A stretch of 61,366 nucleotides of DNA, filler included. It is 6 parts of 6 records of this genome, joined end to end, with 100 filler letters (N's around TTAATTAATTAA, not from the genome) between each part and the next. Parts side by side here need not be neighbours in the genome. Positions count along the whole stretch, not along the records: positions 37,722 to 50,554 come from SRR2962707_1873; 5 more parts are not named here. The stretch is one strand, 5' to 3'. This document shows, one piece after another, positions 1 through 61,366 of this stretch. The position numbers and the translations under genes were made by a program. The notes under the pieces were generated by a model. That model was not told where the DNA came from and made no database searches. It saw only the letters and a program-made list of their open reading frames with translations. The stretch's first letter is position 1, and every line of letters starts with the position of its first letter.

Positions 1-747
1 GCCGGTGAAACCATCCGTGACGATCACGTCCGCACGTTTACCCGGTATGTCGCCACCTTCCACGAAACCGACGAATTCAAAACCAGAACCCGGGGCGGCC
101 TTGCTTATCAGTTCGTGCGCTTCCTTGAGTTCGGAGCGGCCTTTATGTTCTTCAGTGCCAACATTGAGCAGGCCAACGCGAGGCACCTTCAGGGCCAGCC
201 CGTTGCGCGCATAAGAGGCACCCATCTGCGCGTATTGCAGCAGGTCCAAGGAATCTGCGCGAATGTCAGCCCCAACATCAAGCATCACGTTAAAGCCTTG
301 CGGATTACGTGATGGCCAAAGAATCGCGATAGCCGGACGATTCACACCCGGCAACTTGCGCAACCGGATCATCGAAAGCGCCATCAGCGCACCGGTGTTG
401 CCGCAGCTGACCGCAACAGTGGCCTCGCCGTTGCGCACCGAATCGAGCGCGGACCACATCGACGTATCCTTGCCGTTGCGCATCACCTGGCTGGGTTTGT
501 CATCCATACTGACGATGCCGGTGGCATCTCGGATTTCACAAACTTCGGCAAGGCCCTTACGCTTGGCCACAAGTTTTTCCAGCTCGGCCGCGGGGCCGTG
601 CAGGATAAACCGAATATCCGGGTTTTTTACTGCAGAATCGGCAATTCCGGCGACAACCGTCGCCGGACCCCGATCACCGCCCATTGCATCAATGGAAAGC
701 ACGAAGGGGCCAGTGCCCGCCTTCTTTTGATCCTGCGATGAGGTCAT
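1..747 (-). CDS. plsX: Phosphate acyltransferase PlsX (3' end cut by window edge)
   Basis: Hand translation from ATG 747 gives MTSSQDQKKAGTGPFVLSIDAMGGDRGPATVVAG (DAMGGD motif). It lies directly downstream of rpmF, the conserved order. Not in the ORF track because it lacks a stop in the window. Confidence 0.95.
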   Translation of the reverse strand, partial: MTSSQDQKKAGTGPFVLSIDAMGGDRGPATVVAGIADSAVKNPDIRFILHGPAAELEKLVAKRKGLAEVCEIRDATGIVSMDDKPSQVMRNGKDTSMWSALDSVRNGEATVAVSCGNTGALMALSMIRLRKLPGVNRPAIAILWPSRNPQGFNVMLDVGADIRADSLDLLQYAQMGASYARNGLALKVPRVGLLNVGTEEHKGRSELKEAHELISKAAPGSGFEFVGFVEGGDIPGKRADVIVTDGFTG

Positions 748-769
748 GAGGAGGGCCTTGGCCTACAGA

Positions 770-976
770 TTATGCCGCGTCTTCGTCCAGTTCGATGTCG
801 TCCGTTGCCGCAATCACTTCGCGCGTGGCGTAGTGGCCGCAGGACGGGCAGACATGATGCGGACGCTTGAGTTCTCCGCAGTTGTCGCATTCGTTCGGGT
901 TCCCGGCCACAAGGGCGTCATGGGCGCGGCGATTGTTGCGACGCGATTTAGATACTTTATTCTGTTGGACGGCCAT
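770..976 (-). CDS. rpmF: 50S ribosomal protein L32
   Basis: [20 protein letters not shown]-terminus and CxxC...HHVCxxCG zinc motif. Confidence 0.98.
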
Positions 977-1262
977 GTCTCAACCTCAATCTGTTATGAA
1001 GCGGGCATGGCGCACATGCCCAGTTATTGGAGTGTCCGGCCTCATAGTCGTAAGGCCCCATCAGACACAACCCTGAATCCTGATGAAAGCGCGAAAATAG
1101 AAGGAAATTCAGCCTGCGCAAGCGGTTTTTTCCGGGACCGGACTGCTTTGGCAGTGTTTCAACCCCCGCAGCAAACTCTGGCCGCAAAACGGTGCATGCC
1201 GACTCTAGCTGCCTTCGCAGATCGATTGCCTGGATATGCACCGCGAAGTGCGGATTTACCTC

Positions 1263-1832
1263 TCAGTCGTCCTTGCCCATTTTATCGCGCAAGGCCGCAA
1301 GGCCGGCAAAGGGCTTGAGATCCGTATCCCTCAGCGGCTCTGCCCCGTCTTCGGTATAGACCGCCTCGCCAAGTTCGGCGCCCTCGGCACGCGGGTATAG
1401 CGGCAGGGCCAGGGCCAGCGCCTCAATCATTGTGCTGCGCACCGACAGAATGTCGCCAAGCGGTTCGATCGTGTCATCCTCGGGGATCTCAATTTCCGAT
1501 CCCTCTTCGGGTTCGCGGATTTGATCTGTGGGCACAAAGGTGCGTGTCACCTCTTCGTCGACTCGGGTGACGACTGGGGCCAGCGTGACCACACAGGCCT
1601 GCACCGCCGTCGCGCCCAGCGTCGCGCTCAGCCGCCAGCCGTGTTTGCCCGAGGGTTCGATCTGCCCTTCAAAGGTCAGTTTGCGCACGCCACTGATTCC
1701 CATTTCGGTGGCAATGGCGTCGCGTTCGGCGGCGTCGGGGCGCAGAGAAAACAGCGTTGGTGCGCGCGACTTGAGTTTCGCCACGCGGAACTCACCGGGT
1801 CCCGGGACGGTTTTGGGATCAGTTTGGGCCAT
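1263..1832 (-). CDS. DUF177/YceD family protein
   Basis: QACVVTLAPV, EALALALPLYPR and KPFAGLAAL motifs; upstream of rpmF; likely start MAQTDPK at 1832. Confidence 0.9.
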   Translation of the reverse strand: MAQTDPKTVPGPGEFRVAKLKSRAPTLFSLRPDAAERDAIATEMGISGVRKLTFEGQIEPSGKHGWRLSATLGATAVQACVVTLAPVVTRVDEEVTRTFVPTDQIREPEEGSEIEIPEDDTIEPLGDILSVRSTMIEALALALPLYPRAEGAELGEAVYTEDGAEPLRDTDLKPFAGLAALRDKMGKDD

Positions 1833-1919
1833 GGCGATACGGTTTCCTTTACTTGATGGGCTGACATTCCTTATGTATGCGGGATAGAAGGCACAAAAGG
1901 CCAAGGCAAGAGGAACGGC

Positions 1920-2384
1920 ATGACCGGCATTGGAATGAAGCTGAGGCTTGGGCTTCTGACAGTGGCATTTGGATTGCTGTCAGCCTGTAGCGCACAATAT
2001 CGCAGTCACGGGTACGTCCCGTTGGAATCAGATGTTCAGCAGATCGTCGTAGGTGTGGATACGCGCGCCTCGGTCGAGAACCTGATAGGAGTCCCCACTA
2101 TTTTGGGTATTTCCAGTGACAGTGGCTATTATTACGTTGAATCGAACGTCCGCCATTTTGCCTATCGCGCCCCCGAAGAGATCAGCCGCGAGGTTCTCGC
2201 TGTCTCCTTTGATCCGGGTGGGGTGGTCAGTAATATCGAACGATATGGCCTCGACGATGGGATGGTGGTGCCGATTTCGCGGCATGTGACCGACTCGGGT
2301 GCGGGGGACATCAGCTTCATCCGCAAACTGTTTGGCAACATCGGTCTTATCTCTGCCGAGGATCTTATTGGCACCAACGAGTAG
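1920..2384 (+). CDS. bamE: Outer membrane protein assembly factor BamE (lipoprotein)
   Basis: Lipobox LSAC, HGYVP motif, VLAVSFD...GVVSNIERYGL; divergent from DUF177 as in Rhodobacteraceae. Confidence 0.9.
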   Translation: MTGIGMKLRLGLLTVAFGLLSACSAQYRSHGYVPLESDVQQIVVGVDTRASVENLIGVPTILGISSDSGYYYVESNVRHFAYRAPEEISREVLAVSFDPGGVVSNIERYGLDDGMVVPISRHVTDSGAGDISFIRKLFGNIGLISAEDLIGTNE

Positions 2385-2455
2385 CACCGTCATGCGGGTG
2401 TAACGGGAATCGGACCAAGAGGGCGGATCAGTCGAGACACTGTCGGAGACGGGTC

Positions 2456-3187
2456 ATGATCACTGCCCCCAAGGGACGTTACCAGAGCCGGGTTGCCACA
2501 ACGCCAGAGGATGTCGCAAATGCCCAGGCGTTGCGGCATCTTGCGTTTCACGGGACCGCGGGCACGGATGTCGATTCCTTTGACAGGTTTTGCACGCACA
2601 TCCTGATCGAAGAGGTGCGAACCGGGCGCCTGGTTTGCTGTTTTCGATTCCTGCCGTTGCCTGATGGCACAGAAATCGGGCGCAGCTACGCGGCACAGTT
2701 TTATGAACTGTCGGCCCTCGCGGCCTATTCCGGCCCGATGGTTGAGATGGGGCGGTTTTGCATCCACCCGACGTTGAAAGATCCGGACATTCTGCGCGTG
2801 GCCTGGGCCGCGATGACCACCTATGTGGATGACGCAGGTGTCGAGCTGCTGTTTGGCTGTGCGTCCTTTGCCGGGACAGATGCCGGGAAATATCTTGATG
2901 CCTTCGCGATGTTGAAGGCGCGGCACCTTGCTCCAAAACGCTGGCTGCCGCTGGTCAAGGCACCGAACGTGTTCCGCTTTGCCCAGCGATTGCGGCGCAG
3001 ACCGGATGCGAAAAAGGCATTGCTACATATGCCGCCCCTGCTGCGGACCTATCTTTTGATGGGGGGATGGGTCAGCGATCATGCGGTGGTAGATGCGCAG
3101 ATGAACACCCTGCACGTCTTTACCGGGATCGAGATCAACGCGATTCCCCCTGCGCGCAAGCGGCTGTTGCGCGCCGTTAGAGCTTAG
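2456..3187 (+). CDS. GNAT-fold N-acyltransferase, OlsB-like (ornithine/amino-lipid acyl-ACP transferase family)
   Basis: AQALRH, D.FD..CTH, EMGRFC, FGCASF and MPPLLRTYLLMGG motifs of the Acetyltransf_5/OlsB family. Confidence 0.82.
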   Translation: MITAPKGRYQSRVATTPEDVANAQALRHLAFHGTAGTDVDSFDRFCTHILIEEVRTGRLVCCFRFLPLPDGTEIGRSYAAQFYELSALAAYSGPMVEMGRFCIHPTLKDPDILRVAWAAMTTYVDDAGVELLFGCASFAGTDAGKYLDAFAMLKARHLAPKRWLPLVKAPNVFRFAQRLRRRPDAKKALLHMPPLLRTYLLMGGWVSDHAVVDAQMNTLHVFTGIEINAIPPARKRLLRAVRA

Positions 3188-3287
3188 ATCGGCGAACCGC
3201 CCATTCGCAGGATGGGAATTGCGTATTTTTGACAAGAAGAAAGTCAAGCGCTTGACCTTTCCAGCGCGCACGCCTAGCCCGCTGCGC

Positions 3288-5114
3288 ATGGCACAAGCAC
3301 CCCTTCTTCAACTTTCGGACATCGCTCTCACCTTTGGGGGGGAGCCGATATTCGCTGACATGTCCCTTGTCGTCCAGAACGGCGACCGCGTATCGCTTGT
3401 CGGGCGCAACGGGTCGGGCAAATCAACCTTGATGAAGGTCATGGCCGGGTTGGTCGAGGCCGACACCGGCACCCGGGTTGTGCCCCCAGGAATTTCCGTA
3501 GGCTATATGGAACAGGAACCCGACCTAAGCGGGTTCGAAACGCTGGGCGACTACGCCTCCGAAGGGTTGGACCTTGGCGAGATGTACAAGGTTGAGCGTG
3601 CCGGAGAAGGTCTGAAGTTCGATCCCGAGCGCCTATGTGCCACGGCATCGGGCGGCGAAAAACGCCGCGCGGCGCTGGCGAGGCTGATGGCGTCGGACCC
3701 CGATCTGCTGTTGCTGGACGAGCCGACCAACCACCTTGATATCGAAGCCATCGGTTGGCTGGAAGATGAACTGAAATCAACTCGCAAGGCTTTTGTCTTG
3801 ATCTCACACGACCGGCGATTCCTGACAGAACTGACGCGCGCGACGCTTTGGATCGACCGGGGCGCGGTACGGCGGGCAGAACAGGGATTCGCGGGATTTG
3901 AGGCGTGGCGCGACAAAATCTGGGAAGAAGAAGACCAGCAGCGCCACAAGATGGATCGCAAGATCAAGGCCGAGGCGCGTTGGGCAGTCGAGGGCATTTC
4001 CGCACGCCGCACCCGCAACCAAGGCCGTGTGCGAGCGTTGCAGGATTTGCGTGCGGAACGCACATCGATGATCCGCAGGCAGGGCACGGCGGCGATGGAC
4101 CTGGCATCGGCTCCTCAGTCAGGGAAAAAGGTGATCGACGCGCAGCACGTCACCAAGGCCTTTGGTGGCACGCAGATCGTGCAGGATTTCACTCTGACCG
4201 TTCAACGTGGCGACCGCGTCGCCTTTGTCGGGCCTAACGGGGTGGGCAAGACGACGCTGATACGCATGCTGACCGGAGAAATTGCGCCGGATTCGGGCAC
4301 GGTATCGCTGGGCACCAACCTTCAGGTCGCGGTGTTTGACCAGACTCGCGCGCAGTTGGACCCGGAAATGTCGCTATGGGAAAGTCTGACGGGCGATTCG
4401 GAAATGCGTGTGTCAGGCAAAGCGGATCAAATTCTGGTGCGCGGTCAGCCCAAACATGTGGTTGGCTACCTCAAGGAATTTCTGTTCGACGAACGTCAGG
4501 TGCGCGCGCCCGTAAAATCGCTTTCGGGTGGGGAAAAGGCGCGGCTTCTGCTGGCACGAATCATGGCCCGCGAAAGCAACCTTCTGGTGCTGGATGAACC
4601 TACAAACGATCTGGACGTCGAAACGCTCGACCTGTTGCAGGATATTCTGGGTGAATACGATGGCACCGTGCTGCTGATCAGCCACGACCGTGATTTCCTG
4701 GACCGGGTCGCGTCGATCACCGTGGCCCTCGAAGGCGATGGCAAGGCCACCGCCTATGCTGGCGGTTGGAGCGATTATCGCATGCAACGCGGCGGCGGGG
4801 ACGGCGACATTTCACCCAAGGCGCAGGCCAAAGCTGCAAAAGCGGCGGCCGAAACCAAAGGAAAGCAGGTCGCGAAAGGCCTGAGTTTCACCGAACGGCA
4901 CAAGCTGGAAACCCTACCGGGAGAAATTGCGCGCCTTGAGGCCGAAATCGCCAAGCTGGAACAGTTGATGGCCGATCCTGAGCTGTTCAGCCGGGAGCCA
5001 GTGAAATTCCGCAAAGCAACCGAAGCCCTGAGCCAGCGCCAGCAGGCCTTGGCAAAGGCCGAAGAAACTTGGCTCATTCTTGAGGAAAAGGCAGAGGCGG
5101 CGGGACAGCTGTGA
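3288..5114 (+). CDS. uup: ABC-F family ATPase (Uup-like)
   Basis: Two ABC domains ([18 protein letters not shown], two LLDEPTN), no TM segments, C-terminal coiled coil; start MAQAP at 3288. Confidence 0.88.
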
Positions 5115-5159
5115 TCGCCAGCACTTGGCCGGACCGTAGTTCGGCCTAGTTCCGCGAAT

Positions 5160-6266
5160 ATGACAGCGCATTTCATCGGTTCAAACATCTATCGCGGATC
5201 GTCCTATGGATCGTTGCATCCATTGTCGATTCCGCGGGTGCCGACGGTGATCGACCTTTGCAACGCGATGGATTGGCTACCACCAGAGCAATACCGCACC
5301 AGCCCCCGCGCCAAGCCGGCGGCCCTTACTGCCTTTCACACCGCTGAATACATCGACGCGTTGGTCCGGGCCGAGGCTGAGCAGAGCCTGCGTGACACGG
5401 ACCGCGAACGCCACGGTCTTGGCACTCTGTCCAATCCAATTTTTGCCGAAATGTATCGTCGCCCGGCAACTGCGGTGGGCGGCGGTTTGTTGGCCGCAGA
5501 AATGGTTGCCAAGGGGGGCGTGGTATATAACCCCGGAGGCGGCACGCATCACGGGTTTTCTGATCGGGCTGCGGGGTTCTGCTATCTCAACGAACCGGTA
5601 CTGACGATCCGCCGACTTTTGGCGCTGGGGGTGGACCGCGTCGCCTATGTGGACATCGACGCGCACCACTGCGACGGCGTGGCCGAAGGCTTCTCCGGGT
5701 CTGAACAGGTGCGTATGATTTCAGTGCACGAGGCGGGGCGGTGGCCTTTTACCGGCGCGCTAGAGGACAGGGCAGGCGGCGCGGCATTCAATCTGCCCGT
5801 CCCACGCGGTTTCAATGATTCCGAATTCCAACTCGTTATGGACGAATTCATCCTTCCTGCCGTTGCGGATTTTCGCCCGCAGGCGATCTTTCTTCAATGT
5901 GGGGCCGATGCGGTTCTGGAGGATCCGCTTTCCCGGATGGCCCTATCCAATACCTCGCATTGGCGCACGGTGCGCGCGTTGATGCCCATGGCGCCGCGAC
6001 TGATCGTGTCAGGTGGCGGCGGGTACAATCCGTGGACTGTGGCTCGGCTCTGGACCGGCGTTTGGGCTATGCTGTCCGGGCGCGAGGTGCCAGACCGGAT
6101 TCCCGACGCGGCGCAGGATATTATGCAAGCACTCACCTGGGTTCGTAAGCCACAGCCGACCGAGGCGTTGTTGACCACCCTCAGGGACGAACGGCGCGAG
6201 GGTGAAATTGGCAGCGATGTCCGGCAATCCGTGCGCAATCTGCGGCGCAGGCTGAACGCTGGCTGA
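5160..6266 (+). CDS. acuC: AcuC/histone-deacetylase family Zn-dependent deacetylase
   Basis: GGTHHG, GFCYLN, DIDAHHCDGV, QCGADA..DPLS, GGGGYN motifs. Confidence 0.88.
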   Translation: MTAHFIGSNIYRGSSYGSLHPLSIPRVPTVIDLCNAMDWLPPEQYRTSPRAKPAALTAFHTAEYIDALVRAEAEQSLRDTDRERHGLGTLSNPIFAEMYRRPATAVGGGLLAAEMVAKGGVVYNPGGGTHHGFSDRAAGFCYLNEPVLTIRRLLALGVDRVAYVDIDAHHCDGVAEGFSGSEQVRMISVHEAGRWPFTGALEDRAGGAAFNLPVPRGFNDSEFQLVMDEFILPAVADFRPQAIFLQCGADAVLEDPLSRMALSNTSHWRTVRALMPMAPRLIVSGGGGYNPWTVARLWTGVWAMLSGREVPDRIPDAAQDIMQALTWVRKPQPTEALLTTLRDERREGEIGSDVRQSVRNLRRRLNAG

Positions 6267-6297
6267 CTAGCGGCGCTGCGTCTTGCTCAGCAACCCA

Positions 6298-6894
6298 TCA
6301 CTCCCGCTGGGTTGCGCGCCATGCCACCCAGGCCTCGGGCGTGTCCAGGTCGGTCAGAGCGTTGTTTCCCGGCAGCAACACCCGTTTCATCCGGTGCCTG
6401 TTGGCTGTCAGGATTTCCTTTGCGCCGTGATCACCGGTGAGGCGGGCAAAAGCAGGCAAGCAGTCCGGCGGAAACAGAACCGGGTGGCCGGGTGTGCAGT
6501 TCATGGCGGTACCTTGCACTAGGTTTGCGCGAGGATCATCTTCAAATGCACTGATAACGCGATAAAAATCATCTATTGTTAGGTCCGGCATGTCGGCTGG
6601 GACAATCATTGCTGCAGAGCCCTTTGGCACGGCCGCAGCCCCTTTGCGCAGTGATACCGCCATACCTTTGGCGGCGTCATGCACCGGGACCCTGATCAGA
6701 TCCAGCCCAGTAAGCGCCTGCGCCCGCCCGCCCTCAAGATCCGGAAGCGTGACAATAACTGTAGGGGTCGCCGCCAAGGCACGCATGGCAACGCGCCGTA
6801 AAAGCGGAATGCCATCAATCAGTTGCAACAGCTTGTCGACACCGCGCATCCGGGTGCCGAGACCGGCTGCAGGAATGAGAATGGCAACTGTCAT
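6298..6894 (-). CDS. MocA-like nucleotidyltransferase (NTP_transf_3)
   Basis: PAAGLGTRMRGVDKLL, ADMP, GHPVLFP, GDHGAK, DLDTPE motifs. Confidence 0.85.
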   Translation of the reverse strand: MTVAILIPAAGLGTRMRGVDKLLQLIDGIPLLRRVAMRALAATPTVIVTLPDLEGGRAQALTGLDLIRVPVHDAAKGMAVSLRKGAAAVPKGSAAMIVPADMPDLTIDDFYRVISAFEDDPRANLVQGTAMNCTPGHPVLFPPDCLPAFARLTGDHGAKEILTANRHRMKRVLLPGNNALTDLDTPEAWVAWRATQRE

Positions 6895-6903
6895 AGTAAT
6901 ATT

Positions 6904-9312
6904 CTAGCCGCGCATCCGCGCCCCGTCTGCATCAAACAGCGCGGTATCGACAAGGGTCGCATCCCGCATCTGACCCAGAATTTCGATCTGGACGGACAGT
7001 CCATCACGAACCAGTTCGCGGGGGATCAGGCCCAGAGCCACGGATTTTCCAGCGTGGTGGGAATAACCACCCGAGGTACAGAACCCCTGTACCGTGCCGT
7101 TGATCCAGATCGGTTCATAGGCGTTGACGTCTGTATCATCGGCATCCACGACAAATGCGGCAAGCCGACGGTCAGGGGGCGACGCGTGTTCGGCCTCGGC
7201 CAGAGATCGTCCAATAAAATCAGAGTCTTTTCTGAAAGAGATAAAGCGATCCAGACCGGTTTCAGCCGCTGTGTAGTCGGGCGAATATTCCCGCATCCAA
7301 GAGCCAAAGAATTTGTCCAGACGTAGCGACATCATTGCCCGCATCCCAAATGGTGCCATGCCAAAGGCCGTTCCTGCCTGCCAGAGCGTGTGCCAAAGTT
7401 GGCGCTGGGACATCGGATCACAATAGATTTCAAACCCAAGGTCACCGGTATAGCTGACCCGCTGCACCAGACAGGTGCTTTGGCCAACTGTCATTTCGCG
7501 CAAGGACATGAAGGCCATGTCAGAAAGGTCATTCCGGGTGCAGGCCTGCAAAACGTCGCGCGCGTGCGGGCCTGCCAGCTGAAAGCCGGTGCATTTGTCA
7601 CTGATATTTTCGATACTTACGCCGTCTTCTGCATGTTTCAGGAACCAACGCATGTGATGCGCTTGCGCGCTGTACGACGCGGTAAGTTGGAACCGTTCTT
7701 CCGAAAGGCAAGAGATCGTGAAATCGCCGATCAGCCGTCCCATTTGCGACAACATGGGGGAAAGCGACAACCGCCCCGGAACCGGCACCCGGCCAGCCAT
7801 GATCCGGTCAAGCCATTTTCGCGCTTGCGGCCCTGTGATCAAGTATTTCCCAAAGTTATGGATTTCATTGATTCCAACGGATTCGCGGACGACCTTCACC
7901 TCTCGTGCGACAGCAGTGAAGGCATTTGAGCGTCGAAAGGAAGGTGTTTCGAACCGCGGCTCGTCCCCCATGGAAAAGTAGTTCACGACTTCTAGCCCGT
8001 ATTGTTGCCCCCAAACTGCGCCCATTCCATTGAAAATGTCGTACATCGGCGTGGCGCGGTGGGGACGCGCGGCGGGCAACTCTTCGTTCGGATAACTGAC
8101 GGAAAACCGTTTCTGATAATTCTCGATCACCTTGGGCCTGGTGTAACCGGGTGTGATCCAATTGCCGAAACGGGCCGCGTCGAGCGCACTGACATCCCGT
8201 TCTGCTTCGCCTTCGATCATCCATTGCGCCAGTGTCAAACCAACGCCGCCGCCTTGGGAAAAGCCCGCCATGACGCCGCATGCCGACCAATAGTTGCGCA
8301 AACTCGGGATTGGCCCGACCAGCGGGTTCCCATCCGGGGCAAAGGTGAAGGGGCCGTGGATGACATTCTTGACCCCGGCCGTTTCCAGCACCGGAAACCG
8401 TTTGTAGGCGAACTCAATACTTTCGCTGATCTTATCAAAGTTGTCGGGCAGAAGTTCGTGGCCAAAGTTCCAGGGCGTTCCGTCCACGGCCCAGGGTTTG
8501 CAGGGCTGTTCATAGAATCCGATGCAAAGGCCGCGGCCCTCTTGCCGCAGGTAACTTTCGCCCGCCGGGTCCATCACATGGCAATGCTCGGTCTCGCGTT
8601 CATAGATCGTTGGAATGGCGTCAGTCACGATGTACTGATGTTCCATCGGGTGGAGCGGCAGATAGATACCGGCCATGGCACCAACCTCGCGCGCCCAAAG
8701 GCCGCCGGCGTTGACCACATGCTCGGTGTGGATCGTGCCCTTGTCCGTGACCACATCCCAGGTGCCATCGGGGCGGTGGTTCGTTTCGCGCACCATGCAA
8801 TGGGTCTCGATTGCCGCGCCGCCGATGCGGGCGGCCTTGGCATAGGCGTGGGTGGTGCCTGAGGGGTCAAGATGTCCATCCAGCGGGTCGTATAGACCGC
8901 CGATCAGACCTTTGGTGTTCACGATAGGTGCAATTTCAGCAATTTCAGCCGGGGTGACGATGCGGGTGTCTAGGCCCATGTACCTGTGCTTGGCCCGTTC
9001 GGCCAACATCATGTCAAAGCGGTCCTGATTGTCGGCCAGTGTGACGCCGCCGACGTGATGCAACCCGCAAGACATGCCGGTTATCTGTTCAAGTTCCTTA
9101 TAAAGCCGGATGGTGTAACCCTGAAGTGCGGCCATATTGGTGTCGCCGTTCAGGGTGTGAAAACCGCCAGCGGCATGCCATGTGCTGCCCGACGTCAGTT
9201 CGGACCGTTCCAGCAACATGACGTCCGACCAGCCGAGTTTGGTCAGATGATAAAGGACAGAGCACCCAACGACACCCCCTCCGATGACGACAACGCGCGT
9301 TGTGGTTTGCAT
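6904..9312 (-). CDS. GcvT-family FAD-dependent oxidoreductase (dimethylglycine/sarcosine dehydrogenase-like)
   Basis: GGGVVG FAD motif, TSGSTWHAAG (covalent FAD His), C-terminal GcvT domain with RVSYTGDLGFEI. Confidence 0.92.
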   Translation of the reverse strand: MQTTTRVVVIGGGVVGCSVLYHLTKLGWSDVMLLERSELTSGSTWHAAGGFHTLNGDTNMAALQGYTIRLYKELEQITGMSCGLHHVGGVTLADNQDRFDMMLAERAKHRYMGLDTRIVTPAEIAEIAPIVNTKGLIGGLYDPLDGHLDPSGTTHAYAKAARIGGAAIETHCMVRETNHRPDGTWDVVTDKGTIHTEHVVNAGGLWAREVGAMAGIYLPLHPMEHQYIVTDAIPTIYERETEHCHVMDPAGESYLRQEGRGLCIGFYEQPCKPWAVDGTPWNFGHELLPDNFDKISESIEFAYKRFPVLETAGVKNVIHGPFTFAPDGNPLVGPIPSLRNYWSACGVMAGFSQGGGVGLTLAQWMIEGEAERDVSALDAARFGNWITPGYTRPKVIENYQKRFSVSYPNEELPAARPHRATPMYDIFNGMGAVWGQQYGLEVVNYFSMGDEPRFETPSFRRSNAFTAVAREVKVVRESVGINEIHNFGKYLITGPQARKWLDRIMAGRVPVPGRLSLSPMLSQMGRLIGDFTISCLSEERFQLTASYSAQAHHMRWFLKHAEDGVSIENISDKCTGFQLAGPHARDVLQACTRNDLSDMAFMSLREMTVGQSTCLVQRVSYTGDLGFEIYCDPMSQRQLWHTLWQAGTAFGMAPFGMRAMMSLRLDKFFGSWMREYSPDYTAAETGLDRFISFRKDSDFIGRSLAEAEHASPPDRRLAAFVVDADDTDVNAYEPIWINGTVQGFCTSGGYSHHAGKSVALGLIPRELVRDGLSVQIEILGQMRDATLVDTALFDADGARMRG

Positions 9313-9790
9313 GTGCAGATGACTCCGATGGCGACTGTTCCGATCAGAGTGGGGGGCGGACCCTGCGCATGCCAGCCAGTTTCCGACAGTTGCTGTCGCT
9401 GAAAGGACAAGGTGGGTTAGTTAGAAACCGGCAACCCTGACGAAGGCGCGTGGAGCGAGTGTATGGCCTTTGTGATCTGGTTCAGGTCTGGCCATGGATC
9501 AAACTGCGTATCAAGGATACCGGCAAGCGGGAATGAGGCGCGCGCCGCAGCACCTAAGCCCGGCGAAAACGTTCAGTTTGACGTCGCGCAGACCCCCAAA
9601 GAACTGCGCACATTCGGCAAAACTGAATAAACTGGCACGAAATAGTGTCGCGCCAAACCACGAGCGGTTCGGCGCCGATTCCACCGTTGGGGGTGGGACA
9701 TATTGACATACCGTTGGAATTTGCAGATTTCTGCGCTTTGCTAGTCCTGACCTTGAGGTGTCACTTGCTTTTGTTTCCGAGGCCGTCGAT

Positions 9791-10933
9791 ATGATCGCCC
9801 CGCCGCCGCACAATCAAACTGAACGTCTAGAAGCGCTGGAGAACCTTCAGGTGCTCGATTCAGACCCAGAGAAGGGCTTTGACGACGTCGTGGCGCTCTC
9901 GGCGCGTATCTGTGATACGCCGGTTGCTCTGATCAGTCTGGTGGATCGGGATCGCCAGTGGTTCAAGGCGCGTTTCGGCTTTGATTCAGATCAGACGCCG
10001 CTTGAGCAATCTATCTGCAGCCACGCGATCCTGACCGAAGGTATACTGGAAATTCAGGACACCTGGAACGATGCTCGCACAGCGAACAATCCGCTCTGCG
10101 TTGCGATGAAGGATCCGATGCGGTTTTACGCCGGTGCGCCCCTGGTTACAGAAACCGGGCTGAAGCTGGGCACGCTGTGTGTGTTGGACACCAAACCGCG
10201 CCAGTTGACGGATCTTCAACGTGAAACGCTGGATGTCTTGGCAGGCCAGGTGATGCGCCAACTCGAATTGACACAGGCGCTAAATACCGAGGCCGTGCTG
10301 CGTGACGAAATCGACCACCGGGTGAAGAATTCGTTGCAGACTGTCGCCTCTTTCATCCGACTGTATTCCGGGCGGTCCCGTCATCCGGAAACCCGCGAAG
10401 CCCTGGGTGCGATCGGTCGGCGGGTTGATGCGATCGTGCAGTTGCATTCCGAACTTTACCAGACCAACGAATTCGACATGATCCGGTTGGACCGCTATCT
10501 GCCGCGTGTGGCCACGTTGTTACAGGGATCCGCCACGCCCAACGTGCGCATTACAACGACTATCGCCCCGGTCAGCACAGATTCCCGCATGGCGGCGACC
10601 CTGGCGATGATTGTCAGTGAATTTTGCGCCAATGCCATCAAACACGCGTTTCCGGACGGCCGTGCCGGACAAATCCAGATCGAATTGACCCGGCAGGTCA
10701 ACGGTGAACTGCTGCTGATTTGCCGCGACAATGGCATCGGTACGGCTGTGGTGCCCGCTGCCAAGGAAGATGCCATCGTAAGCATCGGCAAGCGACTGAT
10801 GGAAACGGCGGCCGAACAGATCGGGGGCGAGATGAGTTTGAGCGAAAGCGCACAGGGCTATACGCTGTCGCTTGCGTTCAACCATCCCGCAGAGCCGGAG
10901 AAGCGGAGCATGGTCAGAGCGGGCGAACCTTGA
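9791..10933 (+). CDS. GAF-sensor histidine kinase (HisKA_2 type)
   Basis: GAF domain (RQWFKA, RFYAGAPL, GTLCVLD), EIDHRVKNSLQ H-box, EFCANAIKHAF N-box, DNGIG G-box. Confidence 0.92.
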   Translation: MIAPPPHNQTERLEALENLQVLDSDPEKGFDDVVALSARICDTPVALISLVDRDRQWFKARFGFDSDQTPLEQSICSHAILTEGILEIQDTWNDARTANNPLCVAMKDPMRFYAGAPLVTETGLKLGTLCVLDTKPRQLTDLQRETLDVLAGQVMRQLELTQALNTEAVLRDEIDHRVKNSLQTVASFIRLYSGRSRHPETREALGAIGRRVDAIVQLHSELYQTNEFDMIRLDRYLPRVATLLQGSATPNVRITTTIAPVSTDSRMAATLAMIVSEFCANAIKHAFPDGRAGQIQIELTRQVNGELLLICRDNGIGTAVVPAAKEDAIVSIGKRLMETAAEQIGGEMSLSESAQGYTLSLAFNHPAEPEKRSMVRAGEP

Positions 10934-12215
10934 GACGCGTGACGCGGTTGCCATCGCGTCCTGTCACTTCGAACCGGAAATTGTGAAAGCTGAAGACCTG
11001 ACCGACCGTCGGAATCATCTGTGCCTCGTGGATGACAAGGCCGGCAACGGTATTTGCCTCTTCGTCCGGCAGGGACAGGTCGGTCGCGCGGTTGAAGTCG
11101 CGGATCGTCATCTGGCCGTCGATCCAGTAATGACCATCCTCACCCATTTTCATGGGGTTTTCAGCGTCGGGGTCGAATTCATCGGTTATTTCGCCCACGA
11201 TCTCTTCGAGGATGTCCTCAAGCGTGATGAGGCCCTGCAAAGCGCCGTATTCATCCACGACAAGTGCGAAATGGGTGCGGCGGCGTAGGAACTGGCGCAT
11301 CTGATCGTCAAGTGATGTGGTATCGGGCACGAAATAGGGTTTCATCGCCACTTTGGCGATATTGAAACCCCGGATGCCGTCACGGGCCGCATCCGGGCCC
11401 TGTATCAGCTTGTGCATGGCGCGCAGCAGATCCTTTGCATGGATGACGCCGATGATGTTTTCGGGGTCGTTGCGAAAGACGGGTAGGCGCGTGTGATTGC
11501 TTTCCAGACACTGGGACAATATTTCATTTGGGTCGTTGTCGGCATCAATCATCTCGATCGCTGACCGATGGAGCATAATTTCCTCGACCGTGCGATCGCC
11601 CAGGTCAAGCGCGCCCAAGATGCGGTCGCGGTCTTCTTTCTGAACGAGGCCTTCGGAATGCCCCAGCTGCAAGGCGCCGGCAATTTCTTCGCGTACGGCA
11701 AGGATGTGACTGTTGGGGTCGGTGCGCACGCCAAAGATGCGCAGCACGCCCCGCACCAACAGACGGACAGCGCTGACCATTGGTGAAAATACGAAGATCA
11801 CAATTGAGATCAACGGCGACACGCGCGAGGCGGCCAGTTCCGGGTTCGTGATGGCATAGGTCTTTGGCAGCACCTCGGCGAAGATCAGCACCAGAAGGGT
11901 CATCACCAGTGTGGCCAGCGCCACACCAGAGTCGCCAAAGACACGGGTGAACAGCGCCGTCGCAAGGGATGTGGCGAGGATGTTCACCAGGTTGTTGCCC
12001 AGCAAAACCGACCCGATCAGGCGTTCGTTGTCCTCGGTGATCGCGAGCGCGCGTTCAGCCCCCTTGGACCCTTTGTCCATCGCTGCATGCAATTTCCCCC
12101 GAGAGGCAGCCGTCAGCGCAGTTTCGGAGCCTGAAAAGAACCCCGAGAGCACCAGCAGGCCCAGAATCGAAGCTGAGGTGACCCAGAAGGCGGAATCCAG
12201 GGCGGTGAGGTCCAT
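10914..12215 (-). CDS. HlyC/CorC family CNNM-CBS transporter
   Basis: SGFFSGSETA, FAEVLPK, two CBS domains, VVDEYG, CorC C-terminus. Confidence 0.93.
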   Translation of the reverse strand: MDLTALDSAFWVTSASILGLLVLSGFFSGSETALTAASRGKLHAAMDKGSKGAERALAITEDNERLIGSVLLGNNLVNILATSLATALFTRVFGDSGVALATLVMTLLVLIFAEVLPKTYAITNPELAASRVSPLISIVIFVFSPMVSAVRLLVRGVLRIFGVRTDPNSHILAVREEIAGALQLGHSEGLVQKEDRDRILGALDLGDRTVEEIMLHRSAIEMIDADNDPNEILSQCLESNHTRLPVFRNDPENIIGVIHAKDLLRAMHKLIQGPDAARDGIRGFNIAKVAMKPYFVPDTTSLDDQMRQFLRRRTHFALVVDEYGALQGLITLEDILEEIVGEITDEFDPDAENPMKMGEDGHYWIDGQMTIRDFNRATDLSLPDEEANTVAGLVIHEAQMIPTVGQVFSFHNFRFEVTGRDGNRVTRLKVRPL

Positions 12216-12401
12216 TTGCGTGCTTTCCTGTTGTTGTCGGGGTTATGGTGTGATGGCGCGCAGCAATCAAGGGGGCTGGCCTGTGCGGCGCGATCACTGC
12301 GGTGTCAATGCGCGCTCTTTGTCCATGGGCGCGCCGGCCGGTGCGCGTATGTCCGACAGCGGGCCGCAAAACGGATGCGGATCTTGCTGATCTGTGGGGT
12401 G

Positions 12402-13328
12402 TCAGTCGTTTGCCATTGGGTGATGTTCCAGTACCAGTTCGCGCAGGCGCTCCTCCAATACGTGTGTGTAAATCTCGGTCGTGGCAATATCTGCGTGGCC
12501 CAGAAAGGTCTGGATGGCGCGCAGGTCGGCGCCGTTGGCCAGCAGATGCGTCGCGAAAGCATGGCGTAGTGTATGCGGCGTGACCTTCGCCGGTGAAACC
12601 CCGGCGGCAACCGCAATATCCTTGATCGTCATGTAAAAGGAATGGCGCGTCAGGTGGCCGGACTTTCCGCGCGAGGCGAAAAGAAAGCCGGAATGCGCCT
12701 TTCCTTTGTTACGCGCCTCAGATTCTTCGTCTTCCCGGAGAGAGAGCCAGAGGCGCAGCGCCTCGCGTGCCGGCGGGCTTAACGGGACCATCCGTTCCTT
12801 GCCGCCCTTGCCGCGGATCAGCAACATGCGCGGGTCGCCCTTTGCGGCGCTGAGCGGCAGGGACACCAGTTCGGTCACTCGCATGCCTGTGGCGTAAAGC
12901 AACTGCATCAGGCAGGTGTTGCGCAGCCAGTCGTCGCGATTGCGCCCGTGGCGGGTGGCGGCATCCAGCAAAAGATCGACCTCGGCTGTGCTTAGGGTCT
13001 TGGGAAGCCGCTTGTCCCGACCGGGGCCGCTGATCTGGATCGCGGGGTTGTCGGTGCGCAGGCCTTCTTCGAAGGCAAAGCGGTAAAGCTGTCGGATCGC
13101 CGATAGCCTTCGCGCGCGGGTCGCTTTGGACAGGCCCTGTGCATCTGAATGGACTAGGTAACCTTCGACATCGGTCCGCGTGGCATCCCCGAGTGTTTGG
13201 CCACGCGCCGCGATCCAGCCAGAGTAGTCGCGCAGGTCGCGGGCATAGGCCAGCTGCGTGTTGTGCGCCGCGCCGCGTTCAGCGGCCTGAGCCTCCAAAA
13301 AGGCTGAGATCCAGTGCATGTCATTCAT
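12402..13328 (-). CDS. xerD: Site-specific tyrosine recombinase XerD
   Basis: LYATGMRVTEL, GKGGKER, HTLRHAFATHLL, LGHADIATTEIY; housekeeping context beside aroK/aroB. Confidence 0.92.
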   Translation of the reverse strand: MNDMHWISAFLEAQAAERGAAHNTQLAYARDLRDYSGWIAARGQTLGDATRTDVEGYLVHSDAQGLSKATRARRLSAIRQLYRFAFEEGLRTDNPAIQISGPGRDKRLPKTLSTAEVDLLLDAATRHGRNRDDWLRNTCLMQLLYATGMRVTELVSLPLSAAKGDPRMLLIRGKGGKERMVPLSPPAREALRLWLSLREDEESEARNKGKAHSGFLFASRGKSGHLTRHSFYMTIKDIAVAAGVSPAKVTPHTLRHAFATHLLANGADLRAIQTFLGHADIATTEIYTHVLEERLRELVLEHHPMAND

Positions 13329-14902
13329 CGGCGCGCGCCTTCGCCTGACAGAATTATTAGTTCAATTGCCGCGCGGCGGGCCGTATCCTCAAGCCCGACT
13401 GTGCGCAGGGTGGACAAGGCGTCTGTCAGATCTTCGGTATTGCCGTCGGCACCGCTGGAAAACAACGCGATAGCCCGCAAGACGGCCTCGCCGAGGCGGC
13501 CTTCTTGCAACTGGGCCTGAAGCGCGGCAGGGGGCAGCGCATCGCCAAAAGCGGCAGCAATGGCCTGATCCTGCGGCTGATCGGGAACGGTATCGGGTGC
13601 GCGACCCCGGGCGATCGCCCCGAGAAAGGCAAGATCATTTGTCGCCGCGCCAATCGTGGCCGCAGCAGATTCGTAATCGGGTGACAATAATGCCGCCATG
13701 CGTGCCAGGTCCAGCGCGCGGCCCGACAGGGGATAGGTCAGCAGCCGCGCACCATAAAGATTGGCAAACGGCACCAGCAATCCAGCCGAGCGCATCTGCG
13801 GCCAGACGGTTTCCAATGCGGGTCCGATGGTGGCAGGATCGCCGCCATCGATGGCGCTGTCAAAATCCTGCAACGCCTTGACGCGGTCCCAGATGCCGCC
13901 AGAGGCGGCAGGCTTGCGATGGGTATAAATTCCTAGCAGGCGGTTTTCGGAAATGGCACCAACCCGTGCCAGCCGTTCTGCCGCGTCTAGCTGAGCCTTC
14001 CAGCCAGTGTCACCGGACAAATCGACGGTGGCAAAGGCACGCGGCAGGGGCGCGGTTGCGAGCGGTTCACCAATCGCTTGAAAAAGACGAAATTCCAACG
14101 GGTTGGGGCGGGCAGGCGGGTTCAGCGGCGTAAGGGATTCGGCGAGATCCGGATCCAGAAAACGGGCCAGAAGGTCGGCGTCACGGTCGCTAATGGTTCC
14201 TAGTGCCTCGCCGGTGTCCAGAACGGTGGCTGCGACGATCCAGTCGCCGGTGCGTGCTGTGCAAAAAACCCGTGTCCCAAGGTCAGCGGACAGCGATGGA
14301 TCATCAGCCAGCGTCTTGCAGGGGGTGTTTTCATGCCCGGTCAGCAAACTGAGGTCGAACCAGATCTGGAACAGTTCGGGCGTCGTGGCGTCGGCACGTT
14401 CGACCAAGGCCTCGGCCGGTTCTATCACGCCTTGTGCCATCAGCCGGTCAAGCCGCGCGGCCAGGAGCGGCGCGCCGCTGCGCGCCGATATCGGCGCATC
14501 CGCCTCGGCGAGCAGGAGTGTGTGAAGCAGGGCAGATAGGGCAGGAACCGCAGGATTGACGGCTGCGATCAGCTCAACCAGGGTCGGGATATCCGAAGAT
14601 TTCCAAAGGCTGAGTGGCAGGCCTGTCACCTGCATTGGCAGCAGGCCAACAGCCTCAGGGTTGGGGGCGCCCAGTGGGCGAACGTCTACTTCGGGGATGG
14701 TGATGGATGACGCCGTCGGTGGTTCCAACAATGGCATCGCCGGAACGGGGCGGGCAGGCATTGCGATCTGAGGGTTGTTAAGCTGTCGGCCAAGGGTCTG
14801 GGGCACGACTGTCTGCGCCTCAAGCCAGTCGATGGCAGAAAGCGGCGCCTGCGCCATCGCAGGCGATGCGCACAGCAAAAGTGCGAAAGAACTAATTCGC
14901 AT
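13325..14902 (-). CDS. Conserved exported hypothetical protein upstream of xerD
   Basis: Signal peptide MRISSFALLLCASPAMA followed by PLSAIDWL; all-helical; stop overlaps the xerD start (ATGA). Confidence 0.8.
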   Translation of the reverse strand: MRISSFALLLCASPAMAQAPLSAIDWLEAQTVVPQTLGRQLNNPQIAMPARPVPAMPLLEPPTASSITIPEVDVRPLGAPNPEAVGLLPMQVTGLPLSLWKSSDIPTLVELIAAVNPAVPALSALLHTLLLAEADAPISARSGAPLLAARLDRLMAQGVIEPAEALVERADATTPELFQIWFDLSLLTGHENTPCKTLADDPSLSADLGTRVFCTARTGDWIVAATVLDTGEALGTISDRDADLLARFLDPDLAESLTPLNPPARPNPLEFRLFQAIGEPLATAPLPRAFATVDLSGDTGWKAQLDAAERLARVGAISENRLLGIYTHRKPAASGGIWDRVKALQDFDSAIDGGDPATIGPALETVWPQMRSAGLLVPFANLYGARLLTYPLSGRALDLARMAALLSPDYESAAATIGAATNDLAFLGAIARGRAPDTVPDQPQDQAIAAAFGDALPPAALQAQLQEGRLGEAVLRAIALFSSGADGNTEDLTDALSTLRTVGLEDTARRAAIELIILSGEGARR

Positions 14903-15041
14903 CCAGAGAGACCGGTTGGCGGATTTCGCTTTGGGGTGGCGAAAAGTCAGCGCCAAAGAACGGACCAATGTAAGCATAAGCCGCAAGCGCAATTACGCTG
15001 AGGACAAGCAGATAGATTAGCCATTTGAAAAGTCGACCCAT
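14892..15041 (-). CDS. 49-aa small membrane protein (MGRLFKWLIYLLVLSVIALAAYAYIGPFFGADFSPPQSEIRQPVSLDAN)
   Basis: Hand-translated; AGGAG RBS upstream, one TM helix, overlaps the start of the next gene by 11 nt; below the ORF-track length cutoff. Confidence 0.8.
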   Translation of the reverse strand: MGRLFKWLIYLLVLSVIALAAYAYIGPFFGADFSPPQSEIRQPVSLDAN

Positions 15042-15160
15042 TTCTAGATTGCACTCCTGCCTCTTGTTTTTTCCAACTTATACCTAGCCTTTTACCCAAG
15101 ATCACGTCATTCACGCAGCTGATGTTAAATTTGGCGGCTGACAGCCGCAGAACAAGGGCA

Positions 15161-15709
15161 ATGCGGGCACGGCTGAACAAAACGGTTGTCCTGGTGGGCA
15201 TGATGGGCGCGGGCAAGACGGCCGTGGGCAAGGCTTTGGCGGCAATGCTGGGCGTCCCTTTCCGTGATTCGGACGCTGCTATCGAAGAGGCAGCCAACCG
15301 CAGTATCGCAGAAATCTTTGAACGCGATGGCGAACCTTTCTTTCGTGCCAGGGAAAGCCAGGTGATTTATCGGCTGCTGGACGAACAGCCTGCAGTGCTG
15401 TCGACCGGCGGCGGCGCATTTATGAGCGAAGAGAACCGCAAACTGATTTCGTCCAAGGGGGTATCGGTCTGGCTTGACGTCGATATGCCGCTGCTTTGGA
15501 ATCGGGTGCGCCACAAGGACAGCCGACCGCTGCTGCGGACAGCCGATCCCAAAGCCACGCTTCAGGCACTTTATGACGTCCGTGTGCCAATCTACGCTCT
15601 CGCGGATCTGAGCATTCATGCGAAACCCCGCTATTCCATTGATGACACGGCCCGGCAGGTGCACACCGCGTTGCAAACCCGGCCGGATGTTCTGGAGGAA
15701 ATCAGTTGA
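15161..15709 (+). CDS. aroK: Shikimate kinase
   Basis: GMMGAGKT P-loop, GEPFFR, STGGG, RPLL. Confidence 0.95.
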   Translation: MRARLNKTVVLVGMMGAGKTAVGKALAAMLGVPFRDSDAAIEEAANRSIAEIFERDGEPFFRARESQVIYRLLDEQPAVLSTGGGAFMSEENRKLISSKGVSVWLDVDMPLLWNRVRHKDSRPLLRTADPKATLQALYDVRVPIYALADLSIHAKPRYSIDDTARQVHTALQTRPDVLEEIS

Positions 15710-16818
15710 TCGAAACAGTGCACGTCCCGCTGGGCAAACGGGCCTACAACGTACGGATCGGCGATGGTCTTCTGGGCCGCGCAGGTCACGAAATCGCGCC
15801 GTTGCTCAATCGCGCACGGGTGGCCATCGTCACGGATGCAAATGTGGCTGCGGCGCATCTGCCCGCCGTTCAGGCGGCGTTAAAAGCCGAAGGGATTGCG
15901 TCCGAGGCGCTGATCCTGCCGCCGGGGGAATCCACCAAGGGCTGGCCGCAGTTTACGCGCACCGTGGAATGGCTGCTGGACCAGAAGGTCGAGCGGCGCG
16001 ACGTCGTGGTTGCCCTGGGGGGCGGCGTAATCGGCGATCTGGTCGGCTTTGCCGCGGCAGTCCTGCGCCGGGGTGTGCGGTTCGTGCAAATGCCGACCTC
16101 GCTTTTGGCGCAGGTAGACAGTTCTGTCGGCGGCAAGACAGGGATCAACGCACCGCAGGGCAAGAATCTGATCGGGGCCTTTCATCAGCCTGCGCTGGTT
16201 CTGGCGGATATTGGCGTTCTGAACACCCTGAACACGCGTGATTTTCTTGCCGGCTGCGGCGAAGTTGTTAAATATGGGCTGCTTGGCGACGCGGCGTTTT
16301 TTGACTGGTTGGAACAGAATGGCACGGCGATGGCGGCGGGTGATATGGCCGCGCGGGCCCATGCGGTGCGCCGATCGGTCGAGATGAAGGCCGAAATTGT
16401 CGTGCGTGACGAGACCGAGCAGGGGGATCGTGCCCTTCTCAACCTAGGACATACCTTTTGCCATGCGCTCGAATCGGCCACGGGGTATTCCGACCGGCTG
16501 CTGCATGGCGAAGGTGTTGCCGTCGGCTGTGCGCTGGCGTTCGAACTGTCGGCGCGGCTGGGCCTGTGCGCACAAGAGGACCCCAGCCGGGTGCGCGCGC
16601 ATTTGGCAACGATGGGCATGAAGAAAGATTTGTCAGATATCGACGGGGCACTGCCGGACGCGGCGGCGCTCCTCGATCTGATGGGGCAGGACAAGAAGGT
16701 GATCGATGGCCAGCTGCGGTTTATCTTGGCGCGCGGGATCGGACATGCTTTTGTGACGGCGGATGTGCCAACAGATGCAGTGCTTGATCTTTTAGAGGAT
16801 CAGCTTGCACAGCGTTGA
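15706..16818 (+). CDS. aroB: 3-dehydroquinate synthase
   Basis: GGGVIGDL, PTSLLAQVDSSVGGKTG, LLNLGHTF, LHGE. Confidence 0.97.
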   Translation: MIETVHVPLGKRAYNVRIGDGLLGRAGHEIAPLLNRARVAIVTDANVAAAHLPAVQAALKAEGIASEALILPPGESTKGWPQFTRTVEWLLDQKVERRDVVVALGGGVIGDLVGFAAAVLRRGVRFVQMPTSLLAQVDSSVGGKTGINAPQGKNLIGAFHQPALVLADIGVLNTLNTRDFLAGCGEVVKYGLLGDAAFFDWLEQNGTAMAAGDMAARAHAVRRSVEMKAEIVVRDETEQGDRALLNLGHTFCHALESATGYSDRLLHGEGVAVGCALAFELSARLGLCAQEDPSRVRAHLATMGMKKDLSDIDGALPDAAALLDLMGQDKKVIDGQLRFILARGIGHAFVTADVPTDAVLDLLEDQLAQR

Positions 16819-16850
16819 TATGTAGACGTTATCGACACTGTTAGATGAAA

Positions 16851-16877
16851 AAAGCCCGGCATATTTTGCCGGGCTTT
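16851..16877. terminator. Bidirectional intrinsic terminator between convergent aroB and ssb
   Basis: AAAGCCCGGCA-tattt-TGCCGGGCTTT hairpin. Confidence 0.8.
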
Positions 16878-16899
16878 GTCGTTCTTGATTGTTGGCGTC

Positions 16900-17035
16900 C
16901 TAGAATGGAATCTCGTCGTCCATATCGCGCGACGGAGCCCGCGCGGGGCCACTGCCGCCGCCGGAATAGCCACTGCCACCGCCACCGCTACGGCTGTCGT
17001 CGTATCCACCACCGCCACCACCGCCACCACCGCCA
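16900..17035 (-). CDS. ssb: Single-stranded DNA-binding protein, C-terminal fragment
   Basis: Gly-rich linker ending RDMDDEIPF-stop, the SSB acidic tail. Confidence 0.9.
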
Positions 17036-17135
17036 NNNNNNNNNNNNNNNNNNNNNNNNNNNNNNNNNNNNNNNNNNNNTTAATTAATTAANNNNNNNNN
17101 NNNNNNNNNNNNNNNNNNNNNNNNNNNNNNNNNNN
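17036..17135. other. Artificial contig spacer (N-run with TTAATTAATTAA)
   Basis: Identical 100-nt spacer occurs 5 times; composition and taxon change across it. Confidence 0.98.
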
Positions 17136-17136
17136 C

Positions 17137-17262
17137 ACCATGGTGAAAAAGAACTGGTTTAACGGTGTTAAGATGCCGTCTATTGCCATACGCCAATTGG
17201 ATGGCAGCATCGAGGTTGTGAGGGAATTCGACTATAACGACTTTGTGCAGAACCTTTCTTGA
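17137..17262 (+). CDS. nspC: Carboxynorspermidine decarboxylase, C-terminal fragment
   Basis: TMVKKNWFNGVKMPSIA...VREFDYNDF...LS-stop matches the NspC C-terminus; adjacent to the synthase. Confidence 0.85.
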   Translation, partial: TMVKKNWFNGVKMPSIAIRQLDGSIEVVREFDYNDFVQNLS

Positions 17263-17310
17263 TCACAAGTTAAGGCGGTTCACACTTTTTATTTTGGAGA
17301 GAGCGTTACT

Positions 17311-18555
17311 ATGAAAAAAAATGTCCTAATTATCGGTGGCGGAGGCGTGGCTCGTGTTGTAGCCCACAAATGCGCCCAACACAATGACACACTGGGCAAT
17401 ATCGCAATTGCCTCCCGTAGCGTTGCAAAATGCGACGATATTGTAGCCAGTGTCCTAGAAAAGGGCAGCATGAAAGTCGAGGGTCGCATTCAGGCATACG
17501 CTCTTGATGCTCTTGATGTACCTGCCACTATTAAGCTGATTAACGACACCCAGTCTGAAATCGTCATTAACGTAGGTTCTGCGTTTATCAACATGTCGGT
17601 ACTAGAAGCGTGTATCGAAACTGGCGCAGCTTACCTAGACACAGCAATTCATGAAGACCCAACAAAAATCTGTGAAACACCACCATGGTATGCAAACTAC
17701 GAATGGAAACGCCGCGAATTATGTAAAGACAAAGGCGTGACCGCTATTCTTGGCGTAGGGTTTGATCCAGGTGTGGTGAACGCATACGCAGCACTTGCCT
17801 ACAACGATTATTTTGACAGCGTTAGCGACATCGATATCATCGATATCAATGCGGGCAGCCACGGCAAATACTTCGCGACCAACTTCGACCCAGAAATCAA
17901 CTTCCGTGAATTCACCGGACGTGTTTACTCTTGGCAAGACCGCGCGTGGCAAGAAAATAAAATGTTCGAAATCAGTCGAACAGATGACCTTCCTGTCGTT
18001 GGTAAGCAAACCGCTTACATGACTGGGCACGACGAAGTTCACTCTATTTCTCAAAACCTAGACGTGCCAAATGTGCGTTTCTGGATGGGCTTTGGCGAAC
18101 ATTACATCAATGTTTTCACCGTACTAAAAAGTCTAGGATTATTGTCTGAGCAGCCAGTGAAAACAGCAGAAGGCTTAGAAGTAGTGCCGCTTAAAGTGGT
18201 AAAAGCCGTACTTCCTGATCCTTCTTCTTTGGCGCCAGATTACACCGGTAAAACCTGCATCGGCGATGTTGTTAAAGGCATCAAAGACGGCAAAGAAAAA
18301 GAAGTCTTTATCTACAACGTTGCAGACCACAAAGACGCTTACAACGAAGTGGGTAGCCAAGGTATTTCTTATACCGCCGGTGTTCCTCCTGTTGCAGCCG
18401 CTATTCTCGTTGCCAACGGCACTTGGGACGCAAAAGAAATGCGCAACGTCGAACAACTTGATCCAAAACCTTTCTTAGGTCTATTGAACGAGATGGGCTT
18501 ACCTACTCGTATTAAAGATGAAGACGGCGATCGCCCTTTCACTTTTAATCAATAA
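17311..18555 (+). CDS. Carboxy(nor)spermidine synthase (saccharopine dehydrogenase family)
   Basis: GGGGVA Rossmann motif, GFDPG, FATNFDPEINFRE, SQGISYTAGVP; next to nspC. Confidence 0.9.
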   Translation: MKKNVLIIGGGGVARVVAHKCAQHNDTLGNIAIASRSVAKCDDIVASVLEKGSMKVEGRIQAYALDALDVPATIKLINDTQSEIVINVGSAFINMSVLEACIETGAAYLDTAIHEDPTKICETPPWYANYEWKRRELCKDKGVTAILGVGFDPGVVNAYAALAYNDYFDSVSDIDIIDINAGSHGKYFATNFDPEINFREFTGRVYSWQDRAWQENKMFEISRTDDLPVVGKQTAYMTGHDEVHSISQNLDVPNVRFWMGFGEHYINVFTVLKSLGLLSEQPVKTAEGLEVVPLKVVKAVLPDPSSLAPDYTGKTCIGDVVKGIKDGKEKEVFIYNVADHKDAYNEVGSQGISYTAGVPPVAAAILVANGTWDAKEMRNVEQLDPKPFLGLLNEMGLPTRIKDEDGDRPFTFNQ

Positions 18556-18581
18556 CAGCGCATTGTTATTATTCTGATGAA

Positions 18582-18614
18582 TAAATAGCCTCGCCCTCGC
18601 GAGGCTATTTTTTT
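18582..18614 (+). terminator. Intrinsic terminator
   Basis: AAATAGCCTCGC-cctc-GCGAGGCTATTT followed by a T tract. Confidence 0.85.
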
Positions 18615-18811
18615 CCTGCCCCTTATCTTCGCTTTCTTTGATGGAATCTGGCACCACCACCTATACTTGCTCGCTGCAGGTAGCTACTATTACGCACTTC
18701 AACAAAGCGTCAGTATTTCGAATAGAAACTGACAGCAAAAGACGATTTTATGCATTTATCGATAACGACGAGCGATCACGTTTTCTACTATTCTGCAATA
18801 AGGATTATGTA

Positions 18812-20197
18812 ATGAAACACCAGGTTAAAATAGTAGCCATGATGGCTGCAATCACCCTAACGTTAGCTGGCTGTGCCTCTTCTCCAAGTAGCTCATCTGC
18901 ACCTAGCCAAGCCGATACCGCTGCTCAAACACAGTTATCTGCAGACATAGAAGCCGTCAAGGTAGCCATCGACAACGCCACGACCACACTGACATCAGCA
19001 AAAGACAGCAAGCTGGATTGGTTCGCCACAGAGCAGGTCAATCAGGCACAACAGGCGCTCGACAAAGCCAAAGAATACTACGCAGAGTTTGCCTCTGACC
19101 CCAGCGAAGCAAACGACAGTATTGGCTTTTTTAATTCTCAAACCAATATAGAAGCGGCGCAAGAAGGTCTAAATAACTTTCATGCAAAAATAAGCCAAGC
19201 AGAAGGCATTCGTGAGCAAGCTTTGACCACACTCGAAGACGCTTTTTCAAACCGCAAACAATTGCAAGAAATTGGGGCGGACACACTCTACCCAACAACC
19301 TATAAGCAATTGGATAACGAGCTAAAAAACCTTGTCGATCAAGTCGCGAATGGCAAAGTTGATGCGGCCATCACGGCTCAGCCAAGCTTAGTAGGCAAAC
19401 AGCGTGGGTTAGAAATAAAAACCGCCATTAAAGTGTACTTGTCAGACGCTAAAGACAAGTTGAAAAGACTGGAACTGGCACTAGTGAAAAACTATGCCCC
19501 ACAAACGTTAGCACAAGCCTCTGCTGCGTTAATGGACGCTGAAGCATTCATTGCCGCCGAACCAAGAGCCACTGCAAAAATTAAAGAAAAAGCCGATGCG
19601 GTGATGTTTGCCATTAATCATGCAGAGCAAGTGTCCATTGCGGTGAAAAAACTTCGAGCCATGCCGCAAAGTGCCAATGAACGCTATATTTTGAACTTCG
19701 AGAAACTCTTGCTGGCGATTTCTAATGAATTGGGCGCCGTCGACTCTCGTGATCAAAGATTGAGTAAACAGGGGCAGCTTATTGTTCAATTTATCAAAGA
19801 CAGCATGAAAAACGAGCAAGCAGTACAAACGGCCCAGCAAGACTTAAAGGCCACTATTGTTAAGCAAAATAACAATTTAGACATACTGAATAAACAAATT
19901 GATTCGCTCAATAGCAAGCTTGCTGATAAAACCGCATACATCACCTCGCTACAGAATCAAGTCGCTAATTTAATGGCGCAACTTGAGATGGCTAAAAAAT
20001 CAGCCCAAAAAACAGCTGACGTCACGACAACACCCGCTAAAGACAGCGGCGTAACGGACGAAATGGCAACAGACACGACCACATCCACATCCAGCATTGA
20101 GCAAGATGCTGGCGACGCAATGATGGATCAAGACCCATCAAGCTCACCCAGTACTGACAGCGCTCTTGACTCGTCAGAGGAAGCGTTAGAAAAATAA
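18812..20197 (+). CDS. Hypothetical helical lipoprotein with repeated DUF4398-like segments, coiled coil and acidic tail
   Basis: Signal peptide and lipobox LAGC; start MKHQV at 18812 after an AAGGA RBS. Confidence 0.8.
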   Translation: MKHQVKIVAMMAAITLTLAGCASSPSSSSAPSQADTAAQTQLSADIEAVKVAIDNATTTLTSAKDSKLDWFATEQVNQAQQALDKAKEYYAEFASDPSEANDSIGFFNSQTNIEAAQEGLNNFHAKISQAEGIREQALTTLEDAFSNRKQLQEIGADTLYPTTYKQLDNELKNLVDQVANGKVDAAITAQPSLVGKQRGLEIKTAIKVYLSDAKDKLKRLELALVKNYAPQTLAQASAALMDAEAFIAAEPRATAKIKEKADAVMFAINHAEQVSIAVKKLRAMPQSANERYILNFEKLLLAISNELGAVDSRDQRLSKQGQLIVQFIKDSMKNEQAVQTAQQDLKATIVKQNNNLDILNKQIDSLNSKLADKTAYITSLQNQVANLMAQLEMAKKSAQKTADVTTTPAKDSGVTDEMATDTTTSTSSIEQDAGDAMMDQDPSSSPSTDSALDSSEEALEK

Positions 20198-20388
20198 TCA
20201 GTCCACAGACAACAAGCAGTCGGATCAATCGGATCTGGCTGTTTGTTCCATTCAGCATTTCCCTCCCCCCCTAATTCGCGCACATTTTTGCTATAATACT
20301 TTTATCAGGCCACCCCTCTTTTTCTTGGGCTACCAGATGCGCTTTTCGGTTTTCATCACTGCCTTTTTACTTCTTTAGAGCCAATATT

Positions 20389-21357
20389 ATGTCCGCGACA
20401 CACACTTTCTCAAGCCTAGTTCCTGACGTTATTTTAGACGCCGTTGAATCCACAGGATTATGGAGTGATTCGCGTATTTACCCGCTCAACAGTTATGAGA
20501 ATAGAGTGTACCAAGTGGGCATTGAGGACAGTTCGCCGGTCATTGCTAAATTTTACCGACCAGAACGTTGGACTGAGGCACAAATCCGCGAAGAACATGA
20601 CACCTTGCTCGCATTGCAAGAACAAGGTGTTCCCGTCGTCGCCCCCTTGGCATTCGAAGGTAAGACACTGTTCTTGCATAACGACATCTACTTTGCGCTT
20701 TCAGCAAAATTGACAGGGCAGCACCCAGAGGCAGATAACCTAGATCAGCTGTATCAGCTTGGTGAACGGATGGGGCAACTTCATCAAGCCATGCCAACCC
20801 CTTTCACGCACCGCATTAGCGTGTCTCCATTGGAACAAATAGAACAAGCTGGCGCACAAATATTGGCAGGAGAACATTTGCCACAACGGCTTAAAACAGA
20901 CTATCAAAAGCAAATTTCCCGCCTTCATGAGATGAGCGCAGCCCAACTCAATGTCTATTGGCCAACAGAATTACGTGCCGTTCATGGTGACAGTCATCGG
21001 AGCAACTTGATGCTTCATAATGAAGAATTCCACCTGCTCGATTTTGATGATTGCCAAAACGGTGTCGCCGTTCAAGACCTCTGGCTACACTTAACGCAAA
21101 CAGAAAACCCAAGACAACAACTCAGCGAAATGATCGAAGGCTATGAAACCTATCTACCCTTTGACACTCGTGAACTGGGCTTAATTGATGTGTTTAAAAG
21201 CGCGCGAATAGTCAACTACGCTGCTTGGTTACAACAACGCTGGAATGATCCTGCCTTTGTTAAAGCCTTCCCTTGGTTTACCAGTGAAGAGTACTGGATC
21301 AATCATTTGAATGAGCTAAAAAGCTGTGAACTAGAATGGGGGAACATGTCTCGATGA
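20389..21357 (+). CDS. srkA: Ser/Thr protein kinase SrkA/RdoA (YihE)
   Basis: LNSYENRVYQ, KFYRPERW, HGDSHRSN, LDFDD, RWNDPAF..AFPWF. Confidence 0.92.
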   Translation: MSATHTFSSLVPDVILDAVESTGLWSDSRIYPLNSYENRVYQVGIEDSSPVIAKFYRPERWTEAQIREEHDTLLALQEQGVPVVAPLAFEGKTLFLHNDIYFALSAKLTGQHPEADNLDQLYQLGERMGQLHQAMPTPFTHRISVSPLEQIEQAGAQILAGEHLPQRLKTDYQKQISRLHEMSAAQLNVYWPTELRAVHGDSHRSNLMLHNEEFHLLDFDDCQNGVAVQDLWLHLTQTENPRQQLSEMIEGYETYLPFDTRELGLIDVFKSARIVNYAAWLQQRWNDPAFVKAFPWFTSEEYWINHLNELKSCELEWGNMSR

Positions 21358-22307
21358 GTGCATTAGAGTCCAAATTAGAAGCCCTCTTTGGCTTTAATCA
21401 ATTTCGCCAAGGACAAGACCAAACGATCCAACAGCTACTTGCCGGTCACTCGTCATTAGCGGTATTTCCTACTGGCTCTGGTAAGTCTTTGTGCTATCAG
21501 TTTACTGCGACCCAGCTGCCCAATCTAACACTGGTGATTTCCCCTTTAATCGCCCTAATGCACGATCAATTGGATTTCTTACGAAGCAAAGGGATCGCCG
21601 CTGCAAGTTTGGATTCAAGTCAAACAAAAGAAGACAGCCAAGCGGTTATGGAAGGCGTTCAAAACGGTTCCATTAACATTTTAATGATTTCTGTTGAGCG
21701 CTTTAAAAACGAACGTTTTCGCCGCTTTATTAAGCAAGTCCCTATTTCCATGTTGGTGGTTGATGAAGCCCATTGTATTTCTGAGTGGGGACACAATTTC
21801 CGCCCTGATTATTTAAAACTGCCTCATTACCAACAAGAACTACAAATCCCTTTGGTATTATTGCTTACGGCAACGGCAACACGTCGTGTACAAAGAGATA
21901 TGGCACAGAAGTTCAATATTTACCCTGAACACATCACTCAAACTGGCTTTTACCGCGCCAATTTGGACATTGAGCTGATTCCAGCACAAAGCGATGGCAA
22001 AATATTTGAACTAAAGCGCCTCCTTAAGGAGGTTTCAGGGCCAAGTATTGTCTATGTGACTCAACAGAAAACAGCGGAAGACATTGCCAATACACTGATG
22101 ACAGAGGGTTTTCCAGCGAAGGCTTATCATGCGGGCTTAAAGGACGATGTGCGGCGCCAGATTCAAGCAGACTTTATGTCCGGTCAAACGCCAATTATTA
22201 TCGCCACCATTGCGTTTGGCATGGGTATCGACAAAGCGGATATTCGTCTTGTCGTCCACTATGACCTACCCAAATCCATTGAAAACTACAGCCAAGAAAT
22301 TGGCCGT
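21354..22307 (+). CDS. RecQ-family ATP-dependent DNA helicase (3' truncated)
   Basis: PTGSGKSLCYQ, VDEAHCISEWGHNFRPDY, ATIAFGMGIDK, ENYSQEIGR. Confidence 0.93.
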
Positions 22308-22407
22308 NNNNNNNNNNNNNNNNNNNNNNNNNNNNNNNNNNNNNNNNNNNNTTAATTAATTAANNNNNNNNNNNNNNNNNNNNNNNNNNNNNNNNNNNNN
22401 NNNNNNN
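22308..22407. other. Artificial contig spacer
   Basis: N-run with TTAATTAATTAA. Confidence 0.98.
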
Positions 22408-22430
22408 CTCTCTCTCTCTCTCTCTCTCTC
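22408..22430. repeat. (CT)n microsatellite at contig start
   Basis: Seen directly. Confidence 0.9.
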
Positions 22431-22676
22431 GACACACCTTGTCTCTGTCGATACTCTCTCTCTGCTACCGTTTGCAGAAAACAGAGTCAAAGAAAGTCGT
22501 CTGAAAAGGTGCTTCTCGTGGGTGGCCCGCTGAAAACTGTGCTCGTTTCCTTTTGTAGCAAAGCCGCATCATACCCGTGACACCGTCCGGTGCCTCGCTT
22601 AGTACTTCGGAGTCCTCCACCTTCCAGAGCACATACAGAGAAGTAGTGAATGATTCTGCCCAGTGTGAAGTAGTGA

Positions 22677-25600
22677 ATGATGAAGCTCGTCACCACGTCA
22701 GGTGCAGCAGCGGTGCTAGTGGCAGCAGCAGCAGCAGCAGCAGCAGAAACTGCTGCTGCTGCGGGTGGCTCTTTCGCTGCTGCTGGTAGTGCAGGTGTTT
22801 CAACTGCTGGTGTTCCGCTGTACGCGCAACGTGGCGACCGGCAACGTGCAGCGACGTTTCTGGTGTCGCCGGGTGGAGCTGCACCATTCACCCTCGACTT
22901 AGACGCGGCGATTGCCAAGGCATCATCCCTGGCATTCTCCTCGGTTCCCTCCCCGCCCTCCTCGTCCTCCTCCTCCCCTGCCTCGACTTCGCAGCGAAGC
23001 GCCGTAGTGCGACTGCTCCCTGGTGTGTATAGTTTGAGAGAGACACTTCGCTTCGACTCCATGAACCCCTCTGCGCGCTTTTCTGCAGATGCACCGCTGG
23101 TGATTGAGTCCGCGGATTCCCGAGATCCTGCCGTGCTTTCCGGAGGTGTGGAGCTCACGAGCTGGACAGTGGGGCCGGAGCCGTGGCAGTGGGTGGCGCA
23201 GCTGCCGGTCAATGCTACTGCTGCGAATGTGTCTTCTCTCTGGGTGAATGGCCAGCGACGAGGCGTTGCTCGGACGAGCACCGTGCAGTATGCAGATTCT
23301 ACTGCCGACAATGTTACGTTGGCAGCAGGAACTCTCCCGCAGCCGCTGACGGACGCACCAGGGCTCCGTGCAGTCATCTACCACTGCTGGACAGCCAGCT
23401 ACCACGCCGTGTCTGCTGTGTCGAAAGATGGCCTGGCTGTGTCGCTCAGCAATCCACAAAACACCGCCTTCAACGGCAACACACAAGCAACCGGCAAACG
23501 CGTGTACTTTGAGGGGCACCCAGCTTTTCTGACGAATGGTAGTGGTACCTTTGTGGTGGACGCGGCCGCCAATACCGTTACGTATGCTCCGACCACTGAT
23601 GAGCTAGCAGCGCATCCTGCCGGCCCTGCAAACATGTCCGTGATCGCACCACAGCTTGTGGAACTCCTGCGCATGGACAATGATGCAGCTGCCGGCGTCG
23701 TGATTCGGAACGTCAATTTCTCATATGCCGCTGCCGACTTTGCTGCGTGCCTGGCCGGCACCTGCGATGCGCAAAGTGCTGCTTTCCTTGAGACGGCAGC
23801 TCTTCACTTTGAAAACGCGACAGCTCTTCGACTCCAAAACGTGGGAATTTCTCATGTCGATGGGAACGGAGTGTGGGTTGGTGCGGGCAGTCGCAACGTG
23901 TCCATGGACAGGCTTCACGTGTCAGATGTTGGCGCCGGAGGTGTACGCATAGGTGCTTCCATTGGCGGCGTCAGTGGCGATGCTCGTGCGGACCAAGTGT
24001 CCTTGACGAACTCGGTGCTCGAAAACGGGGGTACGACACCGACAATGGGTGCCGCGCGGCCGAGGTGGGGCCAAATGACTGTGATGGTGCTCCCTGTATT
24101 TGTTCACTCACAATTGTGCTTTTTGGGGCGGCCACTCCTGCAGGGCACATTTACTCCATGGGATGCGGCGTTTTGGCGCAAGCGGTGTCGAACACAACCG
24201 TGTCACACAATGAGATCAGGCACTTTTCATACACCGGGATCAGTCTCGGCTGGACCTGGAACTACGAGCCAACGTCCAATGGCGACAACGAGGTACGAAC
24301 GGCTTTCGGTGCCGGCTTTCGGTGCGATGCACCTTGGCACGGCTGTTGTGTTGCTCATCGCGTGTTTGCTTGCTGCATCGTGGCGCACCAGGTGTCGTTC
24401 AACCATATCTCAGAGATTGGTCTCGGGCTCCTCTCAGATATGGGGTGCGTGTACCATCTCGGACAAGATTTTGGCACAAAAATCTCCAACAACGTGTGCC
24501 ACAACGTCTCGAGCTTTGACTACGGCGGGTGCGTGAGTTTGCCATCATCTGTTTGCGTGTTGGTTTTTTTTTGCAGTTTTCAACATGCAGCGACAGACTA
24601 GGCCCTATGTTGATCATGTTGCATTCCCAGTTGGGGATACTACACTGACCAAGCAAGCCGAGGAGTCCTGCTGGAAAAGAACCTTGGCTACGATTTAAAG
24701 TAAACGCGCTGTTTCTGTGCGCTGCGTTTGGCTGCGCATTGAGCCTCCGCGCACCCTACAGAATCTCGCTCTCGTCACTGCGTTGTCCTGTTGCCTTCAT
24801 GTAGGTGCGCGGGCTTCCACCAGCACTATGGGATTGAAAATGTGCTGGATAACAATGTGTTCGCCTTTGTGAACAACGAGCAGGTTTGCGCGCGGCCGGA
24901 CGAATACCTTTGGTGCATGGTTTGTCGTCGATGCTAATTTTGTTTCCAACTGTATCGATGTTAGACTTGCGATGCAGCCATTCGCAGCAGTGCGCATGAC
25001 TCGCCAGGCGACGAAGGCAATCGGAGCAACTTCAACTTCACGCGCAATATCATGTACGCCGCTGACCGAATGCACGCACCGCTCGTGTTTGCTCATGTCT
25101 TCATTTTTTTAATGTCCGTGGATGGCACCCGTGCAGCTATTTGCAAGAACCCGATGACGGTGGACTTTTCATGGCGACAACGGTGAACGGGTACCGAAAC
25201 GTGTCGTTTGACAACAACGTCTACTTTACCACGCCTGCGCTGACTGGAAACTACTTCCCGTGCACTGGTCCTCCTCCGTCGGTGCTGCTTCCTGGCGACG
25301 AATTGGATGTTCGTTGTTTCATACATTGCTAGCGCCCGCTGCTCGCCACATCTTTTGGCCGTTGTGTTTGAGGCCGAGTGTTTTTGTGGGTCTTAGGTCG
25401 GGGACATGCTTCAGTCGCCCAAGATGACGGCGTCGGCAACCCTTCAAGGGGATGGTAATTTTTGCGTCCACGATCAAAATGGCCATGTCGCATGGTGCTC
25501 TGACAGAATCAGCTACCCAACGACCGGGTTAGCACGGGCCTCATTTTTCGGTCGCGTTTGGCGGTACTATGAAAAACTCGCAACTGAAACCTGCTTGTGC

Positions 25601-26017
25601 CGGTGTAGGTACACTGCCTTCGTTGACCCAACCAAGGGCCAGTTTTGTGTTCACAGCACTGCCAACAACACAGCTGTGTTTTGTAGTCCCTCGGCTGCCC
25701 AACCGATTGCAAGCAGTTACTTTGCTGTTCTCGGCGATGATGCTTCGTTTTGCCTGCACAAGGGAACACCGGCTGCTGACCTGGGAGTTGAGTGGTGCGG
25801 GGGCAAGACCTCGTCGCTGACTTTCGAACCGCTGCAATCGCTCACGGACTGCAGCGTTGCCTCGTGGCAGAAGACCGGCCACGACGTGCACAGCGCGATC
25901 AATCGCGACCCCATGTTTATCAACGCTTCGCAGCGCGACTTTCGCCTGCAACCCGGCAGCCCAGCGTTGGCGCTAGGCATCGTGTCCATTGACACGTCTT
26001 CTGTTGGGCCACAGTGA
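22677..26017 (+). CDS. Eukaryotic 9-exon gene: secreted right-handed beta-helix protein (GH141-like) with bulb-type lectin insert
   Basis: GT-AG introns at 24031-24143, 24293-24391, 24529-24630, 24700-24804, 24884-24964, 25054-25136, 25309-25396 and 25528-25608 restore one frame. Motifs: LSGG, SLWVNGQR, YTGISLGWTW, LSDMGCVYHLG, GGWGYYTDQAS, GFHQHYG, DPMF..DFRLQPGSPA. Lectin motif LQGDGNFCVH. Confidence 0.82.
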
Positions 26018-26137
26018 CGGATGCGATTCAGCAGCGCTTGCACGACACAATCACTCTTGCACGGGAGCGACCAATGATGAGGTTCATAATGTTACACCGT
26101 TACACCACAACACTGCGGCGTTACAACGCGGTGGCAT

Positions 26138-28522
26138 TCATGTTCGATACACCGGCTGGAACTTATCAACGTGTCGGCGACACATTATGCATGGTTTGCC
26201 CCTCAGTTTGGCAGCGCAGTCCAAACAGATTGCGAAGTGCCCGCATGGGACCATGATGCAATTAATTTGCTTGTCGCAGCATATTGTGCAAATGTCGGAT
26301 CCACCTTCTGGCCCGTTGTCTTTGCTCGCCTGCAAACCCGTCACAAAGACAACGAAACGCTCAAAACAGAACGCAAGCTCGTTGTTCTCAAACGCACGCC
26401 GGCAGAGAGCGTTGGTCAAGTACCGCACCTCGCACATCTCGTATTCCGCAGACGTGATGTTTAGTGCTTTCAGCACGGCAACGTGGTCCTCTGGACTGAT
26501 GTTGAACCGCTGTTGAAATTTAGTGATGGTTTCTTGCTCGCGCCTACACACAATGACGCCCACGTAAACCACAAACTGCGGGCAGTGAGCGTTGCAGCAC
26601 AAATTCGCATCGCACCCAGCGTGAAGCGCGGCTACTCACGCAGTGAGCTGCCTCTCTGTCAGAATTCCCGCAAGGAAAAACCCGTACTCATGCAGCAAGG
26701 CGTTGCGTTCTGGCGGTTCCCATTTTGCAAGCTGCGCGCGGGAAAGAGAAGCCGTTAGTGGCGGTACTTTTGCAATTTTGAAAGCACACTGCCGAAACGA
26801 TGGAAACAATCACACACCCGTAAGCTTGCGAGCGAGCCCAAAATCCCCACCCGTGTCTGCTGGAGCTTGGTGAGTTCCAGCCTCCCATTTGCGTATTCTC
26901 CAGACAAACGAATCTGAACAGTTGTTTTGTCCCCCTTGCTTGCTGTCGATTGCTTGGACAGGCGGCAATTATACGAAACGCTGTTTGTGAACCGGCCTTT
27001 GTGTTGCTTGATCAGCTTTATGCTGCCGTTTTCCGGATTGAAAGTGCCGATAACATCAAACGCAATGTCCATACCCCGCCAATGGGAGTGACCTTTGCCA
27101 TCTGAGCACAAAAGGGAAAAAGAAAAAAAAATGAGGCAGATGCAACCAGGTCAAAGCAACAGCTGAATTCCAGCCCGGAGACGGGGGCGTGCGATGCGGC
27201 ATCAACCTACCGAGATTGCAAATTACTGAACTACTTCGTGCTGCCGGCTTCAGTACGAAACAGTGCCAACAGTTAGGGTCAACCAAACCAGAAGACACGG
27301 CGGTGGCAAGCAACCGTTTACTTCACACATATCGTTTAAGCACGGGAAGCAAAGTAACACACACGTGTTGGCTTCGTCACAAACCTGACTACAGTGCAGA
27401 AAAGTCTCTTTCCACAAAGTCTGGTGATCCTCTGCGTCCGTGCTGCGCCCTTCCCACAGTCCAGAAAGAAGTTGAATTGCTTCATGCGCATCCATGGAGT
27501 CCGGCGCAGCAGCTTTGGCGTTGCGCGCCCCTTGCCCACGACCATCCGTAGCAGGCAAAGTCAAAGCTGTATCGCTGGCGAACGAGCTCGCCAACCCACT
27601 TTGTTGGGGCGCAGGGGATATCGCAGGAGTTTCTGCAGATTGTGGCCGCAACGAATCCCGCGGCGACGTTGTTCGCGAAACTGCCTGGATTGCATCCGTT
27701 ATCTCCGAGTCCTGCCATTCAGTGCGCGCATGGCCGTCGAGTTGTGAGCGTGTACAGGTGGCGTGTGCGGATATTCACAACTTTGTCGAAGGCATGCTCA
27801 CCTCGGGGCATATTTGCTGGAGTTCAAACTCCCCATGGCTGTATGAACCTCTTATGACAAACATCCCAGTGTTTGTGTCCCGCGAAATCACTCCTTCGTA
27901 CTGCACAGAGTTGCGATACCGTCCGCGATGCTGCTTGGTCAGCAGCACTTTGTTCCCGAGAAACGTGCCGGATATTTCGAACCCAATCTCCAAATCTCGC
28001 TTGGCGTTTCAAGAAGCGTTATTGATTGTTTGGCGGTGGCAGTAAATATAGAGCAGCCGCGGTTCACGGGGCGTCAAAAACAGCACAAAAAAGAAGAAAA
28101 TGAGCGGACACATTCAGCAACAGCATTGAGCACGCGGTGAATACCCCGCCTCGAGCATTCCAATACGCGATGCAATCGTCGCTGCACATCACTCAGACTG
28201 TGCCTCGATGAACTGCAGGCAGGCCACTCACCCAAAGCGAAAACCCCTGCCCTGTAATGACGCCGTGTTGCTGACCTTCCACTGTCACGCCCATCACCAC
28301 AAACTCCAACATCGTGTGCGTCCACGTAGTCGAGTCCGTCAGCCGCTCCGTGTTGCGACTGACCCCGCCCCACTCGCCGTCCAACCTGCCGTAGACCAGG
28401 CTGCCCGCGACAGAAGGCGCACCAGCAGTGAACGCAGCGCCAGCAACAACGGCACGCTGCCCACCAGATCTGTCTCCAGACGACGTGTCGACGACCAGGA
28501 ACGAGTCATTAGGGTTGTCCAT
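26138..28522 (-). CDS. Eukaryotic multi-exon gene (about 7 introns): C-terminal C3HC4 RING protein with two copies of an unknown beta-rich domain
   Basis: Start MDNPND at 28522; GT-AG junctions (first donor at 28231); RING CTIC...CGHFAICLDC...CIMCR; repeated G.W.G.S...W..T.L and F.(I/V).GTF...L.KQH.GR..N.V.Y segments. Confidence 0.78.
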
Positions 28523-28960
28523 CGCGTTGTGAGAATGGGGTGTGCGTCTTCGTAGGGTGTGTTCGAGTTTGCGAGTTTGACCACAACAACGAATAATAAC
28601 ACGCAGCGGTCCAGAGTGCAAGGGCAGAGCCAGCGGCTTCACGCCGCGTCCACGCAGACAGGCAGGCAGGCACGCGCACTCAGCTGTTTCTGAAGCCACG
28701 CGTGAAGGCGCGTGTCGGCGATGTGTGCGTGTATGTATGTGTGGGTGTGTGCGTTTTTTCCCGTTTGTTTTCCACTTTTTTGTGCAGACACAGCAGCACC
28801 GCAGCGCTCTTCCGCCCGTCAGTGGCGAGAGACAACAGAGAGGTCTCAGAGGATCCGAAGCTTGAGCATGGGTGGCTGTGGCTGTGCGGTCTAGCCACCA
28901 CGCACTCACCCGGCACAGGGACACTTGGCCAGGCACGCACCCACCAATACCACCACCGCT

Positions 28961-28990
28961 AGCCAGCCAGCCAGCCAGCCAGCCAGCCAG
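28961..28990. repeat. (AGCC)n microsatellite at contig end
   Basis: Seen directly. Confidence 0.9.
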
Positions 28991-29090
28991 NNNNNNNNNN
29001 NNNNNNNNNNNNNNNNNNNNNNNNNNNNNNNNNNTTAATTAATTAANNNNNNNNNNNNNNNNNNNNNNNNNNNNNNNNNNNNNNNNNNNN
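28991..29090. other. Artificial contig spacer
   Basis: N-run with TTAATTAATTAA. Confidence 0.98.
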
Positions 29091-29115
29091 GGTGGTGGTG
29101 GTGGTGGTGGTGGTG
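29091..29115. repeat. (GGT)n microsatellite at contig start
   Basis: Seen directly. Confidence 0.9.
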
Positions 29116-29221
29116 CATTTAGGCTGCTTCTGGGACGTTGCCCTGCTGCCGCTGTTTCTAGACGATTCTTCGTGGCACTGGCCTGCGTGCAAGTTTGCGA
29201 CTTCACTACCTCTTCTTCGTC

Positions 29222-30523
29222 ATGGCAACGAAAGGTAAGGACGCCCCAGCGGCGAGGAACAACAAGACTAAGAACAAGGTCAAGGCCAAGCGGCAAGTGT
29301 TTCGCAACAGCAGTAAAAACAAGCCGTCTGCACCCAACCCGATCTTCTCGCGCCTAGGGCCACGAGTGCCCCAGGCAAGCATTGCTGGGGCGGGCGCCGC
29401 TGCCCGCGCTCGCGCGATTGAGCTTTCGGCAAACCAACTCGATCAAATCGACAAGATGAAAAGCGAGGTCGTGTTTCTACGCGAACAAATGAAGCTCCAA
29501 AAGCAAATCAATATCTTGCGCGCACAAGTGCAGCGCGAGAGCACGGAGTTCACTCCGCTTGACGACGCGTCTCTTCAAGTTGACGGTCTCACCGAAGGTG
29601 TTGGTGCTGCCCCAGCGTTCGATGCTGCAGCTATTAGCGCTGCCGAGGCTGCAGCTGCGGAAGCACAAGCGGCTGCGGCTCTTGCTGCTGCGGAGGAGGA
29701 GGACGCCGCTCTGGCCAACGCTGAAGCTCCGGTGCCAGTCGTGAATGCTACCGGGCCCGTTACCGTTCTTGTTTCGAATTTGGCGCAGAGTGTTAGCAAA
29801 GCCGACGTCGAAGCAGTGTTCTCTATGTCGGATGTTCGAGCGTTGGCCCTGAAAAGTGTCGTGCTTCATCCTGCTGCTGTTGCTGGAGGGACGCAGACAG
29901 CCCATGTCGTGTTTGAGTCGGGAGCTGATGCCCAGTTAGCCATCGATACTTACAGTGGGCGTACGTTAGATGGTTTTGAAGTGAAGGTCGAAGTAGTGGC
30001 TGCCGTCCCCAAACCGCGCCGTGAACCGAAAGCACGCCAGGACAAAGCAAACGCCACGCCTTCGCGGCCCAGGAGCAACAGCACTGGCGGCAACAACTCT
30101 GCAAACAAGGCAAGTGCCTCAAAGCCCAAGTTTGATGGGGAGTGCAACTATTGTGGCAAGAAAGGTCACAAGGCTGCCGATTGCTGGAGCAACCCAACCT
30201 CTTCGAGTGCCAACACAAAAAAGGGTAAATCGCCCCCCGCCGCTAAAAAGCAGGTTGTTCGGATCGTCGGGATCAGTGGCAAGAAATCGCCGCGCAATGA
30301 CGGCCTGGGTGCCGCAGATCGAAAAATCGTCATCAAGACAAACGTTAACGGTCAGAGCTCGAACGGAAGCAAAACCCCGAAACGGTCGATCAAGGTGGTT
30401 GGCGGCAGCAATAACTCAGGTGGAAAGCGTCGCTCGCCAGGAGCCAATGGGAAGGGGGCGAACGGAGTGGGATACACAGGCCAAAAGAAACGCGTGCGCG
30501 TAAGTGTGACAAAGAGGCGGTGA
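29222..30523 (+). CDS. Intronless eukaryotic RRM + CCHC zinc-knuckle protein (ALYREF/THOC4-like RRM)
   Basis: VLVSNLAQSVSKADV...TAHVVFESGADAQLAIDTYSGRTLDGFEVKV RRM; CNYCGKKGHKAADC knuckle; basic low-complexity termini. Confidence 0.8.
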   Translation: MATKGKDAPAARNNKTKNKVKAKRQVFRNSSKNKPSAPNPIFSRLGPRVPQASIAGAGAAARARAIELSANQLDQIDKMKSEVVFLREQMKLQKQINILRAQVQRESTEFTPLDDASLQVDGLTEGVGAAPAFDAAAISAAEAAAAEAQAAAALAAAEEEDAALANAEAPVPVVNATGPVTVLVSNLAQSVSKADVEAVFSMSDVRALALKSVVLHPAAVAGGTQTAHVVFESGADAQLAIDTYSGRTLDGFEVKVEVVAAVPKPRREPKARQDKANATPSRPRSNSTGGNNSANKASASKPKFDGECNYCGKKGHKAADCWSNPTSSSANTKKGKSPPAAKKQVVRIVGISGKKSPRNDGLGAADRKIVIKTNVNGQSSNGSKTPKRSIKVVGGSNNSGGKRRSPGANGKGANGVGYTGQKKRVRVSVTKRR

Positions 30524-30830
30524 CGGGCCAGGACAATCTAGTGTTCGGTCAAGGGCTCTGCGTGGCAAATACAGCCAGGTCTGGCGTGTCGAAGCCCCGA
30601 CAACACTCGCGCGCGCCTTGAAGTAGCTATCCTCTAACAAAAATGTAAATACTATACTTGACTCCATGCCTCCATCATCTCGTAGTACTTTTGTACTTGT
30701 TATTCAACTCAAACCTTGATTCGTCGAAAGACCTGGGACTGCACGAGTGTGTGGAAAACTATTGCAACAAACCAGATTTTGACGACTGATGCATGTCTGC
30801 GTTTCCCAAAATGCAAATACGAAATCTTGA

Positions 30831-32614
30831 TTAGCCGACGATAAAAAACGCAGCATCATGGCTGGCGACCGGCACGGAAATGCTGTCGTTGAAGATGCCA
30901 AGGTCACGATGGCTCCATATGTCCCGGACCGCACACGAGCTACACAGCACATCTGGAAAGTGATGCAACACAAGGAAGGCGATTAAATAGCAGCAGGATG
31001 GCTCGGCGGGGTGCCGAGTGCAGTAACTGAAAACAAGACGGACCTGGCACGCTCGCAAAATCAACAGTCAAATTTCTTGTATCGCTTTCACTGTTCATGG
31101 CCAACACAGCAACTTTTCCCGAACCAACGGGCTTGTAAAGAAGTTGCCATGCAGGCGCAAGGACCGGCTTCTCTGCACCATTCGACTGCTCGATGAACGC
31201 GTCCGTGAATTCGAGCTTGCTGTAGCTTTCGTCGTATTTTCCCCCAGAATCACCGACGTATGCCTGGTTGACAGCTAGAACTTCCGTGTTGGCGATAACA
31301 TCCCAAATTTGGGCATTAACCGTGTCGTTTGTGACATCGTGGCTCAAAGTCAAAGGTGACGAAACAATTGCCCAAGCACCGAAATGACTGCGGGTTTCCT
31401 CGAACGACAAGCCTGGATCTGCGGCACCACCTGGGCCATGTTGGCAACCAACTTGGAGCATGTCGGGGTAGGCCCAACAACCAGGATAGCTCAAGTTCTT
31501 TCTGTGAAGTGGCATCACGGTAGCGAGATTGAACAGGACGGATGCGTACCTACAAATTATTCAGTTGCGAAGTTTATACCAGCATGCAATTGCGCTCTTG
31601 ACCCGGCATTTGGCACATGAAGCAGCGAGTCGAGGATAACGAACGATGCTCGGACGTCGTTCGAAGACCGATACAAATTCCATGGACACCCTTCCGCTGG
31701 TGGTTTCTGTGGGTCCGGGAAAGCTGGTGCCTGCAGGCATTCAAACTCAACATTCAGCACAACTCTTAATTCAGCGCACGAGCAAGCAGAGACCGTAATT
31801 CGAGCGCATCGGAATGCAACTTACGACGATTCCCCAATGGCAGTTTTCAACCATAATTGGCTTGCCAGAGGCAGCCAAGTACTTGTTGAAATCGACCAGG
31901 TTGGTTTCCCCACCGCATCCATCGAGCTTCCACGAGTCAAAGTTGTACGCGCGCAAAGCCGCCACATCTCCTTGAATTTGCTGCTGGCACTGCTCAGTCG
32001 ACTGGCAGTGGTCGCGACAAATACAATTATTTCCTGGCGCCAAACAAGCGGGCAAACAATAAAACAAACAAGGAGCAAGAAGGTTCCTTAGATCAAACGT
32101 GACAAAGTTGAAAAACGGCGTCATCGGCAGACGGCTGGTGAAACAACGCCAGTTGTCCGCTGGCCCAGAATATCAGCGGGAACGCCTGCGGCCAGGCGTG
32201 TCGCTGCATTGACTCACCGTACCATCCAGCTGTGAGGTTCAACCGATGGGCAAAGTCTGTCATGGCCTTGAGATCCGGGAAACGAGTCGTGTTGACAATG
32301 GGATTGCCCTTGTCGTCATGGTAGTGCATTCCTGGGGCGGCGTCGGGCGAGTCGCACTCCTGCCAGGCGTCGTCCAGACCTACGTCGCAATACCCCAGGT
32401 CGCACAATGAAGTCGTCCCGTTGTTGTGCTTCCGCACCGCCATGCCTTCCATGATGGACTCGATCAAAGTTTGATTCACGTTGGAGCCAAACAAGTTCCA
32501 ACTCCGCCAGCCCAGCGGGGGCGTGAGGGCGAGCCCGTTGTCGTTCGCGAGGACGCCCCGGAAGGACCCAGAAGCGGCAGCCACCGCGAGGATCCACGTT
32601 GCTGTCCGGTCCAT
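30831..32614 (-). CDS. Eukaryotic 5-exon secreted GH27 alpha-galactosidase / alpha-N-acetylgalactosaminidase
   Basis: Signal peptide, DNGLALTPPLGWRSWN, LDDAWQ, WKLDGC (nucleophile Asp), YRSSND (acid/base), YPDMLQVG, RSHFGAWAIVSSPL, VRDIW; GT-AG introns such as 32034-32217 and 31731-31824. Confidence 0.92.
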
Positions 32615-32878
32615 GGCGCGAAAATGTTCTTTTTTCTTCCTTTTTCCGTTTCCCGTTGCTGCCCTGTTCTTTGCTTCGCGGAGTTCTTTTTCAATTCCCT
32701 TTTGTCCCTGCGCTTTTCCTCCTTGCCTTTCTCTCGCTCTTGGCACTCGACTTTTGCTCTGGTTCTTTCTTTCCGGGTGTGATTTTTTTCTTCTTGGCTC
32801 AGCTCCGGAAGGAGAGTCCGCACGGGTTGAGATCTACCGGTAAACTGCACACGAAAACGAGCACAACACTTTGACCGT

Positions 32879-32917
32879 CATACTTGACTTACTACTTACT
32901 TACTTACTTGACTTACA
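32879..32917. repeat. Imperfect (TACT)n tract between the two glycosidase genes
   Basis: Seen directly. Confidence 0.7.
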
Positions 32918-33122
32918 CTTTCACTCGAGAAGTAGACCAACACCAGACATACATCAAACAAACATTGGAATCGAGAGACACAGGTCGGACGGGATCTTTC
33001 AAGTCCCTGTGATAAGAAGCAAGTGGAAGGCGCGATGCGATGTAATTTTACAGCAACCAAACGATTGGCTCAAAAACGATTGCACGGCCTGTCCCGAGTC
33101 CTGGCCTGGAACGTGGGAATCT

Positions 33123-36100
33123 TCAGTCAAAGGCAATGGCCTGAGTGCCTGCAGCGTCAAAGTGAGCCGACTTGCACGCAAGTTCAAGAGACGTCACTTC
33201 GACGACACAGACTGTGACGGTTTCATTGGCGGCACCCTGGACTTGAGCAGTCAGTGTCTTCGACGCGTCATCATAGGTAACGCCGTGCGAGAAACGAGCG
33301 ACCCTTGCGGCAGTGGTGTACTTGTCAGGCTCCCCAACAAAAGCAAAAGCGCCGGTAATAGGTGCAGCAATAGCGTAAACGTGGCCTTCGTAACCCGCTT
33401 CAAGCTTCATGCTGGTGGCCAGAGGTTGAGACGTCCGTGTGTACCAGTTGTAGATAATGTGGCTGTGTGGACAAGAACCAAATACGCAAAGAATGAACAT
33501 GTTTTCGGCAACGAAATTGATGGCATCAGCAACCACCCTTCGAGACATCAGCCGCGGGCACCCACCTGTTCGTAGTTGCATCCAGGTCAAAGTGGCGGTC
33601 GGACAACTGGGTTGCCGAGTTACTGAAAACGTAATGAACGGTTGCATTTAATTGCTCGACCTCGGAATAGGTGTGACTGATGCGGCAAAGGCTGTCTCGC
33701 GCAGCAAAACAGGCGTCACTTGTCATGATCGGGCGGTCGGGTTTGAGCACTGTGCCGTCGCCGCGGCAAGAGGCCATGACACGAGTTTTGTTCAGCAATT
33801 CAATGCCATCCATGGGTCCAACCATAGCACAGCTCAGCGTGGCCTAGGGAGTCAATCACACGCAGTTATGTGAGGACGAACACCCAAATCTTCGGGCTTG
33901 GCAATTTCATTGTGGTTCCCATTCTCACCATGATGATTTCGCGGTCCGGGTTCGTCTCTGGACCAATAGTTTGGCCTCCAAATTGGGGCAGGTTGCTTGA
34001 ATAGAAACCATCTTTGAATGGCAACACTCCAATTGCCCAGTAGAACATCGCGGTGTTTGGAATGGACCATTGGTCAGTAGCATGAAAGTAATCTCCTGTC
34101 GCTCGTGCGTTGGTGACAGCTGGTTCCGCGGCTGCATGAAGCACATCGTATCTGGCGCAGCAAACAAGCAAAACGTTACGAATACGCAAGGGCTTGCTTT
34201 GCCCAAGGGGGGAGTACGAACGTAGATTCGATCCAATCCACTGCCTCACGTACGGGTAGGGCATGCAATACTGCACGGAGCGGCCGGATTTTGCAGCTCC
34301 CGCAGCCATTCCAGTAAGCCAAAGGTCGCCCATGGAAATGTTGTTGTTGAGAGCATCGACACCATCGTACTCTGTGCACATCCAGTCTTGCTCATACATG
34401 GAGAGCCCCCAACCCTCTTGCTGCTGGAAGAACCAGTCAAAGAATGCCTCTGGATCCTTTGGGATAGCGAACCTACAGGAGTTCAAAGCGGTACTCGGAG
34501 TGAAAGCGCATCCACACGGTGGTAATCTTCCACATGGGGACTGGCAAAAGAGCGGTCAGCGAATGCAACGTACTTGGAGGTATACCATTCAAACTGAGGA
34601 AGGTTCTTGATGTAGTCAGACTGCGTCGACCACTGTCGATTGTGCATGATGGTTGGCATACCGTTGGGCATGCCTGCACCAAGCTGGCTTTGAATGTTTG
34701 CCATTCCGGACGGGAAAACAGACGGCAAAGCCGTCCAATTCGTAACGGCGCCGCCGCCGCCGCCAGGGCCCACACCGCCGTCTTTGGGGTAGAACCAAGA
34801 ATCAAACTGCCAATGACCAAACGGAACACCCAAAGCGTCGTGGTACGCTTTCACTTTTGGCAGCACTTCCTCATAGGTTGCCGATTTGTTTTTGCCAGTT
34901 GAATAATGGTAGTAACCACCTGGCATGAGTGTACGCAATGTTGCACAAAGGTGACCGTCCAATTCTGGGAGAAGATATACAGTGTGCCGAGTCCACAAAA
35001 CAAGTTTTCAATTCTGCATAGTACTGCGAAATCGCACCGTTGTCAGTCCAGAATCCAATCGTGCTGTGAGTTTGGTCAAGGTACCTATTTTCCGCATGGT
35101 AAAAAATGAGACGTGGGATGCAAATGACAAAGAAATGCCTCAGCAGCAACAGCAGGGAGACGTACATGTCCGCTCGCTTTTTTCCAGTGAACGTCAACAT
35201 GCGGTCGCCCCATGCCATCATCCCAGAGTTGATTCCGTGGCCAGCAGAGAGCATGTACGTTTGAGTCCACCCGGCAGGGGTAACCAGCACTTTAGCTTTC
35301 ACACCAGCACCGAAGTAGTCCGCCGCTGCAGTGACATGCTGCGCTTTGGGGTAGTTCACAGGCGAGAAGACTGCCATGGGAAGCTCCTCCGCGTCAGCGT
35401 CGAAAATAACGATTGGTGCAGCTCCCTCGGATGTTGGTTCAAAAGAACTCAGTTTCGCCTCTATTGCCAAACAGAGTGTACGTAAAGCGTGAAACAATGT
35501 TGGAGGCCAATCAATGAATGCACGGCAATCATGCATCAGCCAAAGAGCGCTGTCGCGCGACAACAAGAACATAGTCGGCGCAAACCCATCGTACCCAAGA
35601 GGGTCGGGAACACGCCGTGGTATGCAAATACGTCAAGATCTTTGCCAGACGGGCTTTTGCGGGAGAATCCAGGGAAGACAGTCTGCGCGTAACTTTGGCT
35701 TTCAGCCGATTTGACATCGAAACAGGTGCACTTGAGGTCCTCACACTTTGACTGGCACGCGGCTTGATCTAAGTCGCCTGTGAAGGCCCACTTGTGGTCG
35801 TCGTCGCAGTACTTGCCACTGTGCTCGTCAAAGGTCCCAGGCTTGCTCGCACTGGGAGTGAATGCTGAGTAACCTTGCTCACTGTCTGTCAGGGACACAT
35901 TGGCTTCGGTTACGATGCGGCATCCGTCAAAATTGTCCCGCACGAGCGTTGACTTTCGGCTGCCCGCTGTAACGTTAATCTCGTTGGGGAAGTGCTGCTC
36001 AAACACGATGAGACCTTCGTCACTTGAATAGGTTTTGAAAGTGGTCGTCATGAGCGTATCATCATCAGCGGAAGTAGCACGGCGCGTACTCGCGCTTTTC

Positions 36101-36348
36101 CATGAGAAGGTTGTTGCTTGGAACTCTCCAAACGCGTCTGTCCCCGAAGACGTGGAAGCCGGAGCGCTCTGAACGAGCTCCCCGGCAGAGGCCGACAAGA
36201 AGTTGGCCATAACTTCCGAGCCAGCAAGGAACGGGTTTCCATCCAAGTTGATTTGAAAGGCTCCCGAGGTCGTGTTGACTTCAAGGTCAAACTTCTGGGC
36301 ACTGGCCACACCGGCGGCCGAAAGTGCCAGCAGCGACAGGCGCACCAT
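33123..36348 (-). CDS. Eukaryotic 8-exon secreted glycosidase-like protein (TIM-barrel, clan GH-D-like, family not assigned)
   Basis: Signal peptide MVRLSLLALSAAGVASA; seven GT-AG introns (first 35461-35594) give one frame with motifs GFWTDNGGYYHY, QFDSWFYPK, HNRQW, YEQDWM, QYCMP, RATGDY, VGPMDG, DGTVLKPDRP, FVGEPDKY. Confidence 0.75.
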
Positions 36349-36559
36349 CCTCCGCTTGCTTCCGAGTTGGCGAGATCGAGCGACCCACGTTGGTTCGGCG
36401 TTGGATTTCTTGCTTTTTGCTTTTCGTCTCTTGTCCTTTCCCGGTCCCAAAGAAAAAGCGAAATGGATGCGCTCTCGGCTTTTGTTTCTTCCCTTCGACT
36501 CCTCCCTCAAAGTGTTTCCATAAGAAAGAAAGAAGTCGAAGACGTAGCCGTCTCGGCTC

Positions 36560-36628
36560 GCCACTCCTTCGTCTGTCCCGCCCAGCTAGCTGCAGACGAA
36601 GGAGTGGCGGGACAGACGAAGGAGTGGC
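36560..36628. repeat. 23-bp perfect inverted repeat enclosing a 10-bp palindrome and a 16-bp direct repeat
   Basis: 36560-36582 is the reverse complement of 36606-36628; CAGCTAGCTG at 36583-36592; CAGACGAAGGAGTGGC at 36593 and 36613. Confidence 0.9.
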
Positions 36629-36663
36629 TGCCTGCCTCAAAAAAATAAAAAATAAAAGATCTC

Positions 36664-36930
36664 AAAACACCTCGAAAAATAGACTGTTTTGTAAAGATCA
36701 CAACAGGGCAGCTAAAGCACTAAAATGGGTAGAGGCAACGTGGATGTCTCTACCCAGCCGCTCCCACTCCCACTCACCAAAATACATCTCGAAAAATAAA
36801 TAAATAGCAAATAATAGACTTTTTTTGCTTTTTGGTAAAGGGCAAAACAGGGAAGATAAAGCACTAAAAATGCATGTACATGTATTGTGAAAAAGTCTCA
36901 ATCCCACCCCTCCCACACCCCCACTCACTC
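36664..36930. repeat. Degenerate two-copy tandem repeat
   Basis: Both copies share ctcgaaaaata, aatagact, gtaaag, aacaggg, taaagcactaaaa and cccactcac in the same order. Confidence 0.7.
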
Positions 36931-37621
36931 AAGTCAAGTGTTCGCCTTTTCCCTTCATTCACTGACCACATTCGTTCCACTGTGTTTTAGTGAGCACTAC
37001 ACTGGGCATAAAACCTTGCATCGTAGCGTTGAGCAGCATTAAATTATCCATTCTATAGCTCTATTTAGGATTCATTTATCTATAAATCTCTCATTATATC
37101 CTCGTTTTATGTGTCATATTAAAACTCATAAATTTGTTGCTTTCGGTAAACTACTTAAAATAGCTCAAGTTTACGCTTAAGTTACGAGAGTTCAAAGCAT
37201 TTGATCAATTTATGGTCATTGAGCCTTTTCGGGGGCAAGTGAGTGAGTGAGGGCTGTGAGTCGGTGAGTGAGTGAGCGATTGAGTGAGCGGGCCTTGGGG
37301 CTGGCCCTCTGTGAGTGGAGGTACGAGGGGTGCGCAGCGGCCACGCCCAGTCCTGGGGAGTCAAGGCCAATGGACTGAGCCAACCCCCTTGTGCGTAAAA
37401 CAGACCTCTTCTGCTCTATCTACACATTAAAATTGGTTTAGAAGTCCCTTTGTAGAGACAGAGCGCACCCTAATAGTGTGAGACGAACGACAAGGCCACA
37501 CCTCGAACCACACACGATCGTGTCAACACCCTCTCTCCGTCCACCCTCACCCTCGACTGAGCGACCTTCGCACTCTTGCCATCTATTTCGTTGTGTGTGC
37601 CCCCCCCCCCCCCCCCCCCCC

Positions 37622-37721
37622 NNNNNNNNNNNNNNNNNNNNNNNNNNNNNNNNNNNNNNNNNNNNTTAATTAATTAANNNNNNNNNNNNNNNNNNNNNNN
37701 NNNNNNNNNNNNNNNNNNNNN
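37622..37721. other. Artificial contig spacer (preceded by a poly-C run at 37600-37621)
   Basis: N-run with TTAATTAATTAA. Confidence 0.98.
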
Positions 37722-37722
37722 C

Positions 37723-38049
37723 TGGTTCGCCAACAACTTCCAGTTCTTCGGAGCGCCGGTGGCGCTGTTCTGCTACGTGCACCGCAGCATGGGTCCGCCG
37801 CAATGGTCGGACCTGGGCATGTACCTGCAATCTGTGATGCTGCTGCTGCGCGAAGCGGGTCTCGACAGTTGCCCGCAGGAGTGCTGGTCGCGCTATCCGC
37901 AAACGCTGGGGACGTTTTTCCAGGCCCCGGACGAGTGGATGCTGTTCACCGGCATGGCCATCGGTTACCGGGATGAGAGCGCCGACGTGAACCGGCTTCG
38001 CACCCAGCGGGCACGATTGGATGACATCGCGGAATTCCACGGCCTCTGA
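37723..38049 (+). CDS. Nitroreductase family protein (NfnB-like), C-terminal part
   Basis: NFQFFGAPVAL, WSDLGMYLQSVMLL, GLDSCPQ, GMAIGY. Confidence 0.85.
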   Translation, partial: WFANNFQFFGAPVALFCYVHRSMGPPQWSDLGMYLQSVMLLLREAGLDSCPQECWSRYPQTLGTFFQAPDEWMLFTGMAIGYRDESADVNRLRTQRARLDDIAEFHGL

Positions 38050-38147
38050 CTATCCCGGCGTAACCGGCGGGCCAGGGTCCGGGCCTGGCCCCGGAGCCGA
38101 CCAATCACTGATATAACAAACTGATACCGTGATCATAAGGACACCGA

Positions 38148-39386
38148 ATGTATTCCTTCAGCGACACCTCTCTACAACTCCAGGATCGGCTCGTTCGCTT
38201 CATGGACGATTATATCTATCCCAACGAACGGGCCCACGCCGAACAACTGGATCACGCCGACAACCGGTTTGCCCCGCTCCCCCTGATAGATCAATTAAAG
38301 GACAAGGCCAAGCAGGCCGGGCTATGGAATTTGTTCGTTACCCCGGAATTGAGCCACTTCGCCGACCACCCCGGACTGAGTCATTTTGATTACGCGCCTT
38401 TGGCTGAAATCATGGGCCGTGTGCTGTGGTCACCGGAGGTATTCAATTGCAATGCCCCGGATACCGGGAACATGGAAGTGTTGATGAAGTACGGCAACGC
38501 CGACCAGCAGGCAACATGGCTGACACCGCTGCTGAACGGCGACATTCGTTCCTGCTACTGCATGACCGAACCCGACACGGCGTGCTCGGATGCCACCAAC
38601 GTACAGCTGCAAATCCGGCGTGATGGCGACGAATGGGTGCTCAATGGCCGCAAGTGGTTCATCACCAACGCCTTCCATGAACGCAGCAAGATTCTTATCG
38701 TCATGGGCAAATCCGATCCCGACAACCCGAACCGGCACCAACAGCAAAGCCAGGTGCTGGTGCCCAAAGAAACGCCCGGCGTGGAGCTGGTCCGTCCGCT
38801 CAGCACCCTGGGCTACGACGACGCGCCTCTCGGCCACGCCGAGGTTCATTTCAATAATGTTCGCGTACCGCTGGGCAATATGTTGCTCGGTGAAGGACGC
38901 GGTTTCGAAATTGCCCAGGGGCGCCTGGGACCGGGCCGCATCCACCATTGCATGCGCCTGATCGGTGTCGCTCAGCGTTCTTTGGAACTGGCTTGTCAGC
39001 GTGCGGAGTCCCGTGCCACCTTCGGCCGTCCGCTCAGCCAGCATCAGTCCGTGCGCGAGGATATCGCCCGTTGTTTTTCGGAAATCGAGATGGCGCGTTT
39101 GCTCCTCCTGAAAACCTGTCGGCAGATGGATCAGCATGGTACTCAGGGAGCGCTGGATCTGATCGCCGCCAGCAAGACCACCGTGCCCCGGCTGGTGCAG
39201 AACATCATCGACCGCTGTATGCAAATCCACGGTGCCGGTGGCCTTACCGCCGATTACTGCATGGCGGAAGGCTTCAACTACGCGCGCTGGTGCCGGCTCG
39301 CCGACGGTCCCGACCAGGTTCACGAAATGACCCTGGGCAAAACCATCATCCGCCGTTACGCCGATCAGAACGGAGCGGCCTCATGA
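38148..39386 (+). CDS. Acyl-CoA dehydrogenase of the ACAD10/11-LvaC type
   Basis: PEVFNCNAPDTGNMEVL, MTEP..ACSDATN, QGRLGPGRIHHCMR, RLADGPDQVH. Confidence 0.92.
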   Translation: MYSFSDTSLQLQDRLVRFMDDYIYPNERAHAEQLDHADNRFAPLPLIDQLKDKAKQAGLWNLFVTPELSHFADHPGLSHFDYAPLAEIMGRVLWSPEVFNCNAPDTGNMEVLMKYGNADQQATWLTPLLNGDIRSCYCMTEPDTACSDATNVQLQIRRDGDEWVLNGRKWFITNAFHERSKILIVMGKSDPDNPNRHQQQSQVLVPKETPGVELVRPLSTLGYDDAPLGHAEVHFNNVRVPLGNMLLGEGRGFEIAQGRLGPGRIHHCMRLIGVAQRSLELACQRAESRATFGRPLSQHQSVREDIARCFSEIEMARLLLLKTCRQMDQHGTQGALDLIAASKTTVPRLVQNIIDRCMQIHGAGGLTADYCMAEGFNYARWCRLADGPDQVHEMTLGKTIIRRYADQNGAAS

Positions 39387-40159
39387 GCCCCGTTGCCGAT
39401 CGCTTGTCACTGAAAGGCAAGACCGCGTTGGTCACCGGCGCCTCCAGCGGTCTTGGCGCGCACTTTGCCCGGGTGCTGGCTCTGGCCGGCGCCCGCGTGG
39501 CCGTGGCCGCCCGGCGTACCAGCGCCCTGGAGCGACTGGTCAGAGAAATTGGCGATAATAACGGCGAAGCTTATGCCGTCGCCATGGACGTTACCGATCC
39601 GGCCAGCGTCACCGACGCCATTGATGGTATCGAAGCACATTGGGGAGCGGTGGATATTCTGATCAACAATGCCGGTGTGGCCGATCCCGGGCGCTTCCTC
39701 AAGATCGACCAGCCCCGTTGGGACTTTGTCATCGAAACCAATTTGAACGGCGTCTGGCGCGTGGCCCATGAAATAAGCCGGCGGCTGGTATCCCGATCCC
39801 TGCCCGGCGCCATCGTCAATGTGGCATCCATTCTCGGCCTCCGGGTCGGTATCGGACAAAGCAGCTACAGCGCGTCCAAAGCCGCGGTGATCCAACTGAC
39901 CCGGGCCATGGCACTGGAACTGGCAGAACAGGGCATCCGCGTCAACGCCCTGTGTCCCGGTTATTTCGAAACCGAGATGAACCAGGATTATTTCGCCACC
40001 GAGCAAGGCAAGCGGTATATCGGGCACACCCCCGCCGGCCGGCTCGGCCAGGTATCGGAACTGGACGCGCCATTGTTGCTGCTGTGCAGCGACGCCGGCA
40101 GTTTTGTCAACGGCGTGGCATTAGCGGTCGACGGCGGCCATCTGCTCAAATCGCTGTGA
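39383..40159 (+). CDS. SDR family NAD(P)-dependent oxidoreductase
   Basis: TGASSGLG, INNAG, YSASK; ATGA overlap with the ACAD stop. Confidence 0.92.
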   Translation: MSPVADRLSLKGKTALVTGASSGLGAHFARVLALAGARVAVAARRTSALERLVREIGDNNGEAYAVAMDVTDPASVTDAIDGIEAHWGAVDILINNAGVADPGRFLKIDQPRWDFVIETNLNGVWRVAHEISRRLVSRSLPGAIVNVASILGLRVGIGQSSYSASKAAVIQLTRAMALELAEQGIRVNALCPGYFETEMNQDYFATEQGKRYIGHTPAGRLGQVSELDAPLLLLCSDAGSFVNGVALAVDGGHLLKSL

Positions 40160-40172
40160 TCCGGGAGGCGGC

Positions 40173-41267
40173 ATGTCCAATACGATTCACACTGTTACAG
40201 AAGCGCACTTTCACGATGCGCGCAATCAGTACCCTCAGGACTGGCGGCGATTGGCAAATTATCTCCACGGCCAGGGACTGGACTTCGATAGCGATATCCC
40301 GCCCCGCCAATTCGCCACCGGTTTCGGCAACCTCAATTATCTGATTCGCCTTGATCAGCAATGGGCGGTGCTTCGCCGCCCGCCCCCGGGACCAATACCG
40401 CCTGGCGCCAATGACATGGCCCGTGAAAGTCTGATCCTGTCCCGGCTTCCAAAGGCTTACCCGCTGGCACCACGGGCCTTACATTATTGTGAGGACAGCG
40501 AGGTGCTGGGCGCCCGGTTCTTCATCATGGAATACCGGCCCGGCCTCAGCATCGGCGGGCAGATCCCGGAAACGATCCGGCAAAACTGGCGCGGCGAGGT
40601 CCCGCTGGGATCGCATCTGGGCACCCTGTTGATTCGCCTTTTGGCGGACCTGCATGCCGTTCCTCCCGAGCGTGTTGGTTTGGACCAGTTGGGCAAACCG
40701 GACGGTTTCATTCAGCGCACCCTGACCGGCTGGGTCGAGCGGGCCCGGTTGGCCTGGAGCAACCACCCGCCGGCGGATCTGATCCGGCTGATTGAATGGC
40801 TGCAACAGCGGATACCCGCGGATCAAGGTCATTGTTTTATCCACAATGATTTCAAACTCGACAACGTGCTGCTTCGTGAACACGACCTGTCACCAGTGGC
40901 GGTGATCGACTGGGACATGGGCACACGGGGCGCCCCGCTCTATGACCTGGGGGTGCTCCTCAGCTACTGGACCGAGCGCGACGACCCGCCCTGTATGCAC
41001 GCCCTGAATCAAATGCCCACCGCCGGTGACGGCTTCCCCGGCCGCGAACAAGCCGCCACTCTCTACCAGAATCTGACCGGGACCACACTGACGTCCCTGA
41101 CTTATTTCCGGGTACTGGCACTACTGCGCAGTGCCGTGGTGTTTCAGCAGATATGCCAGCGCAAAACTCTGAACGGAGAAGACAACGACTCCGGCGTTGA
41201 GTTCGGGCAACTCGCCCGGGAATTGTGTTCATTCGCCCTGGACGTTAGCCGGGGCCGGTATTTTTAA
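40173..41267 (+). CDS. APH-family phosphotransferase (ACAD10/11 kinase-domain / LvaA-like)
   Basis: VLRRPPPGP...ANDMARE, HNDFKLDN catalytic loop, AVIDWDM..GAPLYDLG. Confidence 0.9.
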   Translation: MSNTIHTVTEAHFHDARNQYPQDWRRLANYLHGQGLDFDSDIPPRQFATGFGNLNYLIRLDQQWAVLRRPPPGPIPPGANDMARESLILSRLPKAYPLAPRALHYCEDSEVLGARFFIMEYRPGLSIGGQIPETIRQNWRGEVPLGSHLGTLLIRLLADLHAVPPERVGLDQLGKPDGFIQRTLTGWVERARLAWSNHPPADLIRLIEWLQQRIPADQGHCFIHNDFKLDNVLLREHDLSPVAVIDWDMGTRGAPLYDLGVLLSYWTERDDPPCMHALNQMPTAGDGFPGREQAATLYQNLTGTTLTSLTYFRVLALLRSAVVFQQICQRKTLNGEDNDSGVEFGQLARELCSFALDVSRGRYF

Positions 41268-41285
41268 GTGAGAAGGAGCAGGCCG

Positions 41286-42884
41286 ATGCAACGCATGCCG
41301 ATGAATAACTACGAAAAAACCCACTCCCAATTCGAATGGCAGCTTCCCGACCATTTCAACTTCGGCGGCGATGTGGTCGACTACTGGGCACGTACGCCGG
41401 AAAAAACCGCTTTGATCTGGACCAATCAACACGGCCAGGAACAGATCTACAGCTTCGCCGACATTAAACGTCTCACCAACCAGTTCGCCAATGTGCTTGC
41501 CTCCCACGGCGTAAAAAAGGGCGACCGCGTGCTGGTGGTGCTGCCCCGGTTGCCCCATTGGCAGATCGCCATGGTCGGCTGCAACAAACTGGGCGCCATA
41601 CCGATTCCTTGTGTCACCATGCTCACCGAGAAGGACATCCGCTACCGCCGCGAGCATTCCGGCGCCATCGCCGCGATCACCACGGCGGAGCATACCGCCA
41701 AGTTCGGAGATCATTTCAAAGTCCGCATCAGTGTTGGCGAAGCAGAGGGCTGGCTTGATTTTGATCAGGCCGTAGCCACGGCCGCCGAGGATTTTTCGCC
41801 CGTCCCTCTGCGCATGACGGACCCCGCCATCCTGTTCTATACGTCCGGCTCCACCGGCATGCCCAAAGGGGTGTTGCACTCCAGTGCGGCCCTGTTCAGT
41901 TGGCGCGTATCGGCCTGGTACTGGCTGTCGCTCAACCAGGATGATTTGATGTGGTGCACCGCCGACACCGGCTGGAGCAAAGCCGGCACCAGCATTCTTT
42001 ATGGTCCCTGGAGCTGCGGCAGCGCCGTCCTGTTCCACGACGGTCCATTCGACCCGGACTCACGACTGGCACTGCTGGAACGGTATCAGGTCAGCGTTTT
42101 CTGCGCGTCCGCCACCGAACTGCGCCGTCTTCTGCTCGAGGATATAACAAACCGGGACCTGAACCGGCTGCGCTTGACGGTCTCCGCCGGGGAGGCGGTA
42201 AACCCGGACATCGTGCACGCCTGGCGTGACGGCACCGGCGCTCAGTTGCTGGATGGTTATGGCCAGACCGAGACCCTGATGACGGTATTGAATTATCCGT
42301 CCATGCCGGTCAGACCGGGTTCCATGGGGCGGCCTCTGCCCGGCGTGGAAGCGGCCATTCTTGGCGAACAGGACCGGTTACTGCCACCGGGCAAAATCGG
42401 CCGTCTGGCAATCAAGACGCCCAACCCGCAAATCATGCTCGGCTACTATAAAGATGAGGAGCGAAGCGCCAGCAGTTATGTGGAGGCCAATGGAGAACGC
42501 TGGTTCATCACCGGTGACAACGCACATATGGACGAAGACGGCTACATTTATTACGAGGGACGCGGTGACGATGTCATCAACTCCGCGGGTTACCGCATTG
42601 GTCCGGTGGAAGTGGAAAACGCTTTACTGGAACACCCGGCCATCCATGAATGCGCCGTCGCCGCCAGCCCTGATCCGGATCGTGGTGAAGTGGTGAAAGC
42701 CTTTATCATTCTGTCACCAGGCTATCAGGCCAGCGACGAGTTGGCGCGGGAGATTCAAACTTTCGTCAAGGCACTCACCGCGCCTTATAAATACCCTCGC
42801 AAAATCGCCTTCGTGGAGGATCTGCCCAAGACCGCCACCGGCAAGATACAGCGCCGCCTGCTCAAACAAGCGGAATTTGCCTGA
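41286..42884 (+). CDS. Medium-chain acyl-CoA synthetase (AMP-forming)
   Basis: YTSGSTGMPKG, DGYGQTET, GRGDDVINSAGYRIGP, PYKYPR, LPKTATGK; AAGGAG RBS. Confidence 0.92.
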   Translation: MQRMPMNNYEKTHSQFEWQLPDHFNFGGDVVDYWARTPEKTALIWTNQHGQEQIYSFADIKRLTNQFANVLASHGVKKGDRVLVVLPRLPHWQIAMVGCNKLGAIPIPCVTMLTEKDIRYRREHSGAIAAITTAEHTAKFGDHFKVRISVGEAEGWLDFDQAVATAAEDFSPVPLRMTDPAILFYTSGSTGMPKGVLHSSAALFSWRVSAWYWLSLNQDDLMWCTADTGWSKAGTSILYGPWSCGSAVLFHDGPFDPDSRLALLERYQVSVFCASATELRRLLLEDITNRDLNRLRLTVSAGEAVNPDIVHAWRDGTGAQLLDGYGQTETLMTVLNYPSMPVRPGSMGRPLPGVEAAILGEQDRLLPPGKIGRLAIKTPNPQIMLGYYKDEERSASSYVEANGERWFITGDNAHMDEDGYIYYEGRGDDVINSAGYRIGPVEVENALLEHPAIHECAVAASPDPDRGEVVKAFIILSPGYQASDELAREIQTFVKALTAPYKYPRKIAFVEDLPKTATGKIQRRLLKQAEFA

Positions 42885-42891
42885 CCCGTTC

Positions 42892-42913
42892 CCCTCCCCG
42901 GCCCGGGGGAGGG
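42892..42913. terminator. Hairpin between the convergent operons
   Basis: CCCTCCCC...GGGGAGGG stem. Confidence 0.55.
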
Positions 42914-42931
42914 AGAACAGGAGCCCTCTCT

Positions 42932-43636
42932 TCAACCGCCCAGATACAATTCCTTGAGTTCCGGCCGCTGACTGATTTCGGCGGAGTCGCCTTCCAATCC
43001 AATGCGGCCATTCTCCAGCACATAGGAATAGTCGGATATCTTGATCGCCATATGGGCGTTCTGTTCCACCAGCAGAATAGCGGTGCCGGCCTTATTGATC
43101 CGCTTGAGAATCTCAAAAATCTCCATCACCAGCTTCGGCGCGATGCCCAGCGAAGGCTCGTCCAGCAGCAACAGCCTGGGCCTGCCCATCAATGAACGGC
43201 CAATGGCCAGCATTTGCTGTTCACCGCCGCTCAGCGTCGCCGCCTTTTGTTGCATACGCTCCTTCAGGCGCGGGAAATAGCCGAACACCGTCTCCATGTC
43301 TTCGTCGACATCCTTGTTGCCAATACGGCGGTAGGCGCCTACACGTAGATTTTCCTCCACGGTGAACTGCGGAAAAACCCGCCGCCCCTCGGGGCAATGA
43401 ATGACGCCATTCTTGACCAGGTCGCCGCAGGATCGTCCCTGCACGGATTCTCCGTTCAACCGCACGTCGCCGCTTTGCGGAGCACACAAGCCGGAAATCA
43501 CCTTCAAGGTGCTCGACTTGCCGGCGCCATTGGCGCCCAGTAATGAGACGATCCGCCCTTCAGGAACCTCCAGGGAAATACCCCGCAAGGCATGCACCCG
43601 CCCGTAGTACAGGCAGACATCATCAAGCTTCAACAT
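42932..43636 (-). CDS. Liv-type ABC transporter ATPase (LivF-like)
   Basis: GANGAGKSS, PEGRRVF, LSGGEQQMLAIGR, LLVEQNA. Confidence 0.93.
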   Translation of the reverse strand: MLKLDDVCLYYGRVHALRGISLEVPEGRIVSLLGANGAGKSSTLKVISGLCAPQSGDVRLNGESVQGRSCGDLVKNGVIHCPEGRRVFPQFTVEENLRVGAYRRIGNKDVDEDMETVFGYFPRLKERMQQKAATLSGGEQQMLAIGRSLMGRPRLLLLDEPSLGIAPKLVMEIFEILKRINKAGTAILLVEQNAHMAIKISDYSYVLENGRIGLEGDSAEISQRPELKELYLGG

Positions 43637-44393
43637 CGTCCACCTCCCCAAGATAGGCCTCGATCACCGCCGGGTCGTTCTGGATCGCCGACGGGCTCCC
43701 TTCGGCGATCTTTTCACCGAAATTCATTACCGTGATGCGATCGGATATGTCCATTACCAACGACATGTCATGCTCAATCAACAATACCGAAATCCCCATA
43801 TCATCGCGCAGTTTTCGGATCAGTCGGGAAAGACCTCCGGTTTCGGAGGTGTTCATTCCCGCCACCGGTTCATCCAGCAGTATCAGCCGGGGCTCGACCA
43901 TAACCGCCCGGCCGATATCCACCATCTTCTGGTACCCATACGGCAGGTTTTCAACACGTTCATTGGCGCAGTGAGACAGGCCGAACATCTCCAGCACGGC
44001 GTCCGCCTTTCGGCGGGCCTCCGCTTCCGTACGCCGGATAGAGGGGAGGTTGAAACAAATTTTCAGAAGATTGTGATTCAACCGGGAATGCAGGCCGGTG
44101 AGCAAGTTGTCCATGACCGTCATTTTCGAGAACAGCTCCACGTTCTGAAAGCTGCGGGCAATACCCTGGCCAATAATCTGATGAGGGTTAAGCCGTCCCA
44201 GGTCAGTGCCTTCGAAGCTGATCGATCCGGACGCCGGCGTATAGAACCGGCTGATACAGTTGAACACCGTGGTCTTGCCGGCCCCGTTAGGCCCGATGAT
44301 GGAATGGATGCTTCCCTTTTCCACCCGCAAGGACAGCTCGGACACGGCGGTAAGACCAGAGAAACGGACCGTCAGGCGATCGAAACTAAGCAT
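43623..44393 (-). CDS. Liv-type ABC transporter ATPase (LivG-like)
   Basis: GPNGAGKTT, LPYGYQK, LLDEPVAGMN, VIEAYLG. Confidence 0.93.
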   Translation of the reverse strand: MLSFDRLTVRFSGLTAVSELSLRVEKGSIHSIIGPNGAGKTTVFNCISRFYTPASGSISFEGTDLGRLNPHQIIGQGIARSFQNVELFSKMTVMDNLLTGLHSRLNHNLLKICFNLPSIRRTEAEARRKADAVLEMFGLSHCANERVENLPYGYQKMVDIGRAVMVEPRLILLDEPVAGMNTSETGGLSRLIRKLRDDMGISVLLIEHDMSLVMDISDRITVMNFGEKIAEGSPSAIQNDPAVIEAYLGEVDDVEA

Positions 44394-45387
44394 TGTCGGC
44401 CTCCTCGAAATCCTGCCCTGGTACCTTTTCCACAGGTGTCTCACCGGACGGACGCTGTTTCCTCCGCTGGAAGAACTCACCCAGTGAAACAAGCCCGGCC
44501 GGACGGAACAGAATCACCAGCACCACGGCCAACCCGATGACCAAATTGGTGACACCGACGTAAGCATCGGAGAAGTGAGGAATCCCGGTAAACAGGACAG
44601 CGCCCAGAATGGCGCCCCATATCGACGCCAAACCACCTACCACGATCATCGCCAACAGGAAGAAGGAGGCCATGATGGTGAAGTCATTCGGGCTTATGTA
44701 TTGAATCCAATAGGCATACAGACCGCCGGCCAGGCCGGTGAAGAAGGCGCTGATCATGAACATGACGGTCTTGTAGCCGGCAACATTGATACCGGTGGCC
44801 GCGGCGGCGATTTCACTGTCCCGGATCGCCAGGAATGCCCGCCCGAGCCGGCTGTTGGCGATATTCATCAGCACCCAGGTCACCAGGAAAGTCAGCATCA
44901 GAATGACATAAAAGAACGTCAGGTCATCGGATGCCCATTCCGGGCGCATCAAAGGCAGGCCCGAATAGCCTCCCGTCACCGACTTCCAATTCAACGCAAT
45001 TTCCGGAATGGACAATCCAAACCCCAGCGTTGCCACCGCCAGAAAATGGCCTTTCAGACGGACCGCCGGCAGCCCGATCACCAGACTCACCAGCGCGGCA
45101 ATGACGCCCGCCGACGGCAAGGCCAACCAGATCGGCAAGCCGAAAGTCGTTGACAGAACGCCAGTTGAATACGTCCCCATCATCAAGAAGCCGCCTTGAC
45201 CTATGGACACTTGGCCGCCGTAACCGGTTAACAGGTTCAAGGACATGGCGGCAATGGCATAAATCGCCATGGTGACCACCAGTCCCATGAAGTACGAGGA
45301 CTGACCGACCAGAAATGGAAATGCCAGCAAAACCAGTACAAGCAGGGATACAAACCACCGCCGATCAAATACTTTTTTCATTGTCAC
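44386..45387 (-). CDS. Liv-type ABC transporter permease (LivM-like)
   Basis: GYGGQVSIGQ, RLKGHFLAVATL, GRAFLAIRDSE, multiple TM helices. Confidence 0.92.
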   Translation of the reverse strand: MTMKKVFDRRWFVSLLVLVLLAFPFLVGQSSYFMGLVVTMAIYAIAAMSLNLLTGYGGQVSIGQGGFLMMGTYSTGVLSTTFGLPIWLALPSAGVIAALVSLVIGLPAVRLKGHFLAVATLGFGLSIPEIALNWKSVTGGYSGLPLMRPEWASDDLTFFYVILMLTFLVTWVLMNIANSRLGRAFLAIRDSEIAAAATGINVAGYKTVMFMISAFFTGLAGGLYAYWIQYISPNDFTIMASFFLLAMIVVGGLASIWGAILGAVLFTGIPHFSDAYVGVTNLVIGLAVVLVILFRPAGLVSLGEFFQRRKQRPSGETPVEKVPGQDFEEADNA

Positions 45388-46253
45388 ACCTTCTTCATGG
45401 TCGGGGCGTCACCGAAGATACCCTGCGGGCGGATATAAAGAACCGCGACGATTAGTGCGAAGGTGCAAACCAGAGCCATTTCCGGCGCCCAGTAGTAACT
45501 CACCAGATTGCCGAATACGCCGATCATAAGTCCGCCGATCACCGCCCCGGGCAAGCTCATGAATCCGGCCAGCACGGCTGCCGCGAAGGCCATGATCAGC
45601 ACATTGAACATCATCGACACCCCGAGGAACGTGAAGGGCGCCGTCAACAGGCCGGCAATGCCGCCCAACACGGAACCCGCGGCCCAGGTCGCCAGAAATA
45701 CGGCATTGACATTGATACCCATAAGCCGCGCCGCCACCAGATCCTGCGAAGAGGCTCTCATCGCCAGCCCCACCCGAGTGTAGCGAAACAGGACAAAGAG
45801 AATCATGGAGAGCAGGAAGGTGATCACCAACACAAAGATTTCGTTGGGCGTGATGAAGACACCGGCGATGGAGAAGGATTTACCTTCCACCGCCTTGGGG
45901 AAACTGGTGGGGGTGTGGCCCCAAATCAGTCCCGCCGCGCCATGTATGGCGAGAAACACACCCAGTGTCATCACCAGCTGATTAAGATGGGATGCCTGAC
46001 TGACATGACGTATCAGCACCCAGAACACCGCGATGCCAAAAAACGCCGAGAACGCAATGGCGGCGAGAAACGCCCCATAGTAGGGTAATTCAAAGTTTGT
46101 CAGTAATGAGAACGCCACGAACGAGCTGACCATGGCCATCTCGCCATGAGCAAAGTTGACCAGACCGGTGGTTCTGAAAATCAGCACCAGGCCAAGCGCC
46201 GCGAGCCCATAGACACAGCCGAAGATCAGGCCGCTTACTACGATCTGTCCCAT
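45384..46253 (-). CDS. Liv-type ABC transporter permease (LivH-like)
   Basis: VNFAHGE, GLAMRASSQD, RPQGIFG. Confidence 0.92.
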   Translation of the reverse strand: MGQIVVSGLIFGCVYGLAALGLVLIFRTTGLVNFAHGEMAMVSSFVAFSLLTNFELPYYGAFLAAIAFSAFFGIAVFWVLIRHVSQASHLNQLVMTLGVFLAIHGAAGLIWGHTPTSFPKAVEGKSFSIAGVFITPNEIFVLVITFLLSMILFVLFRYTRVGLAMRASSQDLVAARLMGINVNAVFLATWAAGSVLGGIAGLLTAPFTFLGVSMMFNVLIMAFAAAVLAGFMSLPGAVIGGLMIGVFGNLVSYYWAPEMALVCTFALIVAVLYIRPQGIFGDAPTMKKV

Positions 46254-46346
46254 GCGGACATACCTCCCGAGATGTTTTTCTTCTTAATGCGGCCCCACTA
46301 TCAGCCGAGGCAGAGCGGGGCCGCCTACTGCGAGCGACACTGTTCT

Positions 46347-47579
46347 TCAACCGCCGCTGATCTGCCCCGTCACCGGATCAAAGGTGATCGGCTTGGAAAT
46401 CGGAACAATATGCCCATCCTTGGCTTCGGTGATGAACATGGAGGTCAGTCCATAATGGTTATGTTCGGAAAAGCTGACCCCGGCGTACATGGAACCGGTC
46501 CAGTTATCGAACGAATCGAAAGCGCTCAGGAAATCATCCCAGCTCAGTGTCTCGCTACGTCTCAACGCCTCAACCAGCACCTCCGCCGCGGCCCACCCGG
46601 TTTGTCCCCAGTCGGCAAGCGCCACTTTCGGGTAGTCCTTGCCAAACTGTTCTATGTACTGCTTGATGCTTTCGTCGTCGCTTTGATCCGGCTTGGGTAA
46701 AACCGCGCTGGAAATGGTGCCGTTCCATACCTCCTTCCCGGCCAGGTCGAACATCGTTTCAGAGTCACCGCCAACCGAGGACACCAGGAAGGCCGGCTCG
46801 GACAATCCGATGTTATAAAGCGCTTTTTTCAGCTGCGCCGCTGGAGCCGGCGTTGAGAAGGCCAGGATAGCGTCCGGATCAGCCTGGCGAATACGCTGGG
46901 CCTGAGTACTCAGATCGGAATCCGCGGCCTGGAAATTCACTTCACCGACCAGCTCCACGTCCTGATACTCCTTCAACGCTTCCTTGGCGGCCTCCGCCAG
47001 CGGGCTCCCGTAGTCGTCGTTCTGGTAAGCAACAACCACCCGCTTCGCCTTCAGAGTCGTGGCAATATAGTTGGTCAGAACCCGGGCTTCGAATTCATAA
47101 TTGGCCAGGCTGGAACCCATATAGTTGGCAATAGGCGGATCGACGAACTGCTTGGAGCCGGAGCTGGTCATCAGCATGGGAATACCACTGCGTTCATTGA
47201 ACCGCCGGGTCGCCACATTGCAGGGAGTACACACATTGCCAAGCATGGCGTACACCTTGTCCTCATCCACCAGACGCTTGGTCAACTGTACCGTCCGGCC
47301 AGGCTGATACTGGTCGTCATAGGCGATCAACCGCAGTTTTCGCCCCTTCACTCCGCCATTCTCGTTGACGTGGTTGAAGTAGGACTGGATACCCATTCGG
47401 ATTTTATCGTAAGCCGCCACCGGTCCGGTCTGCGGGCCAAGATGACCGATGCGGATTTCCGTATCGGTGACACCCTGCGGGGCATCGAGATCATCAGCCC
47501 ATGCCGGCGGCGCCGCGAACAAGGCCGCCAGCGAGGCTGCTGTCGCCCATTTTTTCCAGTTCTTTTTGATCAGAAACAT
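46347..47579 (-). CDS. Liv-type ABC transporter substrate-binding protein
   Basis: Signal peptide, GVTDTEIRIG, NENGGVKGRKL..DDQY (PBP1 fold). Confidence 0.9.
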   Translation of the reverse strand: MFLIKKNWKKWATAASLAALFAAPPAWADDLDAPQGVTDTEIRIGHLGPQTGPVAAYDKIRMGIQSYFNHVNENGGVKGRKLRLIAYDDQYQPGRTVQLTKRLVDEDKVYAMLGNVCTPCNVATRRFNERSGIPMLMTSSGSKQFVDPPIANYMGSSLANYEFEARVLTNYIATTLKAKRVVVAYQNDDYGSPLAEAAKEALKEYQDVELVGEVNFQAADSDLSTQAQRIRQADPDAILAFSTPAPAAQLKKALYNIGLSEPAFLVSSVGGDSETMFDLAGKEVWNGTISSAVLPKPDQSDDESIKQYIEQFGKDYPKVALADWGQTGWAAAEVLVEALRRSETLSWDDFLSAFDSFDNWTGSMYAGVSFSEHNHYGLTSMFITEAKDGHIVPISKPITFDPVTGQISGG

Positions 47580-47628
47580 GATTCATCACCTTTGTTTTAC
47601 TAATAACGTCATTATTCGTGGACGCCGC

Positions 47629-48801
47629 TCAATAGGCGGCGTTGAGAATGGCGACAATGTCCTCCCGGGTGCGTATCGGCCGGGGATTGGTATTGACCCA
47701 GATATTGCCCATGGCGCCTTCCGCCACCGACTCGAAGCAACCCGGATCAACCTCCAGTTCCCGCAGCCGGACAGGCAGTCCCAGATCTTTGATCAGAGTT
47801 TCCACGGCGCTAACCGCGTCGCCGTCGGTACGCCCCATAGATGCCGCGACTCGTTTCTGGCGGGCGCGGTTTTCCCCTTGTCCACGATTCCAGCGCAGTA
47901 CCGCCGGCAGCAATACACAGGAGGTATAGCCGTGACTGAGACCGGTGACCGCACCGAGGCTGTGACCGATACCGTGGCTGGCGCCATAATCGACCCGCAA
48001 GATGCCCTGGGAGGCCAGCCAGGCGCCCTGCTGAGCCCGCAGCCGTGCGTCCAGATCCTCGGGCGCACGCCGATTACGAGGCAAGGCTTCACTTAGAAGC
48101 GACAGTGCGTGCAAGGCGCAGGCATCCACCAGTGGCGCCGGCGAACGGCTGCAGAGGGATTCCACCGCATGATCCAGTGCGCGGATCCCGGTTGATAGCC
48201 AAAGTCGTTCAGGCGTTGGCAAGGTGACGGCCGGGTCCATGATTACCGTGGCGGGGCATAAAGCGGCGCCATGGTAACCGTCCTTGACATGCCGCCGCTC
48301 ATCCACGGCGCCGCCCAGACAGGAAAACTCGGCACCGGACAGGGTGGTAGGGACCGCGATCTGACGAATTGGCGGCGCCCGCAAATCAGGAATCCGCCGC
48401 TCACCCGAGGCATCAACGGTTATGTGGCAGCGATCCAGTCCCGTCACGTCAACCACGTTTTCCGCCAGAGCCACCAAAACCACCTTGGCGGTGTCGATGA
48501 CTGTTCCACCGCCCACGGATAGGATCAGATCCGGTCCGGCGCGCCGTATCGCGGCGGCGGCCTCGATCACCGTTTGGCGGGGCGTATGCTCACGGCAGCC
48601 GTCGAATACGCCAACACTTTTTCCGCCCAGAGCCTGTCTGATACCGTCAACCACCGGCGTCGCTCTGTTCAACGTTCTGCCGGTAATGATGAAAACACGC
48701 TCGGCACCAAGACGCGCCACTTCGGCACGTACCGCCTCCCCGGCGGGAACACCCCAGACAACACGGTCCTGGGCAATATACTGGTACCAACCTGAATCCA
48801 T
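47629..48801 (-). CDS. Iron-containing alcohol dehydrogenase family (maleylacetate-reductase/hydroxyacid-dehydrogenase-like)
   Basis: GGGTVIDTAK, PTTLSGAE, DHAVE, SHGIGH..G..HG metal ligands; start MDSGW at 48801. Confidence 0.88.
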   Translation of the reverse strand: MDSGWYQYIAQDRVVWGVPAGEAVRAEVARLGAERVFIITGRTLNRATPVVDGIRQALGGKSVGVFDGCREHTPRQTVIEAAAAIRRAGPDLILSVGGGTVIDTAKVVLVALAENVVDVTGLDRCHITVDASGERRIPDLRAPPIRQIAVPTTLSGAEFSCLGGAVDERRHVKDGYHGAALCPATVIMDPAVTLPTPERLWLSTGIRALDHAVESLCSRSPAPLVDACALHALSLLSEALPRNRRAPEDLDARLRAQQGAWLASQGILRVDYGASHGIGHSLGAVTGLSHGYTSCVLLPAVLRWNRGQGENRARQKRVAASMGRTDGDAVSAVETLIKDLGLPVRLRELEVDPGCFESVAEGAMGNIWVNTNPRPIRTREDIVAILNAAY

Positions 48802-49253
48802 ATCCGCCTCACTCCGAAACCGACGGCAACGTCCCTCACCGTATTCGCACCACAAAGCCGGCCTCCCATTGCTTCATTGCAGAACGGAAGGTCCGCTTTT
48901 TTTATCGAAAAAATAGAGTTAAATTGGATTAGCGCGCCCGCTTCCGGCAAGCGCGACCACGCCGGTCAAACCGGGAAAAGGCACGCTTCATAAAGTGTGA
49001 ATTCACAAGGGAAGAGCTGGCGACATCAATGGCACCCCAATTTTTCCGATAAGCGCGAGAGGCGCCTGCGTGCTTATTCGGCACGGGTATAAGGGTTTTG
49101 AGAGGATTTCCGGTATTCATTTTTGCATCCAACCTGCCATTGATTTCACGCTTATGCTTTTTGGAAGAGTAGTAATCGCGGCAGGCGGGCTCAAATCACT
49201 TTTTGAAATACGCCATCATTTTCATCAAAAATACATCAAATAAAGACAGAACC

Positions 49254-50168
49254 ATGAGACTGAACCGCATAGATCTGAACTTGTTCGTTGTCTTTGAAGC
49301 GCTATACCGCGAGCGCCGTGTGACCAAGGTCGCGCGCCATTTGAATATTACCCAGTCCGGGGTAAGCAACGCGCTGCGGCGGCTGCGCGAGACCTTTGAT
49401 GACCCTCTCTTTGTACGTGGTTCCGAAGGGATGGTGCCCACGCCGGTGGCGGAAAATATGATCGTGGATGTGCGCCAGGCTCTGGACCTGCTCAGCCGCA
49501 GTGTGGGAGAAAATCTACGTTTTCAACCGGAGCTTTCAGAAAGGGAATTCCGCCTTGGCATGAATGATCTGGGGCAGGCTCTGATACTTCCCGGGCTACG
49601 CGAGAAATTACGTGAGCAGGCCCCTAAAGTGGCGCTCAGCACCTATTACGTGGATCGCCGTATCGGCGAGGAGGACCTTAAATCCGGCGGCCTGGATTTA
49701 TTGATCGATGCACCGGACATCAACGCCCTGGAGTTGGACCAGGCGTTCCTTGCCGAATTGCCTTACGTCGTTACCATGCGCCACGGCCATCCGTTGGCGA
49801 AGGGCCCGCTGTCCCTGCAATGTTATCTCGGCGCCGACCATATTCACGTCTCAAGCCGCAAGCGCGGCCGCGGACAAGTGGATGTGGCCCTGCACGCTCT
49901 CGGGGAGCAGCGTCATATCTCCATGCGCGTTCAGAACTACCTGGTGGCGGCGAACATCACCGCGGAAAGCGACCTTTTATGGACGGTACCGAGAATGCTG
50001 GCGGAAACCACCGGCCTGTATATCACCGAGGCGCCGCTCAAGGTGCCGCCTTTATTCTGGAATCTCTATTGGCCGAAAAGCGTGACCATGGACCCGGCAA
50101 GCCGATGGATGCGGCAGCTGATCATGAGCCAGTTTGCCGAGAGCTGCTCCCGACTGTTGCCAGATTGA
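49254..50168 (+). CDS. LysR-family regulator (NodD/DntR-like subgroup)
   Basis: DLNLFVVFEAL...TQSGVSNALRRLR..FDDPLF HTH; divergent from the Fe-ADH/ABC operon. Confidence 0.93.
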   Translation: MRLNRIDLNLFVVFEALYRERRVTKVARHLNITQSGVSNALRRLRETFDDPLFVRGSEGMVPTPVAENMIVDVRQALDLLSRSVGENLRFQPELSEREFRLGMNDLGQALILPGLREKLREQAPKVALSTYYVDRRIGEEDLKSGGLDLLIDAPDINALELDQAFLAELPYVVTMRHGHPLAKGPLSLQCYLGADHIHVSSRKRGRGQVDVALHALGEQRHISMRVQNYLVAANITAESDLLWTVPRMLAETTGLYITEAPLKVPPLFWNLYWPKSVTMDPASRWMRQLIMSQFAESCSRLLPD

Positions 50169-50278
50169 CGGCCCTCCCGCCGTTTGACGGGGACGCCGGT
50201 CCGCTCCGTCGATACGGCAAGTGCTGACATCAGAGCCACGCCGTACACTGCGCCTCCCTATTTACGGAGGCTTGTTTC

Positions 50279-50554
50279 ATGCCGCTGTCCGTTCCCACCC
50301 TGGACACCGCCCGCGCTACCTTCGACAACGCCCGTCAATGGATCACCCGTCCGCGCCCCCTGATTCAGGCGCAAACCACGCCTTTTCAAGTCATCCATGA
50401 CGACGGGCTGGCCCGGCTGCGCTACTACCCACCACTGACGGAAACCGCTATCCCGCTGGAGGACGGCAGCGAGCTGGTGGTAAGTACACAACGACAGCGT
50501 ACCCCCCTGGTGCTGGTGCCGCCGCTGGCGGTGAACATGCTGATCTACGACCTG
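50279..50554 (+). CDS. Alpha/beta hydrolase, PhaC-like (3' truncated)
   Basis: QTTPFQVIH..GLARLRYY and PLVLVPPLAVNMLIYDL, typical of class III PhaC-like N-termini. Confidence 0.7.
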
Positions 50555-50654
50555 NNNNNNNNNNNNNNNNNNNNNNNNNNNNNNNNNNNNNNNNNNNNTT
50601 AATTAATTAANNNNNNNNNNNNNNNNNNNNNNNNNNNNNNNNNNNNNNNNNNNN
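50555..50654. other. Artificial contig spacer
   Basis: N-run with TTAATTAATTAA. Confidence 0.98.
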
Positions 50655-50655
50655 C

Positions 50656-51024
50656 ATGCGTCTGGTCGGCACCACCAAGTCGACGATCGAATCCGTGCGC
50701 GAAAACACCCATTGGAACGCGGCGAACCTGACCGCCATGGACCCGGTTACTCTCGGGCTCTGCTCGCAGATGGAACTGGACATGGAAGTGCGCAAGGCAG
50801 CCCGCATCGCCGGCATTGCCGAAGATGCACCCGAAGGCACACGGCTGATGACCGCTGAAGAAGCGCTCAACCGCGCCCAGTATGAGCCCGAGGAGGGTGA
50901 AGAGGCAGCGCACACGCCCGCTCAGGACAATTACGATGCCGAGCGCGAGGCCGAGTCGGTCTTTGCCAAGCTCAAATCGCTCAAAGGCGCCGACGCCGAC
51001 TCTGACGCCGACGATCGGGAATAA
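50656..51024 (+). CDS. DUF1013 family protein (TrcR-like), C-terminal part
   Basis: RLVGTTKSTI.SVR..THWN..NL..MDPVTLGLCSQ motif. Confidence 0.85.
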   Translation: MRLVGTTKSTIESVRENTHWNAANLTAMDPVTLGLCSQMELDMEVRKAARIAGIAEDAPEGTRLMTAEEALNRAQYEPEEGEEAAHTPAQDNYDAEREAESVFAKLKSLKGADADSDADDRE

Positions 51025-51046
51025 TCTTCCCGCGATAGCTTTTCAG

Positions 51047-51081
51047 AACGGCCCGCTGCCAGATCGCAGCGGGCCGTTTTT
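51047..51081 (+). terminator. Intrinsic terminator
   Basis: AACGGCCCGCTGC-cagatc-GCAGCGGGCCGTT followed by T tract. Confidence 0.85.
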
Positions 51082-51108
51082 GCTGGCCGGACTTGACATC
51101 AAGAGCGT

Positions 51109-51906
51109 TTGACCGCGCTATGCCGCTCCGTTCCTCGACCAGTCCTCATATTCCAATTGTCTTTCTTTCTTGTCGCTGCGCTCGCAGTCTTTCTCGTCGC
51201 CCTGTCGAAATCCGGACTGGTTGCAAGCCTTGGCGTCATCGGTGTGCCTCTGCTTACGCTGGTGATGCCGGCCCGCGATGCCGCTGGCATGATGCTGCCC
51301 CTGCTGATCGTCATGGACGTCATCGCGCTGATCGCCTATCGGCGTGAGGTCAATTGGAAAGTGTTCTGGATCCTGCTGCCCGGCGCACTGGTGGGCACGC
51401 TCGTCGCCTTCTCGCTTTCGGCTGTCGTCAGCGAGGCCATGGTACGCTTGGCCATCGGCCTGATTACCCTGGCGTTCGTGCTCGACGCTTGGCTTCCGCT
51501 GCGCAAGAAGCTCGAAGATCTGCCCCCGTCCCGGCCATGGGGCACGTTCTGGGGCGGCGTTGCCGGTTTTACCAGTTTCGTGAGCCACACCGGTGGCCCG
51601 CCTGTCCAGATCTACATGCTGCCCATGCGGCTTCCCCCCGCGCTTTTTGCGGGCACCAACGCCGTGTTTTTTGCAGTGGTCAATGCGAGCAAGATTCCGT
51701 TTTATTTCGTGCTCGGCCAGCTCTCGCTCTCAAATATGCAGGCAGCGCTTTATCTGGTGCCCGTGGCGATTTTGGGCATGCTTCTGGGCGTGTTTCTCGT
51801 CCGCCGCATCGACGCCGGACTGTTCTATCGCGTGGCCTATATCCTGATCTTCCTTCTGGCACTCAAGCTGATCTATGACGGGATCGCCGGACTGTTTTTT
51901 GCCTGA
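51109..51906 (+). CDS. Sulfite exporter TauE/SafE family membrane protein (start uncertain, possibly TTG 51157)
   Basis: LSKSG, MLPLLIVMD, GFTSFVSHTGGPP, VNASKIPFY; about 8 TM helices. Confidence 0.85.
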   Translation: MTALCRSVPRPVLIFQLSFFLVAALAVFLVALSKSGLVASLGVIGVPLLTLVMPARDAAGMMLPLLIVMDVIALIAYRREVNWKVFWILLPGALVGTLVAFSLSAVVSEAMVRLAIGLITLAFVLDAWLPLRKKLEDLPPSRPWGTFWGGVAGFTSFVSHTGGPPVQIYMLPMRLPPALFAGTNAVFFAVVNASKIPFYFVLGQLSLSNMQAALYLVPVAILGMLLGVFLVRRIDAGLFYRVAYILIFLLALKLIYDGIAGLFFA

Positions 51907-51971
51907 AACCGGGCATTAAAAAAGGCCGCAGCTTTCGCCGTGGCCTCACAGAAATCGCAAGTTTATGGACC

Positions 51972-52148
51972 TTAGTGAGCGGTCTCGTACTGAGCACGCA
52001 CCAGCTGGTCCTTAAGTTCCAGTTTCTTGCGCTTGAGAGCGGCGATCAGCAGCGCATCGCGGGCCGGATGGCGCAATTCTTCGCTGATTTTTCGTTCCAG
52101 ATCCTGATGCCGCCGCTCCAGGGAAGTGATGTAAGTCTGTGAGGTCAT
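51972..52148 (-). CDS. DUF465/YdcH family small protein
   Basis: LERRHQDLE...LKRKKLELKD; AAGGAG RBS. Confidence 0.85.
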   Translation of the reverse strand: MTSQTYITSLERRHQDLERKISEELRHPARDALLIAALKRKKLELKDQLVRAQYETAH

Positions 52149-52363
52149 GGCCACTCCTTTCATCATTGGACGACAGTATCGTCACATTCTTTGCGGCCTT
52201 TGTCCAATGGCAAATCTGTGGCAGAAAGGAGCTGGAGTGCGTGGGGGAAAAGGTGCAGATTTTCCAGGTTCGACCGCACGAGAAAACAATGGCTTAGAGT
52301 GCCGGGCCGATCGTATAGGAGCGGATCGCGCTCTGATACGGGGTCCCGTGGGGAAAAATAATT

Positions 52364-52579
52364 ATGCTGCCATTGGACAGGGAAATCGAAGCGCGGCTTG
52401 GACTTGAGCTGGCCACCAAACGCCAGGAGCACGCCGATCTCGATGCGGCGATCCATACCCTGACGGCGACCGGGCTCGCCGACATCACGCTGATCCAGCG
52501 CCTCAAAAAACGCAAACTGGCGCTCAAGGACCGCATCGTGGAGATCGAGCGGATCATCCTCCCCGACATAATTGCATGA
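52364..52579 (+). CDS. DUF465/YdcH family small protein
   Basis: EHADLDAAI...IQRLKKRKLALKD...PDIIA. Confidence 0.88.
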   Translation: MLPLDREIEARLGLELATKRQEHADLDAAIHTLTATGLADITLIQRLKKRKLALKDRIVEIERIILPDIIA

Positions 52580-52592
52580 CATTATGTTAAGT

Positions 52593-52607
52593 TGACTTTG
52601 GTAATCA
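52593..52607. promoter_or_regulatory. Candidate RirA iron-responsive operator (IRO, TGA-N9-TCA)
   Basis: TGActttggtaaTCA, 41 nt upstream of the siderophore-interacting protein start. Confidence 0.6.
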
Positions 52608-52648
52608 TCATTTGTAATCCAACCTCAAGCTTTTGAGGATGACCTGAG

Positions 52649-53461
52649 ATGACCCAACATTCCCGCCTTGTCGAACGCGTTCGCCATGAACTCAAATTCC
52701 GGGTAGCAAAGGTGCTCAAGTCGGAGCGCATCACACCCCAGATGGCGCGGATCACGCTCGCTTCGGACGATTTCGAGAGCTTCATTTCCCTTGCCTATGA
52801 CGATCATTGCAAGGTGTTTTTCCCCGAAGCGGGCGCAACCGGCTTTCCGGTTCCCGAGCGTGGGGAAAACGGGCTCGTTTTTCCCGACGGCAAACGCCCC
52901 GAAGCGCGCGACTACACGCCCCGCTACTATGACAACGCCGCACGCACCCTGACGCTCGATTTCGTGCTCCATGGTGATGGCGCCGCTTCGGGCTGGGCAC
53001 AAGACGCAAAGCCCGGCGACACGATCGGCGTCGGCGGGCCGCGCGGCTCGTTCGTTGTCCGGGGCGATTTCGACTGGTATCTGCTCGTCGGCGATGAAAC
53101 CGCGCTGCCGGCCATTTCCCGCAGGCTCGAGGAATTGCCGCGCGACGCACGTGCCATCGCCGTCATAGAGATTGCCGACAATGGCGAAATCCAGAAGATC
53201 GACGCACCGGAAAATGCCGAAATCCATTGGCTGAGCCGCGAAGGCGCCGAACCGGGCGATCTCCACAAGCTGCTTGGTGCCGTCCAGGGCCTGGAACTGC
53301 CGCAGAGCGACGGCTACGTCTTTGTTGCAGGCGAAAGTGCCATGAGCAAAGCGGTGCGCCACCACATGGTGGAGGAGCGCGGGCACAATCCCGACTGGAT
53401 CAAGGCGGCCGGCTACTGGCAGGCCGGCAGCGAGGACTTCGACGACGGCCACGCACATTAG
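52649..53461 (+). CDS. Siderophore-interacting protein (ViuB/YqjH family)
   Basis: DDHCKVFFP, RDYTPR, DFVLHG.G.AS.WA, GPRGS, GDETALPAI, AGE, GYW. Confidence 0.93.
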   Translation: MTQHSRLVERVRHELKFRVAKVLKSERITPQMARITLASDDFESFISLAYDDHCKVFFPEAGATGFPVPERGENGLVFPDGKRPEARDYTPRYYDNAARTLTLDFVLHGDGAASGWAQDAKPGDTIGVGGPRGSFVVRGDFDWYLLVGDETALPAISRRLEELPRDARAIAVIEIADNGEIQKIDAPENAEIHWLSREGAEPGDLHKLLGAVQGLELPQSDGYVFVAGESAMSKAVRHHMVEERGHNPDWIKAAGYWQAGSEDFDDGHAH

Positions 53462-53550
53462 AGCGTTTCCAGGATAGGTGGAAACCACTTATCCGGTTCG
53501 GACCCGAGGGGCGGCGCAAGCGAAACGCGACACGGCATGGTCTTAGAGCC
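53459..53550. repeat. RIME/BRU-RS-like rhizobial intergenic repeat
   Basis: TAGAGCGTTTCCAGGATAGGTGGAAACCACTTATCC...GAAACGCGACA...TAGAGC; internal palindrome; supplies the upstream stop codon. Confidence 0.6.
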
Positions 53551-53561
53551 GCGTCCCGGCG

Positions 53562-55874
53562 CTATGCGATGGCCTCGCTTTCCTCGGCCTCGCGCCGTAC
53601 GAAGATGTCTCTGATTTCAGTGGCAAGCGGCACGACGGCTTTTTCGAGCAGATCGATTTGCGCTTCGTCGTAGAGCCTCGGCGCTTGATCGAAAGTCGCC
53701 AGCACCGCGCCCAATTGTCCGTCTTTGAGCGGAACAGGTACGCCCGCATAGGCCCTGACCCCGCTTTCCACGACGCTGCGCAGATGGGCATAAGGAGAGT
53801 GCTGCAGATCTTCGATGATCAGCGTGCCTGATCCATCGAGCACCGCGTGAGCCAGATGCTCGGCATGGCTTATGTCGGGTCCATCGGCGCCTGAACCGAT
53901 CAGGGGCACGACGGTCACCATCGCCACCGTGGTCTTGGCGGACTGTGCCAGCCTCCGCAACGAACGAGCGATGTCGGGGTCTGCCGCGGCCTGGGCCGAA
54001 ATCGCCCGGGCCGAAAGGCGCAATTGCGGAACTGTGTCGAGGTTATCGGCGTCGACCATGTCATGCCCACCCAGCGCCAGGGCGATCGCGTGCTCTGCCA
54101 GAGCAATCGAATGAGCCAGAACGTCGATCTCGTCGGCTGCGCCGTCCCCCTGCCCGGCCTTGTAATCGGGGTGGAAATAGCCGGCGACCACGACCATTTC
54201 CGGTTTGATCCGCTTGAGCCGGCGGGCAGCATAGCGGGCGTAGATGTCCGGCTTCTGCCCGAGATAGCAAAGGCACGCGACCTCGGTCTGCGACAGGTCG
54301 ATCTGGGCTATGCCCTCCTTGCGCAGCGCCACTGGCGCCATCACCTGAGCTGAAAAGCCACGTGCCCGCACCCGCTCGGCCACCATGAGCGCCATGGCCT
54401 GATCGAGTTCGGTCTTGCCTCCGAAAACCCGGATACGCGCATCCTCCCCGCCACTTTCGGTCTCGGCTTCAGCAATATCGTCAAGCACCTCCGAGAGCGT
54501 CTCGACGACACGATGACGATGGGAGGGATCGGCAAGGTCGCCCGCGATATCGGCTTCGGCCAGCCGCAGGGCCGGCACGGCAATATCGTCGTAAAAGGCC
54601 GCGATCCCGTCCTTTTCGATTTCGCGGTCGGCAAGCTCGATGGCTTCCTCGACATTGGCCGAGATCAGTCTTTGATAAAAGCGCTCCTGCGGCAACAGCA
54701 CCGGTGCACTTCCCAGAATAGTCTCGATAAACCCCAGCCCCGGCACATAGCGCGCCATGACGACGATACACACGGTCAGCGGCATGGAAACGATCAGCCC
54801 GATCGGGCCCCACAGCGTTGCCCAGAACATTGCCGCGACCAGCACCGCCAGCGGGGTCAGCCCTGTCGATGTGCCGTAGAGCCGCGGCTCGATGATGTTG
54901 TTGGAGACCACTTCGAGCACGAGATAGAGCCCGATGACGCCAAACAGCATCGTCCAGCCCGGATCGACCGCTATGGACAAGAGGATAGGGATGGTGACGA
55001 TCATGAGCGTGCCCACGAACGGAATGTAGCGAAAGACCGAGGCCAACAGGCCCCAAAGGATCGCATTGGGCACGCCAAGAACAAAAAGGCCCGCCCCGAA
55101 CAGCGCCCCATAACCGGCGCTGATCGTCGCCTGCGCCAGAAGATACCGCCCGACGCGGGCGCTGGCCTCGTTCATGGCTTCGGTGCTGGCGCGCAGATCG
55201 CCACGGCTGGCCAGTTTGAGAAACCGGTCGCGCAATTCCTCGCGTTCGAGCAGCAGGAATATGAGGAAGATCGTGACGATCAAGACCGAGGCAAGTGGGC
55301 CGATGATCGAGAAAAACACCGCCTGTGCCGCTTCGAGCGAGCCCATGCCGTCATTTGCGATGACGACCTGAATCGGTTCAGGCCCCTGTTCGGTCAGGTT
55401 GTCGGCACTGGCCTCCACCTGCGCGCCCAGCCGTTCGAATGTGGCAACGAGCCTGTCGATAACCTGCCCGCCCCCCAACGTCTCCTGCAGCATCCGCAGC
55501 TTTTCGCTGATCGTTGCCTGATAGCGCGGCAAATCTGATGCGAGCGAAAGCATCTGAGAAAACGCCAGGTAGGCGACGCCCGAAATCAGCGCAATGACCG
55601 CAAATACCGAAGCGATGACAGCAGCGATATGGGGCGTGCCAGCCCGCCGCAGGCTGTGAACGACAGGGCCAAGCGCAAAGGCAAGCAGCACGGCCAGAAC
55701 CAGAGGCACGAAAATACCGCGCCCCAGATAGAGCACGGCGACAATCAAAACAAAGGTCAGGATCGCTGCGACAGGCTGGATGCCGAGCAGCGAAGGCGCC
55801 GGACTGACCGGCGGTTTCGTATCCATATCTATCCCCATGCCCCCCTTGGGCTCGGGTTTAGAATGTTTGGCCAC
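53562..55874 (-). CDS. AI-2E family transporter fused to helical cap, Rossmann-like and GAF domains
   Basis: AI-2E motifs (GVPNAILWG, RYIPFVG, IEPRLYG..TGL.P, WGPIGL..PLT), QERFYQRL segment, C-terminal GAF (VRAYAGVP); start may be 55838. Confidence 0.85.
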   Translation of the reverse strand: MAKHSKPEPKGGMGIDMDTKPPVSPAPSLLGIQPVAAILTFVLIVAVLYLGRGIFVPLVLAVLLAFALGPVVHSLRRAGTPHIAAVIASVFAVIALISGVAYLAFSQMLSLASDLPRYQATISEKLRMLQETLGGGQVIDRLVATFERLGAQVEASADNLTEQGPEPIQVVIANDGMGSLEAAQAVFFSIIGPLASVLIVTIFLIFLLLEREELRDRFLKLASRGDLRASTEAMNEASARVGRYLLAQATISAGYGALFGAGLFVLGVPNAILWGLLASVFRYIPFVGTLMIVTIPILLSIAVDPGWTMLFGVIGLYLVLEVVSNNIIEPRLYGTSTGLTPLAVLVAAMFWATLWGPIGLIVSMPLTVCIVVMARYVPGLGFIETILGSAPVLLPQERFYQRLISANVEEAIELADREIEKDGIAAFYDDIAVPALRLAEADIAGDLADPSHRHRVVETLSEVLDDIAEAETESGGEDARIRVFGGKTELDQAMALMVAERVRARGFSAQVMAPVALRKEGIAQIDLSQTEVACLCYLGQKPDIYARYAARRLKRIKPEMVVVAGYFHPDYKAGQGDGAADEIDVLAHSIALAEHAIALALGGHDMVDADNLDTVPQLRLSARAISAQAAADPDIARSLRRLAQSAKTTVAMVTVVPLIGSGADGPDISHAEHLAHAVLDGSGTLIIEDLQHSPYAHLRSVVESGVRAYAGVPVPLKDGQLGAVLATFDQAPRLYDEAQIDLLEKAVVPLATEIRDIFVRREAEESEAIA

Positions 55875-55964
55875 CCAGATTCGTTCCGCACGACAATTGA
55901 CAACCCCCCGAGCAGGGCTAGTCTTGACCGCCTGTCAGATACTGGCAGCAAAGGAGTGGGCCCG

Positions 55965-56570
55965 ATGTTCGTGGAAACCATAGCCCCCGAGGACGCAACC
56001 GGAGAGATTGCGGCGCTCTATCGCGCCGACATCGAAGACATGGGTTTCGTCATGTCCGCGACGGAATGCTGGACAGCGCGGCCCGATTTTCTGCCCGTCT
56101 GGCACACCTTTTTAGAAAAGCTCAAGGGGGGCTTTTCGCTGCCGACGCGCGACTGGCGCCTTATCACGTTCATCGCCGCCAAACAGATACCCTCGAGCTA
56201 CTGCTCGGTGGTCTATGGACGCCTGTTGGTCGATGACCTGGGCTCCACCAGGATGGTAAAAGCCGTTCAGGCCGATTTCCGCAATGCCGGCCTGTCTGGC
56301 CGCGACGTTGCCATGCTCGACTACGCCGAAAAGATTGCCCTTAACGCCTACCGCATTACCGAAACCGACATCGCCGGGCTGCGCACCGTCGGCTTTAGCG
56401 ACGTCGAGATCGCCGACATCGCCCTGTGCGCTTCGCTGCGTTGTTTCATGGCGCGTTTTTTCGATGCGGTTGGCGCCGGGCCAGAAGCTGCCTTCGTTGC
56501 GCCCGATCCCGCGTTCGGGCACGCAATGGCCGTGGGCAGGCCGCTGGCTCGCACCGATCCGTCGGCTTGA
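55965..56570 (+). CDS. AhpD/carboxymuconolactone decarboxylase-like (peroxidase-related) protein
   Basis: PEDATGEIAALY, SSYC, DIAGLR.VGFSD.EI; AAGGAG RBS. Confidence 0.8.
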   Translation: MFVETIAPEDATGEIAALYRADIEDMGFVMSATECWTARPDFLPVWHTFLEKLKGGFSLPTRDWRLITFIAAKQIPSSYCSVVYGRLLVDDLGSTRMVKAVQADFRNAGLSGRDVAMLDYAEKIALNAYRITETDIAGLRTVGFSDVEIADIALCASLRCFMARFFDAVGAGPEAAFVAPDPAFGHAMAVGRPLARTDPSA

Positions 56571-56624
56571 ACGGGCGCACGATATCGGATACAGCCACGC
56601 TTTAGCCAATTGAGGGCAGGGCTC

Positions 56625-57119
56625 TTGGTTTCATCTCCCCCCATCGCCATCGTCATGGGCAGCCAGTCGGACTGGCCCACAATGCGGTTTGCCGCCGAAA
56701 CGCTCGAGGCGCTAAGGCTCGACTATGAGGCGCGTATCGTTTCGGCGCACCGCACGCCGCTGCGCATGGTCGATTTCGCCACAACGGCGCGCGAGGATGG
56801 CTTTAAGGTCATCATCGCCGGTGCCGGCGGCGCTGCCCATCTTCCCGGCATGATCGCATCGATGACCACGTTGCCCGTGCTCGGCGTGCCCGTGGAAAGC
56901 AAGGCACTGCATGGGCAGGACAGCCTGCTCTCGATCGTTCAGATGCCTGGCGGCGTACCGGTCGGCACACTGGCAATCGGCAAAGCCGGCGCCATCAACG
57001 CGGCGCTCCTGGCCGCCTCGATCCTCTCGCTGGCCGATGAAGAGCTGGCGGCACGGCTCGCCGAATGGCGCGCCCGGCAGACCAACGCAGTTGCGGAGTT
57101 CCCCAAGGACGATGACTGA
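56625..57119 (+). CDS. purE: N5-CAIR mutase
   Basis: [37 protein letters not shown]. Confidence 0.97.
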
Positions 57120-58206
57120 CAGCCACCCCCTCCAGCCCGGCAGCCGTATCGGCATTCTGGGCGGCGGCCAGCTTGGGCGCATGCTCTCTCTTGCAGCAAG
57201 CCAGTTGGGCATGAAGACCCACATCTTCTGCCCAGACCCCGAAAGCCCCGCCTTCGACGTCACCCCCACCAAGACAATTGCCGGCTATGACGATGTCGCC
57301 GCGCTGCGGGCTTTTGCCGGTGGCGTCGACGTTGTGACCTATGAGTTCGAAAACGTGCCCCTCGCCACGGCAAAAGTCATCGCCGACAATGTGCCGCTCC
57401 GCCCGGGCGCCAGAGCCCTTGAAGTCAGCCAGGACCGCCTCGCCGAAAAGGCTTTCCTGAGCCACGCAGGCGTCGCCATCGCCCCCTATCGCGCGGTCGC
57501 TAGTCTCGACGAACTGCAAACCGCCGTCTCGGAAATCGGCCTTCCCGCCGTCCTCAAGACCACAAGGCTGGGCTATGACGGCAAGGGCCAGCGCATGCTC
57601 GGCAAGCCCGACGACCTCGAGGGCGCCTTCGCCGAACTCGAGCCCGGCGCCCCGCTTGTGCTCGAAGCCTATGTTCCGTTCGAAAAGGAAATTTCGGTCA
57701 TCGTTGTGCGCGGTGCCGATGGGTCGGTGGTCACCTATGACCCAGCCGAAAACGTTCACCGCAACCATATCCTCAAGACCTCGACGCTGCCCGCCACGGT
57801 TTCAGACGCAGTCGTCGCCAAGGCCCGCTCCGTCGCAGGCGATATTGCAGCCGCGCTCGACTATGTCGGGACCATGGGGGTCGAGTTTTTCGTAGTGTCC
57901 GATGGCGATGATCCACAGATCCTCGTCAACGAAATCGCGCCACGCGTCCACAATTCCGGCCACTGGACCCAGGCGGTCTGCGTCACAGACCAGTTTGAAA
58001 ACCATATCCGCGCCATTTGCGGCTGGCCGCTGGGCGACACGACGCGACTGGCCGGCGTGGTGATGGAAAACCTGCTCGGCGAGGAGATCTTTGCCACGGC
58101 CTCGCGCTCCGCGGCCGGCACCCAGCCCCACGTCTATGGCAAGGCCGAAGCGCGGACCGGCCGCAAGATGGGCCATCTCAACATCGTCAGGCTGCCTGAA
58201 AACTGA
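57112..58206 (+). CDS. purK: N5-CAIR synthetase
   Basis: [36 protein letters not shown]...GRKMGH. Confidence 0.97.
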
Positions 58207-58367
58207 CAAAAAGCGCAGTTTCCGGGCCTCGCAGGTGGACACGACCCGACTCTTCTGGTAACTACCGCGGCCACGGTGACCGGCAAGTGTCGGTCGGCGC
58301 TGGATTGCTTTTGGCCTCCGGCGTTTGATATCAGCCGAAATTCTAACCGAAAGGGCGGGTGTTCCGC

Positions 58368-58592
58368 GTGCAAGTAGTCGTTCGCGATAACAATGTCGAT
58401 CAGGCGCTTCGGGCGCTGAAGAAGAAGTTGCAGCGCGAAGGTGTGTTTCGCGAAATGAAGCTGCGCAACTATTACGAGAAGCCCTCTGAAAAGAAGGCAC
58501 GGCAGAAGGCCGAGGCGATCCGCCGGGCCCGCAAGCTTGCTCGTAAGCGTGCACAGCGCGAGGCTGGTGTTGTAACCAGCGGCCGTCGCTAA
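58368..58592 (+). CDS. rpsU: 30S ribosomal protein S21
   Basis: [25 protein letters not shown]...YEKPSE; GTG start. Confidence 0.97.
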
Positions 58593-58655
58593 GCGGGCTT
58601 CGCAAAGCGCGAAACCCCTTGCATCTGCGACTGTTCGACATGAACGTATTTGCAG

Positions 58656-58685
58656 AAAAACGCCGTCCCTCGGGGCGGCGTTTTT
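58656..58685. terminator. Bidirectional intrinsic terminator
   Basis: AAAAACGCCGTCCC-tc-GGGGCGGCGTTTTT. Confidence 0.85.
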
Positions 58686-58700
58686 GCGCCAGAGGATGAT

Positions 58701-59039
58701 CTAAGCCCCCGGCATGTCGAGGATCGGCATCACCTCAACGCCCTCACCCGGAAAATGGGTGAAGTGCGCGTGATTGCGAAACATCTCGGCTGCCGCGTCG
58801 TGGTCCGCCGCTTCGACAATCACATAGGCCGCAGCCGTGTTGGTGATGTCGAAAATGCCATCCGGGCCGACCTTCTTGGTCTTGCCCAGCGGGCCGCCGG
58901 GATCGACCAGGCGCGACGCGTTGGTTTCCATCCATTCGCCCCAGGCCGTCATGCCTGCGGCTTCGTCCACCCGGCCCTCGGCCTGAGCCTTTTCGGTGGC
59001 CGTCGCGGTTCCCGTATAGATCGCCAGAAATTTAGCCAT
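58701..59039 (-). CDS. YciI/DGPF-like dimeric alpha-beta barrel hypothetical protein
   Basis: MAKFLAIY, AW.EWM, VDPGGPLGKT, IVEA.D.DAA..F..H.H. Confidence 0.7.
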   Translation of the reverse strand: MAKFLAIYTGTATATEKAQAEGRVDEAAGMTAWGEWMETNASRLVDPGGPLGKTKKVGPDGIFDITNTAAAYVIVEAADHDAAAEMFRNHAHFTHFPGEGVEVMPILDMPGA

Positions 59040-59040
59040 T

Positions 59041-59847
59041 TCAGCCTCCCTGTGCTGCCTCCATAAAGAACGCCTGAGCCCGCTCCCAGATCCCCCGTGC
59101 CCAGAGATCGGAATGGTCGGCCCCCTCCTCGATCCAGATGGCGTAGGGATTTGGCGCTTCTGCGTAGAGCCGCTCTCCGTTCGAAACGCTGACCGTCCTG
59201 TCTGCCGTGCCGTGTCCCACGAACACCGGTTCCTCCACGGCCCCGATCCACTCGTTGGAGCGGAACTGGTCGACCATCAACCAGGCAACGGGCGCGAAGG
59301 GGTAGCGCTCGGCGGCAACGCTCACCGCAGAATAGAACGGCGTCTCCAAAAGCAGCGCCTCGGCCTCGCGCTGGCTGGCCACCCACACGGCAGGCGACGC
59401 GCCCAGCGAGCGGCCCCAGACGACGATCTCGTCCTCGCGCCCTGCCAGCCAGTCGAATGCCGCAATGGCATCGGCGAGAAGATTGTCCTGGGTAATTTCG
59501 CCCGGCGACAGCGGAAAGCCGCGATAATCGACCGACAAAAAGCCGTACCCCGCCGCGGCAAAAGCGATGAACCGCTCATATTCGGACGAAAAGCTACCTG
59601 AATTGCCTTTGAGATACAGAATGGTTGGCTCATCGCCCGACGGCGGTGCGTACCAGCCGGTAATCACCTCATCATCGCTCGTTGGGATCGTGACGATCTC
59701 GGCGTCGAGCCCGACAGCCGCAGGATCGTAGGTCTCCCCGGCCGGACTGAAGAAAAACGCTCTCTGATTGACATAGAGAAAGGCCAGCAGCCCGCCATAA
59801 ACGACGATCAAAAAAACCAGAACGCCGATAATGATCTTCTTGAGCAT
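59041..59847 (-). CDS. Membrane-anchored alpha/beta hydrolase (ABHD12/13-like)
   Basis: N-terminal TM, VDYRG, GRSLG nucleophile, HGTAD, ADH. Confidence 0.88.
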   Translation of the reverse strand: MLKKIIIGVLVFLIVVYGGLLAFLYVNQRAFFFSPAGETYDPAAVGLDAEIVTIPTSDDEVITGWYAPPSGDEPTILYLKGNSGSFSSEYERFIAFAAAGYGFLSVDYRGFPLSPGEITQDNLLADAIAAFDWLAGREDEIVVWGRSLGASPAVWVASQREAEALLLETPFYSAVSVAAERYPFAPVAWLMVDQFRSNEWIGAVEEPVFVGHGTADRTVSVSNGERLYAEAPNPYAIWIEEGADHSDLWARGIWERAQAFFMEAAQGG

Positions 59848-59902
59848 TTCCAATTTCCTCCCGGCCGCCTCTATCCCTGATACCGCCGGGAGGAATGTTC
59901 GT

Positions 59903-60547
59903 CTAGGTCAGCGCCTCTTCACCCAGTGCCACGCGGAACGCCCGCTGGAAGACCTCAAGAGGCTGGCCGCCCGAAATGGCGAACTGGTTGTTGAAGATAA
60001 AGAACGGCACGCCATTGATGCCCTGCTCGCTGGCCGAAACCGCCATGGCTTTCGTGGTGTTGTTTTCCGCCTCGTCTTCAATCAGCTTCAGCGCCGCTTC
60101 GCGCGTAAACCCGTGCTCGGCAGCAATGTCGGCCAAAAGCCCATCGTCGGTGATGTTCTTGCCTTCGAGGAAATAAGCCGCAGCGAACGCCTTGGCCAAA
60201 CCGTACTGGTGTTCCGGAGCGGCCGAACGGATCAGCGTGTGGGGCTTGATTGTGGGATAGCTCATGGGCTGCACGCTGGTATCCAGCGGGACGCCCGCAT
60301 CCCGCGCCGCCCCCTCGACACGCGCCTGCATGGCGTCGATATCGCCGCCATACTTGGCCTTGAGCCGTTCCTTTGTGTTCTGGCCCGCTTCCGGTGTCGT
60401 GGGATCGAGCAGGAACGGGTGATGTAAAATCTCCACGTTGACGTCCTCGGGCAGCGTGGCCAGCGCCTGATCGAGGCGCGCCGTACCGATCAGGCACCAG
60501 GGGCAGACGACATCGGTGAACAGGTCGATGCGGATGGATTGGGTCAT
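59903..60547 (-). CDS. DsbA-family oxidoreductase (FrnE-like)
   Basis: DVVCPWC, GINGVPFF, SGGQP. Confidence 0.9.
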   Translation of the reverse strand: MTQSIRIDLFTDVVCPWCLIGTARLDQALATLPEDVNVEILHHPFLLDPTTPEAGQNTKERLKAKYGGDIDAMQARVEGAARDAGVPLDTSVQPMSYPTIKPHTLIRSAAPEHQYGLAKAFAAAYFLEGKNITDDGLLADIAAEHGFTREAALKLIEDEAENNTTKAMAVSASEQGINGVPFFIFNNQFAISGGQPLEVFQRAFRVALGEEALT

Positions 60548-60636
60548 CTTGTATCCTTTGCGTTGCCGCCAACATGGCCATTCGGCGCAGATCGCTCAAG
60601 TACGTACAGCGATGTAACCTGAACAAAATTCAGGGT

Positions 60637-61260
60637 TCAGGCGCGGGTCGCGATGAACAACCAGATTGCAATGACCACGAGCAAAAGACCAAACACGATG
60701 CCCAGCCGCTCCCGATGCTGCGGCTGGACGAAATAGGGCTGGAGGGCCGAGGCCCCCATGACAATGACGGTGTGGACCAGCGTGGCGGCCAGCACATAGA
60801 TCGCCGCGAGAACCAGAAACGCCGAAGGTGTCGCCACATCCGCAAGGAAATTGGGCAGGACAGCCAGATAAAAGGCGGCGGCCTTGGGATTGAGCAGGTT
60901 GGTGACGAGGCCGCGGCGGAAGAACACCCAGTTCGAGACAGCCAGCGCGTGCTGCTCGATGGGGCGGCGAGCATCGCGCCATGTGTCATATCCAAGCCAG
61001 ATCAGATACAGAATGCCGGCCCAGCGAATGGCCTGGTAAAGCCAGTCGATTTCACTGATCAGCGCTGCAAGCCCGATCGCTGCAAGCCCGCCGACGATCG
61101 CCAGGCCGAGCGCGACCCCCGTCACTGCAAAAAGCCCCGCCACCCTGCCTCTAGCGACACCGAGAATGGCGAGATAGGCCATGTTCGGTCCCGGCGTCAG
61201 CTCTATGGCGATGGCCGTGGCAAAAAAGGCGAGCAGAGTGGGCAGACTCAGCGTGTCCAT
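60637..61260 (-). CDS. LysE/RhtB family translocator
   Basis: TPGPNM, GILYLIWLG, TNLLNPKA. Confidence 0.9.
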   Translation of the reverse strand: MDTLSLPTLLAFFATAIAIELTPGPNMAYLAILGVARGRVAGLFAVTGVALGLAIVGGLAAIGLAALISEIDWLYQAIRWAGILYLIWLGYDTWRDARRPIEQHALAVSNWVFFRRGLVTNLLNPKAAAFYLAVLPNFLADVATPSAFLVLAAIYVLAATLVHTVIVMGASALQPYFVQPQHRERLGIVFGLLLVVIAIWLFIATRA

Positions 61261-61290
61261 GACTGAGAGTGGAACGCCCTGCCCCAAAAG

Positions 61291-61313
61291 AAAAGGGCCC
61301 CGAAGGGCCCTTT
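61291..61313 (-). terminator. Intrinsic terminator after pntB
   Basis: AAAAGGGCCC-cgaa-GGGCCCTTT. Confidence 0.8.
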
Positions 61314-61317
61314 ATGA

Positions 61318-61365
61318 TCAGTGGTTCATCGCTTTTACGATTGATTCGGTCATTTTCTTTGCGTC
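61318..61365 (-). CDS. pntB: NAD(P) transhydrogenase subunit beta, extreme C-terminus
   Basis: DAKKMTESIVKAMNH-stop resembles the PntB C-terminus; only 15 codons are visible. Confidence 0.65.
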   Translation of the reverse strand, partial: DAKKMTESIVKAMNH

Positions 61366-61366
61366 T

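What the first reader, a model, noticed from the sequence alone, without database searches (positions are those of the whole stretch)
38148..42884. lva-like phosphorylation/elimination pathway for an unknown 4-oxo/4-hydroxy acid
Seen: four tightly linked co-oriented genes (ATGA overlap, then 13-nt and 18-nt gaps) encoding an ACAD10/11-type dehydrogenase (NCNAPDTGNME, DGPDQVH), an SDR, an APH kinase (HNDFKLDN) and an acyl-CoA synthetase. Known: the same four enzyme types form the Pseudomonas putida levulinate pathway (LvaC, LvaD, LvaA, LvaE), and mammalian ACAD10/11 fuse the kinase and ACAD to degrade 4-hydroxyacyl-CoAs via 4-phosphoacyl-CoA. Differences here: gene order, no visible small lvaB gene, an ACSM-type ligase, a LysR rather than sigma54 regulator nearby, and GPDQVH where the family usually has GPDEVH. 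Inference: an uncharacterised variant for another gamma-oxygenated acid, possibly an oxidised lipid or hydrocarbon product, in an Alcanivorax-like host.
Basis: partly seen in the sequence, partly recalled or inferred. Interest (0 to 1): 0.7.

Follow-up and report, generated by a model that had tools for sequence, protein, structure and literature searches.

The report
Lva-like 4-hydroxyacid breakdown operon in Alloalcanivorax
Four tightly linked genes in an oil-degrading marine bacterium most likely feed a short or medium-chain 4-oxo or 4-hydroxy acid into fatty-acid breakdown by phosphorylating it and then removing the phosphate, a route already known from Pseudomonas and mammals, here built from an unusual mix of parts.

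Summary
On one 12.8-kb contig (37722-50554 of a six-contig concatenate), four co-oriented genes encode an ACAD10/11-type acyl-CoA dehydrogenase, an SDR, an APH-fold kinase and an ACSM-type acyl-CoA synthetase, with an ATGA overlap and 13- and 18-nt gaps. The ACAD keeps the catalytic Asp and the Arg/His/Arg phosphate-binding helix of ACAD11. The kinase keeps the catalytic Asp and two family-invariant Arg, one aligned with ACAD11's CoA-contacting R176. The source is Alloalcanivorax xenomutans (99% kinase identity).

The best reading is an lva-like route: CoA ligation, keto reduction, 4-OH phosphorylation, phosphate elimination to an enoyl-CoA. The substrate is unknown, and the pathway is inferred by homology.

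New here:
- The kinase, the ACS, a nearby Fe-alcohol dehydrogenase and a nitroreductase-like gene have their nearest sampled relatives in modules of Cupriavidus, Rhizorhabdus, Bradyrhizobium and Sphingobium. Those modules use a different ACAD class (32-35% identical).
- GPDQVH is common in the ACAD's own clade (114 of 120), not a lesion.
- There is no room for lvaB.
- The LysR gene belongs to the neighbouring Fe-ADH/ABC operon.

Lva protein sequences and the genomes of close relatives could not be fetched. Verdict: a new variant of a known kind, of moderate interest.

The parts
37723..38049 (+). 3' part (108 codons) of a nitroreductase-family gene, cut by the contig end
   Evidence: Pfam PF00881, E 1.2e-07. 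It is 36% identical to a full-length nitroreductase-family gene that follows the ACS in the Rhizorhabdus wittichii pDC02 module (L081).
38069..38098 (+). GC-rich inverted repeats between the nitroreductase-like gene and the ACAD; a possible terminator, so the operon may have its own promoter
   Evidence: I1: 8 nt, 100% complementary; I2: 9 nt, 89%. No sigma-54-like site on the + strand here.
38148..39386 (+). ACAD10/ACAD11/LvaC-type acyl-CoA dehydrogenase (412 aa), predicted 4-phosphoacyl-CoA phosphate eliminase
   Evidence: Pfam. PDB: 2wbi 3.8e-117 and 8v3u 1.7e-114, against 1.4e-38 for the best ordinary ACAD. QGRLGPGRIHHCMR and LADGPDQVH align with ACAD11 R626/H634/R637 and D753. It lies in class A of the ACAD tree (SH-aLRT 99).
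39383..40159 (+). Classical SDR (258 aa), predicted 4-oxoacyl-CoA reductase (LvaD-like role, inferred)
   Evidence: adh_short, E 2.1e-60. ATGA overlap with the ACAD. The nearest relatives share contig lengths with the ACAD's relatives four times.
40173..41267 (+). APH-fold small-molecule kinase (364 aa), predicted 4-hydroxyacyl-CoA 4-kinase
   Evidence: PF01636, E 1.3e-40. PDB: 9o56 3.9e-57; ACAD11 kinase domain 2.2e-31. H224/D226/N231, D246-W247 and R84/E85/R182 are invariant in 60 relatives. It belongs to clade K1 of the kinase tree (SH-aLRT 100).
41286..42884 (+). ACSM/MacS-type acyl-CoA synthetase (532 aa)
   Evidence: AMP-binding, E 8.6e-75. PDB: 3etc 1.7e-120; ACSM2A 1.9e-108; 4-hydroxybutyrate-CoA ligase 5.9e-95. 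It is 52-65% identical to the ACS of six K1 modules.
42890..42914 (.). GC-rich imperfect inverted repeat between the convergent operons; a likely two-way terminator
   Evidence: Read from the sequence. The terminator scan did not list it (no T run).
42932..47579 (-). LivFGMH-type ABC transporter with a Peripla_BP_6 binding protein (five genes); possible uptake system for the substrate
   Evidence: Pfam and NCBIfam. A Peripla_BP_6 binding protein also flanks the Cupriavidus module (L082; Pfam) and its 57%-identical counterpart flanks the Bradyrhizobium module (L006). The link is at family level only: 22% identity to the window's protein.
47629..48855 (-). Iron-containing alcohol dehydrogenase, first gene of the convergent operon
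   Evidence: Pfam Fe-ADH. Best NCBIfam model is 4-hydroxybutyrate dehydrogenase, 172 bits against a cut-off of 500. Homologues 40-50% identical lie beside K1 modules in L006, L082 and L084.
49049..49077 (.). Inverted repeat ATAAGCGCG-N11-CGTGCTTAT in the Fe-ADH/LysR divergent region; looks like a LysR box
   Evidence: I9. That this is the LysR T-N11-A type is recalled knowledge.
49203..50168 (+). LysR-family regulator, divergent from the Fe-ADH/ABC operon
   Evidence: HTH_1 + LysR_substrate. BsrA-like, 224.5 bits against a cut-off of 480.

Best explanation
The four genes form one operon of Alloalcanivorax xenomutans. It probably brings a short or medium-chain gamma-oxo or gamma-hydroxy carboxylic acid into beta-oxidation by the CoA-dependent phosphorylation-elimination route known from the Pseudomonas putida lva operon and from mammalian ACAD10/11.

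Steps (all inferred by homology; none assayed):
1. The ACSM-type ligase makes the acyl-CoA.
2. The SDR reduces a 4-oxoacyl-CoA to the 4-hydroxyacyl-CoA. This step is skipped if the substrate is already a 4-hydroxy acid.
3. The APH-fold kinase phosphorylates the 4-OH of the CoA thioester.
4. The ACAD10/11-type flavoenzyme eliminates phosphate to give 2-enoyl-CoA (or 3-hydroxyacyl-CoA), which enters ordinary beta-oxidation.

The neighbouring Fe-alcohol dehydrogenase, Liv-type ABC transporter and LysR regulator probably serve the same substrate family (uptake, and oxidation of an alcohol precursor).

The cluster is a mosaic. Its kinase, ligase, Fe-ADH and nitroreductase-like gene are nearest to a widespread proteobacterial module (called K1 here) that normally carries a different ACAD class. 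The ACAD here is of the ACAD10/11/LvaC class.
For: Operon structure: ATGA overlap, 13- and 18-nt gaps with ribosome-binding sites, and an inverted repeat after the last gene.

ACAD:
- ACAD11 structures score about 1e-115; the best ordinary ACAD scores 1.4e-38.
- The catalytic Asp (the D753 position, which is the D-to-N change in the 8v3v mutant chain) and the R626/H634/R637 positions are identical. The roles of these residues come from passages of PMC12440821.

Kinase:
- It matches the ACAD11 kinase domain at 2.2e-31.
- D226 aligns with catalytic D220, N231 with N225, and R182 with the CoA-contacting R176. R84 sits next to the alpha-C Glu. All are invariant in 60 relatives.
- It matches no NCBIfam model.

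Linkage elsewhere:
- 29 of 43 fully flanked relatives' loci have a hallmark ACAD within 5 kb. 14 also have an SDR. 6 have ACAD, SDR and ACS together.
- Some modules add enoyl-CoA hydratase, thiolase and 3-hydroxyacyl-CoA dehydrogenase genes (L081, L002).

Known chemistry: LvaA/LvaC, ACAD10/11 and a Burkholderia kinase/ACAD pair convert 4-hydroxyacyl-CoA through 4-phosphoacyl-CoA to enoyl-CoA. The Burkholderia kinase and ACAD each replaced the matching ACAD10 part; lvaB is not mentioned in the text (passages of PMC11342911).

Mosaic:
- The kinase lies in clade K1 (SH-aLRT 100).
- All 10 sampled K1-type loci that have a full-length adjacent ACAD have class C, 32-35% identical to the window's.
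- The window's ACAD lies in class A (SH-aLRT 99).
- ACS is 52-65% identical in 6 of those 10 loci, and Fe-ADH 40-50% in 3 of them.
Against: - No enzyme was assayed, and the substrate is unknown.
- The closest relatives' loci (A. balearicus, Maricurvus) were not fetched. Conservation of this exact four-gene order rests on weak contig-length coincidences.
- 14 of the 43 fully flanked kinase loci have no hallmark ACAD nearby. These include three K1 members in unrelated contexts.
- A bioRxiv preprint reports that ACAD10-type kinases, prokaryotic ones included, phosphorylate 1-O-alkylglycerols (passages of 10.1101/2025.09.10.675409). The best structural match of this kinase (9o56) is probably the bacterial kinase crystallised in that work.
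- The SDR could be a 3-hydroxyacyl-CoA dehydrogenase rather than a 4-oxo reductase.
- The Fe-ADH/ABC operon is convergent, not co-transcribed.
Confidence: 0.7

Rival explanations
1. It is simply the levulinate operon. The proteins are true orthologues of LvaC, LvaD, LvaA and LvaE, and the substrate is levulinate or 4-hydroxyvalerate. Only the gene order differs, and lvaB has been lost.
For: The same four enzyme families are present. The ACAD is in the ACAD10/11 class; LvaC is reported as 56-62% identical to those ACAD domains (PMC11342911). P. citronellolis also lacks lvaB and uses a divergent ligase (passages of PMC6692424). The ligase's relatives are short- and medium-chain enzymes.
Against: No LvaF/G-type permease and no sigma-54 regulator lie on the contig. 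The associated genes are different: Fe-ADH, ABC transporter, nitroreductase-like. The kinase belongs to a long-stemmed clade whose other sampled members pair with another ACAD class. Orthology with the Lva proteins could not be tested.
Confidence: 0.15
2. The pathway takes 4-hydroxy acids only. The SDR is not a 4-oxoacyl-CoA reductase but a downstream 3-hydroxyacyl-CoA dehydrogenase, or acts on another alcohol.
For: The best SDR matches are generic: PRK06949 at 250.9 bits is below its cut-off of 358, and the next PDB matches are FabG-type enzymes. ACAD10/11 and the Burkholderia pair act on 4-hydroxyacyl-CoA without a reductase. SDR types vary among related modules.
Against: An SDR lies within 5 kb of the kinase and a hallmark ACAD in 14 of 43 fully flanked loci. 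It overlaps the ACAD stop codon here. In the lva operon the SDR (LvaD) is the 4-oxo reductase (PMC6692424 passages). L081 and L002 carry a separate 3-hydroxyacyl-CoA dehydrogenase gene besides this SDR type.
Confidence: 0.25
3. The kinase phosphorylates a lipid alcohol that is not a CoA thioester, such as a 1-O-alkylglycerol. Its place beside the ACAD reflects a different, unknown pathway.
For: The preprint 10.1101/2025.09.10.675409 (passages) reports this activity for ACAD10/11 kinase domains and several prokaryotic homologues, stimulated by acetyl-CoA. The window kinase's best solved relative, 9o56 (E 3.9e-57), fits the residue numbering of that paper's bacterial structure (N219, D234, E236).
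Against: The kinase sits in an operon with an acyl-CoA ligase and a phosphate-binding ACAD. One invariant Arg aligns with the CoA-contacting R176 of ACAD11 and another sits beside the alpha-C Glu. No ether-lipid genes lie on the contig.
Confidence: 0.07
4. This is ordinary beta-oxidation genes with an unrelated (for example antibiotic) kinase placed beside them by chance.
For: APH is the aminoglycoside phosphotransferase fold.
Against: The kinase matches no NCBIfam model. The hallmark residues are present in both proteins. Kinase-ACAD linkage recurs in 29 of 43 loci from many phyla.
Confidence: 0.03

Closest known systems
Pseudomonas putida KT2440 lva operon (lvaR, lvaABCDEFG; Rand et al. 2017, known here only through passages of PMC6692424, PMC11342911 and PMC12440821)
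   Same: It has a kinase, an ACAD10/11-class ACAD, an SDR and a medium-chain acyl-CoA ligase in one operon. The predicted chemistry is the same: acyl-CoA, then 4-hydroxyacyl-CoA, then 4-phosphoacyl-CoA, then enoyl- or 3-hydroxyacyl-CoA.
   Different: The order here is C-D-A-E instead of A-B-C-D-E. There is no room for the 12-kDa LvaB. There is no acetate-permease-type LvaF/G; a Liv-type ABC system lies nearby instead. No sigma-54 regulator is on the contig. An Fe-ADH and a nitroreductase-like gene are associated. Sequence relationship to LvaA, D and E is untested.
Mammalian ACAD10 and ACAD11 (PMC12440821; PMC11342911; PDB 2wbi, 8v3u, 8v3v)
   Same: The ACAD matches at about 1e-115, with identical catalytic Asp and Arg/His/Arg phosphate site. 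The kinase matches the N-terminal kinase domain at 2.2e-31, with the catalytic residues and the R176-equivalent Arg.
   Different: Here the kinase and the ACAD are separate proteins with an SDR gene between them. There is no HAD domain. The ACAD has Gln instead of Glu three residues after the catalytic Asp. The kinase has DWD instead of DWE.
Burkholderia pseudomallei kinase/ACAD pair Q63VL0/Q63VL1 (PMC11342911, passages)
   Same: It is a stand-alone bacterial kinase plus ACAD, shown in vitro to convert 4-hydroxyhexanoyl-CoA. The text does not mention an LvaB partner.
   Different: Related bacterial kinases, of which this pair was chosen as closer to ACAD10 than Lva, are reported as up to 51% identical to the ACAD10 kinase domain. 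The window kinase is far more distant from the ACAD10/11 kinases (112 bits to ACAD11) and lies in a separate clade. No direct comparison was possible.
Pseudomonas citronellolis LA18T lva cluster (PMC6692424, passages)
   Same: It is an lva-like cluster that lacks lvaB and uses a ligase (LvaE2) only 35% identical to LvaE. Both lvaB and the ligase type are therefore variable.
   Different: It keeps the sigma-54 LvaR and an ActP-type permease, and has a histidine phosphatase gene. None of these is seen here.
Uncharacterised 'K1' modules on Cupriavidus oxalaticus, Cupriavidus sp. P-10 and Rhizorhabdus wittichii pDC02 replicons and in Bradyrhizobium, Sphingobium, Alcaligenaceae and Solimonas genomes (L082, L084, L081, L006, L018, L011, L002)
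   Same: They hold the nearest sampled relatives of the kinase (45-53%), ACS (52-65%), Fe-ADH (40-50%) and nitroreductase-like gene (36%). A Peripla_BP_6 binding protein is nearby. SDRs of the same type occur in L002 and L081.
   Different: Their ACAD is class C: 32-35% identical, with LTHCMR and DGPSEVH, in a separate clade with SH-aLRT 98. Several add a CaiB-type CoA-transferase and a GntR/FCD regulator. The order is kinase-ACAD-SDR. I found no description of these modules in print (searches).

Membership tests
ACAD10/ACAD11/LvaC-type ACADs (4-phosphoacyl-CoA eliminases) | Much closer in sequence to ACAD10/11 than to other ACAD subfamilies | tested here: met
   2wbi 3.8e-117, 8v3u 1.7e-114 and 4hr3 1.7e-113, against 1.4e-38 for the best other ACAD. 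Class A clade, SH-aLRT 99.
ACAD10/ACAD11/LvaC-type ACADs (4-phosphoacyl-CoA eliminases) | Catalytic Asp (mouse ACAD11 D753) in place of the usual catalytic Glu | tested here: met
   LADGPDQVH aligns with RLADGPDEVH. The same position is N in the inactive-mutant chain 8v3v.
ACAD10/ACAD11/LvaC-type ACADs (4-phosphoacyl-CoA eliminases) | Arg/His/Arg helix that binds the 4-phosphate (R626, H634, R637) | tested here: met
   QGRLGPGRIHHCMR is identical to ACAD11 over these positions. Residue roles are from PMC12440821 passages.
ACAD10/ACAD11/LvaC-type ACADs (4-phosphoacyl-CoA eliminases) | Phosphate elimination from 4-phosphoacyl-CoA without an external electron acceptor | not testable with these tools
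   This needs an enzyme assay.
LvaA / ACAD10-11 kinase-domain family (4-hydroxyacyl-CoA kinases, APH fold) | APH fold with catalytic HxDxxxxN and a DW[DE] metal-binding motif | tested here: met
   PF01636, E 1.3e-40. H224, D226, N231, D246 and W247 are invariant in 60 relatives. D226 aligns with ACAD11 D220. The motif is DWD, not DWE.
LvaA / ACAD10-11 kinase-domain family (4-hydroxyacyl-CoA kinases, APH fold) | Arg residues that contact the CoA moiety (ACAD11 R176 and the Arg beside the alpha-C Glu) | tested here: met
   R182 aligns with R176. R84-E85 form the DMxRE motif. Both are invariant. My count of the second Arg does not match the paper's number (R86), so that mapping is by position next to the Glu only.
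LvaA / ACAD10-11 kinase-domain family (4-hydroxyacyl-CoA kinases, APH fold) | Encoded beside, or fused to, a hallmark ACAD | tested here: met
   Same operon, 787 nt apart. 29 of 43 fully flanked relatives' loci show the same linkage.
LvaA / ACAD10-11 kinase-domain family (4-hydroxyacyl-CoA kinases, APH fold) | Orthology with P. putida LvaA in a tree | not tested
   The LvaA sequence could not be obtained. Rand et al. 2017 is not held, and the one genome scan did not return Pseudomonas putida.
lva operon (P. putida lvaR-lvaABCDEFG) | Small LvaB protein encoded next to the kinase and required with it | tested here: not met
   The gaps inside the cluster are -4, 13 and 18 nt. The flanks are 98 and 47 nt. 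Elsewhere in the genome was not testable.
lva operon (P. putida lvaR-lvaABCDEFG) | Sigma-54 activator LvaR adjacent, with a sigma-54 promoter | tested here: inconclusive
   None is on the contig, and no good TGGCAC-N5-TTGC site lies upstream (97 matches against 89.8 expected). The contig ends 426 nt upstream of the ACAD start.
lva operon (P. putida lvaR-lvaABCDEFG) | LvaF/LvaG (DUF485 + ActP-type permease) as the transporter | tested here: not met
   The neighbouring transporter is a LivFGMH/Peripla_BP_6 ABC system.
lva operon (P. putida lvaR-lvaABCDEFG) | SDR (LvaD) and acyl-CoA ligase (LvaE) in the operon | tested here: met
   Met at family level only. Orthology was not tested.
K1 kinase module (defined here) | Kinase in the long-stemmed clade K1, with the related ACS | tested here: met
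   Kinase tree: SH-aLRT 100, stem 0.81. ACS 52-65% identical in L006, L011, L018, L081, L082 and L084.
K1 kinase module (defined here) | Class C ACAD (LTHCMR, DGPSEVH) next to the kinase | tested here: not met
   The window's ACAD is class A. All 10 other sampled K1-type loci with a full-length adjacent ACAD have class C.

The most novel reading that the evidence does not exclude
The K1 kinase, ACSM-type ligase, Fe-alcohol dehydrogenase and SDR form the core of an uncharacterised, widespread proteobacterial pathway for one particular gamma-oxygenated acid or its alcohol or lactone precursor. One example would be 4-hydroxybutyrate or 1,4-diols, converted to crotonyl-CoA by phosphorylation and elimination instead of by the oxygen-sensitive radical 4-hydroxybutyryl-CoA dehydratase. 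In marine Gammaproteobacteria such as Alloalcanivorax, the module's own class C eliminase was replaced by a fast-evolving branch of the ACAD10/11 class (stem 0.75, mostly Gln after the catalytic Asp). That would show the two ACAD classes are functionally interchangeable.
Probability: 0.15. Interest if true: 0.6.

Novelty: new variant of a known kind. Interest (0 to 1): 0.35.

Why it matters
The phosphorylation-elimination route for 4-hydroxy acids was found only in 2017 in one Pseudomonas and in 2024-25 in mammals. The natural substrates of its many bacterial relatives are unknown. This cluster shows the route in a marine hydrocarbon degrader, without LvaB and with different uptake and regulation.

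The comparison also shows that hallmark ACADs linked to these kinases fall into three classes, and that kinase and ACAD classes can be recombined. That gives concrete, cheap experiments on substrate range and on which partner sets specificity. It may also supply parts for engineering levulinate, gamma-valerolactone or 4-hydroxy-acid use. It does not change the known mechanism.

Tried and rejected
- Direct trees with LvaA/C/D/E and ACAD10/11 were not possible. Rand et al. 2017 (PMC5705400) is not held.
- The listing of cluster members was meant to link neighbouring proteins through accession numbers.
- As a substitute I compared the 'longest contig' lengths across the three protein searches. 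This gave a few coincidences only: 72946 (kinase/ACAD); 526663 (kinase/SDR, A. balearicus); 4124, 2675, 11176 and 4255 (ACAD/SDR). I treat these as weak evidence. A further coincidence (1894, from different sources) was dismissed as chance.
- A search for the PDB code 9O56 in papers found nothing relevant. Its identity is inferred from residue numbering only.
- A sigma-54 promoter scan gave chance-level matches. The sigma-70/terminator scan was also at chance level.
- Searches for a published description of the K1/class C module found none. A search on Alcanivorax xenomutans with the enzyme names found nothing specific.
- The idea that GPDQVH marks a damaged or unique enzyme is rejected: 114 of 120 close relatives share Q.
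- The idea that the LysR gene regulates the four genes is set aside on position.
- The contexts of three K1 kinases without an ACAD (L001, L003, L004) showed no common theme.
- The SDR tree is poorly resolved, with many long branches. I use it only for one split.
- No structure prediction, fold search or complex prediction was run, because sequence matches to solved structures were already decisive.
- Supplements of the cited papers were not opened. They may hold alignments of LvaA/LvaC with bacterial relatives that bear on orthology.

Full report
**1. What the window is**

The 61,366-base window is not one stretch of genome. Five N44-TTAATTAATTAA-N44 linkers join six contigs. The finding lies in the fifth contig, 37722-50554, so only those 12.8 kb are valid context.

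The kinase is 99% identical to a protein named from Alloalcanivorax xenomutans and 78% to one from A. balearicus.

**2. The observation**

ORF listing and translation give four co-oriented genes:
- ACAD, 38148-39386
- SDR, 39383-40159
- kinase, 40173-41267
- ACS, 41286-42884

The junctions are as described. There is an ATGA overlap, a 13-nt gap with GGGAGG and an 18-nt gap with GAAGGAG. A GC-rich inverted repeat follows the last stop codon, before a convergent operon.

Pfam assigns the three ACAD domains, adh_short, APH and AMP-binding with its C-terminal domain. Only one curated NCBIfam cut-off is reached, and only just: the broad SDR subfamily model PRK07231 scores 216.3 bits against a cut-off of 215. 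The kinase matches no NCBIfam model at all.

**3. The ACAD**

Against solved structures, the best matches are human and mouse ACAD11 (2wbi 3.8e-117; 8v3u 1.7e-114) and a mycobacterial relative (4hr3 1.7e-113). The best ordinary ACAD scores 1.4e-38.

In the printed alignments, the segment QGRLGPGRIHHCMR is identical to ACAD11. It covers the positions that PMC12440821 (passages) names R626, H634 and R637, the residues that hold the 4-phosphate. The chain numbering is one lower than the paper's.

The Asp of LADGPDQVH aligns with catalytic D753. The inactive-mutant chain 8v3v carries N at exactly that position.

It lies three residues after the catalytic Asp.
- All 41 hallmark ACADs found beside related kinases have Glu there.
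- Among the 120 closest relatives of this ACAD (74-95% identical; Halieaceae, Colwellia and unnamed marine sequences), 114 have Gln and 6 have Glu.
- Gln is therefore the usual state in this clade and varies within it. It is not a lesion.
- An ordinary ACAD in the sample also has Gln at the aligned position (L067).

**4. The kinase**

The best solved match is 9o56 (E 3.9e-57). Next come the kinase domain of ACAD11 (2.2e-31) and 3dxp (8.2e-29).

The motif numbering of 9o56 in the alignment (N219, D234-W-E236) fits the Caldalkalibacillus thermarum kinase described in the preprint 10.1101/2025.09.10.675409 (passages). This identification is my inference.

The following alignments hold:
- Window D226 aligns with ACAD11 D220. 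That position is Ala in the kinase-dead chain 8v3u.
- N231 aligns with N225.
- R182 aligns with the CoA-contacting R176.
- R84-E85 form the Arg-Glu pair of the alpha-C helix.
- All of these, with D246-W247, are invariant in an alignment of 60 relatives.

The family is large. 2,723 representatives at 50% clustering score E <= 1e-10.

**5. The ligase and the SDR**

The ligase is closest to the Methanosarcina medium-chain enzyme 3etc (1.7e-120), to ACSM2A (1.9e-108) and, further off, to a 4-hydroxybutyrate-CoA ligase (5.9e-95). Its best NCBIfam models are MbcS and a short-chain ligase, both below cut-off. This points to a short or medium-chain acid.

The SDR is a classical one with generic best matches.

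**6. Related loci**

Of 600 matched stretches it kept the best 80, with 33-48% identity. The closest relatives were therefore missed.

I called ORFs in the 80 loci and compared them with the window's proteins.
- Of the 43 loci with at least 5 kb on both sides of the kinase, 29 have an ACAD with the hallmark motifs within 5 kb.
- 17 have an SDR and 11 have an ACS.
- 14 have ACAD plus SDR.
- 6 have all three.

Kinase-ACAD linkage is therefore the rule across many phyla. The full four-gene set is a recurrent subset.

**7. Three ACAD classes and a mosaic**

The 41 hallmark ACADs fall into three groups by identity to the window's ACAD:
- class A: 46-54% identical, 16 loci
- class B: 36-41%, 18 loci
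- class C: 32-35%, 7 loci

In a tree rooted on three ordinary ACADs, class C (SH-aLRT 98) and class A (99) are clades. The window's ACAD and its close relatives sit inside class A on a long stem (0.75; support 100). All three classes keep the Asp and the Arg...His...Arg pattern.

In the kinase tree (100 rows, quick search), the window's kinase lies in a clade with support 100 and a stem of 0.81. I call this clade K1. It holds:
- the 20 best database hits;
- four loci without a full adjacent ACAD;
- all seven kinases that sit beside class C ACADs.

Every kinase linked to a class A or class B ACAD lies outside K1.

A protein search of the plasmid collection added annotated examples.
- Rhizorhabdus wittichii pDC02 (L081): kinase 53%, class C ACAD 34%, ACS 65%, a nitroreductase-family gene 36% identical to the truncated gene at 37723-38049, and an SDR at 46%. 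It also carries enoyl-CoA hydratase, thiolase and 3-hydroxyacyl-CoA dehydrogenase genes.
- Cupriavidus oxalaticus (L082) and Cupriavidus sp. P-10 (L084): the order in L082 is binding protein, kinase (47-48%), class C ACAD (33%), SDR, CaiB-type CoA-transferase, ACS (59-60%), Fe-ADH (49-50%); L084 shows the same kinase-to-Fe-ADH genes, while its binding protein and CaiB were not checked.
- Bradyrhizobium (L006): Fe-ADH at 40% and ACS at 52%.
- Sphingobium (L018) and an Alcaligenaceae genome (L011): ACS at 53-54% and the CaiB gene.

In total, 10 sampled K1-type loci have a full-length adjacent ACAD, and in all 10 it is class C. The window is the only sampled case of a K1 kinase with a class A ACAD.

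One weak pointer suggests it is not alone. Kinase P0003 (59%; sister group of the Alloalcanivorax kinases) and ACAD P0319 (76%) are both reported from a contig of 72,946 bases.

The SDR's close relatives share contig lengths with the ACAD's relatives four times: 4124, 2675, 11176 and 4255. This suggests that ACAD and SDR travel as a pair. In the poorly resolved SDR tree, the window's SDR type also occurs in the K1 modules of Solimonas and Rhizorhabdus.

**8. Surroundings**

A six-gene operon converges on the four genes. It encodes an Fe-ADH, a Peripla_BP_6 binding protein and LivH/M/G/F-type components.

The LysR gene is divergent from this operon. An inverted repeat, ATAAGCGCG-N11-CGTGCTTAT, lies between them. 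The LysR protein is therefore placed to control the Fe-ADH/ABC operon, not the four genes.

Because Fe-ADH homologues and binding proteins of the same family recur beside K1 modules, a functional link with the four genes is plausible. It is not shown. The binding proteins are only 22% identical.

No sigma-54-type site stands out upstream of the ACAD. The contig ends 426 nt upstream of the ACAD start.

**9. Mechanism**

By homology with LvaE/D/A/C and with ACAD10/11, the proposed steps are:
1. ligation to CoA;
2. reduction of a 4-oxo group by the SDR, if one is present;
3. phosphorylation of the 4-OH of the thioester;
4. FAD-dependent elimination of phosphate to 2-enoyl-CoA.

The basis is passages of PMC6692424, PMC11342911 and PMC12440821.

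LvaB is not needed in principle. The Burkholderia kinase and ACAD each replaced the matching ACAD10 part in vitro, and the text of PMC11342911 never mentions lvaB. P. citronellolis also lacks lvaB.

What is shown here is the presence, linkage and residue conservation of the parts. All activities and the substrate are inferred.

Rival readings are scored separately:
- plain levulinate orthologue;
- 4-hydroxy acids only, with the SDR acting downstream;
- kinase acting on alkylglycerol-like lipids, as in the preprint;
- chance neighbours.

**10. Novelty and limits**

The chemistry and the kinase-ACAD pairing are known, so this is not a new kind of system. It is a variant: different gene order, no lvaB, different transporter and regulator, extra Fe-ADH and nitroreductase-like genes, and a K1 kinase combined with a class A ACAD.

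I found no paper that describes the K1/class C modules (searches). I found none on this cluster in Alcanivorax.

Limits:
- No Lva sequences.
- No loci of the closest relatives.
- Quick trees only, with SH-aLRT support.
- Closed metagenome and viral collections.
- Supplements not read.

Noticed in passing
window 17036-17135, 22308-22407, 28991-29090, 37622-37721, 50555-50654: Five N44-TTAATTAATTAA-N44 linkers. The window is six contigs of a draft assembly strung together, so genes on either side of a linker are not neighbours.
   Followed up: yes
window 17136-37621 (three contigs): GC content is 45-55%, against 57-63% in the other contigs. A 31-base run of C precedes the linker at 37591-37621. 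Four of six long ORFs tested there have no Pfam match. These contigs may come from another organism or be contamination.
   Followed up: partly
window 20389-21357 (+), beside 17311-18555 (+): A second APH-family kinase gene (PF01636, E 3.8e-31) lies on a low-GC contig, near a saccharopine-dehydrogenase-like gene. Its relation to the kinase of the finding was not examined.
   Followed up: no
L082 7692-16125; L084 8914-16087; L081 2280-11527; L006 8585-16986; L011 9929-16572; L018 5338-12969: A conserved, apparently undescribed module occurs in Alpha-, Beta- and Gammaproteobacteria, partly on large plasmids. It holds a K1 kinase, a class C hallmark ACAD (LTHCMR, DGPSEVH), an SDR, often a CaiB-type CoA-transferase, an ACSM-type ligase, sometimes an Fe-ADH, a GntR/FCD regulator and a Peripla_BP_6 binding protein.
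   Followed up: partly
L049 1-2483 (Marinobacter MAG): It has the same ACAD-SDR-kinase order as the window, with a class A-like ACAD fragment (50%). Its kinase is only 37% identical and lies outside clade K1.
   Followed up: partly
L083 5676-10513 (Acinetobacter baumannii record filed as a plasmid, 3.97 Mb): A LysR gene lies divergent from a class A ACAD (46%) followed by a kinase (34%) and an SDR. The record is chromosome-sized and almost unannotated.
   Followed up: no
window 49049-49077: An inverted repeat, ATAAGCGCG-N11-CGTGCTTAT, lies between the divergent LysR and Fe-ADH genes. It is a candidate LysR binding site.
   Followed up: partly
window ACAD clade (P0271-P0390): The window's ACAD and its marine relatives sit on a long stem (0.75 changes per column) inside the ACAD10/11 class. 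This hints at a shift in substrate or partner.
   Followed up: partly
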